Shown in pieces: positions 1-64,000 of a DNA stretch of 64,000 bases; positions within the stretch are counted from its first letter, which is position 1; each line of letters begins with the position of its first letter. The notes under the pieces are model-generated. The model saw only the letters and a program-made list of their open reading frames with translations, had not been told where the DNA came from and ran no database searches. Made by a program: the position numbers and the translations under genes. Source of the stretch: Candidatus Micrarchaeota archaeon. Lineage in GTDB: Archaea; Micrarchaeota; Micrarchaeia; Anstonellales; Anstonellaceae. Where the stretch lies: the NCBI GenBank assembly GCA_964581105.1, contig CAZOMB010000004.1, forward strand, positions 672-64,671. Direction: 5' to 3'.

Positions 1-677
1 CCTTTTTTCCCAATAAGAAGATGAAAGCCCTCTCTTTCCATTGAAAAGCTTTTTCCAAGCCTGCCCTTTTCAATTTGCCTGCAAAGAATATTGATTGCCC
101 TTGGCTCAATCAAATAAGCGCCAGTATTGAAAAGCCCTGTGCCCTTGCCCTGCTTTTCAAGAAACTGCTTTACCCTCATTGATTTTCCCAGCTTTATTTG
201 CCCTTTTCCAATTAGCGAGCCTTTCATTGCAAAAATCGTTGCAAGCGCTTTTTTCCTTTTATGGAACTTCAGGAACTTTTCTAAATCAAGGTCAATATAT
301 GTATCCCCATTCAGAACAAGGCATGTTTTCCTTATCTTTTGCCTTGCCATTGCAAGAGCGCCCCCTGTGCCAAGAGGCTTACTTTCCCTTGAATAGCTTA
401 TTCTCATTCCCCACTTTTTCCCTGTGCCGCAGTATTTTTTGATATCCTTGTGCCTGTATCCTGTGAGAAGCACTGCCTGTTTTATTCCTATTTTTGACAG
501 CTTTTCAAGCAAATGCCCCAAAAAAGGCCTTTTGCCTATTTTCACAAGGGGCTTTGGCACCTTGTAAGTGATGGGCCTTAGGCGCTTTCCAAAGCCGCCT
601 GCCAGTATTGCTGCCATTGCCTTATGCGAAGGTTTTTTTTCGCTTGCCAGAAGATTACCTCTTCCTAAAAGCAGCAT
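1..677 (-). CDS. Sugar-1-phosphate nucleotidyltransferase (NDP-sugar pyrophosphorylase). It is partial: the C-terminus lies beyond the window start. An alternative start is at 617.
   Basis: My own minus-strand translation gives ...MAAILAGGFGKRLRPITYKVPKPLVKIGKRPFL..., which carries the G-x-G-x-R-L-x-P nucleotidyltransferase signature. The frame stays open to position 1. This ORF is not in the supplied track. Confidence 0.6.
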   Translation of the reverse strand, partial: MLLLGRGNLLASEKKPSHKAMAAILAGGFGKRLRPITYKVPKPLVKIGKRPFLGHLLEKLSKIGIKQAVLLTGYRHKDIKKYCGTGKKWGMRISYSRESKPLGTGGALAMARQKIRKTCLVLNGDTYIDLDLEKFLKFHKRKKALATIFAMKGSLIGKGQIKLGKSMRVKQFLEKQGKGTGLFNTGAYLIEPRAINILCRQIEKGRLGKSFSMEREGFHLLIGKK

Positions 678-726
678 TAGTAACTTATTAAACTTGATGA
701 TTTGTAATAGTCAAGAGGCTTTGTAG

Positions 727-2367
727 ATGATTGATGAAAAGGAGCTTGCAAGCCCAAAGGAAATAGCAAAGGGCACAGCCTTTAGCCTTGCAGGAACCAT
801 GGTTTTCAAGCTGTTTTCCTTTCTTTACATAATATATATTGCGCGCGCAGTTTCACAAGGAGATATTGGCCTTTTTTGGCTTGCACTTGGGATAGTTGGG
901 CTTATAGGCGCATGGAGGGACATTGGCCTTCCTGCTGCCCTGACAAGGTATGTGCCTTTTTATGAGAGCAAAAAGCAGGCAGGAAAAATACTCGGGCTTT
1001 TGTACTCGTCATACATTGTAACTATTGCAACAGGCCTGCTTCTCACTGCATTGATGTGGCTTGGGGCTGAGCATATTGGTGCATTTTACCAAAACCCGCA
1101 GCTGGCAGATGCAATAAGGCTGATTTCATCATTCATGCTTCTTGAGACTGTTTTCAGGGTCAATGTCAGCTATTTGCAAGGAAGGGCAGACATAAAGTCA
1201 ATGCAGCTTTCGACAAACATACAAAATGTGCTGCGCTTTGCAATAACTGTCCTGTTTTTCCAGGTTTACGGAGTTTCGCTCTTCACCCTTATTGCAGCAT
1301 TCCTGAGCTCTTACCTTATTGCAATACTTGTTTCTGCGATTTTTGTGCACAGGAAGGTAACAGATTTGCCAAAAAGCAAGGCAACACTTTCCGCAAATGA
1401 GCTTATCAGTGAAATTGCGCCTTTTGGGCTTATGCTAAGCGCTTTGCAGCTTCTTTGGACAATCAGCTCTTATGCTGACAGGGTCATCCTTGGCTATTTA
1501 ATCCCCCCTCTTGAAGCAAGCTCTGCAGTTGCAATTTATTCAATGGCAGCGGCGCTTGCAATAAACATAATGGTATTTCCCGGGGCTGTTGGCTCTATTT
1601 TCATGCCAGTAATCTCCCGCATGTTTGGAAAAAATGACCTTGACTCAATGAGAAAGACGATGGGAACAGCGCAACGCTGGGTGCTTTTGCTCACTATTCC
1701 TGTTGCAATTGTAATGGTTGCATTTTCAGGGGAGATGATTTCCACCTTTTACGGAAGCGCATATTCCCCAGGCTCGATGGTAATGGCAATAATGGTGCTT
1801 GGCTTGCTTTGCTCTGCATTTGTTTATGCAATAATGCTGACCCTTGCAGGCATGAGGCTTGTAAAACTTGAGCTTAAGGTTGCCCTGATTGCAGGCATAA
1901 GCAATGTTGTGCTTGACTTTTTGCTTATACCCTATTTTGGCATTGAGGGCGCTGCAGCAGCATTTGCAATAAGCCTTTCCATATCTGCCATTCTCTTTAG
2001 CCATTATGGGTGGAAAGTCATAAAGTTCAGGACCCCGCCGGGCATTTATAGATTGTTTGCTGCAGGCGCAATAACCCTTGTTGCAGTATTGCTGCTAAAG
2101 CCAGCATTTGCATATGCTGCAACCCAGCTTCCTGCAATACAAATACAAGGGCTGCAGCAGTATTTTGCAAAAATACTTTACCTCGCACTTCTTGGAGTGG
2201 TTTCCCTGCTCTCGTCAATTGTTTTTGCTGCCCTTGCAATTGCCTTCAAGTGCTTTGAGGAACAGGATGCCACACTTGCGAAAAAGTTCTGCAAAAAGGC
2301 AAGAATCCCGAAGTTTGCAGCCAAACTTATTGAAACAGCGCTTCTGAAAGGGGTTGCAAATAAATAG
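727..2367 (+). CDS. Polysaccharide/oligosaccharide flippase, MOP (Wzx/RfbX-like) superfamily membrane protein
   Basis: It is a 546-aa polytopic membrane protein with about 12-14 hydrophobic helices. It lies in a locus of sugar-activation and glycosyltransfer genes. Confidence 0.55.
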   Translation: MIDEKELASPKEIAKGTAFSLAGTMVFKLFSFLYIIYIARAVSQGDIGLFWLALGIVGLIGAWRDIGLPAALTRYVPFYESKKQAGKILGLLYSSYIVTIATGLLLTALMWLGAEHIGAFYQNPQLADAIRLISSFMLLETVFRVNVSYLQGRADIKSMQLSTNIQNVLRFAITVLFFQVYGVSLFTLIAAFLSSYLIAILVSAIFVHRKVTDLPKSKATLSANELISEIAPFGLMLSALQLLWTISSYADRVILGYLIPPLEASSAVAIYSMAAALAINIMVFPGAVGSIFMPVISRMFGKNDLDSMRKTMGTAQRWVLLLTIPVAIVMVAFSGEMISTFYGSAYSPGSMVMAIMVLGLLCSAFVYAIMLTLAGMRLVKLELKVALIAGISNVVLDFLLIPYFGIEGAAAAFAISLSISAILFSHYGWKVIKFRTPPGIYRLFAAGAITLVAVLLLKPAFAYAATQLPAIQIQGLQQYFAKILYLALLGVVSLLSSIVFAALAIAFKCFEEQDATLAKKFCKKARIPKFAAKLIETALLKGVANK

Positions 2368-2413
2368 CAAAGGCAAGCGCACTATATTTATAACATTGCA
2401 CAAAACCTGTTAC

Positions 2414-3778
2414 ATGGCTTTATTTGGAACGAATGGGGTGCGCGGAAAGCTTGATGTTCTCACCCCCGGCCTTGCATTTGACCTTGCTTCTTCATTTGCC
2501 AGCCTGCAAAAGGGAAAAGAGCTTGTTTTGGCAATGGACATGAGAAAAACAAGTTCAATGATGCACTCTGCTGCAAAGGCAGGGATTCTTTCAGCTGGAA
2601 AAGATGTTCTTGACTTGGGGCTTGCCTCATCCCCTGTTTCTGAATACTTTCTTTCAAAAAGCCCTGCCTGCGGGCTGATAATAGTAACTGCATCTCACAA
2701 TGCCCCTGAATGGAATGCCCTGAAGTTTGTTGATGAAAACGGGGTTGCAATTTCACGCGAAAGAGGAGTTGTGATAGAAAAAATGGCGCTTGCAAAAAAC
2801 TATTCAAAAGCAGGGTGGAAAACCGTTGGAAAAACATCTGCTTGCAGCACAGCAACGCATGACCACTCATCAGCAGTGCTAAAGGCGGTTGATTCAGAAA
2901 AAATAAGGAAAAAAAACCTGAAAATTGCACTTGACTTTGGCAATGGCACCTCTGTCCTTTCAAAAAAGGTATTTGAGTCTCTTGGCTGTGAAATAGTTTT
3001 GCTCAATGGCAAGCTTGACGGAACTTTTCCAGGAAGGCCATCAGAGCCATCTGAGCAGAATGTACAGGAACTTTGCAAAGAGGTTGCCAAAGAATCTGCT
3101 GATTTTGGGGTTGCATGGGACGGCGACTCTGACAGGGTAATATTTGTTGACGAAAAGGGAAAATGGATTGTTGGTGACAAGGGGTTTGCAATATCTGCCA
3201 AAAAAGCATGCAAAGAAGATAAGGGAAAGGAAAAATTTGTTGTCACAACAGTTGCAACCAGCAGGGCAGTTGAAGAGGCATGCAAACCCTTTGGGGCAAA
3301 GACAGTTTATACAAAAGTAGGTGCCCCATATTTATCAGAAAAAATGCATGAACTGGGAAAAAAGGCAGCAAGCGGAGGAGAAGAGGTAGGTGGAATAATC
3401 TGGCCTGGCTTTTCAATTGCAAAGGACGGGATATTTGCAGCTGCAAAAATTGCTGAAATGGTCTGCGATTCCCCTCTTTCACAGCTTGTTTCAGAGCTTC
3501 CAATTTACTATAACTCAAAATGCGTGCTAAAAGTTTCACCAGAAAAAAAGAATGTGGTCCTTTTGGCTGCACAAAACCATGCAAAGCAGATGAAGGGCAA
3601 AATAACCTCAGTTGACGGAGTAAGGATAGATACTGATGGAGGATGGGCAATTGTCCGAGCCTCTGGAACTGAAAATGCCATAAGAATATTTGCAGAAGCC
3701 AAAACAATAAAGGCTTCTGAAAAACTGATGCAAGAATTCAAAAAAGTTGCTGAAGAGGAGCTCAGCAAATCCCCTTAG
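2414..3778 (+). CDS. Phosphohexomutase (phosphoglucosamine mutase / phosphomannomutase, GlmM/ManB family)
   Basis: The motif TASHNAPEWNALKF is the phosphoserine loop of alpha-D-phosphohexomutases. GVAWDGDSDR is the metal-binding loop. The N-terminus FGTNGVRG is typical. The likely start is the internal Met at 2414 rather than 2354. Confidence 0.85.
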   Translation: MALFGTNGVRGKLDVLTPGLAFDLASSFASLQKGKELVLAMDMRKTSSMMHSAAKAGILSAGKDVLDLGLASSPVSEYFLSKSPACGLIIVTASHNAPEWNALKFVDENGVAISRERGVVIEKMALAKNYSKAGWKTVGKTSACSTATHDHSSAVLKAVDSEKIRKKNLKIALDFGNGTSVLSKKVFESLGCEIVLLNGKLDGTFPGRPSEPSEQNVQELCKEVAKESADFGVAWDGDSDRVIFVDEKGKWIVGDKGFAISAKKACKEDKGKEKFVVTTVATSRAVEEACKPFGAKTVYTKVGAPYLSEKMHELGKKAASGGEEVGGIIWPGFSIAKDGIFAAAKIAEMVCDSPLSQLVSELPIYYNSKCVLKVSPEKKNVVLLAAQNHAKQMKGKITSVDGVRIDTDGGWAIVRASGTENAIRIFAEAKTIKASEKLMQEFKKVAEEELSKSP

Positions 3779-4127
3779 GGCTTTTGAGTTCAACCTCTTT
3801 TTCCCCAGCGCCAATTTCTTTTTCAAGATTTTGGGCTTTTGTTGATGCATATTCACACAGCTTTCCCTGTTCAACACTCTTTATAATCTCTGAAACATCT
3901 AGGGGCATGTCGAAAAATCTGCCAGCATTTTCTCCCTTATTTGCAAGCCCAATTCTTCTCAGGGCGAGTATTGCCATTTTTGCGTCTTGCTCAACATCTT
4001 CGCTGTCCCTCTGCTCAAGATTTCTTTTTGCTATGTTTTTCAGTATTCTTGCAACCTGGGCTTTTTTCTGGCTAATTGTTTTGTTTATCATAAAAATCAC
4101 TTCCTCTTCAGCAAAAAGAAGAAGCAC
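3762..4127 (-). CDS. Hypothetical small protein
   Basis: It is a 121-aa ORF that overlaps the next gene by 20 nt in operon-like fashion. I recognise no motif in it. Confidence 0.3.
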   Translation of the reverse strand: MLLLFAEEEVIFMINKTISQKKAQVARILKNIAKRNLEQRDSEDVEQDAKMAILALRRIGLANKGENAGRFFDMPLDVSEIIKSVEQGKLCEYASTKAQNLEKEIGAGEKEVELKSPKGIC

Positions 4128-4548
4128 TTGCAGAGGTAAGCGATTGTTTTTCTCCTGTCAGGATTTCAAAGTGCTTAAACTCCTCAGAGACCTTAAAGAC
4201 GAACATTGAAAAGTTCAAAACAATGGAGTGATTCTCATCCAAAACATCGCTTCCATTGTTCTTTGCATAGGTTTGTGCATCTTTGATTTTTACTTCAACA
4301 GAAGCACAAAGCTCTTCTAGGTCATGCCCTGCTGTTTTGACAAGTGCCCCGCCAGATATGTGCTTTTTCACCTTTGGAATTGCCCCATCACGGAGGATTT
4401 CTTTCAACTCTTCAGCGTAACCTATGAAATCCTTTATGCTAACTCTTGAGCCAAGCTTATCCTGAATTTCATACAGTTTTTGGATATGCGGCCTAAATTT
4501 GAATGCACCGTTTTTGCTGAACGGACTGATTTTGTTTTTGGTTTTCAT
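4108..4548 (-). CDS. Hypothetical protein
   Basis: It is a 146-aa ORF with coding-like composition. I recognise no motif in it. Confidence 0.35.
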   Translation of the reverse strand: MKTKNKISPFSKNGAFKFRPHIQKLYEIQDKLGSRVSIKDFIGYAEELKEILRDGAIPKVKKHISGGALVKTAGHDLEELCASVEVKIKDAQTYAKNNGSDVLDENHSIVLNFSMFVFKVSEEFKHFEILTGEKQSLTSASASSFC

Positions 4549-4611
4549 ACTATCACTATTTTCATGTGCTTAATGGTTGAAGCATATGATATGACCTCTT
4601 TTTAAACATTA

Positions 4612-5127
4612 TTGCACAGAAATATACATATGCTCAGATACCTTGAAGAGCACTTTGCAGGCCAGAGGGCAAAGCTGAAGGTTATTGCCTCTCTTCTTAG
4701 GCTTGGGATAAGGGTTGACATCAAGGGAAAGCTTTATTGCGACCAAATAGAGCTTGCTCCAGCAAAGGTTGCAAGAGCCCTTGAAGTGGACAGAAGGGTT
4801 GTTATAGAAACTGCAAAGGAAATTGCAGGCAATGAAAACCTAATGAAGGTATTTGAAGGAATGACCCCTATTGCCAATGTCTCACGCGCTGCAAAGCTGC
4901 TTGGCCATGATGTAATAGAAATCAATGCTGACCCAAATTCCATAGGAGTCGTAAAAAAGGTCTCATCTGTTCTTGCAAAAAACGGAGTAAAGATAAGGCA
5001 GATTATTGCTGATGACCCTGACTTATACCCAGAACCAAAGCTTAGCATAGTTGTTGAGGGAAAACTGCCCCAAAAGGCGCTGTCTTCGCTTCGTGAACTG
5101 AAGCTCCAGGCAATTTCACTTAAATAG
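4612..5127 (+). CDS. Putative ACT-domain regulator (COG2150-like: HTH plus ACT)
   Basis: The N-terminal segment looks like a helix-turn-helix (VARALEVDRRVV). The C-terminal region has a Gly-rich ACT-like fold pattern (VVKKVSSVLAKNGVKIRQI). Confidence 0.45.
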   Translation: MHRNIHMLRYLEEHFAGQRAKLKVIASLLRLGIRVDIKGKLYCDQIELAPAKVARALEVDRRVVIETAKEIAGNENLMKVFEGMTPIANVSRAAKLLGHDVIEINADPNSIGVVKKVSSVLAKNGVKIRQIIADDPDLYPEPKLSIVVEGKLPQKALSSLRELKLQAISLK

Positions 5128-5148
5128 CTTATCAGGCATAGTGGTTTT

Positions 5149-5853
5149 ATGACAAAAGCAATTGTACTTTGTGGAGGCATGGGCACAAGGCTGCGCCCAT
5201 ATACATATACAATGCCAAAGCCAATGCTACCAATAGGGAAAAAGCCAATACTCGAATATGTACTTAACAACATCAAAAGGGCAGGCATAACAGAGGTTTA
5301 CCTTACTGTTGGCTACCTTCATGAGCAGATAGAAAAATATTTTGGCAATGGGAAAAAGCTTGGCATGAAGATACACTATTCTGTTGAAAAGAAAAGCATG
5401 GGCACAGCAGGCTCAATACTGCCCCTAAAAGGCAATTTCACTGGCACATTTGTTGTGAAAATGGGAGACCACTTCTCAAATGCAGACATAAGAAAGATTG
5501 TTGACTTCCACAAAAAGAAAGGAGGGATTGCAACAGTTGCGCTGAACAAGAAAGGCGTCCCCATTGAGTACGGGGTTGCAGACATGAAAAATAATCAGAT
5601 TGTTCGCTTTCGGGAAAAGCCAATAATAGAAAACCTGGTAAACGCTGGAATCTATGTGCTTGAGCCAAAAATATTCAATTACATAAAAGAGGGAGAGGAC
5701 TTTGCGCGTGACGTTTTCCCAAGGCTTTTGGAAAAAAGGGAAAAGGTCTTTGGATTTGTTTTCTCAGACTATTGGCTTGACATTGGAAGGACCACAGACT
5801 ATGAGCAGATAAACCATCTTATGAGCATAATTGACCTGAAAAAAAAGGGATAG
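5149..5853 (+). CDS. Sugar-1-phosphate nucleotidyltransferase (glucose/mannose-1-P NDP-transferase family)
   Basis: AIVLCGGMGTRLRPYTYTMPKPMLPIGKKPILEY is the canonical G-G-x-G-T-R-L signature. The body has a Rossmann-like nucleotidyltransferase fold. Confidence 0.8.
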   Translation: MTKAIVLCGGMGTRLRPYTYTMPKPMLPIGKKPILEYVLNNIKRAGITEVYLTVGYLHEQIEKYFGNGKKLGMKIHYSVEKKSMGTAGSILPLKGNFTGTFVVKMGDHFSNADIRKIVDFHKKKGGIATVALNKKGVPIEYGVADMKNNQIVRFREKPIIENLVNAGIYVLEPKIFNYIKEGEDFARDVFPRLLEKREKVFGFVFSDYWLDIGRTTDYEQINHLMSIIDLKKKG

Positions 5854-5887
5854 GTTTAAAACAACTTTTGCCAGAATCTGCAACTGT

Positions 5888-6448
5888 GTGGTTCTAATGG
5901 TAAATCCTGCTTTGAAAGACCAAAGAGAAATCAGATGCGGCAGCCATCCAACAGTCTTGGCAAAGACTTTCAAGAAATTCAAACTCATGACCTTTAAAGG
6001 AAAATATGCAACTGACGAAAGCCTCACAACATTTAACTTTAGATTAATATTTGATCAAAACTATGGATTTGAGAGCCAGTATGACTCTGATCGCGTCCTT
6101 CTTTTGCTTGGCAAAAGGGATAAAATGCTGATAAAAGGAGGTATTGAAAAAATGAACAAGACTGCGCCTATTCCGAAAGGGGCGAGAAAACTTCTTCTTA
6201 GGGGGAGATGCTATCAGGCAAAAGGAATAGGAAAACTTTATGTTTTCGAGTATTCTGATGATTTTGATAAGATGTTCATGCAAGCTGGAAAAAGGAATGG
6301 AAACCCGCATATAATTGTCAATGATTGTCTTATTGTTCCGACAAGCCAAAAGGCAAGCAATTATGCAGATGGACTTGGCAACTTGCTGACAAACGGGACG
6401 ATTAATGAATTTTTTGTTTCTGCCCTGCCCTCAATGCAAAAGGCATGA
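5888..6448 (+). CDS. Hypothetical protein
   Basis: It is a 186-aa ORF. The start is uncertain and no motif is recognised. Confidence 0.3.
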   Translation: MVLMVNPALKDQREIRCGSHPTVLAKTFKKFKLMTFKGKYATDESLTTFNFRLIFDQNYGFESQYDSDRVLLLLGKRDKMLIKGGIEKMNKTAPIPKGARKLLLRGRCYQAKGIGKLYVFEYSDDFDKMFMQAGKRNGNPHIIVNDCLIVPTSQKASNYADGLGNLLTNGTINEFFVSALPSMQKA

Positions 6449-6463
6449 ATTAGGCTAGATTCT

Positions 6464-8065
6464 TCATCTGTAACAGCCAATATTGTATATGTCAAGTGAA
6501 ACGTCCTTTTTCCTCTCAAGCTCGCCGGCTATCTGCGAAAGCAATGACTTTTTTATTTGTGAATATTTTGAAGGCTCAATTGGAGCATTTCCTATTGCGC
6601 GCTTCAGGTTTTTTGCATTAAAGCAAAACATTGCATCCTGCATGTTTTCGCAGTTGTGGGAAAAGTAAATGTCAGAGCTTTTTTCGCATGAATCGACTTC
6701 AAATGCCCTGGTAAGCCTGTTTGAGTAAAAGGCCCTCATGCAAAATGATGACTCCCATGTTGCGCATGAGCCAAACATGTTTTCAGAGTGCCTTGCCCAC
6801 CAGCTGTATGCACATTTTTTCGAATAAACCACTGCTGATGCCTTGTAGCAGCTTTCTGAGTAGTGGTAGTTTGAACAGTCAATCAGGTTTATGTTTTCCC
6901 CTACCTGGTTGTCAAGGCTGATAAAGCATACCCTGTTCAGCACGTTTGCAAGAACACCAAGGTCAAGCGAGACAGACTCTGCCTTTTCAGTACCTATAGC
7001 CAGCTTTCCGACCTTTTCAAGCTCACCCTCTGTTGCAGCCCTGTCTTTTACATTATAGCTCTTAAATATGGGGGCCAAGTAGCCAGTAAAAAGAACCTGC
7101 TGGTTGCTAAAAGCTGATTTTGCAGCCATATCAACATACACATGCTTTAGCAGGAATTTTGAATAAGAGTCTATTCCTGACAGTTCCCTCCCAAGCAAAA
7201 GAGAGCTTGTCCTTGAAAATGCCTTTTCTATTGGCAGGGTGCTTTTGCCCTCTTGCTTTTGCCCTGTGCCCTCAAGCTTTGTTTCCATTGGCAAATCTGA
7301 GCAGCTTTGCACAATGTCAAAAAGAGAGAATATACTTTTGCCTTTTTCAAGCTTCAAAGCCATTTCAGAGAGAAGCCTTGCTTTTATTGCAAGGTATTTT
7401 TCCTTTGGCATCTCCTGGTTTCCTATTGCATACTGTTTGTTCCTTGCACCAAAGCAAAACATGCAGTTTTGGCAGTTCTGGCACCTGTTGCAATAATAGC
7501 AGTCAGACAGGTTTGCACAGCTGTGGCACTCAAAGCAGCGCATGTTCTTGTACCCGTCTGAGCAGCGCATTATGTGCGATGAATTGCCATCCCCATAAGT
7601 GCCAAACTCATACTCGCTGCTCCTTATGAATTTTGAGTAGGCAATGTGCTTTGAGTCTGAAACTATTGCAGAGCCAAAAACATAGTGGCTGTCAATGACA
7701 TTTGCAGAAGCCTCAATGAATTTTGAATTTCCCAAAATTACATTGCCAGTATAGCAGAGCCTCTCTTTCAGCGCGCCTAAAATTGAATCTATGTCCTTTG
7801 CCTCGTTTAAGCAAATAGGCTGGAATTTTTTCTCAAAATCAAGCTCTTCAAAGCTTGCAAAGCAAGCCCCTTTGCAATAGTCATTTATTCCAAGGCAGAC
7901 TTTTTTTCCTGAAGAGGCTGATTTTTCCTCTCTCAGAGAGCCGGTGTGCTCTGAAAGCCACCCCTCATAATCAGTAAGCTCGCCTAGCTCCTTTCCAAAA
8001 ACAACCCTGCAGGTTGACTTGAATGTCCTGTTTATTGCATCATATGCTGCTCCCATGTTTACCAA
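6464..8065 (-). CDS. Cysteine-rich protein of unknown function with an internal duplication
   Basis: It is a 533-aa protein whose two halves each end in the same motif, MFCFGARNKQYAIGNQ and MFCFNAKNLKRAIGNAP. A dense CxxCxxC run is present (RCFECHSCANLSDCYYCNRCQNCQNCMFC). The flanking sequence has an 8-residue Ser/aromatic periodicity suggestive of a beta-solenoid. Confidence 0.5.
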   Translation of the reverse strand: MVNMGAAYDAINRTFKSTCRVVFGKELGELTDYEGWLSEHTGSLREEKSASSGKKVCLGINDYCKGACFASFEELDFEKKFQPICLNEAKDIDSILGALKERLCYTGNVILGNSKFIEASANVIDSHYVFGSAIVSDSKHIAYSKFIRSSEYEFGTYGDGNSSHIMRCSDGYKNMRCFECHSCANLSDCYYCNRCQNCQNCMFCFGARNKQYAIGNQEMPKEKYLAIKARLLSEMALKLEKGKSIFSLFDIVQSCSDLPMETKLEGTGQKQEGKSTLPIEKAFSRTSSLLLGRELSGIDSYSKFLLKHVYVDMAAKSAFSNQQVLFTGYLAPIFKSYNVKDRAATEGELEKVGKLAIGTEKAESVSLDLGVLANVLNRVCFISLDNQVGENINLIDCSNYHYSESCYKASAVVYSKKCAYSWWARHSENMFGSCATWESSFCMRAFYSNRLTRAFEVDSCEKSSDIYFSHNCENMQDAMFCFNAKNLKRAIGNAPIEPSKYSQIKKSLLSQIAGELERKKDVSLDIYNIGCYR

Positions 8066-8119
8066 TAGAATATGGAATGGGCAGAATAAAATAATAACAT
8101 GGGCATATGCCCTGTTTGC

Positions 8120-8803
8120 TCAGAATTTTTTCTTTAAAAAATCGCGCAAAGCATAAGGCAGGAGCTTTGCCTCAGCCCTTCTCAGCCTTTCCTGCAGGCT
8201 TCTTCTGCTTACCTTTGACACCTTGGCAAGATCCTGGAGGGTTGAACCACGGGGCCATGAATAGTAGTTGTTCATAAGCGCAACCCTGAGGGCTTCTGCC
8301 TGCTTTTTGGTTATGCTTGGAGAATCCCTTTTTCTTGAAAAGTCGCCAATTCTCATGACTTTTACGTCGCCTATGCATGAAAGCTCATTGAGCATTTTCT
8401 GTATGTTTTTCGGGTCCTCTGCAACAAGGTTGTACACCTCATAGCCTGCCTTTGCAAACACAGGGGAGGTTTGTGTCACCTTGTTCTTGAGCACAGCATC
8501 ATAAGTAGAGCTTGTACCCTTAAAGCGAAGAAGTATGAGTGCATTGTTGTGCCCTTTCTCAAGCACGTGCATTCTTTTTGTTGCCTTGTCTTTTTTGACA
8601 TGGTTTAGGTATTCTTCAAGCTCAGAAGGGGAGTTGGCTCCTATTTCCCACATAAGGCTGTAGTCAAGGCTGGCTGGCTTTTTGGAAAGGTAAACAACTG
8701 GGCTAATCTGCTCAAGCGTAATTCCTGGAAATTTTTCTGAGGATAGGCTTGTCTGGCAGTCATGGTGAAAGACACCAATTGTTGCTGCTTTTATTTTCCC
8801 CAT
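8120..8803 (-). CDS. Transcriptional regulator with a C-terminal HTH_10 (bacterio-opsin-activator-type) domain
   Basis: The C-terminal sequence TKKQAEALRVALMNNYYSWPRGSTLQDLAKVSKVSRRSLQERLRRAEAKLL matches the HTH_10 pattern. A TATA-like TTTATATA sits about 25 nt upstream on the minus strand. Confidence 0.6.
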   Translation of the reverse strand: MGKIKAATIGVFHHDCQTSLSSEKFPGITLEQISPVVYLSKKPASLDYSLMWEIGANSPSELEEYLNHVKKDKATKRMHVLEKGHNNALILLRFKGTSSTYDAVLKNKVTQTSPVFAKAGYEVYNLVAEDPKNIQKMLNELSCIGDVKVMRIGDFSRKRDSPSITKKQAEALRVALMNNYYSWPRGSTLQDLAKVSKVSRRSLQERLRRAEAKLLPYALRDFLKKKF

Positions 8804-8841
8804 GATATTCTATTATTTATTACAGTATATAAAGGTTGCTC

Positions 8842-9735
8842 TTATTGTCTTTCTGACAGGATTTCTCGCAAACCCTCTTCAAATTCTATTTTTGGGTAAT
8901 AGCCAAGTTTTTGGCCTGCAAGCGAGATGTCTGGAATGCTCCTTTTTATTTCGCCTTTTCTTTGTGGCATGAATTTTGGGTTTGCTTCCTTGCTTGATAT
9001 TGCTGACATTTTCTCAAGAAGAGACAGCACTGAAATTTCCATGCCTGCACCAATGTTCAAAGGAAAATCAAAGCCCCCTCTTTGCAAGGAAAGTGAAAAA
9101 GCGTTTGCAACATCTTTTGCATGCACAAAATCCCTTGTCTGGCTGCCATCCCCGAAAATAATTGGCTGCCTGTTTGAGGAAATTGCATCTGTGAACTTTG
9201 TGATGACCCCAGAGTAAGGGCTTCCTGCGCTTTGCCCTTTCCCATAGACATTGAAAAGCCTCAATGCGTTGTTTTTCATGCCATAAAGCTTGTTATACAA
9301 AAGAACATATCTTTCAGCACAAAGCTTTGACAAGCCATAAGGTGAAGAAGGCTCAGTAGGATGGTCCTCAGAAATAGGGATTTGTACTGGCTCCCCATAA
9401 ACAGCTGCAGATGATGCATATGAGACTTTTTCTATTCCTGCTGACTTTGCAGCCTCAAGAACATTTAATGTGCCTTGCACATTGACCTGAAAATCTGAAA
9501 AAGGGTCTTCAACTGAAGCATTTACATCAACAAGCGCAGCCAAGTGGATTATTGCCTCAGCCCCTGGAACAAGCCTTGCCAGCCTTGCAACATCAAGGAC
9601 AGAAGCCCTGACAAACTCAGCCTTTACCCCAAAAGGGGGAGGCGCAATGTCAATTATCCTGACAGAATGCCCCTGCTCAGCAAGATGGTTGCATACATAA
9701 GCGCCAACAAAGCCAGAGCCACCTGTTACAACAAT
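8842..9735 (-). CDS. NAD-dependent nucleotide-sugar epimerase/dehydratase (GalE/UDP-glucose 4-epimerase-like SDR)
   Basis: MIVVTGGSGFVGAYV is the Rossmann GxxGxxG motif. YGxSK-type catalytic residues are present. The likely start is the internal Met at 9735. Confidence 0.85.
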   Translation of the reverse strand: MVVTGGSGFVGAYVCNHLAEQGHSVRIIDIAPPPFGVKAEFVRASVLDVARLARLVPGAEAIIHLAALVDVNASVEDPFSDFQVNVQGTLNVLEAAKSAGIEKVSYASSAAVYGEPVQIPISEDHPTEPSSPYGLSKLCAERYVLLYNKLYGMKNNALRLFNVYGKGQSAGSPYSGVITKFTDAISSNRQPIIFGDGSQTRDFVHAKDVANAFSLSLQRGGFDFPLNIGAGMEISVLSLLEKMSAISSKEANPKFMPQRKGEIKRSIPDISLAGQKLGYYPKIEFEEGLREILSERQ

Positions 9736-9749
9736 CATAAAACCAAGCC

Positions 9750-10736
9750 CTAATTGAATATCCCACTGTATAGGATAATCACAAGCAAAGCACATAATCC
9801 TTGTGCTACAATGAATGTAAGCACCAGTTTTTGCTCAGAAACTCCATTGTAAGCTTTCATGACAAGCTGGGCAGCCCCCCTTACTTTCCCTCCAGGCGCA
9901 TAAAGCTTTCCATTCTTTAGCCTTCCCCACCAGTTCTTGCTTGGGAAGCGGTTCCATGCTTTGATTGCAAAGTCAATTAAGTAAGGGATTACAAGTATTG
10001 CGCCAGCAGCCTCAAGGTTTCCTATTATGACTGTTGCTGCAAGGCTTGTGCCAATTGCAAGAGTTCCGATGTCACCCATGAAAACCTTTGCAGGGAACCA
10101 GTTGAAGCGCAAAAAAGCCAGCAAAGCGCCGAGCATTGCAGCAGAGAAAATTGCCATTTCAACTGAGCCGTTTGCAAGGGAAAGCAAGAGCGTTGCAGCA
10201 AAAATCACTGCCCCCATGCCTGCCTCCATTCCATTAAAGCCTGCCAGCATGTTTGTAAGGTTGGCAGAAACAGTGACCCCAAGCGGTATTAGCACAACAA
10301 TGTAAATTATGCCAAAGTCAACAAGCCCAATAAACGGTATGCTTATTGCAGTGCTTCCTGCAGCTGAAACCGCAACCAAAGGAAGGGCAGCAACCATTGG
10401 CAAAATTGTTTTCACATCCTTTCTCATTGTAAAAAGGTCGTCAAAAGTCCCGATAAGTGCAACAATCATTATTGTGAGCATTGCTGCAAGGACTTCAATC
10501 AGCTCAAACTCATAGCAAAAAAAGGTGTTAAATGCTATTGCAAGCAAAAGAGCCGCAATTACTCCCATTATTATGCCAAGCCCTCCCATTTCAGCTGCAG
10601 AGGGCCTGTTCCTTTTGTTGACATCCCTGCCAGTCATGCCTGCTGCAAAAAGTTTTCTTATCAAAAAAGGCATTGAAAGCAGAGTAACAGCAAGTGAGGC
10701 AAGGAAAATTGCTGCAACAAACTGCAAATCAGCCAT
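9750..10736 (-). CDS. UDP-GlcNAc:dolichyl-phosphate GlcNAc-1-P transferase-like (MraY/WecA/AglH family)
   Basis: It is a polytopic membrane protein carrying FDDLFTM and NMLAGFNGMEAGMG, which resemble the conserved cytoplasmic-loop motifs of the MraY/WecA/AglH polyprenyl-phosphate hexose-1-P transferases. Confidence 0.75.
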   Translation of the reverse strand: MADLQFVAAIFLASLAVTLLSMPFLIRKLFAAGMTGRDVNKRNRPSAAEMGGLGIIMGVIAALLLAIAFNTFFCYEFELIEVLAAMLTIMIVALIGTFDDLFTMRKDVKTILPMVAALPLVAVSAAGSTAISIPFIGLVDFGIIYIVVLIPLGVTVSANLTNMLAGFNGMEAGMGAVIFAATLLLSLANGSVEMAIFSAAMLGALLAFLRFNWFPAKVFMGDIGTLAIGTSLAATVIIGNLEAAGAILVIPYLIDFAIKAWNRFPSKNWWGRLKNGKLYAPGGKVRGAAQLVMKAYNGVSEQKLVLTFIVAQGLCALLVIILYSGIFN

Positions 10737-12460
10737 TATTCCACCCGGTAAACTGACACATCCCCAAATTCTGATACAAGTTCCATGCTAGAATCCTCTC
10801 CTGCATATATGCTAATAAAGTGGGGCGGCACTGTTCCTGAACCAAGCACAACAAGCCTGTTGCCTTTTTCCCAGTATGCCTTTTCTGAAGAGAGCATAAT
10901 CATGCTTGGGATTGGGATTGATGCATATGCCCTTCCAAATGAGTCAAGCGCAACTCCGTCTGAAAGCGCAAAAGAGCCGTCAACAGCAATTTCGCGCGAC
11001 ACAATCCTGCCTGACTTGGAAACAAAAAACGCAAACTCAGCCTCCTGGTTTGTGTAATTTCCCGCATAGGCATATGTTTCAAAACCAGTGTCTGCGCTTG
11101 ACATTCCATCAATCTCTGATGCAGAAACAATGGCATGGCTTTGCGCCTTTAGGTTTGGCTTGCCTGAAATAAGGTAAGATGAAAACCCCTGTTCACTGTT
11201 GAATTTGGCTGATGGAATGTAAAAGCCTGCAGCGTCCTGCCTGTCAAGCATGCTCAGGCTCTGAACTTTTTCATTTGAAAGGGAAAGCAGCGCATCTGTC
11301 AGGTCTTTGCCAGCATAAACAGGGTAAAACTCTTTTTGAGGCGGGAGCTGGTAAAAAACAGAGAAAAACAGGGAAAATGAAACAATGGCAAGGGCAAGCA
11401 ACGGGAAAAAGAATTTTGCATTGAGGCTGTAAAAGTGCATTACCAAAGGAGCAAGCACTGCTGTGACAGCTGCTATTGCAAGGGCCTGCTGCGCCTGGGC
11501 AGCAAGGCTTGCAATCCCTGCAATTGCAAAAAAGGAAAGTAAATAAGAGCCAATAAGGTATGCTGATTTTGGAAGATTTGAAGAACATGCCTTTGAAATC
11601 CCTTCTGCAGCTGCAAGCACAAGAAGCAATGCTCCAGCAAGAGGCAAAAAGCCTGAAACTATTATGCCTGCTGCAAAAAGGAGCAAATACTCGATTCGCG
11701 AACCAGAAAAAAAGAAAAATGCCGCGCAAACAGAGGCTGCTGCAAGCAAAAATGGAACAAGGACCAGGGATGACTGCAAAGTTTGGATGCTGAAAAACGG
11801 CAATGCCTCTGAAGAGAAAAATGCACCTGCGGCAAATGCAATGAAAACAATTGCAAAGCCGGCAATTTTTTCCCTTTTTCCCTTAAAATCAGGAACAGCA
11901 AATGCTATTGCAACTGCCATGCCTGCAAGCGCAAATGCTGCGTTTGTAAATGAAGCTAAAGCAGCAAAAATTATGCAAATGGCAAGCTGCAGGATATTGT
12001 TAGTCTTGATAAACCTGCAAAAGAAAAACAGGAATGCAGAGAAAAACAGTGCTGCAAGCTGGGCGCTTGAGTAAACCCCTGGCAAAAATGACAGTGACAC
12101 CAATGAAAATGCAAAGAGAATGGATGAAAATACTGAAATTCTTGTGCCAAACCCAAGAGAGAGCAGGGAAAAGTAAAGCAAAACTGCTGCCAAGCCAAGA
12201 GCAATTGAAGGGAAAACCAAAAGAAATGCTGCTATTGTTTCTGGCGAGGAGGCTGGCGTTCCTGAAACTGCTGCAAAAAGAGATTCAGCTGAGGCTGCGG
12301 CCTGTATGTAAAATGGCGCGCTTTCCCCTTGCAACGAATTGTAAATCTGCGTTGCAGCAGAAAACTGGGGCAACGTGCTTTTTTCCGGAAAGTGCCATAC
12401 CCCTAATGCTGCAAAAAAAACAATTAGCACTGCCAAAACTTGCTCTTTTTGAAATTCCAT
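10736..12460 (-). CDS. GT-C fold membrane glycosyltransferase (ArnT/PMT_2-like), putative
   Basis: It is a 574-aa protein with more than 10 TM helices. I found no WWDYG, so it is probably not AglB/STT3. It sits next to the AglH-like gene. Confidence 0.45.
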   Translation of the reverse strand: MEFQKEQVLAVLIVFFAALGVWHFPEKSTLPQFSAATQIYNSLQGESAPFYIQAAASAESLFAAVSGTPASSPETIAAFLLVFPSIALGLAAVLLYFSLLSLGFGTRISVFSSILFAFSLVSLSFLPGVYSSAQLAALFFSAFLFFFCRFIKTNNILQLAICIIFAALASFTNAAFALAGMAVAIAFAVPDFKGKREKIAGFAIVFIAFAAGAFFSSEALPFFSIQTLQSSLVLVPFLLAAASVCAAFFFFSGSRIEYLLLFAAGIIVSGFLPLAGALLLVLAAAEGISKACSSNLPKSAYLIGSYLLSFFAIAGIASLAAQAQQALAIAAVTAVLAPLVMHFYSLNAKFFFPLLALAIVSFSLFFSVFYQLPPQKEFYPVYAGKDLTDALLSLSNEKVQSLSMLDRQDAAGFYIPSAKFNSEQGFSSYLISGKPNLKAQSHAIVSASEIDGMSSADTGFETYAYAGNYTNQEAEFAFFVSKSGRIVSREIAVDGSFALSDGVALDSFGRAYASIPIPSMIMLSSEKAYWEKGNRLVVLGSGTVPPHFISIYAGEDSSMELVSEFGDVSVYRVE

Positions 12461-12464
12461 AAGC

Positions 12465-13727
12465 CTAACCCTGCATTTGCTTTAATATTTCTTGCGCCCT
12501 TTTGATTGATATCTGCTTTTCTTGTGCCATTTTTGCTGCAACTTTGTCCACCTGCTTTGCTTTTGCTCCTGCTGCAATTGCAATGTTTCTTGCATGAAGC
12601 GCCATGTGCCCCTTTTGTATTCCTTCTGCTGAAAGCGCCCTCACTGCAGCAAAATTCTGAGCAAGCCCGACTGACGCAATCACACAGGCAAGCTCTTGCG
12701 CTGACTTTACATTGAGGATTGATAGGGCTGCCTGTGCTGATGCAAGAGACTTTGTTGCGCCTCCAATTGTTGCAACTGCAAGAGGAAGCTCTATTTGCCC
12801 TTGCAAATCGCCGTTGTCAAGCTTTTTGTATGTTGTGAGAGAGCCATACTTTCCTTTTATTGCAGCATATGCATGTGCGCCTGCCTCAACTGCCCTCCAG
12901 TCATTGCCAGTTGCAACACATATTGCATCAATGCCATTCATTGCCCCTTTGTTATGGGTGCATGCCCTGAATTTGTCAGCATCTGCAAATGCCCATGCAT
13001 CCAAAATGCCCTCAACAGCGTCTTTTCCAATTGTTTCGCCTTTCCATACTGCTGTTGCTTTTGCAAGCCTCATTGTAGCAAGGTTTGTGATTATCCTAAG
13101 CCTTGCCTTTGCATTGCAAATCTTTTCTATGAATGGCGAAATCCCCTCAAGAATAGTATTCACAGTATTTGCGCCCATTGAGTCTTTTACATCAACATGC
13201 AAATGAGCAACAACCATTTTGCCCCTTTTGGTATGAATTGCCCTTGCCTCAAAGCCCCTCAATCCTCCCCCATAGCTTGCAATATTTGCAGCAAAAGGCT
13301 CTGCTTGCTTTAATATTTGCTCTTTTTTCAAGTTAAGCTCTTTTGCAGCCTGATTAGCATCCTCAAGGCCAACAATCTGTATCTGGCCAGTCATAATTGG
13401 CTTGTCAGCTGTTGCAACAAACCCACCTGTGTCCCTGCACAGCTTTGCAGCATAAGAGGCTGCTGCAACAACTGACGGCTCTTCTATTGCCATTGGAATT
13501 AGCATTTCTTTTTTGTTCACAATAAAATTTGTTGCAACTGAAAAAGGAAGGCAATGGAATGCTATGGCATTTTCAGTCATCCTGTCTGCAATCTGAAAGT
13601 CAAGAGGGTTGTTTGCCTCAAGAACTTTTCTTTGCTCAGCTGAAAGAGAGGCAAAGTCAGATACTGCCGCTAATCTCTTTTGCCTGTCAAGCTTGTAAAA
13701 GCCGGGCATTGCAGAAGTTTTTGCCAT
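12465..13727 (-). CDS. hmgA: Hydroxymethylglutaryl-CoA reductase (class II-like, about 420 aa)
   Basis: ENAIAFHCLPFSVATNF, DSMGANTVNT and GTIGG-like motifs identify HMG-CoA reductase. The likely start is the Met at 13727, which avoids overlap with the upstream gene. Confidence 0.9.
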   Translation of the reverse strand: MAKTSAMPGFYKLDRQKRLAAVSDFASLSAEQRKVLEANNPLDFQIADRMTENAIAFHCLPFSVATNFIVNKKEMLIPMAIEEPSVVAAASYAAKLCRDTGGFVATADKPIMTGQIQIVGLEDANQAAKELNLKKEQILKQAEPFAANIASYGGGLRGFEARAIHTKRGKMVVAHLHVDVKDSMGANTVNTILEGISPFIEKICNAKARLRIITNLATMRLAKATAVWKGETIGKDAVEGILDAWAFADADKFRACTHNKGAMNGIDAICVATGNDWRAVEAGAHAYAAIKGKYGSLTTYKKLDNGDLQGQIELPLAVATIGGATKSLASAQAALSILNVKSAQELACVIASVGLAQNFAAVRALSAEGIQKGHMALHARNIAIAAGAKAKQVDKVAAKMAQEKQISIKRAQEILKQMQG

Positions 13728-13731
13728 AAAC

Positions 13732-14589
13732 TCACTTTTTGTTTGCCTCAATATAAGAAATCAGCTTGTAAACAAGCTTTGCTGCAGCAAAATCTGACAA
13801 AATGCTGCCAGGAATTGGGCAAAGCTCAACAACATCAAACCCAACAACCTGCCTTTTGCTTGAAACCTGCTTTAACAGACCAAGAACCTGCTGCCATTGC
13901 AATCCACCAGGCTCAGGAGTGCCTACTCCTGGCACAACTGAGGGGTCAAATGCATCCAAGTCAATTGTAATGTATACTTTTTTCTTTAGCTTTTCTATTA
14001 CTTTTGCTTCATCAAAATCAATGCCAAAAACATCCAATACCTTTTCCTTTATCTCCTGCCCCTCTTCCTCTGAAAAGCTGCGAACCCCGACTGAAACTGC
14101 ATGAAGCTTTTCCCTGCACCTTCCCATAACGCAGGCATGGCTGTATTTTGTGCCATCATACTCTTTTCTCATGTCTGCGTGCGCATCAATGTGAAGAACT
14201 GAAATCTCCTTGTCCTTTTCTGCAAATGCTTCAAATGCTCCTATTGAAACAGAATGCTCGCCCCCTAAAAGAACAGGGATTTTGCCCTCACTTAGGACTG
14301 CTTTGACTGCTTGCTTTACATATTCACAGTTTTTTTCAGCAGAGCCTCTGTTTACTTCAAGCTCATCAGCAGTATAAATGCCAGCTTCTGAAAAATCTGC
14401 CTTTAAGTCAGTGTTCCATGTCTCAACCTGGTGTGATGCCTGCATTATTGCCTCAGGCCCATGCCTTGTGCCAGTTCTGTAAGAGCATGTTGAGTCATAA
14501 GGGCATGAAAGGACAACATATTTTGCCTTTTGCAGATTATTGTCCATGCCAAGAAATGTTCTAGGAAGGCCAATATGCTCTATGTCCAT
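13732..14589 (-). CDS. Agmatinase/arginase-family ureohydrolase
   Basis: GGEHSVSIG, HIDAHADM and SIDLDAFDPSVVPGVGTPEPGG are the Mn-binding motifs of the ureohydrolase family. Confidence 0.85.
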   Translation of the reverse strand: MDIEHIGLPRTFLGMDNNLQKAKYVVLSCPYDSTCSYRTGTRHGPEAIMQASHQVETWNTDLKADFSEAGIYTADELEVNRGSAEKNCEYVKQAVKAVLSEGKIPVLLGGEHSVSIGAFEAFAEKDKEISVLHIDAHADMRKEYDGTKYSHACVMGRCREKLHAVSVGVRSFSEEEGQEIKEKVLDVFGIDFDEAKVIEKLKKKVYITIDLDAFDPSVVPGVGTPEPGGLQWQQVLGLLKQVSSKRQVVGFDVVELCPIPGSILSDFAAAKLVYKLISYIEANKK

Positions 14590-14609
14590 GCTTTTCACCA
14601 TCCACACAA

Positions 14610-15530
14610 TTGGGAAAAAAAAGGGAAAACAGTGCTTTTAAAGCCACCGCTTCTATAATTTGGAATATGGGAAAACTGTTTGCATATGCAAGGCTTTTTC
14701 GGATAGAGCATGCTGTTCTTCTGGCAGTTGCAGTGCTGCTCTCTGAAGCACTGGTATCAAATGCCTATGAGATTCCTTTTCCTGCACTCTCAATTGTCTT
14801 GCTCTCATTGGCAGTGCCTGTATTCATAGAAATGGCTTCATTTTCTTTGAACGATTATCTTGACATAAAATCAGACAAGGAGAACAAGAGAAATGACCGG
14901 CCCCTTGTAACAGGGCAGATAAGCCCGAAGAATGCCATTTATGCCTCAGGGGCATTTTATTTGCTTGGCATTTTAGCTGCAGTTCCATTGCCAGCAGCAG
15001 CACTTTTCATAGCCATTGTTTTTGCAGCACTATCAATTGCCTATAACTACAAGCTCAAGGAAATGCCCCTTATAGGCAACCTTTACATTGCCTTATCAAT
15101 GGCAATCCCATTCATATTTGGGAACCTCGTAGTGTCTGACTCTATTTACCTGCCCTTGCTTGCAATTGCAGGAGTTGCACTTGTGGCAGGGCTTGGAAGA
15201 GAAATAATAAAGTCAGCAGAGGATGTGAAAGGGGATGTTTTGCACAGGAAAGCAAAAACATTGCCAGCGATAATTGGAACAAAGAGCTCTTGCTATGCTG
15301 CTGTAGCCTGCTATTTTGTTCTTGTGCCTATTTGCCTGCTTCCTTTCTCATATGGACTGCCAATAAACATTTTAGCAGCTGGCCTTGTGCTTCTTTCAGC
15401 AATCTCATTTGCAGCAATTGGCATAATGATTGCAAAAAGCCATGAGCAGAAAACCCTTAAGGCAGCAAGAAAAGCCTCATTGCTTGGCCTTGCAGTTGGC
15501 CTTGCAGGCTATGCTGCAAGCCTGATTTAA
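14610..15530 (+). CDS. UbiA-family prenyltransferase (digeranylgeranylglyceryl phosphate synthase-like)
   Basis: It is a polytopic membrane protein with NDYLDIKSDKENKRNDRP, the UbiA Asp-rich motif. It is adjacent to hmgA. The start may instead be the internal Met at 14667. Confidence 0.7.
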   Translation: MGKKRENSAFKATASIIWNMGKLFAYARLFRIEHAVLLAVAVLLSEALVSNAYEIPFPALSIVLLSLAVPVFIEMASFSLNDYLDIKSDKENKRNDRPLVTGQISPKNAIYASGAFYLLGILAAVPLPAAALFIAIVFAALSIAYNYKLKEMPLIGNLYIALSMAIPFIFGNLVVSDSIYLPLLAIAGVALVAGLGREIIKSAEDVKGDVLHRKAKTLPAIIGTKSSCYAAVACYFVLVPICLLPFSYGLPINILAAGLVLLSAISFAAIGIMIAKSHEQKTLKAARKASLLGLAVGLAGYAASLI

Positions 15531-15538
15531 TTCCTGCG

Positions 15539-16417
15539 TTACTTTTTCCTTATCTGCTCAAAAATCTCATCAGTGCTTATCTGTTCCTCAAAATCAGCCT
15601 GCTTCTTCTTTGATGCGCCAAAATACCAGTGCGGGTATTTCTTTATTCTCATAAGAATGAATGCAGCATAGGTAATAGCAAGGAAAAGAGGTAAAAGAAG
15701 GCTGGGAAATGCTGAGACAAAAGGCTGGAGAAAAACTGAGAGCAAGAGGGATGCGATGTAAACCAAGCCGATGCAGACTATTGCTATAAAACCAAATATC
15801 ATGTCATCTTTGCCTTTAGAGGTCCTAATTCTCGAGGCAATAGAACTGCCTATGAAAAGAGATGCAAAAAGCCTGAAAAAGTCTACTCCCTCAATATCAG
15901 AAATGTGCAACGCAAGGAAAGAAAAAATGAACAGCACTATAAAGCCTGAAAGGCTGGCTGAAATAAGCCTGTCTGCATATTTGTTCCACATGCTCCCTCC
16001 TGTGAAGAGATTCACGCTTGAACGGGGATTTTTAGCCACTTGGTAAAGTGAAACAATGAAAACAATTGCCCCTATAGGAGACAAAAGGTTTGTTCTTGTA
16101 GGCTCATCAAAGCCCCAATACATACTTGCCACAAGAGCAACCGATATAAGGAAAATTACAAAAACAAAGCCACTCAAAACCAGTCCAAAAAGGGCAGTCA
16201 CAGGCGAGCGCTTGTTTATGCTTTGTGCAATCCCGTTCAAAAAATAAACCAGAACCAAAAGGCCTAGTGCAATCACTGAAATTGAGACATAGGTGAAAAT
16301 AGGCATTGCGGTAAAGCTTGCAATGCCCAAATCCCCTGCGGCTGCTGCGTAGATTGAAAGAAGCGCCAAAATCCCAAGATAGGCAAGCTCCCATGAAAAG
16401 CGCTTTTGATTTACCAC
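15539..16417 (-). CDS. Integral membrane protein, unknown function
   Basis: It is a 292-aa protein with about 8 hydrophobic helices. Confidence 0.4.
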   Translation of the reverse strand: MVNQKRFSWELAYLGILALLSIYAAAAGDLGIASFTAMPIFTYVSISVIALGLLVLVYFLNGIAQSINKRSPVTALFGLVLSGFVFVIFLISVALVASMYWGFDEPTRTNLLSPIGAIVFIVSLYQVAKNPRSSVNLFTGGSMWNKYADRLISASLSGFIVLFIFSFLALHISDIEGVDFFRLFASLFIGSSIASRIRTSKGKDDMIFGFIAIVCIGLVYIASLLLSVFLQPFVSAFPSLLLPLFLAITYAAFILMRIKKYPHWYFGASKKKQADFEEQISTDEIFEQIRKK

Positions 16418-16479
16418 AAGCTGAAATAAGCCTGATTTGGTTTTAAAGATTTGCTACAAATTGTCAAACTGGTGGGAGA

Positions 16480-17349
16480 ATGCAGGTAATTACCAACACA
16501 GACCTGAAGCTCAAGCCATTTTCAAGAGGAAAAGTGAGGGAAACCTATGAGCTTGAGGATGGCAGCCTTCTCATGGTTGCAACTGACAGGCTCTCAGCAT
16601 TTGACGTTGTTTTTTCAGAAGGAATACCATACAAAGGAAAAGTGCTTACAGAGCTTTCCTTGTTCTGGTTCGAGAAACTCAAGGGCATTGTTGAGAATCA
16701 CCTTGTTTCATCAAATGTCCCAGAAGGATTGGCTGATTATCTTCAAGGAAGGAGCATGGTGGTGAAAAAGGCTGCGCCAATTATGCTTGAGTGCGTTGTT
16801 CGGGGCTATTTGGCAGGCTCTGGGCTAAAGGAGTACAATAAAAAAGGAACGGTTTGCGGCATAAAACTGCCTGCAGGGCTTCAAAACTCAAGCAAGCTGC
16901 CAGAGCCTATTTTTACCCCAAGCTCAAAAGCCACTGAAGGCCATGACATTAATTTGACTGAAGAGCAGGCAAAAAAAGAAGTAGGGGAAGAAACCTATGA
17001 AAAGCTAAAGCAACTGTCACTTAAAATCTACTCGACAGCAGCTGACTATGCAAAAGAAAAGGGGATAATTTTGGCAGACACAAAGTTTGAGTTTGGCATG
17101 CATGAGGATAAAATAATTTTGATTGATGAAGTATTGACTCCTGACTCAAGCAGGTATTGGCCTGCAAAAGAATATGAGGTTGGGAAAAACCAGCCTTCAT
17201 TTGACAAGCAGATTGTAAGGGATTATCTTGAAGGAACAGGTTGGAACAAATTGCCCCCAGCCCCAGCCCTTCCAAAAGAGGTAATAGAGAAAACTTCTAA
17301 AAAATACATGGAGGTTTATGAGCTTTTAACAGGAAAGAAATTTGAGTGA
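16480..17349 (+). CDS. purC: Phosphoribosylaminoimidazole-succinocarboxamide (SAICAR) synthase
   Basis: RGKVRETYELEDGSLLMVATDRLSAFD is the N-terminal PurC signature. Confidence 0.9.
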   Translation: MQVITNTDLKLKPFSRGKVRETYELEDGSLLMVATDRLSAFDVVFSEGIPYKGKVLTELSLFWFEKLKGIVENHLVSSNVPEGLADYLQGRSMVVKKAAPIMLECVVRGYLAGSGLKEYNKKGTVCGIKLPAGLQNSSKLPEPIFTPSSKATEGHDINLTEEQAKKEVGEETYEKLKQLSLKIYSTAADYAKEKGIILADTKFEFGMHEDKIILIDEVLTPDSSRYWPAKEYEVGKNQPSFDKQIVRDYLEGTGWNKLPPAPALPKEVIEKTSKKYMEVYELLTGKKFE

Positions 17350-17358
17350 GGTGTTTTT

Positions 17359-17784
17359 ATGGAACAAGTATTGATTTTGCTTGGGAGTAAATCAGATATG
17401 CCAATAGCAGAAAAAACAAAGCAAAAGCTTGACGAGCTTGGCATAGAAAATAAAGTTGAAATTGCCTCTGCGCACAGGACACCTGACTTGCTTGAAAAGC
17501 TGATTAAGCAAAGCAACGCAAAAGTGTTTATTGGAATAGCCGGGCTTTCGGCTGCTTTGCCAGGGGCAATAGCCTCAAAAACCAGCAAGCCAGTAATAGG
17601 AGTGCCTGTGAATGTGAAATTAGATGGGCTTGACGCTCTTCTTTCCACAATGCAAATGCCCCCAGGAGTGCCGGTTGCAACAGTGGGGATTGACAATGGA
17701 AAGAATGCAGCAATTTTAGCTGCCAGGATTCTTGCCCTGACCGACAAAAAGCTTGCTGAAAAGCTGACAACAACCCACGCCTAA
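17359..17784 (+). CDS. purE: N5-CAIR mutase / AIR carboxylase catalytic subunit
   Basis: [14 protein letters not shown]...[12 protein letters not shown] is the PurE signature. Confidence 0.9.
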
Positions 17785-17795
17785 AGGCGTGGGCT
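17775..17795 (+). terminator. Perfect 8-bp stem-loop (CCCACGCC-TAAA-GGCGTGGG) at the purE stop, the first of several hairpins followed by an oligo-T run
   Basis: The inverted repeat is visible directly. A T-rich tract lies at 17933-17950. Confidence 0.35.
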
Positions 17796-17939
17796 TAATT
17801 GTGCATTGAATGATAATGGGACATTCACGCCTTTACCCCCCTCTTTCTGCTTGCGGCAGAAAGGGGTGCACTGTTCGGTGCGCCGAACAGTTGCGCTGCA
17901 TAAAAGCAGGGGCTTCGGGCGTGGGTTGTTGGTGATTTT

Positions 17940-18503
17940 TTGTTTTTCCCTGAAATTCTCAAAAAGTGCAAAAGAGGCCCGCAAGTGGTCCTGCCAAAAG
18001 ACATAGGGGTAATACTTGCTTTTTCAGGTGTTGGGAAAAATTCCCTTGTAATTGATGCGGGGGCAGGGTCTGGCTGGCTTGCAATAGCACTTGCAAACAC
18101 TGCAAAAAAGGTTGTCACTTATGAGTGGAGAGAGGAGTTTGCCTCTCTTTGCGAAAAAAATGCAAAGCGCGCTGGTGTTGAAAAGACCCTTTTAGTGAAA
18201 AGAAAGGATGCTTTTAAGGGATTTGAAGAAAAAAATGCTGATTTGGTCACTCTTGACATGGCAGATTCTGACAAACTGGTAAAACATGCATACAAAGCAC
18301 TGAAAAAAGGAGGCATGGTATTTGGCTATTTGCCGCATGTCGGGCAGGCGCAAAGGTTTTTTTCTGCATGCGAAAAGTCTGGGTTTGAAAAAATACATAT
18401 GGTTGAAAGCATTATGAGAAACTATCTTGTAAGAGATGTTGGAATAAGGCCTGAAAACACTGGGCTTACTCATACAGCTTATATTGTTTTTGCAGCAAAG
18501 TAA
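17940..18503 (+). CDS. SAM-dependent methyltransferase, tRNA (m1A) methyltransferase TrmI/Gcd14-like
   Basis: VIDAGAGSGWLAIALA is SAM-binding motif I. The overall layout resembles TrmI (COG2519). Confidence 0.65.
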   Translation: MFFPEILKKCKRGPQVVLPKDIGVILAFSGVGKNSLVIDAGAGSGWLAIALANTAKKVVTYEWREEFASLCEKNAKRAGVEKTLLVKRKDAFKGFEEKNADLVTLDMADSDKLVKHAYKALKKGGMVFGYLPHVGQAQRFFSACEKSGFEKIHMVESIMRNYLVRDVGIRPENTGLTHTAYIVFAAK

Positions 18504-18526
18504 ACAAAACACTTGGAGGTGTATAA

Positions 18527-19513
18527 ATGAAAGGAATGATAATCGTTCTTCTGCTTGCAGGGGCGCTGCTTTTTGCTGGGTGCATAATGCCAGTTTCACA
18601 GCCAGTAGTGCCAGAGCAGGAGGAACAAGAGGAACAAATGCCAGAACAAGTTGAAGAGGAGCAAGAAATGCCAGAGCAAGAGGAAGAAGCTGAAGAGGAA
18701 GCTCCTGTAGAAGAAGAGGAGGAAGAGCAGCAAGTGCAAGAAGATGGGTGCACAGTCGAGTTTCAGAAAGACTCATCAAACACATATTATGTAATGGTAA
18801 AAACAGAGTCTGAAAAGGAGCTGACAGTAACCTGCCCGAATGAAAAGCCTGCTGAAAAGAGAGGAGAACTTTTCTTTTGCACGCAGCTTTACATTGAAAA
18901 CCCTGCAATAGCATACCTTGACGGAGTTGAATGTGACAGGGCCCAGTTTTCAGATGCTCTACAGACACAAACAGAGCCAACTGGCCAAAGCTGCACTGTA
19001 ACGCTTGCTCCAGCAAGGATAACTGCTGGTGAAACCAGCGTTGTCACAGTAAAGGCATACATAGGGGATACAACCTCAGAAGTAAGCTATTTGTGCGGAA
19101 ATGAGGAGTCAACTGAAACAGGAAGCGGCCTATTAGACACTGGAAAAATATGCCAGTTTGACGAGCCTGGGACAATTGAAGTATATGCAAAGCTTGACGG
19201 AGAGATTTGCGCAACTGAGCTTTTGGAAGTATTTGCTGAGTCAAAGGGCTGCTCTGTTTATGGGAGCGAATCTTCAGAGGTTTCAGGAAAATACACATAT
19301 ACTGCAATAGTTGCTGGCAGGGGTTATAGTGGAAATGATGACCTTGCCTACAAGTGCTATGATGTTCCTTATGCAATAAAGGTAAGGGACATTCCAAACT
19401 CCACTGACTTTGTGACAACCATTGAGTGCAGCTCACGCGACGGGCCAATGGAAGAGAATGTTGATGTAACAGTCGGCGGAGACTATTGTGGGCAGCTAAA
19501 AGTCCAAAGCTAG
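18527..19513 (+). CDS. Secreted/lipoprotein with an acidic E/Q-rich low-complexity linker and a Cys-containing domain
   Basis: A signal peptide and lipobox-like LLFAGC are present. A PEQEEQEEQMPEQVEEEQEMPEQEEEAEEEAPVEEEEEEQQ tract follows. A T-rich terminator comes after the stop. Confidence 0.5.
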   Translation: MKGMIIVLLLAGALLFAGCIMPVSQPVVPEQEEQEEQMPEQVEEEQEMPEQEEEAEEEAPVEEEEEEQQVQEDGCTVEFQKDSSNTYYVMVKTESEKELTVTCPNEKPAEKRGELFFCTQLYIENPAIAYLDGVECDRAQFSDALQTQTEPTGQSCTVTLAPARITAGETSVVTVKAYIGDTTSEVSYLCGNEESTETGSGLLDTGKICQFDEPGTIEVYAKLDGEICATELLEVFAESKGCSVYGSESSEVSGKYTYTAIVAGRGYSGNDDLAYKCYDVPYAIKVRDIPNSTDFVTTIECSSRDGPMEENVDVTVGGDYCGQLKVQS

Positions 19514-19592
19514 CCCCTTTTTTTCTTTTTCTTTTCTTTTTTCCCTTAAAGACAACGAATATAAACCAGTTGCACCAAGAAATTACCAATGA

Positions 19593-22271
19593 ATGAAAAC
19601 CTTGTTTTTGAAGGTGGTTTGCATGAAGTGGTTTAGTATAATAGTTATAGTAGCTTTGGCTTCGTCTTTGGCATTTGCAGGAGCATATCCTGCTGTTGCT
19701 GCAAGCTATGAAGCATTTTCTGCAGACACCTATAGATTAGCAAGCTCTGAAGGGGATGTTGCCTGTGCTCCGACCGCTTCTGGGGACTGGCTATATGAAG
19801 GGGCAAAGCTCATTGAAATAAGAGCAGGAGAAGCGATTTTCGGAGGCCCTGATGACGTTATGACTGGAGATGATTATTTTGACAAAGTGTATTTTGACCC
19901 AATTGGATTGACAGTAAACGGCCAAGTACTAAATGGCCAGTATTACCAGGATCCGAACGTAAACAACTGGAAGCCAAGAGTATTCTGGAAAGTACCGGGA
20001 AGGGATTGCTATAACTGGAACCACTTTAGCATTAATACTCGAATTGGGGTGCCTGTGCTTGGAACCCCATTGCAAGGAGCATCATCAGGCATTACATACG
20101 CCAATCAGGCATCATTCCCTAGTTTGCCTCTTGGCAATTATCTAGTTGTAAATGAATACATTGGAGGACACGAAGGAATGGCATCAACATGGGTTCCCTA
20201 TATCGCAGAAAATCCATCTTATTCAACACATCGCTTTAAGCTAGAATCCCCTATCTCGCAAGTTTATTACTGGTCAGCTATCAATGCAGCTCACACATCA
20301 TATGAGCCTACTCTTGTAACTGAAAGGGGAAGCAAGTGGACCTCAATTTCAACTACAGATGTTTCAATGCTGCTTGCAAAACAGGTGGCAGAGCCAAGCT
20401 TCACATTTTCACAGGAAGGCTTATCAGGCACGCATGTTTTTTCTACTTTGATTACAGATACTCTTGACAGGACAACAAAAAACAGGCAAAACACACTTGT
20501 TGAAGATGAGTGGCGAGCAGAAATGAGTTCTCCAGATACAAATGGTTTAATAACTTCTCCATTAAGGGCAGTTGAAGGCAATACTGCAAAAGCAAAAAAT
20601 CTATACAGAATTGGTGAAACAGAGTTTCTTGGATTTGCTGATTATACAATGGAAGACCCACAAGCATCAGTGACATATACTGAAAAGCAAAGCTTTTGGG
20701 CAGGCTCAAGCCCAAACGGAGTTGCCTATGATTCTGACGTGGGAATCAGGGATGTTGCAGTAAATAAGTACACTGGGATTGCCTATAGCTCAAAGGTTGA
20801 TGGCAATGATTATGGAATCCCTGTTTGCACAGGCGACCTTTCACCTGGAGATGACTGGGCCTCTTGCCCTGAAAACTCAAACTCAAGAACAGAAAACCAC
20901 AGGGTAAAGATAATGCACTTTGGCTCTGAGTGGATAATAAGCAAAATGCAAAACCCAGAAACTGCTCTTGCAAGCTCTGTTTCTGTTGTGAATGGCGGCT
21001 TAGTAAATCTTGCAAAAGAGAGTGCATATGATATACTGAATGAAGGAGGCCAGGGACTTGCTGGGGGATATTATACTCTAAAGCTTGCAGGGGTGTTGCC
21101 TGACAATATTGCAGTTATTGACTTGTATAACCCTGACAACCAGCTTGTTGGCCAAATACAGGTTTCTGCTGGCACCACCTACACATTTACTTATGGGCAG
21201 GAGAGCATCAAAATGCATGTTTACAGCACAAATGCTGTCACTATATATGATGTGCCTGGCTGGGCAGAAGTAGGAGTTTACTCTGAAGAGATAGGGCTTT
21301 CAGACGGGTCACGATACAACCATGTCCCATCAACACACAAGGACAAAAACTTCAGGATTTCCCTTCTTTGGAAAAACAGGGATTATACTGGGGCTGAATC
21401 AAGCACAACTCCAGACTGCCTGCGTGAAATTGTTGTTTACCATGACTATTTAGATGGAAAAACAAAAAAAGGAGAAGAAAAGCACATGCTTGAAAGCTCC
21501 CCAACATTCACTTTGAGGTTTGACGGCATTGAACCTGATGTTTCTCCAATGTCTCCAGAACTACCAGTGTATGCCAACAACACAACAAACAGCAATACAT
21601 TGACAGTGCTTCCAAGCCCAGCAAATGCAGGCACTACATTTGACTCTGCGTATAATTTGCCATATGGAGCAGTTGTGCCAATAGGAGTTTCCTCAAACCC
21701 TGGCTATTCGTTTGCAGGCTGGAAGAGCAGCACAGGAAACTGCCCAACAATACTTAGCCCTGCTTTTGGCTGGGCTGCAGTAATTACCCCTGATTATGGC
21801 AACCAATGCTTGATTTGGGGAAAGTTCAACAGAGTTGGCACAAAACAAAGCTCAAACAATACAACGCAGATAGGGCCTGCAAGTGGAAGAGAACCATGCC
21901 CAATACTCGGATATACGCATTATGACTGCGAAGTTGCAGGAGGCGAATGGACTGATTCCAATAACTGCTACCACAAATGCGTTAAAAAGCCAACTCCGTC
22001 TTCCATTGGAGTTGCTAAAGACAAGGAAAAAGAGGGCTCAAAAACAAGCACAGGAAGTGCATCTGAGGCAGCGCCTTCAACTGGTGCTGCGCCTTCCGGG
22101 GAAAAGGGAGGCGAAACAACTTCAACAGGAAGCGCCTCTGCCTCAAGCGGCTCATCAGAATCATCTGTAGACGTATCAGATGTTGCAGGTGCAATGGTTG
22201 ATGTTGAAACAGACACCTATGCCAAACTGATGAATATACTTGGCATATATGTTGAGCAGTACCAGGAGTAA
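19593..22271 (+). CDS. Large secreted surface protein, paralog of the 43472-46255 S-layer candidate
   Basis: It has a signal peptide. Its blocks YEAFSADTYRLASSEGDVAC...FWKVPGRDCYNWNHFS and TLITDTLDRT...GNDYGIPVCTGDL...GSEWIISKM align with the 927-aa protein but in the opposite domain order. The C-terminus is Ser/Thr/Gly-rich. Confidence 0.6.
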   Translation: MKTLFLKVVCMKWFSIIVIVALASSLAFAGAYPAVAASYEAFSADTYRLASSEGDVACAPTASGDWLYEGAKLIEIRAGEAIFGGPDDVMTGDDYFDKVYFDPIGLTVNGQVLNGQYYQDPNVNNWKPRVFWKVPGRDCYNWNHFSINTRIGVPVLGTPLQGASSGITYANQASFPSLPLGNYLVVNEYIGGHEGMASTWVPYIAENPSYSTHRFKLESPISQVYYWSAINAAHTSYEPTLVTERGSKWTSISTTDVSMLLAKQVAEPSFTFSQEGLSGTHVFSTLITDTLDRTTKNRQNTLVEDEWRAEMSSPDTNGLITSPLRAVEGNTAKAKNLYRIGETEFLGFADYTMEDPQASVTYTEKQSFWAGSSPNGVAYDSDVGIRDVAVNKYTGIAYSSKVDGNDYGIPVCTGDLSPGDDWASCPENSNSRTENHRVKIMHFGSEWIISKMQNPETALASSVSVVNGGLVNLAKESAYDILNEGGQGLAGGYYTLKLAGVLPDNIAVIDLYNPDNQLVGQIQVSAGTTYTFTYGQESIKMHVYSTNAVTIYDVPGWAEVGVYSEEIGLSDGSRYNHVPSTHKDKNFRISLLWKNRDYTGAESSTTPDCLREIVVYHDYLDGKTKKGEEKHMLESSPTFTLRFDGIEPDVSPMSPELPVYANNTTNSNTLTVLPSPANAGTTFDSAYNLPYGAVVPIGVSSNPGYSFAGWKSSTGNCPTILSPAFGWAAVITPDYGNQCLIWGKFNRVGTKQSSNNTTQIGPASGREPCPILGYTHYDCEVAGGEWTDSNNCYHKCVKKPTPSSIGVAKDKEKEGSKTSTGSASEAAPSTGAAPSGEKGGETTSTGSASASSGSSESSVDVSDVAGAMVDVETDTYAKLMNILGIYVEQYQE

Positions 22272-22323
22272 AACAAAGCCTTAAAATACTGTTCCAGCAT
22301 ATTCGGCACTCACAGTGATACAT

Positions 22324-22812
22324 ATGTCAAAAGTTAGCATACCTGCAATTGTAGAAGGGGGAAAAGCTTCAGCAGGCCCTCCTTTGGGACCAGCATTAGG
22401 GCCACTTGGAGTTGACATAAGCGGAATAATTGATGAAGTGAATAAAAAGACTGCAAACTTTGCCGGATTGAAAGTGCCTGTAAAAGTAATAGTTGACAAG
22501 CAAACAAAAAAATTCGAGATAGAGGTTGGCAGCCCTTCAACTGGCGAGCTTTTGAAAAAAGAGCTTGGAGTTGAAAAGGGGAGAAAAGGAGGCGCTGAGG
22601 AGCCAAAAGTGATTGGAGACCTGAAACTTGAGCAGATAGTGAAAGTTGCAAAAATGAAAATGGACGGCTCATTGGTAAAAAACCTGAAAAACGGGGCAAA
22701 GGAAGTTTTAGGCACATGCGTTTCATTGGGAATAACTGTTGAGGGAAAAGACGCCAAAAAGCTGATAGCAGAAGTTAACGAAGGCCAGCATGATTCAGTG
22801 CTTTCAGGCTAG
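22324..22812 (+). CDS. rpl11: 50S ribosomal protein uL11
   Basis: GGKASAGPPLGPALGPLGV...LGTCVSLGITVEGKD is the archaeal L11 signature. Confidence 0.9.
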   Translation: MSKVSIPAIVEGGKASAGPPLGPALGPLGVDISGIIDEVNKKTANFAGLKVPVKVIVDKQTKKFEIEVGSPSTGELLKKELGVEKGRKGGAEEPKVIGDLKLEQIVKVAKMKMDGSLVKNLKNGAKEVLGTCVSLGITVEGKDAKKLIAEVNEGQHDSVLSG

Positions 22813-22853
22813 GTTTTAAATACTCTTTTTGTGAATGCACATGAGGTAGTCAA

Positions 22854-24458
22854 ATGAGAGTCCTAATAGTTTGTTTGCTGCTTTTTTTGGCACCAATTTC
22901 ATTTGCAGGGGTTGAGTGGAGCTATTTGGCAACAGACTCAATAAACGGAAAAGTTGCAGTTGCCCAAAGCAGGGCGATTTTCACTTCTTATGACAACAAT
23001 GTTTATGCTGTAATGCTCCAAACAGGCACAATCTCATGGACCTATGACACTGGGGAAAAAATAATACTTGAGCCTGTGCTTGCAGATTCAAAAACAGTTG
23101 CAGTAGCAACAGAAACAGGCTCACTTATTTTCCTGAATGCCCAGGATGGCAGGAAAAAGCTGTCAATAGAAACCAGAAAACCGCCCCACTCAATCGCAGC
23201 AAGCTCTGGAATGGTTTTCCTTGCCTCAGAAAAAACAATAATGGCATTTGATTCATCAGGAGAATCAAAATGGAATGCAAGCTTTTCTGACATGCCAGGG
23301 CAAATAGGCACAAGCAATGAAGTTCTGTATGTCACTTCTGGGGGAAAAATGTATTGCATTGCAGCAAGCAGCGGGACAACAAAATGGATTTCAGCTTCTG
23401 AGGACTCTTTTCTTTCAAAGCCTGTTGAATACACTGGCACAGTTTACTTTGGGGCAACTGACCAGCGGCTTTATGCACTTGACCATTCGAGCGGAAAAGT
23501 GCGCTGGAGCTTTAAGACTGGTGGCTGGATCCTTTCAACCCCTGTGCAATCAGGAAATGCGATTTACTTTGGCTCAAATGACGGGTACCTTTACTCAATA
23601 ACAAAAGCAGGCCAGCTGCGCTTCAGGTTCAAGACAGGTGACGGCATATGGGGGGAGCCTTTGATACAAAATGATTTGGTGGTATTTGGCTCAAATGACG
23701 GCAACTTGTATGGAATTGACGCAAACACTGGGGAAGAGGCATGGTCATTTTCAGCAGGAGGAAGAATAGGCCCTCCTGTTGAGCACAATAATGCATTTTT
23801 GTTTGGAACAAGCAAAGGAAGGGTTTACCATCTTTCACCATCGCCAATCTGCAGCTTTACCTGGCCCTCAACAGGCGATGCTGTTGGAGACTGGCCACTT
23901 GATGTTGAGGGAAAGGCACGCTCTGATTCTGGAATATCAAAAGTCGAAATAAGGGTTGACAAAGGGGTTTGGGTGCCTGCTTATGGAGAGCAGGAGTGGC
24001 ATGCAAGCGCTGACTTTGCAGGCCTTGCCCAAGGAGCAGTAAAAGTTGAATGCAGGGCAACTGACAAATCAGGAAAAACTGAAACAGGGGATTATGCCTC
24101 AATAATACTTGTAAAAACAGAAAATGTACCTTTGCAGAAAATGTTTGTTTCAGCCCCATATGAGGTTGAGCCAAATGAGAGCTTTGAGCTTGGGATAAAG
24201 GACAGCAGGGGAAAGGATTTGCACAATGTTTTGCTGAAGATAGGGGAAACTGAAAAGCCTGGTGACAGCCCGTTTTTGATTACCCTTGGCAAAAGCGGTG
24301 AAGTGAAAATTGTGCTTGAAAAGCCTGGCTTTGGGCCTGAAGAGGCCATTATAAAGGGAAAAGGAGGGATTGACTTCACTCTTGTTCTTGGTGTATTGGT
24401 TGTCCTCATAATCGCAGGCGCTGCCTATATTGTGCTTGTGAAAAACAAAGGCACATAA
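22854..24458 (+). CDS. Secreted PQQ-like beta-propeller repeat protein with a C-terminal TM anchor
   Basis: It has a signal peptide. Repeated YAxD/GxxxW/F motifs (e.g. LYGIDANTGEEAWSF) are typical of PQQ/BamB-type propellers. The C-terminal hydrophobic helix is LVLGVLVVLIIAGAAYIVLV. Confidence 0.7.
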   Translation: MRVLIVCLLLFLAPISFAGVEWSYLATDSINGKVAVAQSRAIFTSYDNNVYAVMLQTGTISWTYDTGEKIILEPVLADSKTVAVATETGSLIFLNAQDGRKKLSIETRKPPHSIAASSGMVFLASEKTIMAFDSSGESKWNASFSDMPGQIGTSNEVLYVTSGGKMYCIAASSGTTKWISASEDSFLSKPVEYTGTVYFGATDQRLYALDHSSGKVRWSFKTGGWILSTPVQSGNAIYFGSNDGYLYSITKAGQLRFRFKTGDGIWGEPLIQNDLVVFGSNDGNLYGIDANTGEEAWSFSAGGRIGPPVEHNNAFLFGTSKGRVYHLSPSPICSFTWPSTGDAVGDWPLDVEGKARSDSGISKVEIRVDKGVWVPAYGEQEWHASADFAGLAQGAVKVECRATDKSGKTETGDYASIILVKTENVPLQKMFVSAPYEVEPNESFELGIKDSRGKDLHNVLLKIGETEKPGDSPFLITLGKSGEVKIVLEKPGFGPEEAIIKGKGGIDFTLVLGVLVVLIIAGAAYIVLVKNKGT

Positions 24459-24518
24459 CTAACATTTCCCTACTTTCTACCACAACATTTATATACTGTT
24501 TTACCAATAAGTGAGAAT

Positions 24519-25100
24519 ATGGCAACAAAGCTAACCATGGAAGAGATAAACGGCATGCTCAAAAGAAAGAGATTTACGAACAGCCTCAGCAAAAAGGAAA
24601 GAAGGGACCTTTTTCATCAAAAATTCCTGCGTGAAAGAGAGGGCCGTGATAAAAGGCTGTCAAAAATAACTGACTCCGGCACTACTACTAAACCAGCAGA
24701 ACTCACACTTTTCAAAATCAGCAGTGAAGGAATCAGAAACTTTGAAAATGAAGAACTGGTCAGAAAACTTGAAGAGAAAATAATTGCTGTTAAAAAGAAA
24801 ATCAAGAGCTTGTCACTGTTTGAAAGTGTTGATTTTGAGAATGGCAAAAATGGCATTGAGACAACAGTCCAGCTTCTTGACTGGATAATGGACATGGCTC
24901 ATGAGGAAGACTTTAATGGAATTGTCAGGCTCTTTGAAGACCTTCATAGCATAGTCATTGATTATAATTGGAGCAAAAAAAACCATCCTGAGATATTTTT
25001 TGCTGCAAACCAGTTTAAGAGAGACCCTGAGCTAAATAACATTTACTCTCAAGTGCTTATATGGCAAAACAGACATGTAAGGAGTAAAAAATCTGCTTAA
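24519..25100 (+). CDS. Hypothetical protein
   Basis: It is a 193-aa charged protein. It is convergent with spt5 and overlaps its stop by 4 nt. Confidence 0.4.
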   Translation: MATKLTMEEINGMLKRKRFTNSLSKKERRDLFHQKFLREREGRDKRLSKITDSGTTTKPAELTLFKISSEGIRNFENEELVRKLEEKIIAVKKKIKSLSLFESVDFENGKNGIETTVQLLDWIMDMAHEEDFNGIVRLFEDLHSIVIDYNWSKKNHPEIFFAANQFKRDPELNNIYSQVLIWQNRHVRSKKSA

Positions 25101-25555
25101 TTCTGCACATCTTTTGCCTTTTGGAATACTTTCAATGTATTTGCCTTTACTGTGACAGGTATTGGCACTGCAACTTCAGTAAGCTCAACTGTGACCTCGT
25201 CCTTGTTTGTGTCGATTTTTATTACCTTTGCCTTTTCACCTTTGAATGGGCCTGACACAAGCTCAACAACATCGCCTTTTGAGATTGAAAGCACAGCAGG
25301 CTTTGCTGCCTCAATCATGCTGCCAATGTCCTTTATGTCCATTGGCTTGTCAAGAACGCCCTTTATGTGCGGTATTCTCAACCCTGCCTGGCGCACAGAA
25401 ACCTCATCCTGGCCCTCAACTATCAAATAGCCCTTCAAATCCTCAAAATATGCTATTGAGATTATCTTCAGGCTTTCCTTTTTTGCCTTTTTTGCCAGCA
25501 TGTCAAGCACGACCTTTTCCTGGCCTGCTGTTACCCTGTATACATAAATCATCAA
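25097..25555 (-). CDS. spt5: Transcription elongation factor Spt5 (NusG homolog)
   Basis: An NGN domain is followed by a KOW motif (ISKGDVVELVSGPFKGEKAKV). It sits immediately downstream of secE and ftsZ. Confidence 0.85.
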   Translation of the reverse strand: MMIYVYRVTAGQEKVVLDMLAKKAKKESLKIISIAYFEDLKGYLIVEGQDEVSVRQAGLRIPHIKGVLDKPMDIKDIGSMIEAAKPAVLSISKGDVVELVSGPFKGEKAKVIKIDTNKDEVTVELTEVAVPIPVTVKANTLKVFQKAKDVQN

Positions 25556-25560
25556 AGCAC

Positions 25561-25725
25561 CTAAATCAGGTTGAATATTACTGAAAGCACCATGCCAAAC
25601 AAGCCAACCAAAATCACGCCAAGCCCCGTTATCTGCACTATTTTCTCAAACTCCTTTTGCCTTGGCCTTGCAGCAACATTCATAACCCTGATTGACTGCT
25701 TTATGAAACCTACTGCGTCAAACAT
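25561..25725 (-). CDS. secE: Preprotein translocase subunit SecE (Sec61 gamma), 54 aa. It is absent from the ORF track because it is shorter than 60 aa.
   Basis: My translation is MFDAVGFIKQSIRVMNVAARPRQKEFEKIVQITGLGVILVGLFGMVLSVIFNLI. It has a KPxxxEF element plus a single C-terminal TM, as in archaeal SecE. It starts 6 nt after the ftsZ stop and ends 5 nt before the spt5 start. Confidence 0.7.
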   Translation of the reverse strand: MFDAVGFIKQSIRVMNVAARPRQKEFEKIVQITGLGVILVGLFGMVLSVIFNLI

Positions 25726-25730
25726 TCAAA

Positions 25731-26834
25731 TTACCCCAATAAATCAAGGTCAAGCTCCTCAGCCTGCCCTGCTAATTGTGAAGCTTCCTTTTTCAGCTCA
25801 TAATGCGGGAATTTTGCCCCAGCAAGGACTGCCAAAACCTTGATTGAGCTCTTTTTTGCGCTTTTCTCAATCCTTGCGCCCCAAATAATGTGAGATGACG
25901 GGTCAATCCTCTTTGAGACTTCGCTCACAATAAGCTCAGCCTCCTTTAATGTCATGTCCTCCCCGCCAACAACATTGATAAGTGCCCTGCTTGCTGAAGT
26001 GACGTCAACATCCAAAAGAGGCGAATTCATTGCAGTGTCAACAGCAATAAGTGCCCGCTGGTCTGGCTTTGCCTCAACTGAAGCCTCTCCCATGCCAACA
26101 ACAGCACAGCCTGCTGCTGACAGGATTGTCCGCAAATCTGCAAAGTCAAGGTTCACAAGGCCTGCTTTTGTCACAAGCTCTGCAATCCCTTTTACAGCGC
26201 CTGCCAATACTTCGTCAGAAACCTTGAATGCTGTGTTAAGCGGAAGGTCTGGCACTATTGAGAGCAATTTGTCATTTGGTATTACAACCACTGTATCTGC
26301 ATGCTTTCTCAGTTTCTCAAGGCCTTCAAGCGCATTTTGCATCCTTATCTTCCCTTCAGATGAAAAAGGCAGGGTAACAACAGCTATTGTAAGCGCGCCT
26401 GCTGTTTTTGCATTTTCTGCTATTATGTGCGCGCTTCCTGTCCCTGTTCCTCCGCCCATTCCACAGGTAATGAAAAGCATCATTGAGTCTGACACTGCAT
26501 TTTTTATCTCAGAAGCCGACTCTTTTGCAGCAGCCTCCCCAAGCTGCGGGTTTGAGCCTGCGCCCATTCCTTTGGTTGTTTTTTTGCCAAGCAGTACTTT
26601 TTTGTCTGCCCTCATTTTCACCAAATGCTGAACATCAGTATTCATTGCAACCAATGTTACGCCGTCTATTTTCATCTCATGAAGCCTGCTCATTGTATTG
26701 CAGCCAGAGCCGCCAGCGCCAACAACAAATATGCGAGGCTTTGATGACTCTATGAACTTGAGTAGCTCCTCATCTTCCTTTGAGACAGTGACCCCTTCAG
26801 GGATCTGCTTTTCAACATTGTTCATGCTTGCCAT
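25731..26834 (-). CDS. ftsZ: Cell division GTPase FtsZ
   Basis: VVGAGGSGCNT and GMGGGTGTGSAHIIAE are the tubulin/FtsZ signatures. Confidence 0.9.
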   Translation of the reverse strand: MASMNNVEKQIPEGVTVSKEDEELLKFIESSKPRIFVVGAGGSGCNTMSRLHEMKIDGVTLVAMNTDVQHLVKMRADKKVLLGKKTTKGMGAGSNPQLGEAAAKESASEIKNAVSDSMMLFITCGMGGGTGTGSAHIIAENAKTAGALTIAVVTLPFSSEGKIRMQNALEGLEKLRKHADTVVVIPNDKLLSIVPDLPLNTAFKVSDEVLAGAVKGIAELVTKAGLVNLDFADLRTILSAAGCAVVGMGEASVEAKPDQRALIAVDTAMNSPLLDVDVTSASRALINVVGGEDMTLKEAELIVSEVSKRIDPSSHIIWGARIEKSAKKSSIKVLAVLAGAKFPHYELKKEASQLAGQAEELDLDLLG

Positions 26835-26903
26835 AGATATTCACGCGCATGCTAAGTATATTTCATTTCACCCCGAATATGCGTGCGAAAATTTATAATG
26901 GGG

Positions 26904-28457
26904 TCAGGCAATGCTTGAAAGCACTGTTTTTTCAAGGTCAACAGGCTCCCAGCCCTTTAATGCCTTTATTGCAAAATCAAGCTTTGACTCAGAGTCAGAA
27001 AATATCTCAAAAAGAGGGTCGCCTTTTTTCACCTTGTCCCCTCTTTCGCACTGCAAAAGAACACCTGCCGACTTGTCCCTTGGAGCGCCGGCAGCTCTTG
27101 CTATTTTTGAAATCATTTTGTTGTCAATGTGAAATACCCTGCCGGTTTTCCTTGCAACAACTTCATATTTGTGCTTTGCAATCGGAAGGTCAGCAATCTT
27201 CACATTTGGCTTGCCCCCCTGGAGCTCAACTATTTGCCTGAATTTTTGCAGCGCTTTTCCTGATGAGAGTATTCCTGACGCAACCTCAAAGCCCCTGCCC
27301 TTTTTGACTTTTCTTGAAAGCTCCAAAAGAGAGCCAGCAAGCTGGCATGACTTTATCCTAAGGTCATGCGGCCCCCCGTTGTTAAGAACAGTAAGAACAT
27401 CCATGCATTCAAGTGACGGGCCTATGCCAAACCCAACAGGCTCGCTGCCGTCTGTAAGCAGGACCTCTATTTTCATGCCAAGCTGCTTTCCTATTGAAAT
27501 AAAGTCATGGGCAAGTTCTTTTGCCTCTTTTTGGCCAGCTATTTTTGCACCTCTTCCAATTGGGATGTCAATAATAACATATTGTGCCTCTACGCTTTTT
27601 TTCTTTGCCAAAATTGAGGCAAGCATTACTCCTCTTGGGTCAAGCGAAAGCGGGTTTCTTATTTTTATGAGCTTGTCATCTGCTGATGCCAGCTTCAGCG
27701 CCCCTCCCCAAACCATGCACCCATGTGATTTTTTCACTATGCTCCTCATTTCATCCAGCTTAAATGAAACAGAGCAGATTGTTTCCAATGTGTCTGCTGT
27801 GCCTGATGCTGAGGTAATTGACCTGCTTGATGTTTTTGGTATGTATAGGCCAGCAGCAGCAATTATTGGCACAACAACCATGGTTGTCCTGTTTCCTGCA
27901 ACCCCTCCAATACAGTGCTTGTCGCATATTGGCTTTTTTCCAAGCTGCAAGGTTTGCCCTGTTGCAACAAGGCTTTTTGTAAGCCCAACAACTTCCTCAT
28001 CAGTCATGCCCCTTATGTACAAAGAGGTAATGAATGACGCAAGCTCTGCCTCTGACAGCCTGTTTTGCATAAGCTCGCGCATCACTGTTTCTATTTCCCA
28101 TTTTGAAAGTATGTGGCCATCCATTTTCTTTTTGATGAATTCGATTGATGAAGGCCGCTGCATGTGCTTTATTTCAATTCTCCCGTCCCCTTCAAGCCCG
28201 AGCTCAGCGCACACTTCTGAAAAAAGGCCGATTTCCCCTCTTTTCACCAAGTCATTGGACAAATCCAGTGTTGCAACTATCTGCTTGGTTCCTGCCTGAA
28301 GTATTACCCTGTGCGAGGCATAAAGGTCGTTTTCATGTGCCTCATCCTCATTAAGGACAACTATTTTGCCGCCTGCAATTAAGTCAAAGCACTTTGCTGT
28401 GCATATGAACTTCTTGTATTCCCAAACCTTTTCCTTTAGAGGAATCTGGCCTGCCAT
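26904..28457 (-). CDS. AMP phosphorylase / thymidine phosphorylase family protein
   Basis: It is 517 aa. DKHCIGGVAGNRTTMVV corresponds to the phosphate-binding region of pyrimidine-nucleoside phosphorylases. Archaeal AMP phosphorylases are about 500 aa with an extra N-domain. Confidence 0.8.
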   Translation of the reverse strand: MAGQIPLKEKVWEYKKFICTAKCFDLIAGGKIVVLNEDEAHENDLYASHRVILQAGTKQIVATLDLSNDLVKRGEIGLFSEVCAELGLEGDGRIEIKHMQRPSSIEFIKKKMDGHILSKWEIETVMRELMQNRLSEAELASFITSLYIRGMTDEEVVGLTKSLVATGQTLQLGKKPICDKHCIGGVAGNRTTMVVVPIIAAAGLYIPKTSSRSITSASGTADTLETICSVSFKLDEMRSIVKKSHGCMVWGGALKLASADDKLIKIRNPLSLDPRGVMLASILAKKKSVEAQYVIIDIPIGRGAKIAGQKEAKELAHDFISIGKQLGMKIEVLLTDGSEPVGFGIGPSLECMDVLTVLNNGGPHDLRIKSCQLAGSLLELSRKVKKGRGFEVASGILSSGKALQKFRQIVELQGGKPNVKIADLPIAKHKYEVVARKTGRVFHIDNKMISKIARAAGAPRDKSAGVLLQCERGDKVKKGDPLFEIFSDSESKLDFAIKALKGWEPVDLEKTVLSSIA

Positions 28458-28518
28458 GCTCTTTGCTATCCTTGTGAAATTTATAAAGCCAAAGCTCGGG
28501 CTAAGGGAAATTTAGATT

Positions 28519-28640
28519 GTGTCAGCAGCAACGTGCTTTCCCGCTCACAGAGCAGTACAGGCAGTGTCGTGAGAGGGCTTAACTTCCGAGTTCGGAATGG
28601 GTTCGGGTGTTTCCCCTCTCCTATGACCGCTGACAGGCAG
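28519..28640 (-). rRNA. 5S ribosomal RNA, about 122 nt, stand-alone
   Basis: The minus-strand sequence is CUGCCUGUCAGCGG...CCGAACUCGGAAGUUAAGCCCUC...GCUGCUGACA. It has the conserved loop C/helix III core CCGAAC...GGAAGUUAAGC. Helix I is formed by UGUCAGC/GCUGACA. An AAATAAAAA TATA-like box sits about 25 nt upstream at 28655-28672. Confidence 0.8.
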
Positions 28641-28695
28641 AATATGCTGGCAACTTGTTTTTATTTGTTTGCCTGGAGCAGTAATTTTTTGGACA

Positions 28696-28908
28696 TTACT
28701 CCAACTCGGACTTTTCCATTCCAACGGTTTTGATTATATGGCGCACAAGGCCGCGCTTTAGCTCCTTATGCAAAGGAATAGTGACTGGCGGCAGCTCCCT
28801 ATGGACAAGATTTACATGGCTTCCTTTCCTGCTTCGCACAACAAAGCCCTTGTACTTGATAAGAATTTTTGCCAGCTTCTCTCCGGAAACAACTGGAAGC
28901 TTAGGCAC
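28696..28908 (-). CDS. hicA: HicA-family toxin (YcfA-like mRNA interferase)
   Basis: MPKLPVVSGEKLAKILIKYKGFVVRSRKGSHVNLVH matches the HicA/YcfA pattern (...KGSHxxxxH...). It overlaps the upstream hicB by 8 nt. Confidence 0.75.
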   Translation of the reverse strand: MPKLPVVSGEKLAKILIKYKGFVVRSRKGSHVNLVHRELPPVTIPLHKELKRGLVRHIIKTVGMEKSELE

Positions 28909-29134
28909 TTAAAGACACCGTTGCTACCTGCAACTTTCCAGAATTTGCTGGTGTTTTGCGGTAGGAGCCAAGCGACTCAAGGTGCAGAAGAAGAGCCTCT
29001 TTTATGTTCTTGAGGGCACCCTTTTTGGTTTGTGCCTGGGAAAAACAGCCGGGAAGGGAAGGCACTTCTACCCAATAGCCTCCTTCGTCAGCCTTGTGCA
29101 AAACCACTTTCACATTGATTTTCTTGCCTGGCAT
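28901..29134 (-). CDS. hicB: HicB-family antitoxin (UPF0150)
   Basis: VVLHKADEGGYWVEVPSLPGCFSQAQTKKGALKNIKEALLLHLE matches the HicB N-terminal domain (...GGYxxxxPxLPGCxxxGxTxEEALxNxxEAI). Confidence 0.75.
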   Translation of the reverse strand: MPGKKINVKVVLHKADEGGYWVEVPSLPGCFSQAQTKKGALKNIKEALLLHLESLGSYRKTPANSGKLQVATVSLSA

Positions 29135-29273
29135 GCATTAGCTTTTGCTGCCTGAGTTTTTATACTTAAGCACAGTAACGTGCCGGTGAACATTAAGGAT
29201 GTCCTGAAAAACCTATCTCGTTGCCCATACAAAACCTTAATAAGCACAGCCAGAGAATTGCATTTGTGAGACT

Positions 29274-30080
29274 ATGATTAACGTGAAACATTATTCCTAC
29301 GGTGCCGGAGCCCTTGCAGTGCTTGGGGCAATGGGCGCATTTGTTGGAGGCACAGGGATTATTACCCTGATTTCTGGGTTTCTTTGCCTTGTTGGGGCAA
29401 TTGGCGCAGTTGCAATTTACAAATATGGCTACTTTATTGTGCCATTGCTTACTCAAAAGGGGAACATAGTACAGATAATAGAGGGCGGCTATGAAATACC
29501 GCCAACAAATGATGTTGTGCTCAAGAATGTTGGGGGAATTTACTATGCCTCAAAGTATTTGGGGGTCAGGATATATGAGTCTGCATCTGAAAAGACTGCT
29601 GAGGAAAATATTGTTTACTCTGAATATTTTGAAAGGGCAATATCATCAGTAAAGTACGTGACAAAATTCGCATTCATGGTTTACATGAAAGATGTAAGCT
29701 CTCACAGGAACAGGATTGAAACAAAGCATGCAGAGGCGCAACTCCGGCTTGCAAGGGAAAGGGACAAGCCAGACCCAGATGTATTGAAACTTGACAGGTT
29801 TGAAAAAGAAGTTGCAATGTGGGAAAACCAGATAAACAAGCTGACACGGGGCATAAAGCCAATGGGAGTCCTCTCCTATGTAATGACAACTGCAGTAGGG
29901 GTGAGCAAAGAGGCTGCAATGGCAGGCGCTGCTGCACAGGCAAAAGAGCTCAAGGCAACAATTGCAAATGCCCTGAATGTGCAGGTTGATGTGCTTACTG
30001 GAGATGAGATGCTGCGCTGCTTTCAGTGGGAAACAATGATACCTCCAACACCTGCAGAGATGGAGCAGGCAGTGCTCTGA
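29274..30080 (+). CDS. Membrane protein with two N-terminal TM helices plus a soluble domain. It is the first gene of the ATPase cluster.
   Basis: GAGALAVLGAMGAFVGGTGIITLISGFLCLVGAIGAVAIY is hydrophobic. It is followed by about 200 aa of soluble sequence. No motif is recognised. Confidence 0.45.
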   Translation: MINVKHYSYGAGALAVLGAMGAFVGGTGIITLISGFLCLVGAIGAVAIYKYGYFIVPLLTQKGNIVQIIEGGYEIPPTNDVVLKNVGGIYYASKYLGVRIYESASEKTAEENIVYSEYFERAISSVKYVTKFAFMVYMKDVSSHRNRIETKHAEAQLRLARERDKPDPDVLKLDRFEKEVAMWENQINKLTRGIKPMGVLSYVMTTAVGVSKEAAMAGAAAQAKELKATIANALNVQVDVLTGDEMLRCFQWETMIPPTPAEMEQAVL

Positions 30081-30091
30081 AGAGTGATACA

Positions 30092-31699
30092 ATGGGGCGC
30101 CTAAGTCTTTCTGGAATTGACAATGTGGATTTGGCAAGGCGGAACATATTTGTCCGCCCTCCAGAGCCTCCAGAAGACGTGCTAATGGCAGACCCGACAA
30201 ATGCAATATATGTTGGCAGGACAAAAATTTTCCATGTTCCTTTTTACTGGACTTTTCAAAAAACTACAAACCCGCACATATGCGTTGTTGGGATAACTGG
30301 CTCAGGAAAATCCTATTTTGTGAAAACATTCCTTACCAGGGCATCATATGTATGGGGAACAAATGCTTTCATAATTGACTGGGCAGGCGAATACAAGGAA
30401 TGGGTAAAGCAGGTAGGGGGAAAAGTAATCTCATTGGGCAGGGGCTCGTCAATAAACCTTCTGGATACTGGGGGCATGAAGCCAAATGACAGGATAAAAC
30501 AAGTGATGAGGACCTTGGATATTTTGACAGACATTGGAAGGTATCCAGAACAAAGAAGGCTGACAGAAATAGCAATTGAAAAGTCATATGTAAAGGCAAA
30601 ATTCAAGCTTGACTCAAAAATGCATGTGGACGGGCTTGGAAGGCCCTTAAGGCCGCCAACCCTGAAAGACGTGCAAAAGCACCTTGAGGACATGAGCGAG
30701 GCAGGCGGCTATGAGTTTCCTGCAGAGCTTGAAAATGCTATTTACAGGCTAAAGCAGTTTACAAGGGAAGGGGAGGACTTTTTTGCCAAGCACTCTACAA
30801 TTGATTTGGAAAAGTTAACAAGAGGGGGATTGGTTGACCTTGACTTGTCAGGATTGCCAGATGAGACTTTCAGGGGCCTGGCAGCTCTATCAATGCTTCA
30901 ATTCATAAAGGAAAAGATGAGGGAAGAGGGCTGGTCATCAACAAAAGGCCTGAAGCTCATGGTTGTGCTTGACGAGGCATGGAAAATTGCAAAAGATGAC
31001 AACTCTGATGCTGTAATGATTGTAAGGGAAGGAAGAAAATACCAGTTTGGTCTTATAGTTGCATCACAAAACCCAACAGACATATCTGAGGCGATTTTCT
31101 CAAACGTTGGGACAACTTTCATATTCAGGGTCAAGTTTGAAAGGTTTTTGGACTATTTGCAGAGCACTCTGAATTTCTCAGATTATATGAGGGGCGAAAT
31201 TGCAAAGTTTGGAGTGGGGCAGGCTGCTGTTAACATGGCATTTCAGACAACCTCTGACTTTTCTGACACTTTCCTTGTTGACAGGATAGAAGGAGAAGAG
31301 CCAATGCAGGAGTTTTTCCTTGACATGGAAAATGTGCTTACACAAGAGGAGCTTGCAATGGAAGGGTCCCAGCACGCAGTTTCATTTGAAAAGGACGAGC
31401 TTAAGAAAAAGCTGCGCTCATATGGCATGAGTGAGGAGCATTCTGATGAAATAGTGAGGCTGTTTGCAAAAAAGGGAAGAAGGATGGGGATTTCGCCCTT
31501 TGTAGTCCTGCTTTCCCGCTATGGGATTGCAAGGAAAAACATTTCAGCATTCTTAAAGGAGCTTGGGCTTGAGGACAATACCACTATAACCGTGCTCTCA
31601 AAGGCAAAAGAGCTTGAGATACTGCTTGGCAATGATGACATTTCAGATTACATAATAAACCCTGCTGGAGGGAAAAAAACAAAAAGAGGAAGGAGATAG
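30092..31699 (+). CDS. FtsK-HerA superfamily ATPase (HerA/VirB4/DUF87-like) with a C-terminal about 90-aa extension
   Basis: The Walker A motif is VVGITGSGKS at about 30288. Walker B is KLMVVLDEAWK. LIVASQNPTDI is the typical HerA/VirB4 arginine-finger region. The likely start is MGRLSL at 30092. Confidence 0.7.
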   Translation: MGRLSLSGIDNVDLARRNIFVRPPEPPEDVLMADPTNAIYVGRTKIFHVPFYWTFQKTTNPHICVVGITGSGKSYFVKTFLTRASYVWGTNAFIIDWAGEYKEWVKQVGGKVISLGRGSSINLLDTGGMKPNDRIKQVMRTLDILTDIGRYPEQRRLTEIAIEKSYVKAKFKLDSKMHVDGLGRPLRPPTLKDVQKHLEDMSEAGGYEFPAELENAIYRLKQFTREGEDFFAKHSTIDLEKLTRGGLVDLDLSGLPDETFRGLAALSMLQFIKEKMREEGWSSTKGLKLMVVLDEAWKIAKDDNSDAVMIVREGRKYQFGLIVASQNPTDISEAIFSNVGTTFIFRVKFERFLDYLQSTLNFSDYMRGEIAKFGVGQAAVNMAFQTTSDFSDTFLVDRIEGEEPMQEFFLDMENVLTQEELAMEGSQHAVSFEKDELKKKLRSYGMSEEHSDEIVRLFAKKGRRMGISPFVVLLSRYGIARKNISAFLKELGLEDNTTITVLSKAKELEILLGNDDISDYIINPAGGKKTKRGRR

Positions 31700-31702
31700 A
31701 AA

Positions 31703-31999
31703 ATGGCAAAAACGCTTTTCTTTGCAAAAGAGGAACTGAGAAAAAGGCTGAGGATGTTTGGCCTTGATGAGGTGCATGTGGCAGACGTGACAGGAGTGTT
31801 TGACAGGAACAACAGGCACATTGACGTTGTTTCATTCGTTATAATGATGGAGCGCTATGGAGTGCAGCGCTCAGACATCTCATCATTCCTGCATGACGTT
31901 GGGATTGATGAGAGCACAATGATAAATATATTTTCCAAGGCAGACTTCACCCGCCTTGGGGTAGGAAACAGGGAAGTCACGCAAGTGGTGCTTGCGTAA
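31703..31999 (+). CDS. Small protein homologous to the C-terminal extension of the upstream ATPase
   Basis: FAKEELRKRLRMFGLDEVHV...FVIMMERYGVQRSDISSFLHDVGIDESTMINIFSKA aligns with the ATPase tail FEKDELKKKLRSYGMSEEHS...VVLLSRYGIARKNISAFLKELGLEDNTTITVLSKA. Confidence 0.5.
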   Translation: MAKTLFFAKEELRKRLRMFGLDEVHVADVTGVFDRNNRHIDVVSFVIMMERYGVQRSDISSFLHDVGIDESTMINIFSKADFTRLGVGNREVTQVVLA

Positions 32000-32005
32000 A
32001 GAGGT

Positions 32006-32392
32006 GTGAAAATGGCAAAGGTATGCATAATTTCAGGGGAAAGGGTGCAAAAAGGCTACCCAGTGGCTGATGACTTTGTTATAAGGTCAATAAGGTCAGT
32101 GAAAAAAAGGCTTGGCATTGCAAAAAACAATACTTTGGTGGTGTCGCATGAAAAGCTTGAAGAGTACAGGAAAAAGAGGGAAAAATACGAAAAAGACCTT
32201 GTCATGCACATAGTTCTAGCCGGCTTTGTTCTTGTGCTGTTTGTGCTTTTGCCAATCTTCACAACAGGATTTTCAATAACAGCGCTTTTGCTTGGGATTG
32301 TGCTTGCAGCAATGATTGTAGGGCTTTCAGTGTTTTCCCATTGCCCAAGGATTGAGGCAAAGGGAATAGGAAAGAAAAAGAGGAAGAGGTAG
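32006..32392 (+). CDS. Small 2-TM membrane protein
   Basis: The hydrophobic hairpin is HIVLAGFVLVLFVLLPIFTTGFSITALLLGIVLAAMIVGLSVF. The tail is basic. Confidence 0.4.
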   Translation: MKMAKVCIISGERVQKGYPVADDFVIRSIRSVKKRLGIAKNNTLVVSHEKLEEYRKKREKYEKDLVMHIVLAGFVLVLFVLLPIFTTGFSITALLLGIVLAAMIVGLSVFSHCPRIEAKGIGKKKRKR

Positions 32393-32395
32393 CAA

Positions 32396-33169
32396 ATGGT
32401 CAGAATAAAACTGCCGCAAAAAGGGGGCAAGTCAAGGACTTCAAAGGCTCCGCCAAGGCCTACAAAGCCAACTGTGAGCGGCTTTAGGGTGCATGGCAAA
32501 AGGCAGGCCAACCCAAAAGAGCTTTCCAAAAAGCTTTCTGAGCTGTCATTCCTTGAGATGAGCGTTGAGGGGGATTCCCTTGCAGTGCTGAATGTGGAGT
32601 CAAGGGACATACAAAAAAATCCGTATCTGTTCTCAATAGTTTACTTTAGGCCTGCAATGATAGAGGCAACCTATACATGCCTTGCAAACATGAGCCCGAA
32701 AAAAAGAAGGATAGATGTTTTGCGGCATTTTCTCAACCTGATGACAATAACAGAAGATTGCTATGAAATTGAGATACGCGAAGTTTACCAGCTTCTTGAG
32801 GCTGCGGTTGCGCACATGACCCAGTATGTTTCTGTTGACTATGACCGGCTTTTTTCTCTTTATGACAATTTGCAGACAGAATTTTCCAGCCTGAAGAAAA
32901 AGGCTGCCGAGGCAACTGAGGCAAACGCATCGCTTTCAAAAGAAAATTATGAGCTCAAGAGCAAAAATGACGAGCTCACCCTTAAGCTTGAGTCCCTTGA
33001 AACCTTTTCAGACTCTGTGCTTTCTGTCAAAATACAGGAATGGCTCTCAGAACACAAGGGCGAGATAAATATTGCTGACTTTTCCAAGGTATACAATGTC
33101 CCTGAGACACGGGTCGAGCAGATTCTCAACAAGCTTGTGACTGAAGGCTATATTGAGACAAAAGGCTAG
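32396..33169 (+). CDS. Coiled-coil protein with a C-terminal winged-helix-like domain
   Basis: A heptad-like segment is LQTEFSSLKKKAAEATEANASLSKENYELKSKNDELTLKLESLE. The C-terminal sequence is FSKVYNVPETRVEQILNKLVTEGYIE. Confidence 0.45.
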   Translation: MVRIKLPQKGGKSRTSKAPPRPTKPTVSGFRVHGKRQANPKELSKKLSELSFLEMSVEGDSLAVLNVESRDIQKNPYLFSIVYFRPAMIEATYTCLANMSPKKRRIDVLRHFLNLMTITEDCYEIEIREVYQLLEAAVAHMTQYVSVDYDRLFSLYDNLQTEFSSLKKKAAEATEANASLSKENYELKSKNDELTLKLESLETFSDSVLSVKIQEWLSEHKGEINIADFSKVYNVPETRVEQILNKLVTEGYIETKG

Positions 33170-35786
33170 GCACAAACCAAAGGTTATTCGCATGGTTGAA
33201 AAGGACAAGCTTCTCAAGCTGAAAATTTCAAAAAACGCATATGTTTTCGACGTGAGGAGAAAGTACAATGCAAAAAGGAGCTTTAGGGTGAAAAAAAAGC
33301 CTGACACGCCTTTTGATGACTTGAAGGGAACTGCCCTTTCTCTTTTAAAGAAAAAAAAGCAGGAGAAAAAGCAAGAAAAAAAGCCAAAAGCCCCACTCGG
33401 GGCAAAGCTGCCTGAAAGCCCAAAATCTGCAATTGCAAAGACAGCTGCGATTGTTGTCCTTATTTTCATTTTACTTGGCGCTGCATTTGTATGGCTAATG
33501 CTCCAAGGGCCTGGTGCAGGGCCAGAGGAAATTGAAGCGCCTGATGTTTTCTCAGGGTCATTCGGCTATTCAATAGAGCAGTCAATGGTCCTGTCTTCCA
33601 GCCAAGAGGATGAACTTTCTAGGTCTGCCTATTTTTTGGTTGACTTTGATGCAAGGAACCTTGGCGGGCTTAACTTTTCTGCATCTGTTTTCTCGCAAAA
33701 GCCCTCAGTCCAGGTATTTTTGCTTGACTATGCAAGGGACAGCGCTGACTCCTACCCTGTTTTCAGGAGGAATTTGATTGACAAGCTTAAAGAGAATGGG
33801 ATTTCTGTGAATGAGATAGACATTGAGGCGCTTTCTTCTTTGCCAGGAGGCGCCCTGGTTGTTGTGCCAACAGGCTATTTGCCAAAAGAGCTTTTGGGAA
33901 TTGGCAGCCAGCTTGACTTCAAAAAGCTTCTTTCGAGAGGGGTAACAATAGTTTACATTGGAAGGGAATTTGACTCGCTTGCCCTTGACCAGGCAGGCTC
34001 AGCAATCCCTGTTTCTTATAATGAGCTTTTGTTTGCAAAATCAAAGCCAGAGTCAGAGGATGGGTTTGGGCTGTATGACGCCCAGTATGTTGTTGGCCAG
34101 ATTGCAGGAAGAAATGACATTGACCTGGCTTTTTTTGGCAAAATATATGGCTCTGTTTCAGTCATAGGAAACAAAAACGGCTCTATTTTGTTCCTTCCCC
34201 AGTCGCTTGACGGAGGCTGGAGAACAGACGGCAAGGCAGCTGCACAAGATGTTGTAAGGCTTATAACAGAGGAAAGATGGCTTTCGCTTATTGCCTATGC
34301 CTCAAAGGAGATTGACCTTGAGGAAGAGCAATCAGGCATGGTGTCACTTTACTCAACCAGTTTTCCCAGTGACTCTGCGTATGTGAAATTCACTGCAAAA
34401 GCGCTTGACCTTGAGGGTAATGAAAGAAGCTCAACAGAAGTTCTCAAGCTAAAGAAAGTCCAGAAAGGGGAAATGACCCAGCCTGAGCCTGAGGCAGTCC
34501 CATATTACCTTTCAGGAGAGAGGACCAGGTTTAACATAGAGCTTAGGGAAACAGACCCCACGCCTGTAAAGCTTTATATCAGCATGTACAAGGACGGAAC
34601 TGAGCTTCAGCGCTCTGACCTTGAGCTTGGCCTTACAAACCCAACAATAGACAAGTCAGTTGATTTTCAGGTAAATGCAGAGCCAGGAAATTACACTGCA
34701 TATGTGGTAAACTCAAAAGGCAAAATATATGCTGCAACAAGGCTGGATGTTATTGACCTGCAAATATACACAAACAGCAGCGACTGGCAGCAAGGGAAGT
34801 TCACTTTCCTTCTTTCTGCAGCAGGAAAGCCTGTTGTTCCGCGCAGCCTTTCAATCTCCCTGGATGGGAAAGGGAAAAGGCAATACACCCCCTCTTCATT
34901 CGCATACTCAGGAACAAGCACTGCCATAACTTATGAATATGCAGGGGAGATAAAGCCTGGCTTGCATGAATTCATTTTTACTGCAGGCGACTGGAGCAAA
35001 AAATATGAGCAGGATTATTTTGCTGCCAAAAACTTTTGGGAAAACCCTGTTGTTATTTTTCTTGCAATTGTCTCGTTGGCTGTTTTTGGAATAGGCCTTA
35101 GCCTAAGAAGGCCAGAAGTCCTGAGATATGGGCTTGATGTTCCGGACTTTCCCCCTCTTTCAACAATAAAAATACCTGTGAAAAAGGAAACTGTGCTCGA
35201 TATACTTGACACTGTTAATGCCTCTTACTCATGGAAATGGATGCCGCTTGGCACTGATGAGATAAAAAAAGGCTTTAGAAAGCTGACTTACAACGGCAAG
35301 CCCATCCTAATAGGGGACTTTAACCTTGACATGGTGCTTGTCAAGCTTCGGGATGCCGGGCTTGTTAAAGAGGAGCTTGGCTATTGGGGCAGGGCTGAAT
35401 GGGAAAAGCAAAGCAACCATTCAATGCATTACCTTGCAATGTACAGGATTTTGCGCAATGTATTTGTGAACAATGCTGTGAAATTCTCAAAGCTGGATGC
35501 AATGAATGACTGTGACATAAAGGCAATTGTAGGGAAAGAAAGGCTGTATCTCCACATAATGGAAGAGCCAAAGGAAAGGGTTGTGCACAGGGCGCTTGCA
35601 ACCTCTGGCAAGGGCAAGACACTCATAGTATTCAGGTCAAAAGATGAGGCATCCTCCTTCCGCTCTTCTCTTACCTCAACCTCAAGGCTTGCTGTCGGGC
35701 TTAAGATGGAGGTCAACAGCAGGAACATATTGCTGCTTCCTGTGAAAAGAGGGGTTTCCGGGTATTTGAGGGGCCTTTCAAGGTAG
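33153..35786 (+). CDS. Large bitopic membrane protein of 877 aa. It has a basic N-terminus, TM1, an extracytoplasmic domain of about 470 aa, TM2 and a C-terminal cytoplasmic domain of about 230 aa.
   Basis: The hydrophobic helices are AAIVVLIFILLGAAFVWLML and VVIFLAIVSLAVFGIGLSL. It overlaps the upstream gene, which suggests translational coupling. Confidence 0.5.
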   Translation: MRQKARHKPKVIRMVEKDKLLKLKISKNAYVFDVRRKYNAKRSFRVKKKPDTPFDDLKGTALSLLKKKKQEKKQEKKPKAPLGAKLPESPKSAIAKTAAIVVLIFILLGAAFVWLMLQGPGAGPEEIEAPDVFSGSFGYSIEQSMVLSSSQEDELSRSAYFLVDFDARNLGGLNFSASVFSQKPSVQVFLLDYARDSADSYPVFRRNLIDKLKENGISVNEIDIEALSSLPGGALVVVPTGYLPKELLGIGSQLDFKKLLSRGVTIVYIGREFDSLALDQAGSAIPVSYNELLFAKSKPESEDGFGLYDAQYVVGQIAGRNDIDLAFFGKIYGSVSVIGNKNGSILFLPQSLDGGWRTDGKAAAQDVVRLITEERWLSLIAYASKEIDLEEEQSGMVSLYSTSFPSDSAYVKFTAKALDLEGNERSSTEVLKLKKVQKGEMTQPEPEAVPYYLSGERTRFNIELRETDPTPVKLYISMYKDGTELQRSDLELGLTNPTIDKSVDFQVNAEPGNYTAYVVNSKGKIYAATRLDVIDLQIYTNSSDWQQGKFTFLLSAAGKPVVPRSLSISLDGKGKRQYTPSSFAYSGTSTAITYEYAGEIKPGLHEFIFTAGDWSKKYEQDYFAAKNFWENPVVIFLAIVSLAVFGIGLSLRRPEVLRYGLDVPDFPPLSTIKIPVKKETVLDILDTVNASYSWKWMPLGTDEIKKGFRKLTYNGKPILIGDFNLDMVLVKLRDAGLVKEELGYWGRAEWEKQSNHSMHYLAMYRILRNVFVNNAVKFSKLDAMNDCDIKAIVGKERLYLHIMEEPKERVVHRALATSGKGKTLIVFRSKDEASSFRSSLTSTSRLAVGLKMEVNSRNILLLPVKRGVSGYLRGLSR

Positions 35787-35825
35787 CTTTTTTAAACCTC
35801 AAAAGAGCTTTCAGACTGACTGTTT

Positions 35826-37010
35826 ATGCGAATAGCAATGCTTGGGTGGGAGTTTCCCCCATTCATATCTGGGGGCCTTGGTGTCCACTGCTTTGAGCTT
35901 ACAAAGGCGCTTTGCGAGAAAGGCGCGCAAATAGATTTTTTCATGCCTGTGTCAGGCAAGAAAATAAGCTCGCCACACAAGGGGCTGCGGATAGTGGAGG
36001 TTGCAAAAACAGTGCTTAAGCCATATATGTTTTTCTCGAAAACCGGGAAAAGGGCAGGCTATGGCAAGAACCTTGTGAATGCAGTAAAGGAATACTGGTC
36101 ACATTGCATTTCCTCAGTCCTTGCCTATTCACAGGAAAACAGGTATGACATCATACATGCGCATGACTGGCTTGCCTCAAGGGCAGGAATAGAGCTTAAG
36201 CAAAAGCTCTCAATCCCCCTAGTACAGACTTTCCATTCAACTGAATTTGACAGAACCAGCTGGCCTTGGCAATACATTCTTGACATTGAAAGGTCTGCAA
36301 CTGAAAATGCTGACCTGATAATAGCAGTGAGCAAAAGGACCGGCGACCAGGTAGAAAGGCTTGGCGCGCAAAAGCAAAGAATAAGGGTTGTTTACAATGG
36401 GGTTGACCGGGAGAAATTTTCCTCTTCCCAGGTTGAAAAACTTGGAAGCTTTAGGAAAAAAAGGAAAATAGTCCTGTTTTTGGGAAGGTTAACAGAGCAA
36501 AAAGGGCCTGTGCAGTTCCTTCATGCAGCAAAAAGGGTGCTTGCAAAAGAGCCTGACACCCTGTTTGTAATTGCAGGCAAAGGCGAGCTTCTCCCCCTTC
36601 TGATAAATATGAGCCTTGGCATGGGAATTTCAAAAAATGTACGTTTCCTAGGGTATATACCTGATGAGGAGCAGAGGAAAATATACAAGGTTGCAGACGT
36701 TTATGTAATGCCCTCAACTTCAGAGCCTTTTGGCATAACTGCACTTGAGGCAATGAGCAGTGGAGTGCCAGTAATAATATCAAAAACCTCTGGAGTTGCT
36801 GAAATAGTAAAGTCTGCAATAAAGGTTGACTTTTGGGATATAAACTCAATGGCTGACAAAATACTTGCCCTGCTTAAGTACAGGCCCCTTGCAAAAACAA
36901 TGGCAGGCATGTCATTAGGCGAGGCTGGAAAATGGACATGGGAAAGGACAGCTGCTGAGACATTGAAGGTGTATGAGGAAGCGATAAATAGTAGGAAGAG
37001 CAATAATTAA
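35826..37010 (+). CDS. Glycosyltransferase family 4/5 (glycogen-synthase-like, GT-B)
   Basis: The N-terminal IAMLGWEFPPF..GGLG is glycogen/starch-synthase-like. SEPFGITALEAM is the EX7E motif. Confidence 0.7.
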   Translation: MRIAMLGWEFPPFISGGLGVHCFELTKALCEKGAQIDFFMPVSGKKISSPHKGLRIVEVAKTVLKPYMFFSKTGKRAGYGKNLVNAVKEYWSHCISSVLAYSQENRYDIIHAHDWLASRAGIELKQKLSIPLVQTFHSTEFDRTSWPWQYILDIERSATENADLIIAVSKRTGDQVERLGAQKQRIRVVYNGVDREKFSSSQVEKLGSFRKKRKIVLFLGRLTEQKGPVQFLHAAKRVLAKEPDTLFVIAGKGELLPLLINMSLGMGISKNVRFLGYIPDEEQRKIYKVADVYVMPSTSEPFGITALEAMSSGVPVIISKTSGVAEIVKSAIKVDFWDINSMADKILALLKYRPLAKTMAGMSLGEAGKWTWERTAAETLKVYEEAINSRKSNN

Positions 37011-37011
37011 C

Positions 37012-38202
37012 TTGGTGAGATGCTTGCAAGTCTGCATATATTTCCAGGTCCATCAGCCAATGAGGCTTTCCTTATTCTCAATGTTTTCTGACAATGGGGA
37101 CTCTGGAGGGGCTTATTTTGACAAAGATTTGAACAGCAAAATAATGCAAAAGGTTGCTGAAAAGTGCTATATCCCTGCAAATCAGCTCATGCTTGAGCTT
37201 TTGGAAAACCACCCTGACTTTAAGATAAGCTATTCACTGACAGGGGTATTTATTGAGCAGTGCAAGCAGTTTGCGCCGCAAGTTTTGGAGTCTTTTGCTT
37301 CCCTTGCAAAAACAGGCAAAGTAGAGTTTTTGTCAGAGACCTATTATCACTCGCTTTCATACCTGTTTTCAGACAAGGACGAGTTTTTGGAGCAAATAAA
37401 GCTTCACAGCAAGGAAATCTCCTCATTTGCAAAGCCCTCAAAAGTATTCAGGAATACTGAGGCAATGTTTTCAAATGACATTGCCTATTTGGTTGAAAGG
37501 CTTGGGTATGAAGGCATACTTGCAGAAGGGCTTGAGCACATACTTGGCTGGCGCTCGCCAAACTACCTCTATACTGTGAATGGCTGCGAAAAAATCAAAG
37601 CCCTGCTTCGCCACTTCAAGCTTTCAGATGACATTGGCTACAGATTTTCTGCAAAATGGTGGAATGAACACCCGCTTACTGCAGACAAGTATGCGCGCTG
37701 GCTGTCAACCCTTCAGGGAGACTGTGTGAACATATTCATGGACTATGAGACATTTGGCGAGCACCACTGGAAAGACACAGGGATATTTGAGTTTTTAAGG
37801 CACTTGCCAACTGAGGTCGAAAAGCACAAGGATTTGCGGTTTGCAACCCCAACTGAGCTTGTGAAAAACATAGGGCCAAGGGATGACATAGATGTGCCCA
37901 ATTTGACCTCATGGGCAGACATGGAAAGGGACACATCTGCATGGCTTGGCAATGAAATGCAGAAAAACGCGTTTTCAGAGCTTGAAGCGCTTGGCGAAAA
38001 GGTAAAAGAGGCAAAGCATGATGGCTTGATGAGGACTTGGAGGATGCTTGGCAATTCAGACCATTTTTACTATATGTGCACAAAGTCATTGTCAGACCAG
38101 GATGTCCACAATTACTTTTCGCCCTATGACTCGCCTTTTGATGCCTACATAAACTACATGAACATATTGAATGATTTTCGGGAAAAAATTGGGAAAGTCT
38201 AA
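37012..38202 (+). CDS. Glycoside hydrolase family 57 protein
   Basis: The N-terminal CIYFQVHQPMR is the GH57 HQP motif. Its size and the adjacent GT are consistent with alpha-glucan metabolism. Confidence 0.6.
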   Translation: MVRCLQVCIYFQVHQPMRLSLFSMFSDNGDSGGAYFDKDLNSKIMQKVAEKCYIPANQLMLELLENHPDFKISYSLTGVFIEQCKQFAPQVLESFASLAKTGKVEFLSETYYHSLSYLFSDKDEFLEQIKLHSKEISSFAKPSKVFRNTEAMFSNDIAYLVERLGYEGILAEGLEHILGWRSPNYLYTVNGCEKIKALLRHFKLSDDIGYRFSAKWWNEHPLTADKYARWLSTLQGDCVNIFMDYETFGEHHWKDTGIFEFLRHLPTEVEKHKDLRFATPTELVKNIGPRDDIDVPNLTSWADMERDTSAWLGNEMQKNAFSELEALGEKVKEAKHDGLMRTWRMLGNSDHFYYMCTKSLSDQDVHNYFSPYDSPFDAYINYMNILNDFREKIGKV

Positions 38203-39206
38203 AGGCCACTCAGGTCAAATGCATCGTTCTTCTTGCCTATGCGGTAATTTCCAAAATTAGTGTTAATCTCCATATTAGTGCCTTTATGGTTTGAAGACAA
38301 ATAAAGCCGACCATTGCTCAGAACAAATTCTCTTTGCAAAAACCCAGTTCTAAGAGCAACTCTCACGTCTGATGAGACTGCAAAATCATTTGTGTGGGTG
38401 AGGAAACTAAAGCTCTCTGGCTCAATTGTTCCAAGATAAAAATCTTTACACGCTTCGTCAAACGAGTAACCGTACTCAGCCAGCCTGCTTTTAAGGTGCC
38501 AAAGATGCGGTGTTTCATCCAAGCCAGGGACCTGCTTGCCATTAAGGGAAAGTAAAAAGCCATATTCATTTCTTGGCCGTCCGTCAATATCTGTAATCGC
38601 AAAGACAAAATCCCCTATTTTGCCGTGCTTTTTGTGCCATACCTCATAGTTGCACTCTGATTCTGTGCTGGTTGTTTTGTTCAAGTAAGTCCGGCTGCCC
38701 CCAAGAAGAAGGTAATCTGCCTCAAAGTCAGCAATCTTCTTTATCTCATGAATTGAGTCTTCTGGGGCAAAAAAACCAATGTGCTCAAGCGCAAATGTGA
38801 CAAGCGATGAACTGTTTGATTTGACCACAGGCCCAGGCTCGATGCTTCTTTTCTCCATATATTTAAGCCAACTGGACAGGGATTCATACTGGTTTTCAAA
38901 AAGGCTGTCATTCTGAAGATATTCGAGGATGTGCAGGCCTATGCGCATTAATTGATCATCCTGATAACTTATTGACAGGCTATCAACAAGCTTTTGCTTT
39001 TCTTTTGCAAACCTTGGCTCTGTGCTTAGCGGATTTTTTTGCATGAAGTCAAGCAGCTCCTTGGAGTTGTTAAGTATCCTCTGCCTTGCATCTGACAAAC
39101 GCCTGGATACTGCAGTGCATGAGCCCCTAATCTGCCCTAATGCCTGCTTTCTTTCTTCTGGTGTACTGAATTTTGATGACATAACAATCAATCCCTTTTG
39201 TAGCAA
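38199..39206 (-). CDS. Hypothetical protein (335 aa) in a low-GC islet
   Basis: I recognise no motif. It overlaps the upstream gene by 19 nt. Confidence 0.4.
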   Translation of the reverse strand: MLQKGLIVMSSKFSTPEERKQALGQIRGSCTAVSRRLSDARQRILNNSKELLDFMQKNPLSTEPRFAKEKQKLVDSLSISYQDDQLMRIGLHILEYLQNDSLFENQYESLSSWLKYMEKRSIEPGPVVKSNSSSLVTFALEHIGFFAPEDSIHEIKKIADFEADYLLLGGSRTYLNKTTSTESECNYEVWHKKHGKIGDFVFAITDIDGRPRNEYGFLLSLNGKQVPGLDETPHLWHLKSRLAEYGYSFDEACKDFYLGTIEPESFSFLTHTNDFAVSSDVRVALRTGFLQREFVLSNGRLYLSSNHKGTNMEINTNFGNYRIGKKNDAFDLSGL

Positions 39207-40294
39207 CTCCTTGTAAGCTCTGATGATTTTTCTCCATTTTCATAAAGCCAAAGCTCGTTATTTCCAGGCTCAAGCCTTACTGAAAAATCCCCACTCTCAT
39301 CCTTAAGCTCAATTTTTGCTGAAGGCACTATTTTAAGGGAGCCAGCATCAGGCCATGACTCAATTGAAAACTGGAAAGCATCCGGCTTAACATCTTTCAT
39401 GTCAACGCAAAGGGCTTCATGGGTATAGCGTTTGACTCCCGGGGCTTTTGCTGATTTTAGAGGTATGCCCTGCTTCAGGTTTTTGTAGAGCAGCTCAAGG
39501 TCAAGCCTTGCTGTTTCAAGAAACAGCCGTAAAATAGCTTGGCAGTGCATACCCAATTTCTCAACCTGCAAGCCAGATACTTTCAGGTTAAAATCAAGTG
39601 TTTGAGCATCAATTATTTCTTTGCCCTTCTCATGAATAAGCTCATAAGAAAGAAGAGGCATTTTCAAAAGCCTGTCGGTTTCTTTCTTATTCTCGCAGGC
39701 AATCTTATGGGTTTGTACCCTTATCTCTCCAACTCTGTCCTTGAGTTCTTCGGAAAATATTCTATAAGTTTTCGCAGTTGGTCTGGCTGGAGGAGGAAAT
39801 ATCCAATCCACATGAAGGTCAATTGGAAGGAACAGCCTACTTGTGAAACTGAAAACATAGTTCATTGCTTCATCTCCAGCCCCATAATATGCAAGAAGAG
39901 GAAGGAGAGACTTGTTCTTTTTCATCAAATAATCGTTTTTTGCATCTGCAAAATAGCTTGGCTGGACTTTCTGGACATTCTCTTTATCTCCATGTATTGC
40001 TTTTCCAAAAATAGATACTTTCTGCAAATCATCGCTTGTTTTGACAACATGGTAAGAATAAGACAACCAATGCCTAGCCTCAAACTCAAAAGCCCTGAAG
40101 TTGCGCACCATCCTTTTATTGTCTTCTGATTTGGCACTACCTTCATCCAGGAAACTTCCTTTGACACACCTGTCAATAGCAAGAGTTCTGCCTAATTCTT
40201 CATCTACTCTTTTCTTAAGAACTCCAAAAGCTTGCCTAGTTTCTTCCACGTCTTTTGCTGCCTTATTCCTAATGTTTTCCAATACTTTTTGCAT
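39188..40294 (-). CDS. Hypothetical protein (368 aa) in a low-GC islet
   Basis: I recognise no motif. Composition is AT-richer than the neighbours. Confidence 0.4.
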   Translation of the reverse strand: MQKVLENIRNKAAKDVEETRQAFGVLKKRVDEELGRTLAIDRCVKGSFLDEGSAKSEDNKRMVRNFRAFEFEARHWLSYSYHVVKTSDDLQKVSIFGKAIHGDKENVQKVQPSYFADAKNDYLMKKNKSLLPLLAYYGAGDEAMNYVFSFTSRLFLPIDLHVDWIFPPPARPTAKTYRIFSEELKDRVGEIRVQTHKIACENKKETDRLLKMPLLSYELIHEKGKEIIDAQTLDFNLKVSGLQVEKLGMHCQAILRLFLETARLDLELLYKNLKQGIPLKSAKAPGVKRYTHEALCVDMKDVKPDAFQFSIESWPDAGSLKIVPSAKIELKDESGDFSVRLEPGNNELWLYENGEKSSELTRSCYKRD

Positions 40295-40412
40295 GGGGAA
40301 AATATGCTCTCTTCCCTTTTTAAATGTAATGCTGTTCCACTAATAACCACTACTATAATCTTATGCCAAACCCAAGCATTAGCAGTAAGTATATAATCCT
40401 CTTTTCCGATTT

Positions 40413-43118
40413 GTGAGCATGGCAGCAGCAAGGCAGGTAAAAGGCATGGGCAGGCAGAAAATGCTTGCAATGGTGCAAATGCTCAAAAGCGATGAAAACC
40501 TCGGGGATGCACTGCTGGTTGCGCTTGGCACGCTTTTCCTGCTTTCATCATTCATTTTTTATCCCCTTTATCTGGTGCCAGTGCTTGCTGCAATAACAGG
40601 CGCAATTGCTTACAAAAAGCCGCCATTAGGGACAATTGCTGCAATGTTCATAGCATTTCCAGCAGTTGCATATCAGGCGCCTGTTCTTGCCTGGGTATTT
40701 ACCCTGGCAATAGCAATAACCTTGTTTGAGGCATGGAACCATTGGAGCACAATCTCATTTTTGCAAATAGCAATACTTGCGCCGTTTGCCGCCTTTCCAT
40801 TTTCTCTGCTTTCCGGCTTTTTGTTCTTGGCCTTGGGAATTGCTGCCTTAAGGTTTGGAAGCAGTCACAGCTTTGCAGTCTCATTGCCAGCAATTTTTGT
40901 TGTTCTTTTGCTCTCTTCAGTATGGATGCAGCCAACAGAATCTTTCATAACAATATCAAACCAGTACTTGTCGCTTTATTCGCCAGCAATGGCCCAGCTT
41001 CAGAACAGCGCTTTGCCAGAGGTTGGGATTTTTGAGATGGCACCAGCAGCAGGAGGGGCAATTGCATCGATTTTCAGTGCGCAAAGCATAATTGCAGTTT
41101 CCCCTGCCCTTGGAAAACTTGTGAGCAATGCCTATCTTCTGATTTTCCAGGACTATGCAATTATCCAGCTGCTGGTATGGGCTGTTGCACTTTTTGTTTG
41201 CGCATTTTTGCCTGCAAGGCTTGACAGAGAGTACAAGCAGTCAATCTCATGCCTTGCCCTGTTCCTTGTGCCAATAACAAACTTTTTTGTTGCGCCTGCT
41301 TTTAACAACCCGTTTGACAGCATTTCATTTGCCTATTGCGCAGCATCAGTTGCAATAGTATTTGCAATGGAGCACTATGGCTTCAAGCTGAGCAGGGAAA
41401 GGATTGTGATGAGAAGGCAAAAGCAAAAGGCATTTGGAAAGTTTGGCATCCAAGACCTTGGAGATTCAGCAGGAGTTGAGTCGCTTGAGGATGTTGGGGG
41501 CTATAAGGACGTAAAAACAGAGCTGCAGGAGGCAATAATATCCCCAATAAAGAAAAAAGAGCTTGCCTATACATATGGGATAAAGCCCCCAAACGGAATT
41601 TTGCTTTTTGGCCCGCCTGGCACAGGAAAAACTTTGCTGATGAAAGCCCTTGCAAAGGAGCTGAATATTGGGTTTTATTATGTCAAGTGCTCTGACCTTT
41701 TGTCAGAGTGGTACGGGGAAAGCGAAAAAAACCTTTCAGAGGTATTTGCAAGCGCAAGAAAGAATGCGCCTTGCGTGCTTTTTTTTGATGAGATAGATTC
41801 CATTGGAAAAAAGAGAGACTCTTACACTTCTGACGACGTAGCCCCAAGAATAATGAGTGTGCTGCTGCAAGAGCTTGACGGATTTAGGGAAAAGAAAAAG
41901 ACTGTGATAACTATAGGGGCAACAAACATACCTGACCAGCTGGACCCTGCCTTGATGAGGCCTGGCAGGTTTGACAAGATAATTTACATGCCATTGCCAG
42001 ATGAGGCAGCAAGAAAAGCAATCTTTAAGGTGCATTTGAAAAAGCTGCCAGTTGACCAGGACCTTGACTTTGCAAAGCTGGCTGCAAAAACAAAAAGATA
42101 TTCTGGGGCAGACATAAAAAATATCTGCACAGAGGCAACCCGCCTTGCTGCAAAAGAGGCAGTAAAATCAGACGTTGTTGTGCCTGTGTCAATGAAACAC
42201 ATTCTTTCAACAATAAAAAAGCTCAAGCCTTCTGTCTCGCTATCCTCAATTGAGACTTACAAGAAGTTTAGGATGGATTATGAAAGAAGAAGCGAGGCAC
42301 AGGAAAAAAGCCCTGATGCAAAAGGAGTGCGCTGGGAAGATGTTGCAGGCCTTAAAGAGGTCAGAAGAGAGCTGCTTGAATCTATTGAGATTCCTCTTCT
42401 CCACGAGGACTTGATGAAAGACATGGATGTCCAGCCAAGCAAAGGATTGCTTCTTTTTGGCCCGCCTGGCTGCGGAAAAACAATGATAGTAAAGGCAGCT
42501 GCAAATGAGCTTAATGCAAACTTTCTCACAATATCAGGCGCAGAGCTTATGAAAGACAGGAGCAAAAGTCCCTCAGCCCATGTAAAGGAGATATTTAACA
42601 GGGCAAGAGAATCAGCGCCAGCCCTGATTTTCATTGACGAAATAGAAGCCTTGGCACCAAGCAGGGACCAGTACAGGGGGGGAATCCTTACTGAGCTTTT
42701 GCAGGAGCTTGACGGGATAAATGAGCTGAAAAATGTGCTTCTTGTCGGCGCAACAAACAAGCCAGGCACACTTGATGCTGCAATTTTAAGGCCTGGCAGG
42801 TTTGACAAGATAATTTACATACCGCCTCCAGACGAGCCTGCAAGGAAAAAGATATTTACAATAAATTTGGCAAAATTCCTGAAAGCAGTGAGCCTTGACA
42901 GGCTGGCAAAAGCAAGCGAGGGCTTTTCAGGCGCTGACATTGCCTCTGTATGCCAAAAGGCAAAAATGCAGATGGTAAGAAACAGGTTGAGAGGAAAGCC
43001 CTCAGCACTGAAAACAGCAGACGTAATAAGGATAATTGAAAAGAGAAGGCCATCAATAACGCAAAAGGCCTTGAGAAACTATTTTGCATTCATGCAGGAA
43101 TATGGCGAAAGAAAGTAA
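40413..43118 (+). CDS. Membrane-anchored Cdc48/VCP-like double-AAA ATPase (N-terminal polytopic domain, then D1 and D2 AAA modules)
   Basis: About 330 aa carrying 8-10 hydrophobic helices come first. [14 protein letters not shown]...[12 protein letters not shown] is D1 and [14 protein letters not shown]...[10 protein letters not shown] is D2. Both have second-region-of-homology arginines (PGRFDKIIY twice). Confidence 0.8.
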
Positions 43119-43262
43119 GCTATTATAGCTTTGTTATAAGTTTGCTTTTTTCAGGGGAAATAAGGCGAGGAAAACAGAAATTGACTTTATTTGCCTTTTT
43201 TAACAACCAAACTTCGTCAGTTTTATGGTGATTAATACTGGCATTGTCGATATTAAACCTTT

Positions 43263-43305
43263 TATTTATAAACTATTTTTTAAAAAACTCATAAAAATTT
43301 ATAAA
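43263..43305 (+). promoter_or_regulatory. Two TTTATAAAC TATA-like boxes in an AT-rich leader upstream of the S-layer candidate
   Basis: ttttatttataaac and aaatttataaacat are visible. A leader of about 170 nt precedes the start codon. Confidence 0.4.
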
Positions 43306-43471
43306 CATAGCTCAAGACATCCTTCCTGCCTTCCTATGAGGGGCGCTTGACCACGCTCTGAGGTTAAGGGGTATGAAAAAGAAAAATTGAATGAAATCGA
43401 TACAGGGCAAAAAATACATGTCGTCGATAAATTTTGTACCATGCCCTGAAAGACGACATTGAGGTGAAAAA

Positions 43472-46255
43472 ATGAAAGGGATAAACGTAAAGAAAATTGC
43501 GGCCCTTGCCGGCACGGGTATCCTTTTGGGAGCCAGCTTAGGTTTCGCCGATGTAGTATATGGCGACACCCAGGTTGTTGACCAGAATGGACAACCGACA
43601 GTAAAGGTTTATGTCGGCAGCGCAGCAGCAATCTCTGACGGTGTGGCAGCAGCCAACATCGCAGCAAAGATTGCAAACGAGGCATATATGAGCTCGACTC
43701 TGACTGCCTCAGTGAGCGGAGACCCGACCTGCACAGTCGGATCTGACGTTGGTGGAACTGGAACTTGCGAACTCGTTGAGAGCAGCAAGACAGTTACTCT
43801 TGAAGTAACCCTGCCAGGAAGCATTGCAGGAACCCACCAGTTTAAGACGCTCATAACAGACACGGTTGACAGGACCCTGCAAAACAGGAATGCCACAAGG
43901 TCTGAGGACAACTATACCTCAACCATGGGCTCTTCTGACACGTCAGGTGCACTTACTTCACCGCTTAGGGCGGTAGAAGGAGACACTGCAAGGGCAAAGA
44001 ACCTTTACAAGATTGGTTCTGGCCAATTCACTGGCTTTGCTGACTACTCTATGGTAGACACACAGGCAGTGAGCACCACGTACACTGAAGAGCAGAACTT
44101 TTGGGTTGGCTCTACTGTGGGCGGTGTTAAGTATGATTCCTCTTCAGCATATAGGGACATCATAGTTAACAAGTTCAGAGCAATGGCCTATAACCTGAAG
44201 TTCACTGGTAATGACTATGGTATTCCAGTGTGCACTGGAGACCTTAACTCAACCCTATCTGACGACTGGACGAGTTGCGCAACTGACTCCAACTCAAGGA
44301 CTGACAGGCACAGGCTTAAGCTTAAGTTCCTGGGTTCTGAGTGGATAATCAGTGAAATGAATGACCCTGTCCTCACAATGAGGAGCCAGGTCAATGCAAC
44401 CAGCGGAGGAACTGTCAAGCTTGCCAAAGAGGCAAAGTATGGCATTGTCCAGGTCGGAGGAGTGCTCGACGCAGGAACATTCCAGATCAGGCTGTCAGAC
44501 ATTTCAGTCGCAGTCGGAGCTGCAAATGTGCACCCTGCAATCATTGACGTGCTCGACGCCAACGAGGCAGTCGTAGGACAGATTCAGGTCGACCCAGGCT
44601 CTACCTATACTTTCACTCAGAGCGGAACTGGCAACACAGTGAAGATTCACGTGTATAAGACTGCGCCAGGTTTCACACTGAACGCAAAGTGGGCAGAGAT
44701 GGCAATCTACTCTGATGAGGTTACCCTTAAGGATGGCCAGAGATACAACCTTGTTTCATCCACTGACACTGACAAGAACTTTAAGGTGTCTTTGATTTGG
44801 AAGAACAGGGACTTTACTGGCTCAACAGGAGGAAACGACTCATCTGCAGACTCACTTCGTGAGATCGTTGTGTATAACATTGACGGTCTTGACAGCAAAG
44901 TGGCTGCAGGAGATGTTGTAAACTTCCTTGAGGCAGCACCAACATTTAAGCTGACCTACAATGGGCTTGACCTTACTGACGACGACTACCAGCCTCTTAC
45001 ATATGACGCTCTGTCACCAGACACATACCGTGTTGCAACCACCACAGGTGATGTTGCATGCGGCGCAACAAGTGCTGCTGACTGGTCATATGCAGACGCC
45101 AAGTGGGTTGAGATAAAGACTGGCGGAGTCCAGCTTCTCGGAGGAAGTGGCACCAACCTTATCAATGGTGGCTACTTGCTTGAGAAGGTTTACTTTGACC
45201 CAATCGGTAGATACAACAACAGCAGCTCAACCTTTAATGGGACCTTTAACCAGAGCGTGCGGAAGGAGATGTGGAACCCCACTATCTTCTGGAAGGTTTC
45301 AGGAAGGGACTGCTATAACTGGAACAGCTTTAGCTACGAAGGTGCAGCATACACAACCACTGACTCAAACGCAGTTAGGTTTGAGACAGCCGGCGACAAC
45401 ACTGCTGCACTTGGTGGAATCTTCTTCACCAACAATTCAACCCTTACGACAACTGCCTCTGATACGGCAAGTTTCCAGGGAGCAATTGTTCTGAAAGAAG
45501 ACGCTGGCTACTATGGATTGACCAGCAACAACGCAGTGTACACTGCTATACCGTATATTGCAAACGGAAGCAGCAGCACAAGCGGAACCAACCCCTTCAG
45601 GTTTAGGACTGCGGACTCATCTACTCAGCAGGCATATTACAACTCGCTTGCTGGCGGTATCTGGTTCACAGGCTATGAGCCAACATTTGTAAGTGAGAGG
45701 GGATCAAAGGTTACCAGCGTTGGAACCACTGACGCAGACTTCAAGGTTGCAAAGAGAGTCGGACTCGCGGAGTTCAACTTTGCCTTTGCAGACACCTCAG
45801 CCGCAACCGGCGGAGAGGAATATGTGCTTGGAGTTGGCGACAGCAAAGTGTTTGGTGGCGTGACTGTATTGGTCAAGGCCATTGACGCTGATTGCGGAAG
45901 CTGCTCAGTTCTCGGCCCAGGCGGAACACCTGCATGCACTGTTGACACAACAGACCTTACTGCTGTGATTAACCCGAACAACGCGGCATCTGTTGAGGTA
46001 ACTGAACCTTACAAGCTGACCTCTAACATGGTCATGCTTGACACAGATGGCCCAAGCGCTGGCGTGGCAATTACAGTCGGTGGACCTGCTGTCAACACAA
46101 TGACTGCAGACGCTCTCCAAGACTCAAGTGTTGACTTCAACGTTGACACTGTAGTCGTTAAGGAGGTCGGCAACAAGATAGTTGTTGCAGGACTGACTGC
46201 TGAGGACACTTTGACTGCTGCAGACCAGTTTATTGCTGGTGTGAAGAGGCAGTAA
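43472..46255 (+). CDS. Major cell-surface (S-layer candidate) protein, 927 aa
   Basis: It has a signal peptide. Codon usage is strongly NNC/NNG-biased (GAC, AAC, AAG, TTC, TAC), unlike the rest of the window. It has a long leader and strong promoter. A hairpin plus oligo-T terminator follows. A paralog lies at 19593-22271. Confidence 0.6.
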   Translation: MKGINVKKIAALAGTGILLGASLGFADVVYGDTQVVDQNGQPTVKVYVGSAAAISDGVAAANIAAKIANEAYMSSTLTASVSGDPTCTVGSDVGGTGTCELVESSKTVTLEVTLPGSIAGTHQFKTLITDTVDRTLQNRNATRSEDNYTSTMGSSDTSGALTSPLRAVEGDTARAKNLYKIGSGQFTGFADYSMVDTQAVSTTYTEEQNFWVGSTVGGVKYDSSSAYRDIIVNKFRAMAYNLKFTGNDYGIPVCTGDLNSTLSDDWTSCATDSNSRTDRHRLKLKFLGSEWIISEMNDPVLTMRSQVNATSGGTVKLAKEAKYGIVQVGGVLDAGTFQIRLSDISVAVGAANVHPAIIDVLDANEAVVGQIQVDPGSTYTFTQSGTGNTVKIHVYKTAPGFTLNAKWAEMAIYSDEVTLKDGQRYNLVSSTDTDKNFKVSLIWKNRDFTGSTGGNDSSADSLREIVVYNIDGLDSKVAAGDVVNFLEAAPTFKLTYNGLDLTDDDYQPLTYDALSPDTYRVATTTGDVACGATSAADWSYADAKWVEIKTGGVQLLGGSGTNLINGGYLLEKVYFDPIGRYNNSSSTFNGTFNQSVRKEMWNPTIFWKVSGRDCYNWNSFSYEGAAYTTTDSNAVRFETAGDNTAALGGIFFTNNSTLTTTASDTASFQGAIVLKEDAGYYGLTSNNAVYTAIPYIANGSSSTSGTNPFRFRTADSSTQQAYYNSLAGGIWFTGYEPTFVSERGSKVTSVGTTDADFKVAKRVGLAEFNFAFADTSAATGGEEYVLGVGDSKVFGGVTVLVKAIDADCGSCSVLGPGGTPACTVDTTDLTAVINPNNAASVEVTEPYKLTSNMVMLDTDGPSAGVAITVGGPAVNTMTADALQDSSVDFNVDTVVVKEVGNKIVVAGLTAEDTLTAADQFIAGVKRQ

Positions 46256-46267
46256 AGGTAGCCAAAC

Positions 46268-46313
46268 GGGAAAGTGAAAGCTTTCCCACCCTTTTTTCTT
46301 TTTCTGTTTTTTT
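46268..46313 (+). terminator. Hairpin (GGGAAAG...CTTTCCC) followed by a T-tract (CTTTTTTCTTTTTCTGTTTTTTT)
   Basis: This is visible directly downstream of the 927-aa gene. Confidence 0.5.
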
Positions 46314-46423
46314 ACAATTCTTAGCAAGAGCCCTGCCAAAACTAATACTTATATAAATTCTGGGAGGCGAAATTTAGGTAGCGCGCTTGCTGCGACCAAA
46401 AGCGCGCATAAGGTGGTGCTTGA

Positions 46424-48529
46424 ATGAGAATTTTTGCTTTGATGCTTTGCTTTGTGCTGCTCTTGCAGCCTACTTTTTCAGCTGAGTTTTCAATAGACCC
46501 TTACCTTTACTCAGGTGAAACTGCGTCAATGGTTGAGACTACTATATTTACTTCAAACAACAGCACTGCAAAACTTCTGAAAATTGACAATGAGGAAATA
46601 ATGCTTGTTGTTGACGACAAGATAATTGAGGACAGGGGGCAGATAAAGGGGCTGATAACAGAATACTATAAAAAGAACTTTTATGCGTCTGACGAGGAGC
46701 TTAAAGAGCTCAAAGGGTTTGCAGACGACTTTAATGACAGCAGGAATTACAAGACAAGGTATGGGCCTGTAGAATATGTTTGCTATACTTCTGGCACGTT
46801 TCTTGCGCATATTCCCTGCCATGACATGGGAAGCTGCATACAGACTGCGTCCACTTATTGCGCTATAACAGGTGCACAAGGCTGCATTGTTGACCTTCTT
46901 GCCACCCATATACTTGAGTACAAGAATGACCTGGACAAGCTGAACAGTGCATATGAAAAATTTGACATTGCTTACACCACCTTTTCCCCTGAGACTGCTT
47001 CATTATCCCTTGACAATATGGACGATGCGTTTAATGAAATGAAAGACGCTGCAGACAGCATTGCAGACAGCAAGCTGCGGTTCCCTGAGACCACATCTTG
47101 CATGGACTGCATAGGCGTGTGCCCTGAGGCGCATTTTGATTATGGGGCAATAAGCTCAGGAAAGAGCAAGGTTGCCCAGCTAAGGGAAAAAATAGGCCCT
47201 CTTGCAAGCCTTGGGACTGCTGTTGACAGGATTTTGCTTTCAACAGAGGAGAGGATAAAATACAGGGAAGGCGAGGAAAAAGCCCTGATTTTTGAGCCAA
47301 AATACGAGGCTGTGAAAACAAAATTTGAGGATTTGAAGGCACAGGCAGTTGAAGCAAAGGCACTTGTTGCAGACAAGAGCTTTGTTGACAGCGCTGATTT
47401 GTTTTTGGACAAGGCTGAAGAGCTTGAGCAAAGGGTTTTGGCGCGCGATTTTGATGGGTTTAACCCCCTGCTCTCAAGCTATGAGACTGCTGGCTGGACT
47501 TTGGCTGCAAAAATAAACAATTCCACTTCTGCCTATAAGACGGCATTTGAAACCCAGGATGATGCAGGAGACAAAGTGCTGCTTGCCCAGTGGGGAGTCA
47601 ACAGGCTTTCGCCAGCATCTGTTGACTCATACAACTCTCTTGCAAAGAGAAAAAATACTCTTGACTCTGATTTTGACCCCCCAATGACCTCTGCCCAGTA
47701 TTATGCGCTTTCATCGAATTATGATGACCTTGCCTCAGATGCACAGGCATTTGTAGCAGCTTCAGGAGGAATACAAGACTCAATATTTGGGGCAGGCAAT
47801 GCAATCTCAAGGGATGCCATTGACGGCACAATGACCTTGGCTTCAAATATTATGCCTGTGTCATTCAAGACAAGAAAAGAATATGCACCATATATACTGC
47901 CATTTGTCATTGCTGTTGTTGACCTTTCTTTGCTTTCAGTCGGCCTGCTGGCATTTGCAGCCGTGTTTTACTATTTCCATGGGTTTTTCAAAAGCAAGCT
48001 TGCAGTATCAGGCTGGGCAATTTCAATGCTTGCATTTGTCTTCATAATGCTCATAGGCTCTGCAGGCATTTACGCAGTTGTGTTCAGCACTGAGAGTTAC
48101 ACTGATTTTGTTGACTTTATGGGCACAGTAAAGGCTTCTAACAGCGTTGCAGTCATAGTTGACGAGAGTGGCGTGCCGTCAGGGGCTTCTGACTCAATGA
48201 AAGCATGCGCAGGCCAGATACAGGACCAGCTTGATGAGCTTGACAAGCAAACATTGAAGTATTATATCAACACAAACAAGTGCACATCAATAATCCCAAA
48301 GCCTTCTGCAAACAATTCAAGTGAAACTGTATATGAAACTCTTCATAACCTGGTTGCAGAAGACTGCCTTGACTCAATACCCGACATCCCTGTGATTGAG
48401 CTTAGGTACTCAAGCGAGAACAAGGTGCCAAGCTTCACAACAGTTGTCACACAGCAGGCAATCTTTAAAGGCAATGCTGCCTATTATGACAAAGCGCCTA
48501 TGTGCGACCCTGCAAATGTATTGAATTAG
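46424..48529 (+). CDS. Secreted protein with two C-proximal TM helices, unknown function
   Basis: It has a signal peptide (MRIFALMLCFVLLLQPTFSA) and hydrophobic helices around aa 490-560. Confidence 0.45.
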   Translation: MRIFALMLCFVLLLQPTFSAEFSIDPYLYSGETASMVETTIFTSNNSTAKLLKIDNEEIMLVVDDKIIEDRGQIKGLITEYYKKNFYASDEELKELKGFADDFNDSRNYKTRYGPVEYVCYTSGTFLAHIPCHDMGSCIQTASTYCAITGAQGCIVDLLATHILEYKNDLDKLNSAYEKFDIAYTTFSPETASLSLDNMDDAFNEMKDAADSIADSKLRFPETTSCMDCIGVCPEAHFDYGAISSGKSKVAQLREKIGPLASLGTAVDRILLSTEERIKYREGEEKALIFEPKYEAVKTKFEDLKAQAVEAKALVADKSFVDSADLFLDKAEELEQRVLARDFDGFNPLLSSYETAGWTLAAKINNSTSAYKTAFETQDDAGDKVLLAQWGVNRLSPASVDSYNSLAKRKNTLDSDFDPPMTSAQYYALSSNYDDLASDAQAFVAASGGIQDSIFGAGNAISRDAIDGTMTLASNIMPVSFKTRKEYAPYILPFVIAVVDLSLLSVGLLAFAAVFYYFHGFFKSKLAVSGWAISMLAFVFIMLIGSAGIYAVVFSTESYTDFVDFMGTVKASNSVAVIVDESGVPSGASDSMKACAGQIQDQLDELDKQTLKYYINTNKCTSIIPKPSANNSSETVYETLHNLVAEDCLDSIPDIPVIELRYSSENKVPSFTTVVTQQAIFKGNAAYYDKAPMCDPANVLN

Positions 48530-48538
48530 GGGATTTTT

Positions 48539-49009
48539 ATGAAGCTTAAAGAAAAGGACAAGTTAGCCTTGTTTGCGCTTATTGGAGTGCTTGCAATTGC
48601 AGCAGGAGCATATGTGCTGCTTTTCTCAGAAGAGCCGGACAATCCTTCTGACATTGACGGCTTTGTCTCTTCTGTTATGCGCTCAAGCTCTGTTTCCCTG
48701 TTTTTTGATGTCAGAGGGGCAGATGCTGACTCTTCAAGGCTGATTTACCAGTGCGGGGTTGACCTTGTAGGCGGCAAGCTGCTTGGGGCAAAGACAATAA
48801 ACACATATGCATGCGATGATAAGGGATGCCTTTCAGCAAGCTCTGCTGCAAACGGGAGCAATTCTTTGACATATGAGCAGGTGAAAAACAATCTCAAAAA
48901 AGAGCCATATGTCCTGATAGCTAAAGGCACTCCTGAAACCAAATTCTTTGAAAGGCATATGGAAATCTACATAGACCAGAGCTTTATCTCAACCTGCAAG
49001 CTTGGCTAA
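48539..49009 (+). CDS. Small N-terminally anchored protein, unknown function
   Basis: A single TM is present (LALFALIGVLAIAAGAYVLLF). Confidence 0.4.
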   Translation: MKLKEKDKLALFALIGVLAIAAGAYVLLFSEEPDNPSDIDGFVSSVMRSSSVSLFFDVRGADADSSRLIYQCGVDLVGGKLLGAKTINTYACDDKGCLSASSAANGSNSLTYEQVKNNLKKEPYVLIAKGTPETKFFERHMEIYIDQSFISTCKLG

Positions 49010-49048
49010 GCAACAACTATCTTAATCCTTGCCCCCCACTTATTTTGC

Positions 49049-50128
49049 ATGGACATAGAGGGAAAACTAGCTCTTGTGAGGAAAAAGCCTGTTTGCGAGA
49101 TAGTCACAGAAACAGAGCTGCAAGAGCTTTTTGAGGCAAATTCCCATCCAAAGCACTATATTGGATTTGAAATCTCAGGAAATTTGCATTTAGGAAGCGG
49201 GCTTGTTACTTCCCTTATTCTAAAGGACTTTATTGCAGCAGGAATAAGGCCAACAATACTTTTGGCAGATTATCATGCATGGATAAACAAGAAAATGGGT
49301 GGGGATTTAGAGAAAATACAAAACATTGCAAAAGGCTATTTCAAGTCAGCATTTGTCTCCCTTGGCCTTCCTGAGAATAAGGTAAACTATGTTCTTGCCT
49401 CTGAGCTTTACAAAAAGCTTGGCAATGACTACTGGAAAGAAGTGTTGGCCGTATCAAAGTCAACTACTATGAAAAGGATGCTACGCTGCACAACAATAAT
49501 GGGACGGACGAAAAAAGAGTCTGTTGACTGCTCTTCTGTGCTTTACCCTGCAATGCAGACAGCTGACATTTTTGCTCTTGGAATTGACATTGCGCATTCT
49601 GGCATTGACCAGAGAAAAGTGCACATGCTTGCAAGGGAAGCAGCTGAAAAGCAAAAGAAAAAGAAAGTGGTTGCAATACACCACAAGTTGCTTATGGGCC
49701 TTTTAGGGCCGCAAAAGATGGGCTTTGAGGAAAATGAAAAGCAGGACATTGAAATATCCTCAAAAATGAGCAAAAGCAGGCCAGAGTCAATAATATGCAT
49801 ACATGATTCTGAAAAAGAGATTCAAGACAAGCTGAAAAAAGCCTATTGCCCTGAAAAGCAGGCTGAAAACAACCCTGTGCTTGAGATGTGCGACAATTTC
49901 CTGCTCAGGGACGAAAAATCCTCTCTTAAAATTGAAAGGCCCTCAAAATTCGGGGGAAACGTTGAGTTTTCCTCTTACAATGAGCTTGAAAAGGCGTATT
50001 TGTCAGGAAAGCTCCACCCAGCTGACCTGAAAGGGGCTGTAACAAAGTCAATTACCAAAATGCTAGAGCCGTCAAGAAAATATTTTGAACAGCACAAACA
50101 GCTGCTTTCTGGGCTGCAGCAAAAATAG
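49049..50128 (+). CDS. tyrS: Tyrosyl-tRNA synthetase (archaeal type)
   Basis: YIGFEISGNLHLGSG is the HIGH-class motif and KMSKS is present. The C-terminal half (RKVHMLAREAAEK...KAYCPEKQAENNPVLEMCDNF...PSKFGGNVEFSSYNELE) is strongly similar to M. jannaschii TyrRS. Confidence 0.85.
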   Translation: MDIEGKLALVRKKPVCEIVTETELQELFEANSHPKHYIGFEISGNLHLGSGLVTSLILKDFIAAGIRPTILLADYHAWINKKMGGDLEKIQNIAKGYFKSAFVSLGLPENKVNYVLASELYKKLGNDYWKEVLAVSKSTTMKRMLRCTTIMGRTKKESVDCSSVLYPAMQTADIFALGIDIAHSGIDQRKVHMLAREAAEKQKKKKVVAIHHKLLMGLLGPQKMGFEENEKQDIEISSKMSKSRPESIICIHDSEKEIQDKLKKAYCPEKQAENNPVLEMCDNFLLRDEKSSLKIERPSKFGGNVEFSSYNELEKAYLSGKLHPADLKGAVTKSITKMLEPSRKYFEQHKQLLSGLQQK

Positions 50129-50135
50129 GGAAAAA

Positions 50136-51887
50136 ATGGGCAAGATAAGTCTTTTTGCACTGATGCTTTTGCTTTTTGCTAGCCATGCTTTTGCAGCCTG
50201 CCCGCAAGAAACAAGGGAAATATATGTTGCAGCAGTCACAGGCGAAAACTCAGGGGGCATATTCCAGCTTGAGGTTGAAGTAAAGCCAGGGGACGGCTCA
50301 ATATACACGTCAATAGTGCCAAGGACAGGCTTTTCCACGCAAGAATCAGAGCAAATGGCAGTTGACTATGCATTTGGCAAAACAAGCATAACAAAGCAAG
50401 AATGCGATGTTCTCTTCAGGGTAAAGGGGAATTTTGGGGATAATGTGATTAATGGCCCGTCCGCAGGCGGGGCAATGGCAGCTGCAACAACTGCTGCGCT
50501 TCTTAACAAGAGCATAAGGCAGGATGTTGTTATGACAGGCACTGTTTCGCCTGAAGGCAATGTTGGCGAGGTTGGAGGGGTAATTGAAAAGTCAATAGCA
50601 GCAGCTGATGCTGGCGCAAAATATATACTTGTGCCAAAGCTCAAGATTTACGAGGCATTGCTTCTTTCATCAATTTCACAGGACCATGGGTTCAATGCTT
50701 TGGAAGTTTCAAGCATTGAAGAGGCCGAAAAAGTGCTTTTTTCAGATTATGATGATGAGTTTTCAACCAAATTTTCCCCAGAAAGTGGCCCAATCCCGGC
50801 AAACCTTGAGCCAATAGCCAAAGACTCAGACATTTCCCGGTTTTCCCTTGTAGCGCAAGAAGTTGTAAACAGGCTCAAGCAAAAAACAAGTGAAATGCTC
50901 TCAGAAAATGTTAGTAGCCAGAGCATAGAGGGATTAAAGCATTATTTTGAGGAAGAAATATCAAAGTATGACAAGCTGATTATAATGGGCTATCCATTCA
51001 CAGCAGCAAACTCTGCTTTTTTGCTTTCAATTGACGCAGAATATGTGATAATAGGCAATGCAGATGTTGACCTTGACGGAAGCATTGAAGAGGTGTCAGG
51101 CTGCATCTCATCGCTTAACCCTTCTGAAAAGACTTATGAAAATTTCCATTGGGCCATTGGCTCTGACCTAAGAAGGCTTTGGGCACAGGAAAAGCTGCAA
51201 GGCACTGTTGAGAGTCGGCCTGCGCAAGGAGGCTATACCACTTTAAGGGACCTTCTTTTTGCCTATAGCTGGTGCTCAATATCAGATGACCTTGCAGGCC
51301 AGGCAGAAACAATAGGCGGAGAAAAAGCAAATGAATCGCTTTTATACTCTCTTGCACAGGAAAAGCTTGAGGAAGCCCATGAGGCGGTTTCAACAGCCTC
51401 AATGCTAAATTATGATGCCCTGTGGCATTACTCAAATGCTCTTTCTGCAAATGAGACTGGCCTTTATGGCGCAGCAATTTATGAGTCAACATATGCCAGC
51501 ACAATGCAGAGGATTTCAAGCACATCTTCTGAAAACCTGAGCATGGCTGCAGAAAAGCTTGCTTCTGGGAAGAGGAAAAGCCTTTGGGGAAAAATATATT
51601 TTGGCCAGGGAAAATACCTTTACTCGGAAGATAAGGAAAATGCTGCTTCCCCAACTGACAGCTACCGGATATTCAAATACTCTTATGAGCTTGACAAAGT
51701 GGCAAGAGAGATTGACGAAGAACTTTTAAAGGGCAAAAAGCAAACAATTCAACCAATACCAGCAGTTGAAGAGCAGGAGGCACCAAGCGAGGAAGATATT
51801 CTTGTGTCGGCATTCCTTGCAGCCTCTGTTGCAGTGCTTGGGATTGCAATTGCGTACAGGATTTTAAGAAGAAAGAGGAGTGATTGA
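50136..51887 (+). CDS. Extracytoplasmic Lon-like (S16) peptidase-domain protein without an ATPase module. It has a signal peptide and a C-terminal TM.
   Basis: VINGPSAGGAMAAATTAALLNKSIRQDVVMTGTVSPEGNVGEVGGVIEKSIAAADAGAKYILVPK matches the Lon proteolytic domain (Ser in GPSAG, downstream Lys). The signal peptide is MGKISLFALMLLLFASHAFA. The C-terminal helix is LAASVAVLGIAIAYRIL. Confidence 0.65.
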   Translation: MGKISLFALMLLLFASHAFAACPQETREIYVAAVTGENSGGIFQLEVEVKPGDGSIYTSIVPRTGFSTQESEQMAVDYAFGKTSITKQECDVLFRVKGNFGDNVINGPSAGGAMAAATTAALLNKSIRQDVVMTGTVSPEGNVGEVGGVIEKSIAAADAGAKYILVPKLKIYEALLLSSISQDHGFNALEVSSIEEAEKVLFSDYDDEFSTKFSPESGPIPANLEPIAKDSDISRFSLVAQEVVNRLKQKTSEMLSENVSSQSIEGLKHYFEEEISKYDKLIIMGYPFTAANSAFLLSIDAEYVIIGNADVDLDGSIEEVSGCISSLNPSEKTYENFHWAIGSDLRRLWAQEKLQGTVESRPAQGGYTTLRDLLFAYSWCSISDDLAGQAETIGGEKANESLLYSLAQEKLEEAHEAVSTASMLNYDALWHYSNALSANETGLYGAAIYESTYASTMQRISSTSSENLSMAAEKLASGKRKSLWGKIYFGQGKYLYSEDKENAASPTDSYRIFKYSYELDKVAREIDEELLKGKKQTIQPIPAVEEQEAPSEEDILVSAFLAASVAVLGIAIAYRILRRKRSD

Positions 51888-53126
51888 ATGGAACCCCTTG
51901 AAATGCGGGCAAGAGCTTATGCAGGCCATTACCCAAAGGTAAAAAAAGTGGCACTTTCTTACTCAGGCGGCCTTGATTCGGTTGTAGCCGGCAGTCTGCT
52001 TGCAATGTCAGGCTTTGAGGTTTTGCCGATTGTTGTTGACCTTGGGCAAAAAAGCGACTTTAAAAGGATTGAAAAAAATGCAAGGAAAATGTTTGGCTCA
52101 TGCTCAGTTGTTGACACAAAAGAGCATTTTGCAGAGAATATTTTGAGGGGAATAAAGGCAAGCTGCAATATTGAGGGCCATGTAAATGTCAGTGGAATGG
52201 CAAGGCCTGCGCTTGCCAGGGCGCTTGCAGAAGAGGCAAGGAAAAGCAAATGCAATGCAATTGCCCATGGCTCTCCAGGAACAGGGAATGACCATTTGAC
52301 AATGGAAAATGCCCTGAGAGTACTTGCCCCTGAAATGAGGATAATGGCCCCTGTAAGGGACTTGGACATGAAAAGGGATGAGGCGCTTGAGTTTGCAAAA
52401 AAACACAAGCTTGCAACCAACCTTCCAAGGGCAAAACAGTTTTCTTCTGATGAGAACCTTTTTGCGAGGATAATAAGGCAGGGAATATCGCTTGACCCTA
52501 CTTCCCCATTGCCAGAAGGTGTATACAAGTGGACAAATGAGCCAAAAAAGGCGCCCTCAAAGGGAGTAAACCTTGAGGTTGAGTTTTCAAACGGGATACC
52601 GGTAATGGTAAAAGTCGAAGGCAAAAAGTTTTCTGGCACTGTTGCGCTCATTGAAAAGCTCAATGAAATAGGCGGAAAGCATGCAGTTGGCAGGATAGAT
52701 GCAATGGATGACAAAGTAGCAGGGCTTAAGATAAGGGAAGTATATGAATGCCCTGCTGCCCTCATACTGCTGACTGCGCACAAAAAGCTTGAGAGCATTG
52801 TGCTTACTGCAAAAGAGCTTGACATAAAGCACCAGGTTGACTGCTGGTGGAACAGAGTAGTGCATGACGGCGGCTGGTATACTAGGCTTCGCCGCTCTTT
52901 GGATGCATTGATAGACCAGATAGAAAAGCCTGTTGACGGTGTTGTGAGCCTGCAGCTTCACAAAGGCGCAATAATTGTCAGGGGAAGGAAGAGCAGACAT
53001 GCCTTGTATGACCAGAGGCTTTCAGCAAGGGACAGGAACGGGGTATTTTCGCAAAAAGAGGCAAGGCATTTTGCAAAGCTTTACAGCCTTCAGGACAATA
53101 TAGCATACATGATTGACAGCGACTGA
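51888..53126 (+). CDS. argG: Argininosuccinate synthase
   Basis: ALSYSGGLDS is the PP-loop. HGSPGTGNDHLTMEN corresponds to the GxTGKGNDQxRFE motif. The C-terminal half aligns well with bacterial ArgG (LNEIGGKHAVGRIDAMDDKVAGLKIREVYE). Confidence 0.85.
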   Translation: MEPLEMRARAYAGHYPKVKKVALSYSGGLDSVVAGSLLAMSGFEVLPIVVDLGQKSDFKRIEKNARKMFGSCSVVDTKEHFAENILRGIKASCNIEGHVNVSGMARPALARALAEEARKSKCNAIAHGSPGTGNDHLTMENALRVLAPEMRIMAPVRDLDMKRDEALEFAKKHKLATNLPRAKQFSSDENLFARIIRQGISLDPTSPLPEGVYKWTNEPKKAPSKGVNLEVEFSNGIPVMVKVEGKKFSGTVALIEKLNEIGGKHAVGRIDAMDDKVAGLKIREVYECPAALILLTAHKKLESIVLTAKELDIKHQVDCWWNRVVHDGGWYTRLRRSLDALIDQIEKPVDGVVSLQLHKGAIIVRGRKSRHALYDQRLSARDRNGVFSQKEARHFAKLYSLQDNIAYMIDSD

Positions 53127-53281
53127 GGAATGCTTTAAATAACCTTTTGGGCAGAAACGAAATAGAAAACACTTAGAGAAAATAATAAAGGTGAAAAAAT
53201 GGAGCACAAAACATGTGGGGAAGAAAATACAGACGAAACCCATGTGAAAGTTGATTTCAAAAACAAAAAAAGGAAAAACAG

Positions 53282-53848
53282 GTGGTTAACTTGAAGGCAG
53301 ATGAAGCACTCCAAAAGCTAAAAGATGGGAACTGGCGCTATGTTAATGACAAGATGAAAGAAAGAGACTTTAAAGAAGAGAGAGAAAAAGTGCTTGACGG
53401 ACAGCAACCATATGCAACAATACTAACATGCTCAGATTCAAGAGTTGTTCCACACTATATATTTGACGAAGGGTTAGGGAATCTTTTTGAGGTTATGAAC
53501 GCTGGAAATGTCGCTGACAAAGACGCTCTTGGGTCAATGGAATACGCGGCAGGACACTTGAACACCCCTCTGCTTGTTGTACTAGGCCATGAAAAATGCG
53601 GAGCAGTGACTGCTGCTTGCTCTGGCGCAAAGGTAGAGGGAAACCTCGAGGAAACAATGAAAAAGTTAAAAAAGCCAGTGGAAATTGCAAAAGGAGATGT
53701 CAACTCTGCCATTCGGGAGAATATATTTCATGTAATAGATGAAATAAGGAAGGAAAGCCCAAAACTTGCCAAGCTTGAAACAGATGAAAAGCTGAAAATA
53801 GTTGGGGCGCATTATTCCCTTATGACCGGAGAAGTGGAGTTTTTCTAG
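53282..53848 (+). CDS. Beta-class carbonic anhydrase
   Basis: CSDSRV ... HEKCGAV are the Zn ligands (Cys, His, Cys). The start is GTG. Confidence 0.8.
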   Translation: MVNLKADEALQKLKDGNWRYVNDKMKERDFKEEREKVLDGQQPYATILTCSDSRVVPHYIFDEGLGNLFEVMNAGNVADKDALGSMEYAAGHLNTPLLVVLGHEKCGAVTAACSGAKVEGNLEETMKKLKKPVEIAKGDVNSAIRENIFHVIDEIRKESPKLAKLETDEKLKIVGAHYSLMTGEVEFF

Positions 53849-53898
53849 CCTGCCTTAATTTAAAGCTAAAACACCCTAGTGTAAAGAAGGTTTTTCGC

Positions 53899-55593
53899 AT
53901 GAAAGAATCAACAAAGCTCAAGTATGAGCTCAAAAAGCAGCTTGCCCATTTGCGCGGCATGAAAGGCAGTGGAACTGAGCTGATATCAGTTTACATACCT
54001 GCAAACCAGGCAGTGCATGAGACCTCAAGCAAGCTTAAGGGGGAATCAGGCCAGGCATCAAACATAAAGAGCAAAAGCACAAGGAAAAATGTAGGAGACG
54101 CGCTTGAGAAGATAATTCATCATTTGAAAAGCTATGGAAACAAGGCGCCAAGCACAGGGGTTGCAATATTTTGCGGCAATGTTTCTGACAGCCCTGCAAA
54201 AACAGACATTTCTCTTTTCACTGTGTTTCCCCCTGAGCCGTTGGGAGTCCAGCTTTACCGCTGTGACTCTCGCTTTTTCTTGGAGCCGCTTGAAAGGATG
54301 CTGGAATCAGACGAAACATACGGGCTTGTAGTGCTTGACGGAAGGGAATGCACAATTGCAGAGCTTCGGGGGACAGTTGTCAGGACATTGCACAGGCTAA
54401 ACTCCACTGCGCATGCAAAAATCCGGAAGGGAGGACAATGCCTTGCGCCTGATACTCTTGTTCAGACTTCAGATGGTGAGCTGGTACCTGTTTCTGAGGT
54501 TGTCCCGGGAATTAAAATAAAAGGAGCAGATTTGTCAAAGCTTAAGATATGCGATTGGGAGTGTTCCGACAAATTCAAAACAAAGTCAAAAAAAGCATAT
54601 AGGATAGCTGTTCAGAACTCAAAGATGGAAATTGTCGCAACTGCATGGCATCGGTTCTTTACAGTCGGAAAAAAAGGCATTGAAGAAATCTATGCAAAAA
54701 ACTTGAAGATAGGAAGTGTTCTACTTATTGCCAGAAAAGCGTTCAAGAATGACCCTGACACAAAGCATGGTGAGCCATCTGAAAAAATGCTCAAAAAATG
54801 GCTGTCTGAAGACATTGGAGTGGCAAGAGTGGCAAAACTAATACCAATAGAAGGAGAAAAAGAATATATTGACCTTACTGTGCCAAATGCATTCAACTTT
54901 GTGGCAAATGGCTTTATTGTGCACAACAGCGCCCGCAGATATGAGAGACTGATTGAAGAGTCAATTGAAAAGTATTACAAAAGGGTGGGAGTGTCAATGG
55001 ACAGGTATTTTGTTAACAAGGTAAAAGGAGTGATAGTTGGAGGCCCTGGCCCCACAAAGGAGAATTTTGTGAAAATGTCGCCATTTAATTACCAGATAAA
55101 AGTGCTTGGAGTGGTTGACACTGGCTATACTGATGACTATGGGGTAAGGGAGGTAATGGCAAAAAGCAAGGACATTATAGCAGAGCAGGCTGCAATAAAG
55201 GAAAAAGCGCTTGTTGAAAGGTTCATAAAAGAAGTTGTGTCAAACGGGCTTGCCACTTATGGGGAAAAAGAAGTAAGGCAAGCCTTAAAGGTAAAAAAGG
55301 CATCAAAGCTGCTTGTATCAGAAGGCTTGGAATACAAGAGGGCAAAGCTTGTTGATACTACTACAAAAGAAGTTCATTATGCAACCACAAAAAGCCCTTC
55401 TGAGCTTGAGGAAAAAATAAAGAAAATTGGCGGCACAGTAAAAGTTGAGGAGCAAATACCGCTTATTGATGACTTGATTGCCCTTGCTGAGGAAAAGAAC
55501 ATTGAAGTAATTGTAATTTCCCCTGACACTGCAGAAGGAGCGCAATTTTTAGGCTCATTTTACGGCATAGGCGCATTTTTGAGGTACCGCTAG
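53899..55593 (+). CDS. prf1: Peptide chain release factor aRF1 precursor interrupted by a mini-intein
   Basis: The N-terminal GSGTELISVYIP and the GGQ motif are present. The C-terminus ...FLGSFYGIGAFLRYR is typical aRF1. The extein lengths sum to about 401 aa. Confidence 0.85.
   Translation: MKESTKLKYELKKQLAHLRGMKGSGTELISVYIPANQAVHETSSKLKGESGQASNIKSKSTRKNVGDALEKIIHHLKSYGNKAPSTGVAIFCGNVSDSPAKTDISLFTVFPPEPLGVQLYRCDSRFFLEPLERMLESDETYGLVVLDGRECTIAELRGTVVRTLHRLNSTAHAKIRKGGQCLAPDTLVQTSDGELVPVSEVVPGIKIKGADLSKLKICDWECSDKFKTKSKKAYRIAVQNSKMEIVATAWHRFFTVGKKGIEEIYAKNLKIGSVLLIARKAFKNDPDTKHGEPSEKMLKKWLSEDIGVARVAKLIPIEGEKEYIDLTVPNAFNFVANGFIVHNSARRYERLIEESIEKYYKRVGVSMDRYFVNKVKGVIVGGPGPTKENFVKMSPFNYQIKVLGVVDTGYTDDYGVREVMAKSKDIIAEQAAIKEKALVERFIKEVVSNGLATYGEKEVRQALKVKKASKLLVSEGLEYKRAKLVDTTTKEVHYATTKSPSELEEKIKKIGGTVKVEEQIPLIDDLIALAEEKNIEVIVISPDTAEGAQFLGSFYGIGAFLRYR
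54439..54927 (+). mobile_element. Mini-intein (163 aa) inserted directly after the GGQ motif of aRF1
   Basis: In KIRKGGQ|CLAPDTLV... the intein starts with Cys (block A). VATAWHRFF is block B TxxH. It ends ...NFVANGFIVHN|SARRYERL, with HN plus a +1 Ser (block G). There is no homing-endonuclease domain. Confidence 0.75.
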
Positions 55594-56546
55594 CGTTTCC
55601 CAAGAGAAGTAGGCATGTTAAGCCCAGTGAAAATTGCCATTGCCTGAAGCTTGCCTGCAAAGCTTTCTTCCATCCTTGCGCCATAAATTACATTTGCATG
55701 CGGGTCTATCTGCTCTGTCAAAAGCTCTCCTGCCCTTGTTGCATCGCCAAGCGTCAGGTCAGCACCGCCTGTAATATGCAAAAGAACGCCTTTTGAGCCT
55801 TCTATGTCAACGTCAAGCAGCCTGTTTTTCAGAGTGTTTTTCACCAAATCATCCACCCTTCCAACGCCAGCTGCCTCGCCAACTGCAATCATTGAAATTC
55901 CTCCCCCTTGTGCAACTGTCCTGACATCCATATAATCCAGATTCAGAAGGGATGGCTCAAGTATGGTTTTTGAAATGCATCTTACAGCCCTTGCCATTAT
56001 CTCGTCAAGAAGCTCAAATGACTTTTCAATTGGCATGTTAGGCGCATACTCTAAAAGGCGGTTGTTGTCAATAAGCACAAGTGTGTCTGCAACTTTTTTC
56101 AGGTTTTCAATTCCTTGCTGAGCCTTTTGCAGCCTTGCCCTTTCAATTGTAAAAGGATAAGTTACAAATGCTATTACTATTGCGCCCTGCTCTTTTGCTA
56201 TTTGGGCAATAACCGGAGATGCGCCTGTTCCAGTTCCGCCCCCCATTCCGCATGTTATGAAAACAAGGTCTTTGTCAGACAGTATTTCCTGTATTTTCCT
56301 TTTTGAAGAGGTTGCTGCCTTTGCTGCAACCTCAGGAAAGCCCCCAGCCCCAAGGCCTCTTGTGACTGCCCCTCCGATAAGGCAGCGCTTTGCCTTTTCA
56401 GAAACAATGTTAAGGTGCTTTTTGTCTGTATTAAACGCTGCAAGCTCTGTTTTTCCAACTCCCATCCTGACTAGCCTGTTTATTGTGTTGCAGCCTGCTC
56501 CTCCAACTCCTGCTACTGCGATTGCTGGCTTGCCTTCCTCATCCAT
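55590..56546 (-). CDS. FtsZ/tubulin-family GTPase (second paralog, FtsZ2/CetZ-like, 318 aa)
   Basis: AVAGVGGAGCNT and GMGGGTGTGASPVIAQ are the tubulin/FtsZ signatures. Confidence 0.8.
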   Translation of the reverse strand: MDEEGKPAIAVAGVGGAGCNTINRLVRMGVGKTELAAFNTDKKHLNIVSEKAKRCLIGGAVTRGLGAGGFPEVAAKAATSSKRKIQEILSDKDLVFITCGMGGGTGTGASPVIAQIAKEQGAIVIAFVTYPFTIERARLQKAQQGIENLKKVADTLVLIDNNRLLEYAPNMPIEKSFELLDEIMARAVRCISKTILEPSLLNLDYMDVRTVAQGGGISMIAVGEAAGVGRVDDLVKNTLKNRLLDVDIEGSKGVLLHITGGADLTLGDATRAGELLTEQIDPHANVIYGARMEESFAGKLQAMAIFTGLNMPTSLGKR

Positions 56547-56593
56547 TCTCCCACCTAGGGAAAAAGAACAGACAAACTATAAAAATCAGGTGC

Positions 56594-57142
56594 TCAGGCT
56601 TTTCGCATGTTTGGGAATGGGGAAGGGCCTATTGAGCTTGCCTTTACATCAGGGACAAGGTCGGAAATGCCAATAAGGGCAGCATTCTTTCTCTTTTCAG
56701 CAAGGTTAAGAAAGTCCATATGCTGATAGTCTTCCAGCTGCTTCTTAAGGCCTTGTGCAATCTTGTCAAACAATGAAACGTCATAATAAGCCTGCGCCCT
56801 CTTTGTGTCAGGGTTAAGCATCCTTTTGTTGTAATCAGAAATGCGAAGCACATATTTGTATGCCTTGTCCTCCAAGAGCCAAAAACTGACAACAGGCCCA
56901 GGGAACTGCCCGCTCTTTTTAGCCATTAATAGGATGTGCTCAGAATGCTCTGACTTATCATAAAGCTTTGCTGCAAATTTGCAGTTCTTGTTTTTGAAAT
57001 TAAAGTAAAAAGAATAATAGTTGGAAATTGTTTCCATGAGCTCGTGCTTTAATTTTGCTTTTGGCTCGCCTGAAGCATACTCAAGAAGCTTTAGCTTGTA
57101 GGAAACCTCTTTGTTAGGAGGTTTCATATGAACTTTACTCAT
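56594..57142 (-). CDS. Hypothetical protein
   Basis: It is a 182-aa ORF. A TATA-like TTTATAT overlaps the first ATG, so the true start may be the Met at 57127 on a leaderless transcript. Confidence 0.4.
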   Translation of the reverse strand: MSKVHMKPPNKEVSYKLKLLEYASGEPKAKLKHELMETISNYYSFYFNFKNKNCKFAAKLYDKSEHSEHILLMAKKSGQFPGPVVSFWLLEDKAYKYVLRISDYNKRMLNPDTKRAQAYYDVSLFDKIAQGLKKQLEDYQHMDFLNLAEKRKNAALIGISDLVPDVKASSIGPSPFPNMRKA

Positions 57143-57204
57143 ATAAACACACCAACCAATTTACTACAACATACAGTATTTAAAGGTTGTGCTTCAGAAT
57201 TGCT

Positions 57205-57474
57205 GACGGCAGGATAGGTCAGGAGAGTAGGGGCCTCCTTTACTACAAATCCCCTTTGGTAGGGCCGAATGTCCGGCAGAGTCTCAGGTGAGGCTGCAAG
57301 GCTCAGGCTTTAAGCGTCGACGTTTTGCCTTGCCGGACGGTTCATTGTGCCAAACGGGTCAGGCCGGAAGGAGCAGCCCTACGCATTCTGTCCCGTGCTG
57401 GCAAGTACCAAGACTGAGCAGCGGTCTGATTCACCTTGCATTTTTGTCTTTGGCCCTCTGGAAATCCTGCCGCA
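57205..57474 (+). ncRNA. Signal recognition particle RNA (7S RNA), about 270 nt
   Basis: GGGUCAGGCCGGAAGGAGCAGCC matches the universally conserved SRP helix 8 region (GGUCAGGUCCGGAAGGAAGCAGCC). The 5' CGGCAGGAU (57207-15) pairs with the 3' AUCCUGCCG (57464-72) to form helix 1. GCUGCAAGG pairs with CCUUGCA in helix 5. A TATTTAAAGG box lies at 57177-86, about 25 nt upstream. Confidence 0.7.
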
Positions 57475-57516
57475 CACTAACTAGTTTTGAAAAAAAGAAA
57501 GAAAAAAGAAAAAAAA

Positions 57517-58206
57517 TCAGTAGGGCATCTGAGGCATTCCTCCCATTGCCCCTAAGCCCATTCCTGCAAGCATTACTGCCAATGCAGCTGCAAGCATTGC
57601 TGCAAGAACTATTGCAACCACTATTGGAAGCAGTATTACTATTGCAGCTTTTATTGACGAGAGCTTGTGCACGCCTTTAATCAGCCTATAGTATGAGTAA
57701 AGTGCATACAGGGCGACAAGCAGTGCAATTAAGCTAAATGCCCAGCCAATGAATGGTATTGCTGCAAGCACTGTCAGAGGCGCATCAATCAGCGTATATC
57801 CCCCGAAAACCAAACTAATTCCAAGCGTCTGTTCCATAAAGCCTCCTTTTGCGCCAAGCACTTTTGCAATCACAAACAAAATTGCTGAGCCTATGAAAGC
57901 AGCGATTACCAGGAATATTGGGGTTACTATTACTCCGGGAAGCATGAACATTGCTGTTGTCATCCCTCCGCTGATAATAGTAGCAATGAAAGAAGCAGCC
58001 CAAATCACCACGCCTGCAATGGCAAGGTGCACTATTATTTTTCCAGCATTAGAATCCTTCTTGTTTGCGTCAAACTCCTTCATAGGATTAAAGTATGCAG
58101 AAGCCCAAGTCATAAACCTGGATTTGCACACAGGCATGTTTGACATAATTCCCATCACAAAGTCTTCTACAGGCGCAAGAGCACCTGATTTTGTCTTACC
58201 TGCCAA
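57517..58206 (-). CDS. Yip1-domain-like integral membrane protein
   Basis: It has 5 TM helices after a soluble N-terminus and a Gly/Ala/Met-rich C-terminus. A T-rich terminator follows on the minus strand. Confidence 0.45.
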   Translation of the reverse strand: MAGKTKSGALAPVEDFVMGIMSNMPVCKSRFMTWASAYFNPMKEFDANKKDSNAGKIIVHLAIAGVVIWAASFIATIISGGMTTAMFMLPGVIVTPIFLVIAAFIGSAILFVIAKVLGAKGGFMEQTLGISLVFGGYTLIDAPLTVLAAIPFIGWAFSLIALLVALYALYSYYRLIKGVHKLSSIKAAIVILLPIVVAIVLAAMLAAALAVMLAGMGLGAMGGMPQMPY

Positions 58207-58221
58207 TAAACCACCTCAACT

Positions 58222-58434
58222 TTATTTTCGGAATTTTTCAGAATAGCATTTTTTGCAAAAGCTGTGCACAAAGCCTGAATTGTCAATGTGCTGCTTTTGG
58301 GTTTGCTTGCTAAGCTCTGTTTTGCATATTTCACATGCAAGGTAATTGTTGTACATTTTTGCCCCTCTGCCACAAATCAGCCCAAAAGGGCTTAGAGGTA
58401 TTTTTCGGCAAACAAATAAAAGCTTGCTTTCCAC
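58222..58434 (-). CDS. Small zinc-ribbon protein. The likely start is the internal Met at about 58356.
   Basis: Two Cys pairs are present (CEICK ... CKKCY). Confidence 0.35.
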   Translation of the reverse strand: MESKLLFVCRKIPLSPFGLICGRGAKMYNNYLACEICKTELSKQTQKQHIDNSGFVHSFCKKCYSEKFRK

Positions 58435-58449
58435 CTAAAAGCCTTGTGC

Positions 58450-58592
58450 TGGGGTCGCATAGCCCGGTTAGTGCGGCAGGTTGCTAACCTGTTGGGGATT
58501 TTCCCCTCGCGAGTTCAACGAAGCTTTTTCGGTTTGCCTAAAAAGCTTCAGCAAAAACCAGAAAAGCTCGAACAAATCTCGCCCCCGGCGCT
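58450..58592 (+). tRNA. tRNA-Ser (anticodon GCU) with a 57-nt non-canonical intron in the T-loop (58521-58577)
   Basis: The acceptor GCUGGGG/CCCCGGC has one G.U pair. The D-stem is GCAU/GUGC with a GG-containing loop. The anticodon stem is GCAGG/CCUGU with loop UUGCUAA. A 16-nt variable arm carries a GGGGA-UUU-UCCCC hairpin (class II). The T-stem GCGAG/CUCGC encloses a TTCAAAT loop only after removing the 57-nt insert, which itself forms a 10-bp hairpin (GAAGCUUUUU/AAAAAGCUUC). The discriminator is G and an oligo-T follows. Confidence 0.7.
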
Positions 58593-58702
58593 TTCTTTTT
58601 TGAAAGCGACGGACCAGTGGAGTGAAGCTCCAGTAGGGCCGGCGTTTTTTTTCAAAAGAAATATAAGCATGCCCATATAACAAAAATAGGAGGCTTGATT
58701 AC

Positions 58703-59032
58703 TTGGGAAAAATTGCATTCATACTTTCCGCAGCCCTTTTGCTGAATGTCCTGGCAGCAGCTACAATGCTTACCTCTGTCCAGGAAGCAGTTTCAGAGAT
58801 GTGCATAAGCCTGAAAAGCCTTTTGCCAGTGGTTGCAATGACAATGCTTATCCTCGGCGGGGTAATTTATGCTGCTGGGCAGATGATGGGTGCTGAGACA
58901 AGGGCAAGGGGAAATGTGTGGGCAACTGCCTGCTTAACAGGGGCATTGATTGCAATCCTCATAGTAATAGTCGCACAGCCTGTTCTTCAGATGATTTACG
59001 GTGACCTTGGCACAGTTGCCTGCGAGCTTTAG
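58703..59032 (+). CDS. Small secreted 2-TM protein, VirB2/TrbC-pilin-like architecture (paralog 1)
   Basis: A signal-like N-terminus is followed by two hydrophobic helices separated by the conserved loop AAGQMMGAETRARGNVWATA. Confidence 0.5.
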   Translation: MGKIAFILSAALLLNVLAAATMLTSVQEAVSEMCISLKSLLPVVAMTMLILGGVIYAAGQMMGAETRARGNVWATACLTGALIAILIVIVAQPVLQMIYGDLGTVACEL

Positions 59033-59100
59033 GGGAGCCGGCTCCAGTGCAGTTTAAAAAGATTAGCAACATTATTTTCTATAACAGATAAAGGAGGGAT

Positions 59101-59454
59101 TTGATGAGAAAATTAATGGTATTTGTGATGTTTGCAATGCTGGCAGCAACAGTTTTTGCCCAGACAGTTCCAACAAGTAGGATCTACGATGCAGCTGAGG
59201 CCTTGTACTGCGGACTTCGAGACGTCCTCCCAGTAATTGCAATGCTTATGATAATCGTTGCAGGAGTGATTTATGCTGCTGGGCAGATGATGGGTGCTGA
59301 GACAAGGGCAAGGGCAAATGTATGGGCAACTGCTGCTCTTACAGGAGCATTGATTGCAATACTGATTGTTGTAATTGCACCTTCTGTGTTCAGCATAATT
59401 TACGGAACAGGTTGGGAAGTGCCACCATGTTCTGGAATAACTTCAAGAAACTAG
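59101..59454 (+). CDS. Small secreted 2-TM protein, VirB2/TrbC-pilin-like architecture (paralog 2)
   Basis: It shares VIYAAGQMMGAETRARANVWATAALTGALIAILIV nearly identically with paralog 1. Confidence 0.5.
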   Translation: MMRKLMVFVMFAMLAATVFAQTVPTSRIYDAAEALYCGLRDVLPVIAMLMIIVAGVIYAAGQMMGAETRARANVWATAALTGALIAILIVVIAPSVFSIIYGTGWEVPPCSGITSRN

Positions 59455-59540
59455 GACCTATAAGTGGCCTTTTTCTTTTTTTCTATTTTTTCTTTTTACC
59501 TCTTCGTTATCCTTAAAAGGGTTGCCAGAGCATTCTGCTC

Positions 59541-60284
59541 ATGGCAATAGAGTTTCACTTGACTGCAAAGCCTAAGCTGAAAAAGCCTGTTCTTGTTGAG
59601 GGATTCCCAGGCTTAGGGCTTGTTGGCACTATTTCTGCCAGTTATCTTGTTGAAAAATTAAAGATGCAGCCCTTAGGGTATATTACAGGGGACAAATTCC
59701 CGCCATTGGCAGCAGTGCATGGCTATGTGCCTCTTTTCCCTGCAAGGATGTATTTTTCAAAAAAGCATAACCTCATAGTATTCATATCTGAGTTTGTCAT
59801 ACCAATAGGCGCAGTAAATGAGCTTGCAGACAAAATATATGATTTTGCAAAAAAGAACAAGGTTGGGAAAATAATCTCGCTTGGCGGCATAACAATCAAA
59901 GGGGTGCAGGACAAAGTATATGAAATCTCCTCAATTCCTGAGCTTACGAAAAAGCTTGAGAAAAGTGTTGGAGTAAAGCCAATAAAAGAAGGCGCAACTA
60001 CAGGGGTGACTGGCGTTCTTCTTGCAAAAGGCGCAATTGACAAATACCCTGTTATCTCGCTTCTTGCAGAGTCGCAAAAGGGATATATGGACCCAAAGGC
60101 AGCTGCAATGGTAATAGAAGCACTTAAAAAAATAGTCAAGTTTGACATTGATACCAAAGCTCTTGAAAATGAGGCAAAAATAATTGACAACAAGGTAAAG
60201 GACATAATGAGCAAGGCAAAGGCAGCGCACACTGAATACAAGAAAGTTGACGATGAAACAAGCTTAGGCTCAATGTATGGCTGA
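59541..60284 (+). CDS. PAC2-family proteasome assembly chaperone (PbaA/PbaB-like) with a C-terminal HbYX motif
   Basis: The N-terminal VLVEGFPGLGLVGTIS is a PAC2 hallmark. The C-terminus ...GSMYG is a hydrophobic-Tyr-X motif. Confidence 0.6.
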   Translation: MAIEFHLTAKPKLKKPVLVEGFPGLGLVGTISASYLVEKLKMQPLGYITGDKFPPLAAVHGYVPLFPARMYFSKKHNLIVFISEFVIPIGAVNELADKIYDFAKKNKVGKIISLGGITIKGVQDKVYEISSIPELTKKLEKSVGVKPIKEGATTGVTGVLLAKGAIDKYPVISLLAESQKGYMDPKAAAMVIEALKKIVKFDIDTKALENEAKIIDNKVKDIMSKAKAAHTEYKKVDDETSLGSMYG

Positions 60285-60347
60285 TTTTCCTGTAGAAAGC
60301 GTTTAAATTGTGCTGTTAGTGAAGCTAAGCCTAAAAGAGGTGTTTTT

Positions 60348-60950
60348 ATGGAACAGTACAAACTGCCTGACTTGCCTTATGAGTACAATGCTTTAGAGCC
60401 ATATATAGACGAGGAAACAATGAAGCTGCACCATGGCAAGCACCATGCAGCATATGTAAATGGATTGAATTCTGCCCTTGCAAAGCTTGAGGAGGCCAGA
60501 GAAAAAGGGGATTTTTCCAATATACAGGCTTTGACAAGGCTTTTGGCATTTCATGGGTCTGGCCATATAATGCACTGCCTTTTTTGGGAGAGCATGTGTG
60601 CTGCATCAAAAAGCAAAGAGCCAACTAATGGAGCGCTATTTGAAGCGCTTGTGCGTGACTTTAGCTCCTTGGAATCCTTTAAGAAACAGTTTTCCGCAGC
60701 TGCAGCAGCAGTTGAAGGAAGCGGATGGGCTGCCCTTGCATATGAGCCCAAGGCAAAAAAGCTGATTATCCTTCAGATTGAAAACCATCAAAAGCAGGTT
60801 TTCCAGGGAAGCGTGCCATTGCTTGTGCTTGACGTATGGGAACATAGTTATTATGTCAAATACCAGAACAGGCGGCCTGAATATATCAAAAACTGGTGGA
60901 ATGTAGTGAACTGGGAAAAAATAGAAAAAAGCCTGCAAAGCCAGGTTTAG
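60348..60950 (+). CDS. sod: Fe/Mn superoxide dismutase
   Basis: LPDLPYEYNALEPYIDEETMKLHHGKHHAAYVNGLN is the SOD N-terminal signature. DVWEHSYY is the C-terminal metal-binding motif. Confidence 0.9.
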   Translation: MEQYKLPDLPYEYNALEPYIDEETMKLHHGKHHAAYVNGLNSALAKLEEAREKGDFSNIQALTRLLAFHGSGHIMHCLFWESMCAASKSKEPTNGALFEALVRDFSSLESFKKQFSAAAAAVEGSGWAALAYEPKAKKLIILQIENHQKQVFQGSVPLLVLDVWEHSYYVKYQNRRPEYIKNWWNVVNWEKIEKSLQSQV

Positions 60951-60953
60951 GCT

Positions 60954-63776
60954 TTAGCAGACTTGTTCTGGGTCTGGGCACACAGGGTTTTGGCCTGGGC
61001 AGTCTGAGCATGGGTACTCGTCTTTCCATGCAGTTACTGGTCCAATGCAGCAGCAGCCATATGTGACCTGATTCATGCCGATTGAATAATACATGCTGTC
61101 AGTTTCAGCATATTTGCAGGTAGTATAGCACTGCTCTTCTGTCAATGCATTAAGCGCATCTTCAAGGTCTTGGTCTATTTTTGCCTCGCATGCCAGCCTG
61201 TCATTTTCGCCTTGTGCATATGAGTCAAGAGCATATGCAGAGCATTCTGCTGCGCAGTTTACAGGCACTGGGTCGCAGGCATCTCCTATTCCATCACTGT
61301 CTCGGTCACCTTGGCCTGGGTTGTAATCTCCTGGGCAGTTGTCATAGTCATCGCATACATTGTCCTCATCAGTGTCAATGCATACGCACAGGCAGTTTTC
61401 GCACACTTCATCCTGCATACAGTCTGAAGTCTCTTCGCACTCTTCACCGCCGTAGATTATGCCGTCGCCGCAATAAAGCTCATAATTGCACTCTGTGCAG
61501 TCAGCTGAGCAGCTGCCTTGTATTGTCTGGCCCTGCATTTGCATTATGCAGTCTGCATCGCTTTCACATGCCTCGCCTGACTCCAGTATTTGGTTGCCGC
61601 ACTCTGCTGCAGGAAGCTCACATGTGCAATACTCGCTGCAATATGCTTCTGCGCTGCACAAGCCAGTGTCATTGCCGTCGCACTCCTCTGTGCCTTCCCT
61701 GACCCCGTTTCCGCACTCTTGCACTGCTTCCTGGCACTGGTAATCATATGTGCATAAGTCCTGCCCAGTGCCTGATATGTTCACGCAGGCGCCGTTCAGG
61801 CATTCTTTGTGATAATTGACTGTTTCATTCGCCTGCTTTTTTGTGCATGTGCATGAGCTTGCATGGCACTCATAAGCTGCTCCTGTCATCCTGTCACAGT
61901 CATCTATGCAGGTCATTGTGCCAAGCTTGAAGTTGTTTATGTCTGTTTGTATTACTTCCCCTGTATTGTCTGCGCAGCTCACTTCCTCTCTCTTTGTGCA
62001 TGTGCATGAGCTTGCATAGCACTCATAAGCAGAGCCAAGCTGCTTTACACAGTCATCCTTGCAGGTCATTTTGCTTGCGTCAAAGTCATTTACATCTGTT
62101 TCAATCACTTTTGCAGTATGCTCTGCGCAGCTCACTGGCTCTTCTTCTGGCTTTTTGGTACAGGTGCATGAACCAGTGTTGCACTCATACTCATCTCCAA
62201 GAACGCTCTTGCAGTCATCTTTGCAGATTTGCGGCGGCTTAAAAGTATTCTTGTCTGTTGCATCAACTTTTTGTGTATTTGTTGCGCAGCTTATTGTTTC
62301 ATTCTTAGGAGTTTCGTTCTGTGGTGGTGTTTCATTTTTTGGGGGCTGCTCTTCCTTTCTGCAAACGCATGGAGGTATTATGCATTTCTCAGCCGGGTCT
62401 AAGCAAGGAATGCCAACTTCGCATTCCTCAAACCATTCAAGCACCTTGTTGCCGCACCATGCTTCCTCCTGAGGATAGCACATGCAGTCAAGCCAGCATA
62501 TGTCGGCTGCGTTTGGGCATGGGATTCCGACTTCGCACTGCTCAGGCGGCTGCAGCACCTTGTCCCCGCAATATGGGCCTGGCTTTCTAAGCTCGCGAAG
62601 CGGGCTGACTGCTGGGTTTCTTTCATATGAATTCATCAGAAGAGGGTCAAGCTGTGCTGGGGCTGACCACATTCCTGCCTCAAGGTATGAGTAATATATC
62701 TCTCCAGGGGGAATTGTCTGGCCCCACCATACAACAAGGCCAATTGACCTGTCTTTTATGAATACTAGCGACGGCCTGTCATCAGAATCAGAAAGCCCTG
62801 ATGAGACCAAAGCCTCTGCTGCAGGCGAATTAACGTCAGGCTGGTGGAATATGTCCTTGCCTTTTGCAAATGCGCTGTTTGCCTTTTCAGAAGCAGAGTA
62901 ATAAACGTCTGGCATTGCTCCGCTTGCAAATTTGCTTGGTGTTGCTCCAAGCTTCACAGAGTAAACAGTGCCAGAGTCAGGGTAAACTGCTGTTGTTTCC
63001 TTTTTTGTCTTTGCTGCTGCAATTCCTGTCCTTTGGTCTGTTGGCACATTGTTGTCAACAACAGCTGAGCCTGAGACTGCAACTGCATTTGACCATGCGT
63101 TTACTGCATATACTGCTGCATGCGCACCTTTGTTGCTTGTGAAAACAAGGTAATAGCCTCCATCATACTCGCTGTATGTGAGTTCAGGCAGGGAAACTTT
63201 TTCCACTTCGCCAATGTCTATCTTTTTTGGCAATGTCCAGTCTTTGCTGCTTACATAATAGGAATAGTAAAGCTCCTTGTTATTTCTCACCCATACTGCA
63301 AGTGCGTCTCCTGATGGGCCCACTGCAACTGTTGGGTCAGTGCCAATTGCGCTTTCCTTTATTTTTGCAGGAGGGTACCAGGCGTCATTTTGCCATATTG
63401 AATAGTAAATCATGCTCTGGCTGCTGTGCTCTTTTGACCAGACTGCAACCGCTGTCTTAAGATTTGAGGATACGTCAGGGTCATGGTCATTTCCAAAGTC
63501 AACTGCAATTGGCTTTGAGGTCTTGCCTGTGCTTGTATACCATGCTTTTGCGTCATGGTCCCAAAGGGAATACCAGATGTCAAATGTCTCATCCTTGTGC
63601 TGCCATACTGCTATTGCATCAGGAGACCTATCCTCTGAAACCTGAAGATATGGGCACCCTGACAAAAAAACAAAAGCAAGCACAGCAGAAATTAGAATTA
63701 TACCCTTGGCATACAAGCAAAACCACCCCGCACGAGATAGATTGAATGACAAAACCTTAAAAAGCCTGTGCTGCAT
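60954..63776 (-). CDS. Large secreted/lipoprotein-like Cys-rich surface protein with a W-rich repeat domain, tandem Cys-rich repeats and a TSP3-like Ca-binding repeat
   Basis: The N-terminus has a TM/lipobox-like LSGC. Three AVW...YYS.W...AW units follow. Three tandem copies of about 50 aa follow the pattern SCA..T..V..TD.N.F......C.DDC....G..YEC...SCTCTK. The motif CGNKVLEWFEECEVGIPC appears twice. DNCPGDYNPGQGDRDSDGIGDACDP is thrombospondin-type-3-like. Confidence 0.6.
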   Translation of the reverse strand: MQHRLFKVLSFNLSRAGWFCLYAKGIILISAVLAFVFLSGCPYLQVSEDRSPDAIAVWQHKDETFDIWYSLWDHDAKAWYTSTGKTSKPIAVDFGNDHDPDVSSNLKTAVAVWSKEHSSQSMIYYSIWQNDAWYPPAKIKESAIGTDPTVAVGPSGDALAVWVRNNKELYYSYYVSSKDWTLPKKIDIGEVEKVSLPELTYSEYDGGYYLVFTSNKGAHAAVYAVNAWSNAVAVSGSAVVDNNVPTDQRTGIAAAKTKKETTAVYPDSGTVYSVKLGATPSKFASGAMPDVYYSASEKANSAFAKGKDIFHQPDVNSPAAEALVSSGLSDSDDRPSLVFIKDRSIGLVVWWGQTIPPGEIYYSYLEAGMWSAPAQLDPLLMNSYERNPAVSPLRELRKPGPYCGDKVLQPPEQCEVGIPCPNAADICWLDCMCYPQEEAWCGNKVLEWFEECEVGIPCLDPAEKCIIPPCVCRKEEQPPKNETPPQNETPKNETISCATNTQKVDATDKNTFKPPQICKDDCKSVLGDEYECNTGSCTCTKKPEEEPVSCAEHTAKVIETDVNDFDASKMTCKDDCVKQLGSAYECYASSCTCTKREEVSCADNTGEVIQTDINNFKLGTMTCIDDCDRMTGAAYECHASSCTCTKKQANETVNYHKECLNGACVNISGTGQDLCTYDYQCQEAVQECGNGVREGTEECDGNDTGLCSAEAYCSEYCTCELPAAECGNQILESGEACESDADCIMQMQGQTIQGSCSADCTECNYELYCGDGIIYGGEECEETSDCMQDEVCENCLCVCIDTDEDNVCDDYDNCPGDYNPGQGDRDSDGIGDACDPVPVNCAAECSAYALDSYAQGENDRLACEAKIDQDLEDALNALTEEQCYTTCKYAETDSMYYSIGMNQVTYGCCCIGPVTAWKDEYPCSDCPGQNPVCPDPEQVC
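61830..62295 (-). repeat. Three tandem coding repeats of about 150 bp inside the 940-aa gene
   Basis: There is DNA-level repetition, e.g. tgtgcatgtgcatgagcttgcat(g/a)gcactcataagc at about 61845 and about 61998. Coordinates are approximate. Confidence 0.6.
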
Positions 63777-63780
63777 GTAG

Positions 63781-64000
63781 TTGATTCAGGGTGAGTGCTT
63801 GTCATTTGCAAGAGGGGCTGCAATTACCATTGCAGCAATACTGATTGTCCTGATACTAATAGCTGGCTATTTGGGGTTTATACCTGGGCTTTCTGACATA
63901 ATGGGCTCTGGCCCCCGTGACCTTGGAATTTCCTATAATGAAGGGGATTATTTGAACAGCCTTGCAAAAGTGCCTGGTCACTCTGTGTCAAATGCAGAGC
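63781..64000 (+). CDS. Membrane protein, 5' partial view (it continues beyond the window end)
   Basis: The frame is open from the TAG at 63778 to the window end. It encodes the hydrophobic segment AAITIAAILIVLILIAGYLGFIPGL. The start is uncertain (TTG 63781/63799 or ATG at about 63898). Confidence 0.3.
   Translation, partial: MIQGECLSFARGAAITIAAILIVLILIAGYLGFIPGLSDIMGSGPRDLGISYNEGDYLNSLAKVPGHSVSNAE

Follow-up and report, generated by a model that had tools for sequence, protein, structure and literature searches.

A single unbroken open reading frame was found at 40413..43118 (+ strand) of the window (the whole 64,000-nucleotide stretch of DNA that was analysed), giving 901 amino acids when counted from the GTG at 40413. 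The public gene call (P0006) starts at the ATG at 40419, and its 899-aa product is 100% identical to the window protein. From the reading frame and this gene call, the gene for the membrane-embedded tandem-AAA ATPase was placed at 40419..43118 (+), with its stop codon at 43116-43118. The 118-bp intergenic region upstream is common to a divergent gene. A candidate archaeal TATA box (TATATAA, 40390..40396, +) was read from the sequence about 26 nt upstream of the ATG, a spacing from which an own promoter and a leaderless archaeal mRNA are suggested for the tandem-AAA gene. In the deduced protein, a polytopic membrane domain of about 320 residues and a basic linker precede a pair of classical AAA modules (D1 and D2), both of them complete. 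Pfam scanning detected AAA (PF00004, E=4e-84; best stretch aa 396-528) and AAA_lid_3 twice each. The scan of aa 1-350 gave no match (neither CDC48_N nor CDC48_2), in agreement with the preliminary description, in which the usual Cdc48 N-domain was said to be replaced by a membrane domain. The scan of the whole protein gave neither Peptidase_M41 nor Lon_C, and the chain stops right after the D2 lid; the protein had been described as carrying no protease domain, and only AAA and AAA_lid_3 were indeed recovered by Pfam. The labels that family members currently bear in databases go no further than 'AAA family ATPase' or 'VCP-like ATPase', and full-text literature searches returned no description of the architecture of ten transmembrane (TM) helices plus a double AAA.

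The polytopic membrane domain (aa 28-321; 40494..41375, +) was assigned ten TM helices in the N-in/C-in orientation on the basis of hydropathy, alignments, an AlphaFold2 (AF2) model and the distribution of K+R. Hydrophobic segments spanned aa 30 to 320 in the hydropathy analysis, the AF2 model of aa 3-368 was all-helical (pLDDT 88.8, pTM 0.84), and the positive-inside rule, as applied to 106 sequences, favoured ten helices, N-in/C-in. The eight to ten helices first claimed were thus set at ten by the AF2 model and the positive-inside rule, and a lack of TM helices, against which the claim was to be checked, was contradicted by hydropathy, the AF2 model and the K+R distribution alike. The domain is preceded by a basic amphipathic helix of 15 residues in the AF2 model (aa 12-26; 40446..40490, +), predicted to be cytoplasmic, with 3.9 K+R per sequence counted in the N-terminal segment. 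The loop between TM7 and TM8 (about 75 residues, aa 172-248; 40926..41156, +) is predicted from the AF2 model and the charge counts to lie outside the cell; it is net acidic (3.8 K+R versus 7.0 D+E per sequence) and contains two amphipathic helices and the invariant residues Y189 and D247. The basic cytoplasmic linker (aa 322-360; 41376..41492, +) is composed of an SRE motif (E329 invariant), a helix, the motif FGKFG and then a disordered stretch up to D1, the pLDDT being below 50 beyond model residue 349.

Conservation within the membrane domain was marked. In a 37-sequence alignment of aa 3-368, with identity down to 35%, 13 columns were invariant and 9 of these fell within the membrane domain. 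The family-invariant residues of the domain are Q88, W111, P124-F125, G149-S150, W171, Y189 and D247, and F49, Y87, S153, Q252, W256 and Q276 are kept at 96% or more. The conserved aromatic and polar residues lie mostly on the outer-leaflet side. The domain matched no Pfam family, and a Foldseek search with its model matched no solved or viral structure and showed no likeness to SecY, YidC, Derlin/rhomboid or Hrd1. An intramembrane protease of the metalloprotease or rhomboid-like type was also considered and rejected: E106, H110 and H152 are invariant in the six closest sequences, yet not across the 106 orthologs, among which no conserved His was found in the membrane domain.

D1 (aa 361-625; 41493..42287, +) and D2 (aa 646-901; 42348..43115, +) were delimited by Pfam, by alignments with p97/Cdc48 and by the motifs of 106 orthologs. 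D1 contains Walker A GPPGTGKT (400-407), Walker B FFDEID (457-462), sensor-1 N505 and the arginine fingers R516 and R519, and closes with a lid and, C-terminally, a Vps4_C-like helix; D2 contains Walker A GPPGCGKT (683-690), Walker B FIDEIE (740-745), sensor-1 N782, the arginine fingers R793 and R796 and a lid, and also terminates in a Vps4_C-like helix. Walker A and B, sensor-1 and both arginine fingers of D1 and D2 are invariant or nearly so in the 106 orthologs. The features of the classical AAA clade (Walker A/B, sensor-1 Asn, second region of homology (SRH) with two arginine fingers, lid) were found in both modules, and the earlier claim of two canonical modules with SRH arginines can accordingly be retained. 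A recent internal duplication of D1 and D2 was rejected, as the two are 39% identical with a score of 195 bits, which is below that of D1 against p97 D2 (244 bits).

Pore loop 1 of D1 (S-E-W-Y-G-E-S-E, aa 431-438; 41703..41726, +), as located by ortholog alignment, is nearly invariant (SxWYGESE) in the 106 orthologs, and the surrounding 10 residues are almost identical to the p97 D2 loop LLTMWFGESE. In about 10 orthologs, inteins are inserted in this loop after E436; inteins characteristically home to functionally critical sites. The corresponding 15-residue region of D2 (aa 710-724; 42540..42584, +) is degenerate, having no aromatic residue in the window protein and being poorly conserved across the 106 orthologs. 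This degeneracy was absent from the preliminary description. The C-terminal motif F-x-x-E-Y-G-E-R-[KR] (43089..43115, +), identified by ortholog alignment, is not an HbYX motif: the window protein ends in ...QEYGERK, about 95% of the family end in EYGER[KR] with Tyr at -5, and an added tail ending in MYR, HYR or QYR was seen in only 5 of the C-termini inspected.

The best sequence matches were Cdc48, p97 and VAT (E about 1e-126 for D1 alone), and each module was ranked by NCBIfam in the order CDC48, PAN, and then FtsH and CdvC. D1 scored 244 and 176 bits against D2 and D1 of p97, and D2 scored 210 and 175 bits against D2 and D1 of Cdc48A, respectively; both modules align best to positions about 450-731 of TIGR01243, its D2 segment. 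Since both modules are D2-like, no Cdc48-type D1 is present in the window protein. The whole protein scored 526.1 bits against the curated CDC48 model TIGR01243 (cutoff 802.65), 474 and 451 bits against the PAN models (cutoff 500) and 415 against TIGR01241 (FtsH; cutoff 600), in each case below the cutoff. The earlier designation as Cdc48/VCP-like therefore holds for the ATPase modules but not for the protein as a whole, which falls below the TIGR01243 cutoff and has two D2-like modules. Cdc48 is reported from every one of the 81 archaeal genomes covered by PMC3493965, against which it would stand out if the window protein were the sole Cdc48-type ATPase of its genome.

The likeness to Cdc48/p97/VAT lies in the tandem AAA modules with Walker A/B, sensor-1, the SRH with two arginine fingers and the lid, whereas the double-psi-barrel/beta-clam N-domain of those proteins is replaced by the 10-TM membrane domain, and the C-terminal HbYX of archaeal Cdc48/VAT and PAN is missing. 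In the window protein the first ring carries the aromatic pore loop and the second the degenerate one, an order opposite to that of gripping and degenerate pore loops in metazoan p97. With FtsH, Yme1 and AFG3L2, which extract membrane proteins, the window protein shares the classical AAA clade and an N-terminal membrane anchor that turns the AAA entry face to the membrane; In FtsH, however, a periplasmic domain lies between two TM helices, and a lone AAA module is followed by an M41 zinc protease (HEXXH) at the C-terminus; the window protein has ten TM helices and a second AAA module, but lacks the protease. PAN/Rpt proteins have an N-terminal coiled coil, an OB domain and a single AAA module in place of a membrane N-domain and two AAA modules, and archaeal LonB combines an AAA+ module with inserted TM helices and a Lon S16 protease, whereas Lon_C is lacking in the window protein. 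Msp1/ATAD1 and Bcs1 are likewise protease-less, membrane-anchored AAA motors; they move proteins out of or across the membrane and are thereby a functional precedent for the mechanism proposed below, but they have one TM helix and one AAA module, are eukaryotic or mitochondrial, and have N-terminal regions unrelated to that of the window protein. The MBA (membrane-bound AAA) proteins of Sulfolobus were reportedly defined by Serek-Heuberger and colleagues in 2009. By description only, they resemble the window protein in being AAA proteins of the classical type that are archaeal, bound to the membrane and free of a protease domain; they were placed in a separate cluster by Forouzan et al. (PMC3493965). 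A profile search with the membrane domain and a follow-up search gave no match named as Sulfolobales.

The search for orthologs with the same fusion yielded more than 100 full-length proteins (about 900 aa; 48-75% identity over at least 98% of the length), and the fusion of membrane domain and double AAA was found in at least 106 species genomes. The family, as defined here, combines the 10-TM domain and a linker containing FGKFG with a D1 that bears SxWYGESE, a D2 and EYGER[KR] at the C-terminus, and the window protein carries every one of its motifs (FYP, YQ, PF, GSxxS, D247, Q252, W256, FGKFG, SxWYGESE and EYGER[KR]). All 80 of the listed loci belong to metagenome-assembled genomes (MAGs) of Micrarchaeota (DPANN), and the family is scarce, with 84 cluster representatives among 1.84 billion. 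It is essentially confined to one DPANN lineage and is a lineage-wide component of Micrarchaeota, which are tiny, genome-reduced archaea living as obligate episymbionts. The junction between the membrane domain and the AAA part (aa 313-336) is continuous, with E329 and FGKFG conserved in all full-length orthologs, and the identical protein is present on 7 contigs. The fusion is thus genuine, and the check for a frameshift or an assembly error, to which the preliminary description had subjected it, was passed with the junction in frame.

No conserved gene neighbour or operon partner of the tandem-AAA gene was found across 80 loci. Genes for a glycosyltransferase, GH57 and S-layer proteins are among its neighbours in the window, and an S-layer-like gene cluster lies downstream of it in one subclade. 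An operon with the downstream S-layer gene was rejected as a general feature, the two being adjacent in only 14-16 of the 80 loci and separated by an AT-rich gap of 350 bp that probably carries a promoter of its own. FtsZ is encoded at 55590-56546. A PbaB-like HbYX chaperone had been noted at 59.5 kb, and a PAC2/Pba-like gene was located at 59541-60284, 16 kb from the tandem-AAA gene, the product of which ends in ...SMYG (HbYX-like).

The best explanation, to which about an even chance was given, is that the protein is a membrane-integrated, protease-less type-II classical AAA unfoldase acting as a hexameric, membrane-facing protein-extraction motor. The points counted for it are the intact reading frame in which Pfam sees nothing besides AAA and lid modules, the closeness of both modules to D2 of Cdc48/p97/VAT, the targeting of the D1 pore loop by inteins, the invariance of the motifs, the topology, the conservation of the membrane domain and of the fusion, and the renewed pairing of this kind of membrane domain with AAA in distant relatives. 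The architecture, the predicted topology, the intactness of the motifs, the conservation and the taxonomic spread are shown; the hexamer, the direction of threading, the class of substrate and the function of the membrane domain are inferred. By the homology of both modules to D2 of Cdc48/p97/VAT, the most likely form is a stacked double hexameric ring under the cytoplasmic membrane. Six 10-TM domains (60 helices) would hold the rings through basic linkers of about 40 residues, and this placement of linker and membrane domain would turn the N-terminal (entry) face of D1 toward the membrane, the arrangement that FtsH also has. A polypeptide presented at or in the membrane would be gripped by the D1 pore loops with their invariant W-Y-G, and ATP hydrolysis would thread it from D1 through D2 into the cytoplasm. 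D2, being ATPase-competent but degenerate in pore loop 1, probably contributes stability and power to the ring, not grip. The conserved outer-leaflet aromatic and polar residues and the conserved 75-residue outside loop suggest that the membrane domain is probably more than an anchor; its most likely task is to recruit or present substrates, such as membrane or surface proteins. Overall, membrane proteins would be extracted or remodelled. Counted against this explanation are the lack of a conserved gene neighbour that would point to a substrate or partner, the absence of both a protease domain and an HbYX motif, and the conservation of the membrane domain, which an enzyme or transport function with no part in presenting substrates would explain just as well.

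Among the other explanations, an unlikely one is a membrane-tethered remodeller whose membrane domain is an anchor only and which would disassemble division, S-layer-secretion or pilus complexes at the cytoplasmic face in the manner of Vps4/CdvC or NSF. The Vps4_C-like helices at the end of both modules, the place of CdvC among the better NCBIfam matches, the S-layer-like cluster downstream in a subclade and FtsZ in the same window are consistent with it. A plain anchor, however, needs neither ten TM helices with invariant polar residues nor a conserved outside loop, the S-layer adjacency is restricted to 16 of the 80 loci and runs over the 350-bp gap, and no MIT-like or other adaptor-binding domain was detected by Pfam in the window protein.

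It is improbable that the protein is a self-contained translocon motor, in which the six membrane domains would form or line a path and the rings would pull whole polypeptides into the cytoplasm, in variants such as the retrotranslocation of surface proteins or the uptake of host proteins (compare Cdc48 with Hrd1/Derlin, and Ycf2-FtsHi). The large, highly conserved membrane domain without a known fold, with its conserved residues mainly in the outer leaflet and its conserved outside loop, the gripping pore loop in the membrane-proximal ring and the near-confinement of the family to a DPANN lineage would suit such a motor, but this explanation is purely analogical, Foldseek gave no likeness to SecY, YidC, Derlin/rhomboid or Hrd1, and conserved partner genes were not found. 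It is likewise improbable that the sixty TM helices, of a fold not seen before, form a protein-conducting retrotranslocon or import assembly, with D1 pulling the cell's own surface proteins or those of a host; this would be a prokaryotic counterpart, in a single polypeptide, of Cdc48-Hrd1/Derlin or Ycf2-FtsHi.

A membrane-anchored proteasome activator, the D2 ring of which would dock on the 20S proteasome and feed extracted substrates to it, is doubtful. Archaeal Cdc48 and AMA dock on the 20S proteasome through HbYX (PMC3493965), and the HbYX-like tails of the 5 family members ending in MYR, HYR or QYR, together with the PAC2/Pba-like gene in the window, would fit this activity. The Tyr at -5 of the window protein and of about 95% of the family is not penultimate, however, and a proteasome subunit did not turn up in those window ORFs that were scanned. 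Direct docking on the 20S proteasome is unsupported for the window protein, which ends in EYGER[KR] without HbYX, and so is the feeding of a proteasome that the preliminary description put forward as possible.

That the membrane domain is itself an enzyme or a transporter of small molecules or lipids (such as a flippase or a protein resembling a polymerase or ligase), regulated or energised by the AAA rings in place of protein threading, was regarded as very unlikely. The invariant Q, D, S, W and Y in or at the ends of TM helices and the nearby glycosyltransferase, GH57 and S-layer genes point toward such an activity; on the other side, no transporter or enzyme family or fold was matched, E106, H110 and H152 are not conserved beyond close relatives, and AAA modules of the classical clade whose aromatic pore loops are intact are, to our knowledge, polypeptide translocases. 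An artefact, in which a frameshift or chimeric assembly had joined a membrane-protein gene to a Cdc48 fragment, can be dismissed with near certainty, given the same protein on 7 contigs and more than 100 independent full-length orthologs sharing the conserved junction.

In the AAA motors with a membrane anchor that have been studied to date (FtsH, Yme1, Msp1, Bcs1), a single ATPase ring is combined with no more than one or two TM helices. In this family a large, conserved membrane domain, without a match to a fold, is joined directly to a protease-less two-ring motor of the Cdc48 type. That a whole phylum of symbionts with reduced genomes has kept the family suggests that its role is important. 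If the extraction motor proposed above is a dislocase, it would represent a new route to membrane-protein quality control in archaea without FtsH, and if the membrane domain is a conduit, a minimal model for retrotranslocation driven by ATP. A new membrane-protein fold awaits solution in this family, which is also a natural case of gripping and non-gripping rings ordered oppositely to p97.

A similar pairing of membrane domain and AAA recurs in MAG proteins of Thermoprotei and Thermoplasmata. Homology of the membrane domain was detected with E values of 5e-10 to 1e-5 for P0192 (Thermoprotei-type) and P0180 (Thermoplasmata-type), and of 7.5e-29 for P0160, a single-AAA paralog of Anstonellaceae; relatives of these three types are all uncharacterised. 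When the part of the Thermoplasmata-type relative outside its AAA module was used as query, only 10 proteins were retrieved, all from MAGs. P0155 and P0158 (about 650 aa) were rejected as single-AAA forms, and are probably truncated gene calls because their own clusters hold members of about 920 aa. Of these apparent single-AAA forms, only P0160 (619 aa), in which D1 is the sole AAA module, looks genuine. P0180-type proteins differ in having one AAA module and, at the N-terminus, an additional extracellular domain of about 340 aa, and P0185 in having a degenerate Walker A.

The ATPase ORF runs uninterrupted at 40413..43118 (+) and encodes 901 aa when counted from GTG, and the public gene call of the identical protein (P0006) starts from ATG at 40419 (+) with 899 aa. 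A TATATAA box was read in the sequence at 40390-40396, ~26 nt 5' of this ATG, and would fit a leaderless archaeal transcript starting there. The identical protein was carried by 7 contigs, and >120 proteins of ~900 aa were matched by full-length search with 98-100% query coverage and 48-75% identity; their sources were named as Candidatus Micrarchaeota, Micrarchaeia, Anstonellaceae, Burarchaeum or Bilamarchaeaceae, and existing annotation of the homologs was only 'AAA family ATPase' or 'VCP-like ATPase'. By the scan of species-representative genomes 106 ATPase loci were confirmed, and among these all 80 of the loci listed came from Micrarchaeota-type MAGs. The preliminary description had named a frameshift or assembly artefact at nt 41350-41420 as a concern; the frame was found to be unbroken across this membrane/AAA junction (aa 313-336), with the family-invariant E329 and then FGKFG directly after it, and the artefact is set aside by this continuity together with the contig copies and the full-length homologs. 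The ATPase is a real, conserved and lineage-wide protein. Two separate contigs of MAG JAWOLP01 (bin_281) carry one family member each (loci L063 and L079), a hint that some genomes hold paralogs or are mixtures of strains.

By Pfam, AAA (PF00004, E=4e-84) and AAA_lid_3 were each detected twice, with no match in the first ~350 residues and no CDC48_N, CDC48_2 or Peptidase_M41. The canonical AAA motifs quoted in the preliminary description were recovered at aa 400-407 and 457-462 of the first module (D1) and at aa 683-690 and 740-745 of the second (D2), respectively. Hydrophobic segments (Kyte-Doolittle) were confined to aa 30-320, with none beyond. After an alignment (A2) of 37 diverse N-terminal regions (35-61% identity to the query) had been built, the AlphaFold2 model of the membrane domain was all-helical (pLDDT 88.8, pTM 0.84), and topology was assigned from the model helices and the distribution of charge in 106 sequences taken together. 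K+R per sequence were 1.0, 0.25, 1.1 and 2.6 in the short loops assigned inside, 0.06, 0, 0 and 0.3 in those assigned outside, 3.9 at the N-terminus and 7.0 in the linker, so 10 TM helices with N-in/C-in topology were predicted. An N-terminal membrane domain of 8-10 helices instead of the Cdc48 N-domain, and the absence of a protease domain, had both been proposed from the sequence and agree with these results. The TM7-TM8 loop (aa 172-248; 75 residues, net acidic) was predicted to lie outside. Invariant or nearly invariant residues of the membrane domain were F49-Y50-P51, Y87-Q88, W111, P124-F125, G149-S150-x-x-S153, W171, Y189, D247, Q252, W256 and Q276, many of which lie at the outer helix ends in the assigned topology.

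When D1 or D2 was searched alone, the best match was Cdc48/p97/VAT and, within it, the D2 module: D1 scored 244 bits on p97 D2 versus 176 on p97 D1, and D2 scored 210 bits on Cdc48A D2 versus 175 on Cdc48A D1. By NCBIfam, both modules were ordered as CDC48 (profile positions ~450-731), then PAN, then FtsH and CdvC. A recent D1/D2 duplication was ruled out by their mutual identity of only 39%. Walker A and B, sensor-1 and the two arginine fingers were invariant in D1 and D2 of the 106 orthologs, and D1 pore loop 1 (S-x-W-Y-G-E-S-E), nearly identical to the p97 D2 pore loop, was essentially so; the D2 pore-loop-1 region was variable, and the corresponding 15 residues of the window copy contained no aromatic residue. 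In ~10 orthologs an intein lies exactly inside the D1 pore loop, WYGE|SE, after E436 (window nt ~41720); it combines PF14890 with a LAGLIDADG domain and ranges from ~165 aa (P0128) to ~1000 aa (P0130). The bearers are P0040, P0041, P0043, P0044, P0049, P0056, P0057, P0071, P0074, P0127, P0128 and P0130. This placement is consistent with the D1 pore loop as the most constrained site; the window copy carries no intein.

Classical AAA modules of this type form hexameric rings, into which polypeptide is threaded by way of the first ring's N-terminal face. Since the N-terminus is membrane-embedded and the linker is of ~40 residues, the D1 entry face would have to point towards the membrane, as in FtsH, and the gripping loops would belong to D1. 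From this arrangement we infer a motor that has no protease and extracts or remodels membrane proteins, a reading to which we give an even chance. Substrate recruitment or presentation would be the job of the conserved membrane domain; that the ATPase is merely a tethered remodeller of peripheral complexes is unlikely, and a true translocon motor is less probable still.

The C-terminus of the family is an invariant F-x-x-E-Y-G-E-R-[KR], the helix with which D2-type modules normally end and not HbYX. Five members (P0101, P0112, P0122, P0071 and P0127) have a low-complexity tail past EYGER, ending in HYR, MYR or QYR; judged by sequence, these tails resemble HbYX and hint that some lineages may couple the motor to the 20S proteasome. 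The PbaB-like HbYX chaperone reported near 59.5 kb was located as a PAC2-family (PbaA/B-like) gene at 59541-60284 (+) with the HbYX-like end ...SLGSMYG, 16 kb from the ATPase gene, and no proteasome subunits were found among the window ORFs scanned. Because the C-terminus has no HbYX, the PAC2 gene is this distant and subunits were not found, the earlier suggestion that the ATPase might feed the proteasome is unsupported for this protein; direct feeding can be envisaged in a minority of the relatives, and a membrane-anchored proteasome activator is improbable, somewhat more so than a translocon motor.

No family was matched by the membrane domain in Pfam even at E <=5, and no match was obtained in the profile search of PDB sequences, among solved structures by Foldseek (best E 0.26, TM 0.20) or among viral predicted structures; as modelled, the domain is an unrecognised fold. 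That it is an enzyme or transporter driven by the AAA rings is the least credible reading, and a very slight one. When its profile was run against 1.84 billion cluster representatives, only 84 matches were returned at E <=1e-3 (55 at <=1e-10), and almost all full-length ones were of ~900 aa. P0160 is a 619-aa single-AAA paralog from Anstonellaceae, with several equal-length members on large contigs; P0192 is a two-AAA form (874-894 aa, 13 cluster members), its sole named member from a Thermoprotei MAG; and P0180, P0182, P0184 and P0205 (900-1400 aa; only named sources Thermoplasmata or Thermoplasmatales MAGs) have a ~340-aa extracellular region, the membrane domain and then one or two AAA modules. 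Since the weak matches align via the membrane region (profile positions ~18-147) and carry AAA modules independently, the pairing looks ancient but rare.

The ATPase is closest to FtsH or Msp1 in geometry and to Cdc48/VAT in motor. It differs from FtsH in having no M41 protease, and from Cdc48 in having neither the N-domain nor a D1-type module nor HbYX and in scoring as a whole 526 bits, under the curated CDC48 cutoff of 802.65. No description of a 10-TM plus double-AAA architecture was found by full-text literature search; a single published group of archaeal 'membrane-bound AAA' proteins was found, the Sulfolobus MBA proteins mentioned in PMC3493965. A relationship between them and the ATPase is unsupported; neither the membrane-domain profile search nor its follow-up gave a match named as Sulfolobales. 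As a conserved protein with an unrecognised membrane fold, the family merits structural and biochemical follow-up.

Unbiased neighbour clustering of 80 loci gave no phylum-wide partner gene. A 350-bp AT-rich spacer separates the ATPase from an S-layer-like gene (927 aa, PF05124) followed by 701-aa and 156-aa genes (43472-49009, +), which were found 3' of the ATPase in a subclade only (16/80, 12/80 and 7/80 loci, respectively). The two overlapping divergent genes immediately upstream (335 and 368 aa; 38199-40294, -) had no Pfam match and no detectable homolog in 80 related loci, and may therefore be strain-specific or mobile. Three large ORFs at 19593-22271 (+, 892 aa), 33153-35786 (+, 877 aa) and 60954-63776 (-, 940 aa) were unmatched in Pfam; the 877-aa gene has a homolog 5' of the ATPase in 7 loci, alongside GT4 and GH57 genes. 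An FtsZ gene (55590-56546, -) and a HerA/DUF87-type ATPase gene (30026-31699, +) had no evident linkage to the membrane ATPase. The aRF1/eRF1 peptide chain release factor (53899-55593, +; eRF1_1, eRF1_2, eRF1_3) is split by an intein splicing domain at ~aa 193-343. The 600-aa product of 50085-51887 (+) starts with a signal-like segment, ends in a TM anchor and has Lon_C (S16) but no AAA+ module; it resembles a Lon-domain protease that is extracytoplasmic and ATPase-less.

Follow-up and report, generated by a model that had tools for sequence, protein, structure and literature searches.

The product of the 927-aa gene analysed here is very probably an S-layer protein, and the archaeon that carries it belongs to Micrarchaeota (DPANN, Anstonellaceae-like). 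It lies in a window of 64,000 nucleotides, which is the whole stretch of DNA that was analysed. The protein itself adds little, as it is one more ortholog of the S-layer proteins that are already recognised and annotated in Micrarchaeota. What is new is found around the gene. Its leader contains a pseudoknot and a candidate K-turn, its pair of TATA boxes and its terminator hairpin are conserved, and a group of four genes keeps its order across the phylum. To our knowledge, archaea have few known structured RNAs that act in cis, and none described for DPANN was found in the literature. The leader pseudoknot is supported by covariation and is tied across the phylum to a single gene, which codon usage suggests to be the most expressed envelope gene. 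This RNA is a concrete, testable starting point for asking how symbionts with reduced genomes regulate, or keep up, the production of the protein in which they invest most. The features are listed in Table 1.

Table 1. Positions of the S-layer gene, its transcription signals, its leader RNA elements and its conserved neighbours, counted from the first letter of the window
Feature	Position	Strand	Description or basis
AAA+ ATPase neighbour, 901 aa	40413..43118	+	membrane-anchored, two AAA+ domains, Cdc48-like; Pfam AAA twice, E 4e-84
Upstream box ATTGTCGAT, consensus TTGACGA	43243..43251	+	~15 nt upstream of TATA box 1
TATA box 1, distal promoter, TTTATAAAC	43265..43273	+	at about -205 in orthologous loci
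TATA box 2, TTTATAAAC	43298..43306	+	about -172; preceded by an A-rich BRE-like stretch
Candidate K-turn hairpin	43333..43363	+	near the predicted mRNA 5' end
Leader pseudoknot	43403..43459	+	covariation and covariance model
Helix A	43403-43409 with 43442-43448	+	leader pseudoknot
Helix B	43418-43425 with 43452-43459	+	leader pseudoknot
Conserved loop GAUAAAUUUUGU	starts 43426	+	leader pseudoknot
Shine-Dalgarno GAGGTG	43461..43466	+	5 nt before the ATG
S-layer protein gene, 927 aa, ATG start	43472..46255	+	family models, homologues, 9FSA match, AlphaFold2 model
Predicted signal peptide	aa 1-26 = 43472-43549	+	within S-layer gene
Anchor domain, N-terminal part	aa ~27-77 = 43550-43702	+	within S-layer gene
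Beta-rich central region	aa ~78-849 = 43703-46018	+	within S-layer gene
Anchor domain, C-terminal part	aa ~850-927 = 46019-46252	+	within S-layer gene
Terminator	46268..46313	+	GGGAAAGT-GAAA-GCTTTCCC hairpin, ACCC, three T runs
701-aa downstream neighbour	46424..48529	+	conserved gene order
156-aa protein, N-terminal membrane anchor	48539..49009	+	conserved position; starts 9 nt after the 701-aa gene

The S-layer gene and its product

The initial annotation had proposed a major S-layer or cell-envelope protein, and the family models bear this out. The product matches PF05124 (50.8 bits against a curated cut-off of 23.9, E 2e-13, aa 38-922) and TIGR01564 (29.3 bits against a curated cut-off of 25, E 3.4e-7). 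The S-layer domain is its sole Pfam match, which agrees with the earlier remark that enzymatic motifs are missing. A total of 280 homologues were found, and the named ones are Micrarchaeota proteins of roughly 900 aa that carry the NCBI name ‘S-layer protein’. There are 67 S-layer loci in species-representative genomes, all of them from Micrarchaeota or close relatives, and clustering at 50% identity of the full scan for homologues gave 985 clusters. Two Micrarchaeota in culture have been observed to bear lattices. In Ca. Micrarchaeum harzensis, the abundance and glycosylation of the S-layer protein and its EM lattice were shown experimentally, and PF05123/PF05124 together with TIGR01564 are the signature of the protein tied to that lattice (bioRxiv 10.1101/2021.04.28.441871).

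The N-terminus is Sec-like by sequence, as had been claimed. MKGINVKK is followed by 17 hydrophobic residues and by GFA-D, and Ala26 is nearly invariant among 75 homologues. The precursor would be exported via Sec, with the signal peptide probably being cleaved after Ala26. The AlphaFold2 model of the 927-aa protein (mean pLDDT 82, pTM 0.70) falls below a pLDDT of 50 over aa 1-25. The mature protein of 95 kDa has a pI of 4.5 and is without a membrane anchor of its own. It is rich in Thr, Ser, and Asn (together 25.8%), as first described.

A comparison with known archaeal S-layer folds gave a match to 9FSA, the solved S-layer anchor domain of Methanococcus voltae, which is a dimer (PMC11410804). 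A profile of 75 homologues aligned with 9FSA in two parts (E 1.1e-11), its positions 37-73 covering chain residues 14-50 and its positions 834-915 covering residues 58-149. Foldseek matched the model to the same structure with a probability of 1.0 over 86 columns. The first ~50 and the last ~80 mature residues would co-fold into an anchor domain of the Methanococcus type, and the intervening ~770 beta-rich residues may be the exposed part of the layer. For these central residues, neither sequence nor Foldseek gave a significant match among solved structures, so the formation of a lattice is proposed by analogy.

An abundant surface protein of another kind, such as an adhesin for attachment to a host, could also combine an S-layer-type anchor with a central region that resembles no solved structure. 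The core domains are present in other, larger surface proteins as well as in a paralogue within the window (19593-22271), and DPANN archaea depend on host contact (PMC11329633). However, the paralogues are without the anchor domain and the leader motif, and their codon bias is weaker. The S-layer copy is the single syntenic one, and at most of the compared loci no neighbouring gene has a stronger codon bias. Its domain signature matches that of the Ca. M. harzensis protein tied to a visible lattice. A surface protein of another kind is considered very unlikely, and the S-layer protein is the preferred reading.

The protein contains 12 N-x-S/T sequons (12.9 per 1000 aa). Sequons had been noted as frequent, and they are indeed the densest in the window, but there is no enrichment beyond what composition explains (shuffle mean 10.4, P = 0.35). 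N140, N589, and N593 have a sequon in 43-51% of homologues. Some of the N-x-S/T sites are probably glycosylated. A locus at 1-12 kb had been suggested as the source of the glycan, and sugar-nucleotide, flippase, and AglH-like genes are present there. Nothing was found that links this locus to the S-layer protein, and AglB was not found in the window. There is no WWDxG motif in any frame of the 64-kb window, and a 574-aa membrane protein (10736-12460) has no Pfam match.

Codon usage and expected expression

The codon style of the gene had been described as distinct from that of the rest of the window, and this was confirmed. The S-layer gene uses GAC (0.87), AAC (0.81), AAG (0.85), and TTC (0.51) more often than the other 46 ORFs of the window (0.63, 0.52, 0.45, and 0.27, respectively). 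Pooled NNC/(NNC+NNT) is 0.729 against 0.481 elsewhere (Fisher 3e-12; z 3.2), and NNG/(NNG+NNA) is 0.802 against 0.492 (1e-9; z 3.7). Both values are the maximum of the window. Glycine and isoleucine codons differ as well, with GGG at 0.03 against 0.24, GGT at 0.23 against 0.05, ATA at 0.18 against 0.48, and ATC at 0.36 against 0.10. The scaled chi-square of 0.309 can be compared with 0.045 +/- 0.011 and a maximum of 0.108 in 1000 composition-matched samples. This codon usage is the most skewed among the 47 ORFs. The only ribosomal-protein gene found among window ORFs of at least 150 aa, L11 (22315-22812), has the NNC preference in common with the S-layer gene (0.65), and the AAG preference is absent from it (0.21).

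The same bias is present in other genomes. NNC use is higher in the S-layer gene than in its flanks in 47 of 48 orthologous loci (Wilcoxon 1e-14), including those of low-GC genomes (for example, 0.66 against 0.24), and its direction is kept across genomes with GC3 from 0.21 to 0.86. This bears on the idea that the unusual codons come from a foreign origin or a local shift in composition and not from selection for expression. The S-layer gene does have the highest GC (0.50) and GC3 (0.52) of the window. Third-base G+C at four-fold sites, however, is 0.328 in this gene and 0.318 elsewhere, so the skew is not a GC shift. The changes are specific to codons, in that GGG and ATA are used less and NNC and AAG more, and the gene is vertically conserved within a syntenic cluster. 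Foreign origin or composition is largely refuted as an explanation and seems extremely improbable. The codon bias, taken as a proxy, points to a highly expressed gene whose codons are under translational selection. The bias is real, and the initial annotation's own test against high expression, an absence of codon bias, does not refute it.

Transcription signals and leader RNA

The intergenic stretch 43119-43471 is 353 bp long. This agrees with the length first given, but the AT-richness ascribed to it is only moderate (~64-69% A+T against ~56% for the window). The two TTTATAAAC boxes were found as described, and they are the only ones in the 64-kb window (43265 and 43298). This count alone is not significant, because two copies were reached in 12 of 100 shuffles. 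The pair recurs with its 33-bp spacing in at least 15 orthologous loci. TATA box 2 is probably the main promoter. The usual archaeal distance from TATA box to start predicts that transcription begins near 43328-43333. The predicted leader would be ~143 nt long from box 2 and ~176 nt from box 1. The ATTGTCGAT box, in which G, C, G, and A are invariant in an alignment of 18 loci, may be the binding site of a transcription factor. A sigma-70 promoter scan of the region was at chance level and is irrelevant because the organism is an archaeon. An upstream ORF from the conserved ATG in CCTATGA was dropped because neither its length nor its frame is conserved.

Nearly every orthologous locus has GAGGTG ahead of its start codon. 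At the other end of the gene, the stem-loop and oligo-T terminator that had been annotated could be located, with an 8-bp stem at 46268-46287 followed by the T runs. An equivalent hairpin with CCCC and T5-8 is found at a conserved position in 31 of 36 loci. The stems differ in sequence between loci, and 4-nt loops such as GAAA are common. The TATA pair, the structured leader, the strong ribosome-binding site, the selected codons, and the stable 3' hairpin with its oligo-T terminator could together make up a high-output cassette.

The leader holds an H-type-like pseudoknot, with two interleaved helices and compensatory changes. When 43 loci were aligned with MAFFT, pairing was seen in 90% of cells in the helices, against 34-47% when the partners are slid, with a mild bias because the ends of the aligned segment were chosen by complementarity. 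Both-side changes occur at all 16 pairs, and the observed value was reached by none of 500 shuffles. The fraction of cells that pair is 88-89% for helix A and 92-94% for helix B (slid controls 33-47%), and both-side changes are present at 14-16 of 15-16 pairs. The helices are invariant in the window's own clade, and the covariation comes from more distant loci. G.U pairs in the helices indicate that the + strand acts as RNA. Run over 1.14 Mb, the covariance model gave 53 matches, each the only one at its locus and each lying just upstream of the S-layer gene. Helix A was left out of this model and still pairs in 88% of cells.

Other approaches were less informative. RNAalifold on the leaders of the window's clade recovered helix B and one hairpin and showed little covariation, because these sequences are too similar and distant loci are needed. 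Folding of the single leader sequence gave z = -0.7, which is uninformative, as expected of a pseudoknot. Rfam 15 searched with 43100-43500 gave a best E of 0.23, with unrelated eukaryotic families far below gathering scores. No published description of an S-layer leader pseudoknot was found. A gapped-pattern scan of metagenomes for the motif was too loose, with at least 120 chance matches, and serves only as a specificity control; none of 80 fetched matches (soil, human gut, and other metagenomes) passed the covariance model.

The candidate K-turn lies farther upstream. It reads CC, UAU, GA, and GGGGCG, then CUUGACCA, then CGCUCU, GA, and GG, and has the C stem, 3-nt bulge, tandem G.A/A.G pairs, and NC stem of a K-turn as a match of sequence pattern only. 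The CCTATGA box is invariant in 18 loci. The architecture, with covarying C and NC stems, is found in about 26-30 of 50 loci, and the candidate is detectable in only about half of the S-layer loci. A K-turn finder score of at least 9.5 was obtained for 28% of real leaders, 1.9% of shuffles, and 4% of reverse complements. In other archaea, L7Ae represses translation through K-turns in 5' leaders, as with l7ae itself and other mRNAs in Sulfolobus acidocaldarius (PMC5539422, PMC6298567). The present candidate is likewise a 5'-leader hairpin and shares with archaeal K-turns a C-box-like bulged strand (UAUGA/GAUGA) and a D-box-like strand (CUGA/YGA). It differs from the S. acidocaldarius cases in being on an S-layer mRNA, ~100 nt from the start codon. 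At this predicted extreme 5' end, stabilisation seems at least as likely as repression.

Our best guess is that the leader and the 3' structures protect a very abundant S-layer mRNA and favour its efficient translation. A protein such as L7Ae may dock on the K-turn or on the conserved loop that the pseudoknot leaves unpaired. It is a real though lesser possibility that the pseudoknot, alone or together with the K-turn, acts as a genuine regulatory switch that tunes S-layer synthesis and not as a simple stabiliser of the mRNA. Such a switch could be a small-molecule riboswitch, or it could be the target of L7Ae, of unassembled S-layer protein, or of a dedicated RNA-binding protein. About 12 unpaired nucleotides (G-N-U-A-A-U-N-U-U-Y-R-U) are strongly conserved beside helices that vary freely in sequence, and hairpin insertions are tolerated only after this conserved core. 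These observations would suit a switch, as would the restriction of the pseudoknot to the S-layer gene, the end of helix B 1-2 nt before the Shine-Dalgarno in the window's clade, and the known repression by L7Ae. However, the distance from pseudoknot to start codon ranges from 12 to 62 nt across loci, so occlusion of the ribosome-binding site is not a mechanism that the loci share. Among the riboswitch classes of Rfam, none matches 43100-43500, and S-layer genes are usually expressed constitutively at a very high level. Stabilisation of the mRNA is the preferred reading.

Neighbouring genes and comparison with known systems

The order of AAA ATPase, S-layer gene, 701-aa membrane protein, and 156-aa protein is conserved across the phylum. 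In most loci the ATPase gene is the immediate upstream neighbour of the S-layer gene, even where the S-layer protein is only 35% identical, and this gene order suggests that the two are functionally linked. In the 701-aa protein, a signal peptide precedes a large ectodomain, which is a helical bundle with invariant cysteines. A transmembrane hairpin and a C-terminal alpha/beta domain follow, and the latter weakly resembles clostripain-like proteases (E about 0.1). Its 69 homologues are all named ‘hypothetical’. It belongs to no Pfam family, and its AlphaFold2 model (pLDDT 84) matches no PDB fold significantly. The 156-aa gene is probably co-transcribed with it.

In the two-component SlaA/SlaB-type S-layer of Sulfolobales, a co-expressed gene for a membrane-anchored stalk adjoins the S-layer gene. 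The 701-aa protein is membrane-anchored and conserved in position, which would fit a stalk of the SlaB type. This assignment was rejected, as the gene lies behind the S-layer terminator with its own TATA-like box and has ordinary codon usage, and the protein has no significant match to SlaB or to any other solved structure. The Ca. M. harzensis paper (bioRxiv 10.1101/2021.04.28.441871) raised the question of how an S-layer protein can be attached to the cell when it has no membrane anchor, and the four-gene cluster supplies candidates for this attachment. It is conceivable, though rather doubtful, that the pseudoknot, possibly with the K-turn, represents an undescribed class of archaeal cis-regulatory RNA that is specific to Micrarchaeota S-layer genes. 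This RNA would bind a partner, such as an envelope or glycan metabolite, L7Ae, or the S-layer protein, and set S-layer output in these host-dependent cells, and the conserved neighbours would be the missing machinery for anchoring or assembly.

The protein described here has much in common with SLP_Mh of Ca. M. harzensis. Both are from the same phylum, are acidic and of ~100 kDa, and have many N-x-S/T sites, no transmembrane anchor, and an N-terminal signal for which cleavage is predicted after Ala26. The link between them is one of domain signature, size, pI, and phylum. The lineage here is neutrophilic and Anstonellaceae-like, whereas that of Ca. M. harzensis is an acidophilic member of Micrarchaeaceae. 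The available text of that report describes neither leader RNA structures nor conserved neighbouring genes. A Methanosarcina S-layer tile protein (MSTP/DUF1608-like beta-sandwich) has been proposed for Micrarchaeota (bioRxiv 10.1101/2024.05.28.596244). In the S-layer proteins of Methanococcales and Thermococcales (TIGR01564, PF05123/PF05124), the anchor consists of ~50 N-terminal and ~90 C-terminal residues, as in M. voltae 9FSA, and both halves align here. The insert between them is ~770 aa here and ~410 aa in M. voltae. By likeness to the Methanococcus type, the present protein would dimerise and form a p6 lattice.

Bacterial S-layer genes offer a further comparison. Lactobacillus slpA has tandem promoters and a long structured 5' leader that stabilises the mRNA, and in Thermus thermophilus the slpA leader is bound by the S-layer protein itself. 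The gene studied here, which would likewise be a very highly expressed envelope gene, shares with such bacterial cassettes more than one promoter, a leader that is structured and unusually long, biased codons, a strong ribosome-binding site, and a strong terminator. It differs from them in that its promoters are archaeal TATA boxes and in that its leader carries a pseudoknot whose loop is conserved, together with a K-turn-like hairpin, in place of simple 5' stem-loops.

Divided anchor domain of the surface protein

The 927-codon S-layer gene encodes a protein that matches two S-layer families above their curated cut-offs, Pfam PF05124 (2e-13) and NCBIfam TIGR01564 (3.4e-7). The PF05124 match spans residues 38-922, yet the model has 177 positions. 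The domain is therefore divided between both ends of the protein. This was confirmed with a solved structure, PDB 9FSA. A profile of 75 homologues matched 9FSA (E 1.1e-11) over positions 37-73 and again over 834-915, and in a Foldseek search with an AlphaFold2 model (pLDDT 82, pTM 0.70) it was the only meaningful match, at a probability of 1.0. This structure shows the anchor domain of the S-layer protein from Methanococcus voltae, built from residues 24-75 plus 484-576, which makes the two-fold axis of the predicted lattice (PMC11410804). The approximately 770 residues between the anchor halves are beta-rich and confidently modelled, and had no match among solved structures in the Foldseek search.

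The signal peptide and the Thr/Ser/Asn richness proposed in the initial annotation were borne out. At the N-terminus the sequence reads as a Sec signal, predicted to be cut after Ala26, a residue that is nearly invariant among homologues. The mature protein has a mass of 95 kDa, a pI of 4.5, and 25.8% Thr+Ser+Asn. Its sequence lacks a C-terminal membrane anchor.

Features of the window discussed in the text
Feature	Position	Strand	Details
Glycan-related cluster	727-12460		Wzx/MurJ-like flippase, phosphohexomutase, sugar-phosphate nucleotidyltransferase, epimerase/dehydratase, AglH-like GT4 enzyme
Paralogue of S-layer protein core	19593-22271	+	892 aa
FtsZ/tubulin-family gene	25731-26834	-	
GT4 glycosyltransferase and GH57 enzyme	within 35826-38202		
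Double-AAA ATPase	40413-43118		membrane-anchored
TATA boxes 1 and 2	43265 and 43298		TTTATAAAC
Candidate kink-turn hairpin	43333-43363	+	CC / UAU / GA / GGGGCG...CGCUCU / GA / GG
Helix A of pseudoknot	43403-09 with 43442-48	+	CAGGGCA with TGCCCTG; just upstream of Shine-Dalgarno
Helix B of pseudoknot	43418-25 with 43452-59	+	ATGTCGTC with GACGACAT; interleaved with helix A
S-layer gene	43472-46255	+	927 aa
701-aa membrane protein	46424-48529		
156-aa anchored protein	48539-49009		
eRF1 (peptide chain release factor) gene	53899-55593	+	contains an intein
FtsZ/tubulin-family gene	55590-56546	-	
Acidic 940-aa protein	60954-63776	-	pI 4.3

The expectation of frequent glycosylation sequons holds in part. 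No other protein of the window is as dense in N-x-S/T sequons, but the count of 12 is no excess, as composition alone predicts 10.4 +/- 2.8. At N140, N589, and N593, the sequon is found in about half of the homologues. It was also proposed that a locus at 1-12 kb supplies the glycan. Glycan genes are present there, but nothing ties them to the S-layer protein, and no oligosaccharyltransferase (AglB) motif was found anywhere in the 64-kb window. The cluster also encodes an F-rich 574-aa protein of no family, probably a membrane protein. Closer to the S-layer gene are a GT4 glycosyltransferase and a GH57 enzyme.

A secreted paralogue of the S-layer protein core is encoded in the window, with the domain order swapped and no Pfam match. 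Residues 510-771 of the S-layer protein match window positions 19704-20411 (35% identity, 5e-38), and residues 100-510 match 20382-21554 (48% identity, 2e-113). The paralogue has no anchor domain, its codon usage is ordinary, and its tail is rich in Cys and in Ser/Thr/Gly. Among S-layer loci collected from other genomes, five (L022, L036, L055, L061, and L069) are additional S-layer-like genes whose MAGs also carry a syntenic copy. None of these has the leader pseudoknot, and codon bias is weaker in the four whose flanking genes sufficed for the test (all except L061). This suggests that each genome has one main S-layer gene and accessory surface proteins. Elsewhere in the window, an acidic protein contains 7.4% cysteine (70 Cys codons) and belongs to no Pfam family, an eRF1 gene carries a Pfam Intein_splicing domain between eRF1_1 and eRF1_2, and two FtsZ/tubulin-family genes are found within the same 64 kb.

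Codon usage and transcription signals

The distinct codon style noted initially is real and codon-specific. The S-layer gene has GAC, AAC, AAG, and TTC fractions of 0.87, 0.81, 0.85, and 0.51, against 0.63, 0.52, 0.45, and 0.27 in the other 46 ORFs of the window. In pooled two-fold codons, the gene reaches an NNC fraction of 0.729 vs 0.481 elsewhere (Fisher 3e-12) and an NNG fraction of 0.802 vs 0.492 (Fisher 1e-9), and in both it ranks first among the 47 ORFs. At four-fold sites, third-base G+C does not differ from the rest (0.328 vs 0.318). Glycine codons shift from GGG (0.03 vs 0.24) to GGT (0.23 vs 0.05) and isoleucine codons from ATA (0.18 vs 0.48) to ATC (0.36 vs 0.10). The scaled chi-square of 0.309 is far beyond a composition- and length-matched null (0.045 +/- 0.011). 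This is the pattern expected under translational selection. A composition shift or foreign DNA was rejected as the cause, as the pattern is not what either would give. In other genomes, NNC use was higher in the S-layer gene than in its flanking genes at 47 of 48 orthologous loci (Wilcoxon 1e-14), independent of genome GC3 (0.21-0.86), and at most loci the S-layer gene ranked first in the codon bias test. L11, the sole ribosomal-protein gene found in the window, shares the NNC preference and not the AAG preference.

The paired boxes and the terminator described initially were likewise confirmed. The only two copies of the TATA sequence in 64 kb both lie in the 353-bp intergenic region ahead of the gene. 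They are exactly 33 bp apart, at approximately -205 and -172 from the ATG, with a TTGACGA-like box upstream. The pair recurs in at least 15 loci, including some with an S-layer protein identity of just 40-46%. At the TATA-to-start spacing usual in archaea, transcripts from box 2 and box 1 would have leaders of about 143 and 176 nt, respectively. A Shine-Dalgarno sequence, GAGGTG, is found 5 nt upstream of the ATG. The stop codon is followed by a GC-rich 8-bp hairpin and T runs. Of 36 loci, 31 keep this hairpin, CCCC, and T run in position, and their stems vary in sequence.

A conserved leader RNA

The leader contains two interleaved helices that form a pseudoknot. In distant loci, both strands of each helix change and the pairing is retained, with variants such as GGGGCC/GGCCCC, CCTGTTACC/GGTAACAGG, AGCCACC/GGTGGCT, and CTACCGTC/GACGGTAG. 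When 43 loci were aligned with MAFFT, pairing held in 90% of cells, vs 34-47% with the partners slid, and two-sided changes occur at 16 of 16 pairs; none of 500 shuffles reached the observed values. A covariance model containing helix B only was searched against 1.14 Mb. Its 53 matches fall one to a locus, every one on the + strand and directly ahead of the S-layer gene, with none elsewhere in the window or flanks. In this alignment helix A, which is outside the model, pairs in 88% of cells, with two-sided changes at five of six pairs. The pseudoknot had no match in Rfam 15, and no description of it was found in the searchable literature.

The 12-nt unpaired stretch 3' of the helix B 5' strand is strongly conserved (G-N-U-A-A-U-N-U-U-Y-R-U), and additional hairpins are inserted only downstream of it. 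Conservation of this loop points to a specific partner. The pseudoknot as a true regulatory switch is therefore a serious, if rather less probable, alternative to a constitutive role. A switch that simply hides the ribosome-binding site would fit poorly with the pseudoknot-to-ATG distance, which varies from 12 to 62 nt. Long spacers between the pseudoknot and the Shine-Dalgarno sequence share an AAACACC(C)AAA box in eight loci (L011, L015, L016, L027, L028, L032, L033, and L044). Its CACC is complementary to the Shine-Dalgarno GGUG, so the box may be a sequestering element.

Where the box-2 transcript is predicted to begin, an invariant CCTATGA box belongs to a candidate kink-turn hairpin. This layout recurs in about half of the loci with differing C and NC stems (UCUCC/GGGGA, GUUCC/GGAGC, AGACCUC/GAGGUUU), and at a stricter threshold the pattern occurs in 28% of leaders vs 1.9% of shuffles. 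L7Ae is known to target kink-turns in the 5' leaders of archaeal mRNAs (PMC5539422, PMC6298567), and judging by its sequence this hairpin is a candidate for another such target.

In the constitutive role, the likelier of the two, one or two TATA promoters would drive high transcription. The 5' hairpin, perhaps in complex with L7Ae, and the 3' hairpin could shield a long-lived mRNA. The compact pseudoknot would keep upstream sequence off an exposed, strong ribosome-binding site, and optimised codons would sustain the flux.

Gene neighbourhood and cultivated relatives

The order ATPase, S-layer gene, 701-aa protein, and 156-aa protein is found in most of the loci compared across Micrarchaeota (L003-L067). 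It persists down to 35% identity of the S-layer protein and 23-25% of the 701-aa protein. The latter comprises a signal peptide, a large ectodomain of helices, a transmembrane hairpin, and a C-terminal alpha/beta domain, with invariant cysteines in both domains. Pfam, homologue, and PDB fold searches placed it in no known family and found no significant match to a fold. Its gene sits beyond the terminator with ordinary codon usage; it is therefore unlikely to be an equivalent of SlaB, a one-to-one stalk. It could still act at low copy number in anchoring or assembly. Both downstream proteins, neither of a described family, are candidates for such roles, and the Candidatus Micrarchaeum harzensis paper leaves open how its anchor-less S-layer protein is attached (bioRxiv 10.1101/2021.04.28.441871). 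The leader RNA and this gene cluster are the parts of the finding worth pursuing.

A database search gave 280 homologues, and those with names are annotated as "S-layer protein" from Candidatus Micrarchaeota, Micrarchaeia, or Anstonellaceae. When species-representative genomes were scanned, 67 loci were found, every one from Micrarchaeota-type MAGs, and a full scan with the profile yielded 985 clusters (50% identity). The window is thus DNA of a DPANN archaeon of the Micrarchaeota. The S-layer protein of the cultivated Ca. M. harzensis resembles the present one in domain signature and size. In that paper, it is the most abundant protein with the third-highest transcript, runs approximately 30 kDa heavy on gels, stains positive for glycan, and is associated with a lattice of approximately 16 nm seen by freeze-etching; homologues were found in 38 of 49 genomes of Micrarchaeota (bioRxiv 10.1101/2021.04.28.441871). 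A six-fold lattice of 18.5 nm is known from a second Micrarchaeon in culture (PMC11329633). The family and structural matches, the Micrarchaeota homologues, and these precedents support the initial reading of an S-layer or cell-envelope protein. It is ordinary for its phylum and of a kind already known.

Follow-up and report, generated by a model that had tools for sequence, protein, structure and literature searches.

Several described inteins resemble the element studied here. The TFIIB mini-inteins of Methanococcus and Methanocaldococcus (5o9i, 5o9j) are likewise class-1 HINT elements of about 160-190 aa that lack an endonuclease, and, like the aRF1 intein, they sit in an essential archaeal information-processing protein and carry Cys1 and a terminal Asn preceded by His. 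By sequence, 5o9i (the Mvu TFIIB mini-intein) is the closest solved structure (1.3e-9), with a fold TM of about 0.76, though the host and site differ (aRF1, GGQ/S), the identity is about 20-27%, and, unlike the TFIIB case, full-size endonuclease-bearing ancestors of the aRF1 intein still circulate in related genomes. The best structural matches are the DnaB mini-inteins (Npu 4o1r, Ssp 1mi8/6frg; Foldseek E 2e-10, TM 0.76 with query and 0.87 with target normalisation); the DnaB-intein model PRK07773 was also the top NCBIfam cross-match of the insert, and blocks F/G of the DnaB elements (DLTVP..NFvAN..vHN) are very similar to those of the aRF1 intein. These elements nevertheless have bacterial hosts, another insertion site, and Ser/Cys+1 variants, and are distant homologues only (about 25% identity). 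Full-size LAGLIDADG archaeal inteins (PI-PfuI, PI-SceI, and the CDC21/MCM types) are of the same kind as the full-size relatives at the aRF1 site, whereas the copy analyzed here lacks the endonuclease and most full-size aRF1 alleles add an XRE-type HTH domain.

Among translation factors, the aIF2/IF2 inteins listed in the census of Novikova et al. 2015 (PMC4760082) likewise occupy a core archaeal component, but the aRF1 site lies at the peptidyl-tRNA hydrolysis motif and not at a P-loop. The main text of this census gives few inteins in core translation components and lists no release factor, and intein censuses stress replication and repair proteins (PMC4760082). In full-text literature searches on inteins of aRF1 or eRF1 and of these lineages, we found no description of an aRF1 or eRF1 intein: the BsV giant-virus paper mentions both subjects with no link between them, neither eRF1 nor release factors come up in the Anaeramoeba paper, and the ARMAN paper has no relevant content on such an intein.

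The aRF1 gene and its insert

We analyzed a stretch of 64,000 nucleotides (the window), in which the aRF1 gene of a Micrarchaeota-like DPANN archaeon very probably holds a canonical class-1 mini-intein between Gln180 of the GGQ motif and Ser344. The features of this gene are as follows.

53899..55593, + strand: aRF1 precursor ORF, ATG to TAG, 564 aa, 62.7 kDa, with the intein inside; matches eRF1_1, eRF1_2, eRF1_3, and TIGR03676
53899..54438, + strand: N-extein (aa 1-180), domain N with NIKS and the first part of domain M; colinear with intein-free aRF1s and with PDB 4af1
54430-54438, + strand: GGQ codons GGA GGA CAA at the end of the N-extein, from the translation
54439..54927, + strand: class-1 mini-intein (precursor residues 181-343; 163 aa, 18.2 kDa), from PF14890, TIGR01445, TIGR01443, and the AlphaFold2 model
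54439..54441, + strand: Cys1 (precursor C181), block A, nucleophile of the N-S acyl shift; invariant in all aRF1-site inteins examined
54631..54660, + strand: block B, IVATAWHRFF, with T68 and H71 (precursor T248 and H251); TxxH is T68-A-W-H71
54739..54798, + strand: linker, or scar of the endonuclease deletion, intein residues ~101-120, from alignments with full-size alleles
54859..54927, + strand: blocks F and G, KEYIDLTVPNAFNFVANGFIVHN, with D145, H162, and N163; TIGR01443 matches residues 145-163
54925-54927, + strand: Asn163 (precursor Asn343), last residue of the intein, from the translation
54928-54930, + strand: Ser+1 (Ser344, AGC), nucleophile of the C-extein; Ser in all aRF1-site alleles
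54928..55590, + strand: C-extein (aa 344-564), with Ser+1, the SARRYERL helix, the remainder of domain M, and domain C

A preliminary description of this DNA had placed an intein at 54439-54927, and this placement is correct to the base: translation returns exactly the 163 residues it quoted, the junctions in the precursor read AHAKIRKGGQ/CLAPDTLV and NGFIVHN/SARRYERLIEE, and the insertion falls, as proposed, exactly between GGQ and SARRYERL. The residues it named (Cys1 of block A, the TxxH of block B, the C-terminal HN, and the +1 Ser) are all present. It had also put the extein at about 401 aa. We found that the extein is 401 aa (44.6 kDa) and that by sequence it is a complete aRF1 once the insert is removed: the equivalog model TIGR03676 gave 398.5 bits and a match broken into two stretches on the precursor, vs 421.9 bits (cut-off 234.7) in a single stretch on the extein alone (residues 8-401 to model positions 2-402). 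All three eRF1 domains were matched in the host by Pfam (PF03463, PF03464, PF03465), the NIKS, YRCDSRFF (YxCxxxF), and GGQ motifs were all found, and the extein matched Halobacterium aRF1 (4af1) at 1.3e-67. We detected no second aRF1 or second intein within the 64-kb window by tblastn, and no further inteins among its ten largest ORFs.

The insert itself was matched by Pfam Intein_splicing (PF14890; E 6e-17, 62.3 bits vs cut-off 35.8) and by the NCBIfam models intein_Nterm (TIGR01445; 32.5 bits vs 24.5) and intein_Cterm (TIGR01443; 23.3 bits vs 15.6), scores that rule out a chance match; the proposal thereby also withstands the profile search that the preliminary description had named as a way to refute it. 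No LAGLIDADG, HNH, or HTH domain was detected in it with Pfam and NCBIfam profiles, and the model likewise showed no homing endonuclease, in agreement with the earlier view of the element as a mini-intein. Two related kinds of element were considered and rejected. In class 3 inteins, residue 1 is not a nucleophile and the WCT triplet comprises a block F Cys, a block B Trp, and a block G Thr; here Cys1 is present, and blocks F and G contain no Cys. BIL and Hedgehog Hint domains sit in variable, non-essential hosts, mostly lack a +1 nucleophile, and have no colinear orthologues free of the domain. The insert, in contrast, lies in an essential factor at a motif that is conserved universally, shows an HN/S junction, and has intein-free orthologues; Pfam Hint (PF01079) scored it at 13.4 bits, below the cut-off of 29.7.

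The insert is confidently predicted to adopt the HINT fold. The AlphaFold2 model (pLDDT 87.9, pTM 0.81) is of low confidence only in the linker, with pLDDT <50 at residues 101-109 and 10-residue block means of 47 (101-110) and 51 (111-120), such that the position of the endonuclease appears to be taken by a 20-residue disordered linker only. We performed a Foldseek search of the PDB, which gave 71 matches with E <=1e-3; all 50 of the top listed matches were inteins, BIL domains, or Hedgehog Hint domains, the best being the NpuDnaB, PhoCDC21-1, SspDnaB, TvoVMA, RadA, and TFIIB inteins (TM about 0.76).

Empty and occupied sites among DPANN archaea

To compare the locus with its relatives, we examined homologues of the precursor. 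Among the 120 best matches, 53 were intein-free, with GGQ and SARRY contiguous; intein-free aRF1 orthologues thus join GGQ to SARRYERL without a gap, and the segment is not a normal conserved domain of aRF1, the case in which the intein proposal would have failed. The extein is colinear with these orthologues and up to 82% identical to them. One intein-free relative (L083) shares the gene order Lon-ArgG-carbonic anhydrase-aRF1-FtsZ-Yip1, placing an empty site at the syntenic locus. Intein-free, mini, and full-size alleles are interleaved in the extein tree, and the nearest neighbors of the extein are P0020 (intein-free, 82.3%), P0004 (full-size, 80.8%), and P0002/P0003 (mini, 80.5%).

At least 43 DPANN genomes, each representing a species, have an intein at this site. 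The suggestion that this may be a new allele or insertion site needs one qualification: the literature searched yielded no account of it, but many DPANN sequences in public data carry an intein at this position, so that the allele is not confined to this genome. Most aRF1-site alleles are full-size, at ~500 aa, with the HINT domain broken by a LAGLIDADG endonuclease (LAGLIDADG_3; PF14528, PF05204), and in most of these an XRE-type HTH (PF01381/PF13560) separates the N-splicing lobe from LAGLIDADG; a class of 429-434 aa is without HTH. MCX6770496.1 is an example of a full-size allele. At the linker position of the window's copy, full-size alleles hold about 349 aa of HTH and LAGLIDADG, which corresponds to a size of 512 aa in full-size relatives vs 163 aa here. 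Endonuclease-less mini-inteins recur across several DPANN lineages; mini-inteins of 146, 152, 159, 163, 217, 220, and 287 aa differ in their deletion endpoints, which points to independent decay.

Catalytic residues are kept across 14 aligned and 46 genomic aRF1-site inteins, although mutual identity is only 25-68%. The block B His is invariant in 46/46 alleles, the block B Thr is swapped only for Ser (in other DPANN lineages), and D145, F154, A156, N157, G158, H162, and N163 are invariant among the aRF1-site inteins compared. GC3 is 0.35 in the intein vs 0.44 in the extein, a weak sign of foreign origin.

We also considered whether the family extends beyond DPANN. One contig labelled 'Methanosarcinales' (L034) was rejected as a case of such spread: the aRF1s nearest to its extein are those of Woesearchaeota/Nanoarchaeota (65%), so it is probably a DPANN contig. 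A scan of viral contigs returned distant inteins only (<=33% identity over most of the length, <=50% over short fragments) and gave no pointer to a viral vector. Annotation of these genes varies: JGI automatic annotation labels some relatives 'eRF1/intein/homing endonuclease,' and several full-size precursors are named 'helix-turn-helix domain-containing protein' or 'LAGLIDADG family homing endonuclease' by NCBI. If the NCBI names are taken literally, these genomes appear to be without aRF1.

Separately, one clade has GG(M/W/F), with the changed residue at position -1, and a GGMSQ form of aRF1 was noted in Aenigmatarchaeota. The intein was rejected as a cause of this loss of the catalytic Gln, since 110 intein-free clade members show the same motif.

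Predicted splicing, probable origin, and alternative readings

Splicing would proceed as follows. The 62.7-kDa precursor would be translated and the HINT domain would fold; Cys181 would then attack the carbonyl of Gln180 in an N-S acyl shift assisted by T248 and H251 of block B, and the N-extein would move onto the side chain of Ser344. Cyclisation of Asn343, aided by H342 and D325, would free the 18.2-kDa intein, and an O-N shift would yield the 44.6-kDa aRF1 with GGQ and Ser joined by an ordinary peptide bond. Unspliced aRF1 has a 163-residue domain in the loop bound for the peptidyl-transferase center and so should not release peptides. The element very probably descends from an intein of ~500 aa that bears a homing endonuclease of the LAGLIDADG type, in most cases together with an XRE-type HTH; this intein is spread across DPANN archaea and would home into the aRF1 site AARGGNGGNCAR|TCN/AGC GCN. 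The window's copy is an endonuclease-less derivative that has lost about 349 aa, the late stage of the homing cycle, and presumably persists since an imprecise loss would ruin an essential gene.

We compared nonsynonymous and synonymous differences between alleles. Pairwise pN was 0.19-0.31 in the intein, where pS was 0.78-0.88, and 0.13-0.30 in the extein, with pS of 0.68-0.92 across the extein and intein comparisons. Synonymous sites are saturated (dS 1.7-2.4 in three N-extein comparisons, and not computable for the intein), such that the test is qualitative and the contrast of pN with pS is its usable part. At this qualitative level, the intein appears to be under purifying selection, and together with the conserved catalytic residues this suggests that it still splices.

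Whether this conservation reflects more than the difficulty of losing the element bears on a reading that we consider unlikely, in which the mini-intein would be a domesticated element, kept for regulation, that acts as a conditional switch and ties the supply of active release factor to redox, temperature, or some other input to Cys1 chemistry. The endonuclease is gone, yet purifying selection still seems to act on the splicing domain, whose catalytic residues are invariant, and endonuclease-less mini-inteins occur in several DPANN lineages; the first nucleophile is a redox-sensitive Cys, and the N-lobe contains two further Cys residues, C38 and C42. Conditional splicing has also been argued for other archaeal inteins, such as the RadA intein (PMC11409957). 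However, keeping an essential gene functional predicts equal conservation, C38 varies among alleles, and no regulation-specific feature was found. Intein-free orthologues are also common among the closest relatives, which indicates that the intein is dispensable.

It is very unlikely that the insert is a splicing-dead relic in an inactive aRF1 copy or pseudogene, with termination carried out by another aRF1 gene elsewhere. The genome examined amounts to 64 kb, and the endonuclease has already decayed, which shows the element to be ageing; but the ORF is intact with all catalytic residues kept, nonsynonymous differences are far below synonymous ones in both extein and intein, the extein reaches 421.9 bits on the aRF1 equivalog model, the gene occupies the place that aRF1 has in the syntenic region of related genomes, and the window contains no second copy. 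The idea of a chimeric assembly, or of a non-intein insertion domain specific to the lineage, for which the metagenomic nature of the data is the one argument, is refuted to the point of near impossibility by a protein identical to the precursor (P0001) on 8 independently assembled contigs (ENA, JGI, NCBI, and Logan), exact GGQ/C and HN/S junctions in >90 homologues, the intein profile matches and predicted HINT fold, and close orthologues entirely without the segment. One of the contigs with this protein is 245 kb long, and its source samples include JGI 3300017989 and ENA ERZ27256778.

The mini-intein is thus real, with an ordinary mechanism and a new host. As mechanistically it is a standard intein, the understanding of inteins or of termination is unchanged. 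A compact natural intein that would make release-factor activity dependent on splicing could be of interest for the engineering of conditional termination. We regard with considerable doubt the broader proposal that the GGQ-site inteins form an undescribed, DPANN-wide family whose mini-intein descendants are kept as a post-translational gate on termination. If this were true, the unspliced precursor, with its NIKS domain intact, could read stop codons but not hydrolyse peptidyl-tRNA, and the cell's capacity for termination would be set, or conditionally throttled, by how efficiently Cys1-dependent splicing runs. With this element, a class-I release factor joins the hosts of inteins, with the insertion exactly at the universal peptidyl-tRNA-hydrolysis motif, and the occurrence of full-size, intermediate, mini, and empty alleles across DPANN makes this site well suited, as a natural system, to work on the homing cycle of ultrasmall archaea.

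The insert and its host protein

Translation of window positions 54439-54927 gave exactly the 163 residues described earlier as a mini-intein splitting aRF1 after its catalytic GGQ motif. The precursor reads ...AHAKIRKGGQ / CLAPDTLVQTSDGELV...NFVANGFIVHN / SARRYERLIEE..., and its features, with codon coordinates checked, are as follows:

53899-55593, plus strand: aRF1 precursor ORF, 564 aa
54439-54927, plus strand: intein, 163 residues by translation
54430-54438, plus strand: GGQ codons
54439-54441, plus strand: Cys1 codon
54640-54642, plus strand: block B T68 codon
54649-54651, plus strand: block B H71 codon
54871-54873, plus strand: block F D145 codon
54922-54927, plus strand: H162-N163 codons
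54928-54930, plus strand: Ser+1 codon

The 3' ends of this ORF and of a convergent FtsZ-like ORF (55590-56546, minus strand) overlap by 4 nt (55590-55593). An assembly artefact was ruled out, since the identical precursor was found in several independent assemblies (NCBI, JGI, ENA and Logan; 8 contigs of up to 245 kb were read).

The insert scored above the cut-offs of three Pfam and NCBIfam intein models: Intein_splicing (E 6e-17, 62.3 bits versus 35.8), intein_Nterm (32.5 bits versus 24.5) and intein_Cterm (23.3 bits versus 15.6). No endonuclease family in Pfam or NCBIfam matched the 163 residues, in agreement with the preliminary description. When the insert was removed, the 401-aa extein matched the aRF1 equivalog TIGR03676 in a single stretch (421.9 bits, model positions 2-402); the match of the precursor (398.5 bits) was broken in two at the insert. 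Over its full length the extein also aligned with Halobacterium aRF1 (PDB 4af1; 1.3e-67), unbroken across RKGGQSAqRfaRL, and intein-free homologues read GGQ-SARRYERL, confirming the gap-free junction.

We aligned 14 inteins from the same aRF1 site, 33% to 68% identical to the window's intein. The invariant residues (C1, T6, G13, I65, T68, H71, G80, E83, L89, D145, T147, P149, F154, A156, N157, G158, H162 and N163) include the catalytic positions of blocks A, B, F and G. Across 46 genomic alleles from DPANN archaea, Cys1, the block B His, the block F Asp, NFxANGxxVHN and Ser+1 were all invariant, and the block B Thr was replaced only by Ser. An AlphaFold2 model built from the 14-intein alignment (pLDDT 87.9, pTM 0.81) is an all-beta HINT domain whose sole low-confidence stretch is residues ~101-120. 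All 50 of the 50 PDB matches listed by Foldseek were inteins or other HINT domains, among them NpuDnaB 4o1r (E 2e-10, TM 0.76 and 0.87), PhoCDC21-1, SspDnaB, TvoVMA, RadA, Mxe GyrA and the Mvu TFIIB mini-intein; the last (5o9i) is also the closest solved structure by sequence (1.3e-9). Judged by its sequence, the element is a class 1 intein, as Cys1 is used and block F has no Cys; class 3 was rejected on the same two points.

Elsewhere in the window, five large ORFs had no Pfam match at E <= 1e-5, and an S-layer-like protein is encoded near them; a stand-alone 5S rRNA gene was present, and no tRNA genes were found anywhere in the 64 kb.

19593-22271, plus strand: large ORF without Pfam match, 892 aa
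33153-35786, plus strand: large ORF without Pfam match, 877 aa
46424-48529, plus strand: large ORF without Pfam match, 701 aa
60954-63776, minus strand: large ORF without Pfam match, 940 aa
10736-12460, minus strand: large ORF without Pfam match, 574 aa
43472-46255: S-layer-like protein ORF
28520-28634, minus strand: 5S rRNA gene, 78 bits

Alleles of the site and origin of the mini form

Three allele types were found among the best 120 matches to the whole precursor, nearly all from Micrarchaeota-like archaea: intein-free, full-size, and intermediate or mini. Distant homologues that bear an intein are over-represented in this list, an effect of searching with a query that itself included the intein. 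A junction script identified 53 intein-free aRF1s (~401 aa; at most 82% identity to the window's extein), and a dozen or so further sequences, missed by its pattern, likewise have an uninterrupted GGQS. Full-size inteins (~504-528 aa, a few up to 577 aa) carry LAGLIDADG_3 and usually an XRE-type HTH, while intermediate and mini inteins span 146-446 aa. Every intein-bearing homologue that spans the junction reads GGQ/C...HN/S, and the DNA at the insertion site is AAR GGN GGN CAR followed directly by (TCN/AGC) GCN. The intein-free orthologue P0038 (locus L083, GCA_026414185.1) shares the window's gene order of Lon, ArgG, carbonic anhydrase, aRF1, FtsZ and Yip1; the two are therefore the empty and occupied states of one orthologous locus.

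In a neighbor-joining extein tree, the window's clade is a mix of free, mini and full alleles, the nearest neighbors being P0020 (free, 82.3%), P0004 (full-size, 80.8%) and P0002/P0003 (mini, 80.5%). Compared with 512-aa alleles, the window's intein lacks ~349 residues, directly after ...LLIARKAFKNDPDTK and up to directly before HGEPSEKMLKKWLSEDIG..., which are exactly the HTH and LAGLIDADG module; the deletion junction falls on the disordered linker of the AlphaFold2 model. Other short alleles (146, 152, 159, 217, 220 and 287 aa) have different endpoints and are scattered over the extein tree, and 442/446-aa alleles lack the HTH only. The window's intein is 68% identical to the full-size P0007 and 60-65% identical to minis of its own clade, and so is not closer to other minis than to full-size alleles. 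Together, the differing endpoints and lengths, scattered positions and lack of special closeness among minis are the pattern expected of repeated, independent endonuclease decay in the homing cycle. Intein pN was 0.19-0.31 versus pS of 0.78-0.88, a constraint only slightly weaker than that on the extein, with synonymous sites saturated; pN far below pS indicates that the splicing domain is still under purifying selection. GC3 was 0.35 in the intein versus 0.44 in the extein.

Distribution across archaea and aRF1s without GGQ

We scanned GTDB representatives (one genome per species) with the intein alignment and found at least 80 loci, at least 43 of which carry the intein in aRF1 at GGQ/C...HN/S. 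These comprise at least 24 full-size (>=500 aa), at least 11 intermediate and at least 8 mini (131-145 aa) inteins.

Loci with an intein at the aRF1 site, by lineage label
Woesearchaeota: at least 12
Micrarchaeota: at least 10
Nanoarchaeota: at least 8
Iainarchaeota: at least 5, including the complete genome of Forterrea (CP045477)
Unclassified archaea: at least 3
Aenigmatarchaeota: at least 2
Nanohaloarchaea: at least 1
Pacearchaeota: at least 1
Methanosarcinales: at least 1, with a Woesearchaeota-like extein

In most full-size aRF1 inteins (proteins P0004-P0019, loci L003-L012), the N-terminal splicing lobe is followed by an XRE-type HTH (PF01381/PF13560) and then by LAGLIDADG_3. A 429-434-aa class without the HTH occurs in Woesearchaeota, Nanoarchaeota, Pacearchaeota and Forterrea (loci L027, L031, L042-L044, L054, L055, L058, L060 and L069). 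Viral contigs yielded no related intein at the aRF1 GGQ site.

When 1.84 billion cluster representatives were searched exhaustively with the 163-aa intein (phmmer), 144 matched at E <= 1e-3, and at least 36 of these are GGQ-site aRF1 inteins. Outside aRF1, the closest inteins among the loci listed were in DnaB, GlmS, a Xer-type recombinase, a DHH/RecJ-like protein and CDC48; at no more than 36% identity, they mark the aRF1 inteins as a distinct allele group. A LAGLIDADG-bearing intein lies in a Xer-like tyrosine recombinase (Phage_integrase) at L025 1685-3928 (labelled Saccharibacteria) and L048 202-2256 (Woesearchaeota), directly after ...VTPHTLRH/C, where the recombinase domain is strongly conserved, and another LAGLIDADG intein is in the DHH/RecJ-like protein (L036 43-3006). 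A Woesearchaeota CDC48/AAA ATPase (L053 2-3541) matches Intein_splicing in three stretches and also has a LAGLIDADG domain, suggesting that it holds at least two inteins; unlike it, the window's own CDC48 (40413-43118) has none.

The intein search also returned aRF1s with an intein at the same position and M, W, F or S replacing Gln at -1. We took the best 120 homologues of one such extein, whose NCBI-named members are labelled Aenigmatarchaeota (P0232 and P0261-P0379; related sequences are L085 6001-7212 of GCA_038998295.1 and P0127, P0134, P0135, P0141, P0144, P0154, P0156, P0158 and P0202). GGQ was found in 0 of the 118 with a readable motif (KGGM 113, KGGW 3, KGGF 2); SQxRY usually follows, with SA or SS for SQ in a few members. 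The intein as the cause of Gln loss was rejected because 110 of the 118 lack it; in the other 8, a mini- or mid-size intein separates GGM from SQ. These proteins score 463-507 bits on TIGR03676 and retain NIKS, and their genes show the aaRS-then-aRF1 linkage seen for GGQ-type aRF1 of other DPANN archaea. Burroughs and Aravind (PMC6514570) described a GGxSQ catalytic loop in VLRF1 families and GGQ in classical aeRF-1. The GGMSQ loop of this large classical-architecture clade fits the GGxSQ variant; our literature search found no description of GGMSQ in a classical aRF1.

Predicted splicing, novelty and annotation

By analogy with the established chemistry of class 1 inteins, splicing would begin with an N-S acyl shift at Gln180-Cys181 (precursor numbering), followed by trans-esterification with Ser344 as acceptor and cyclisation of Asn343, helped by H342 and D325; an O-N shift would then restore GGQ-S. 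The unspliced precursor should be inactive in release, because an 18-kDa domain interrupts the loop that has to reach into the peptidyl-transferase centre; with both the NIKS domain and the C-terminal domain undisturbed, the precursor could still bind ribosomes. Such a precursor would account for strong selection on splicing efficiency.

InBase is not known to have had an aRF1 entry. No account of an intein in aRF1 or eRF1 turned up in a full-text literature search. The main text of a 2015 intein-host census (PMC4760082) lists aIF2 and no release factor, and reports few inteins in core translation proteins. The preliminary description had raised a possible new allele or site: both the host and the site are new, the intein is otherwise canonical, and it is not confined to the window's genome. 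Sequences with the same site are already public, some labelled "eRF1/intein/homing endonuclease" by the JGI pipeline. Because full-size inteins carry the HTH and LAGLIDADG domains, NCBI names some of these precursors "helix-turn-helix domain-containing protein" (MCX6770496.1) or "LAGLIDADG family homing endonuclease", and so aRF1 is seemingly absent from the annotations of those MAGs.
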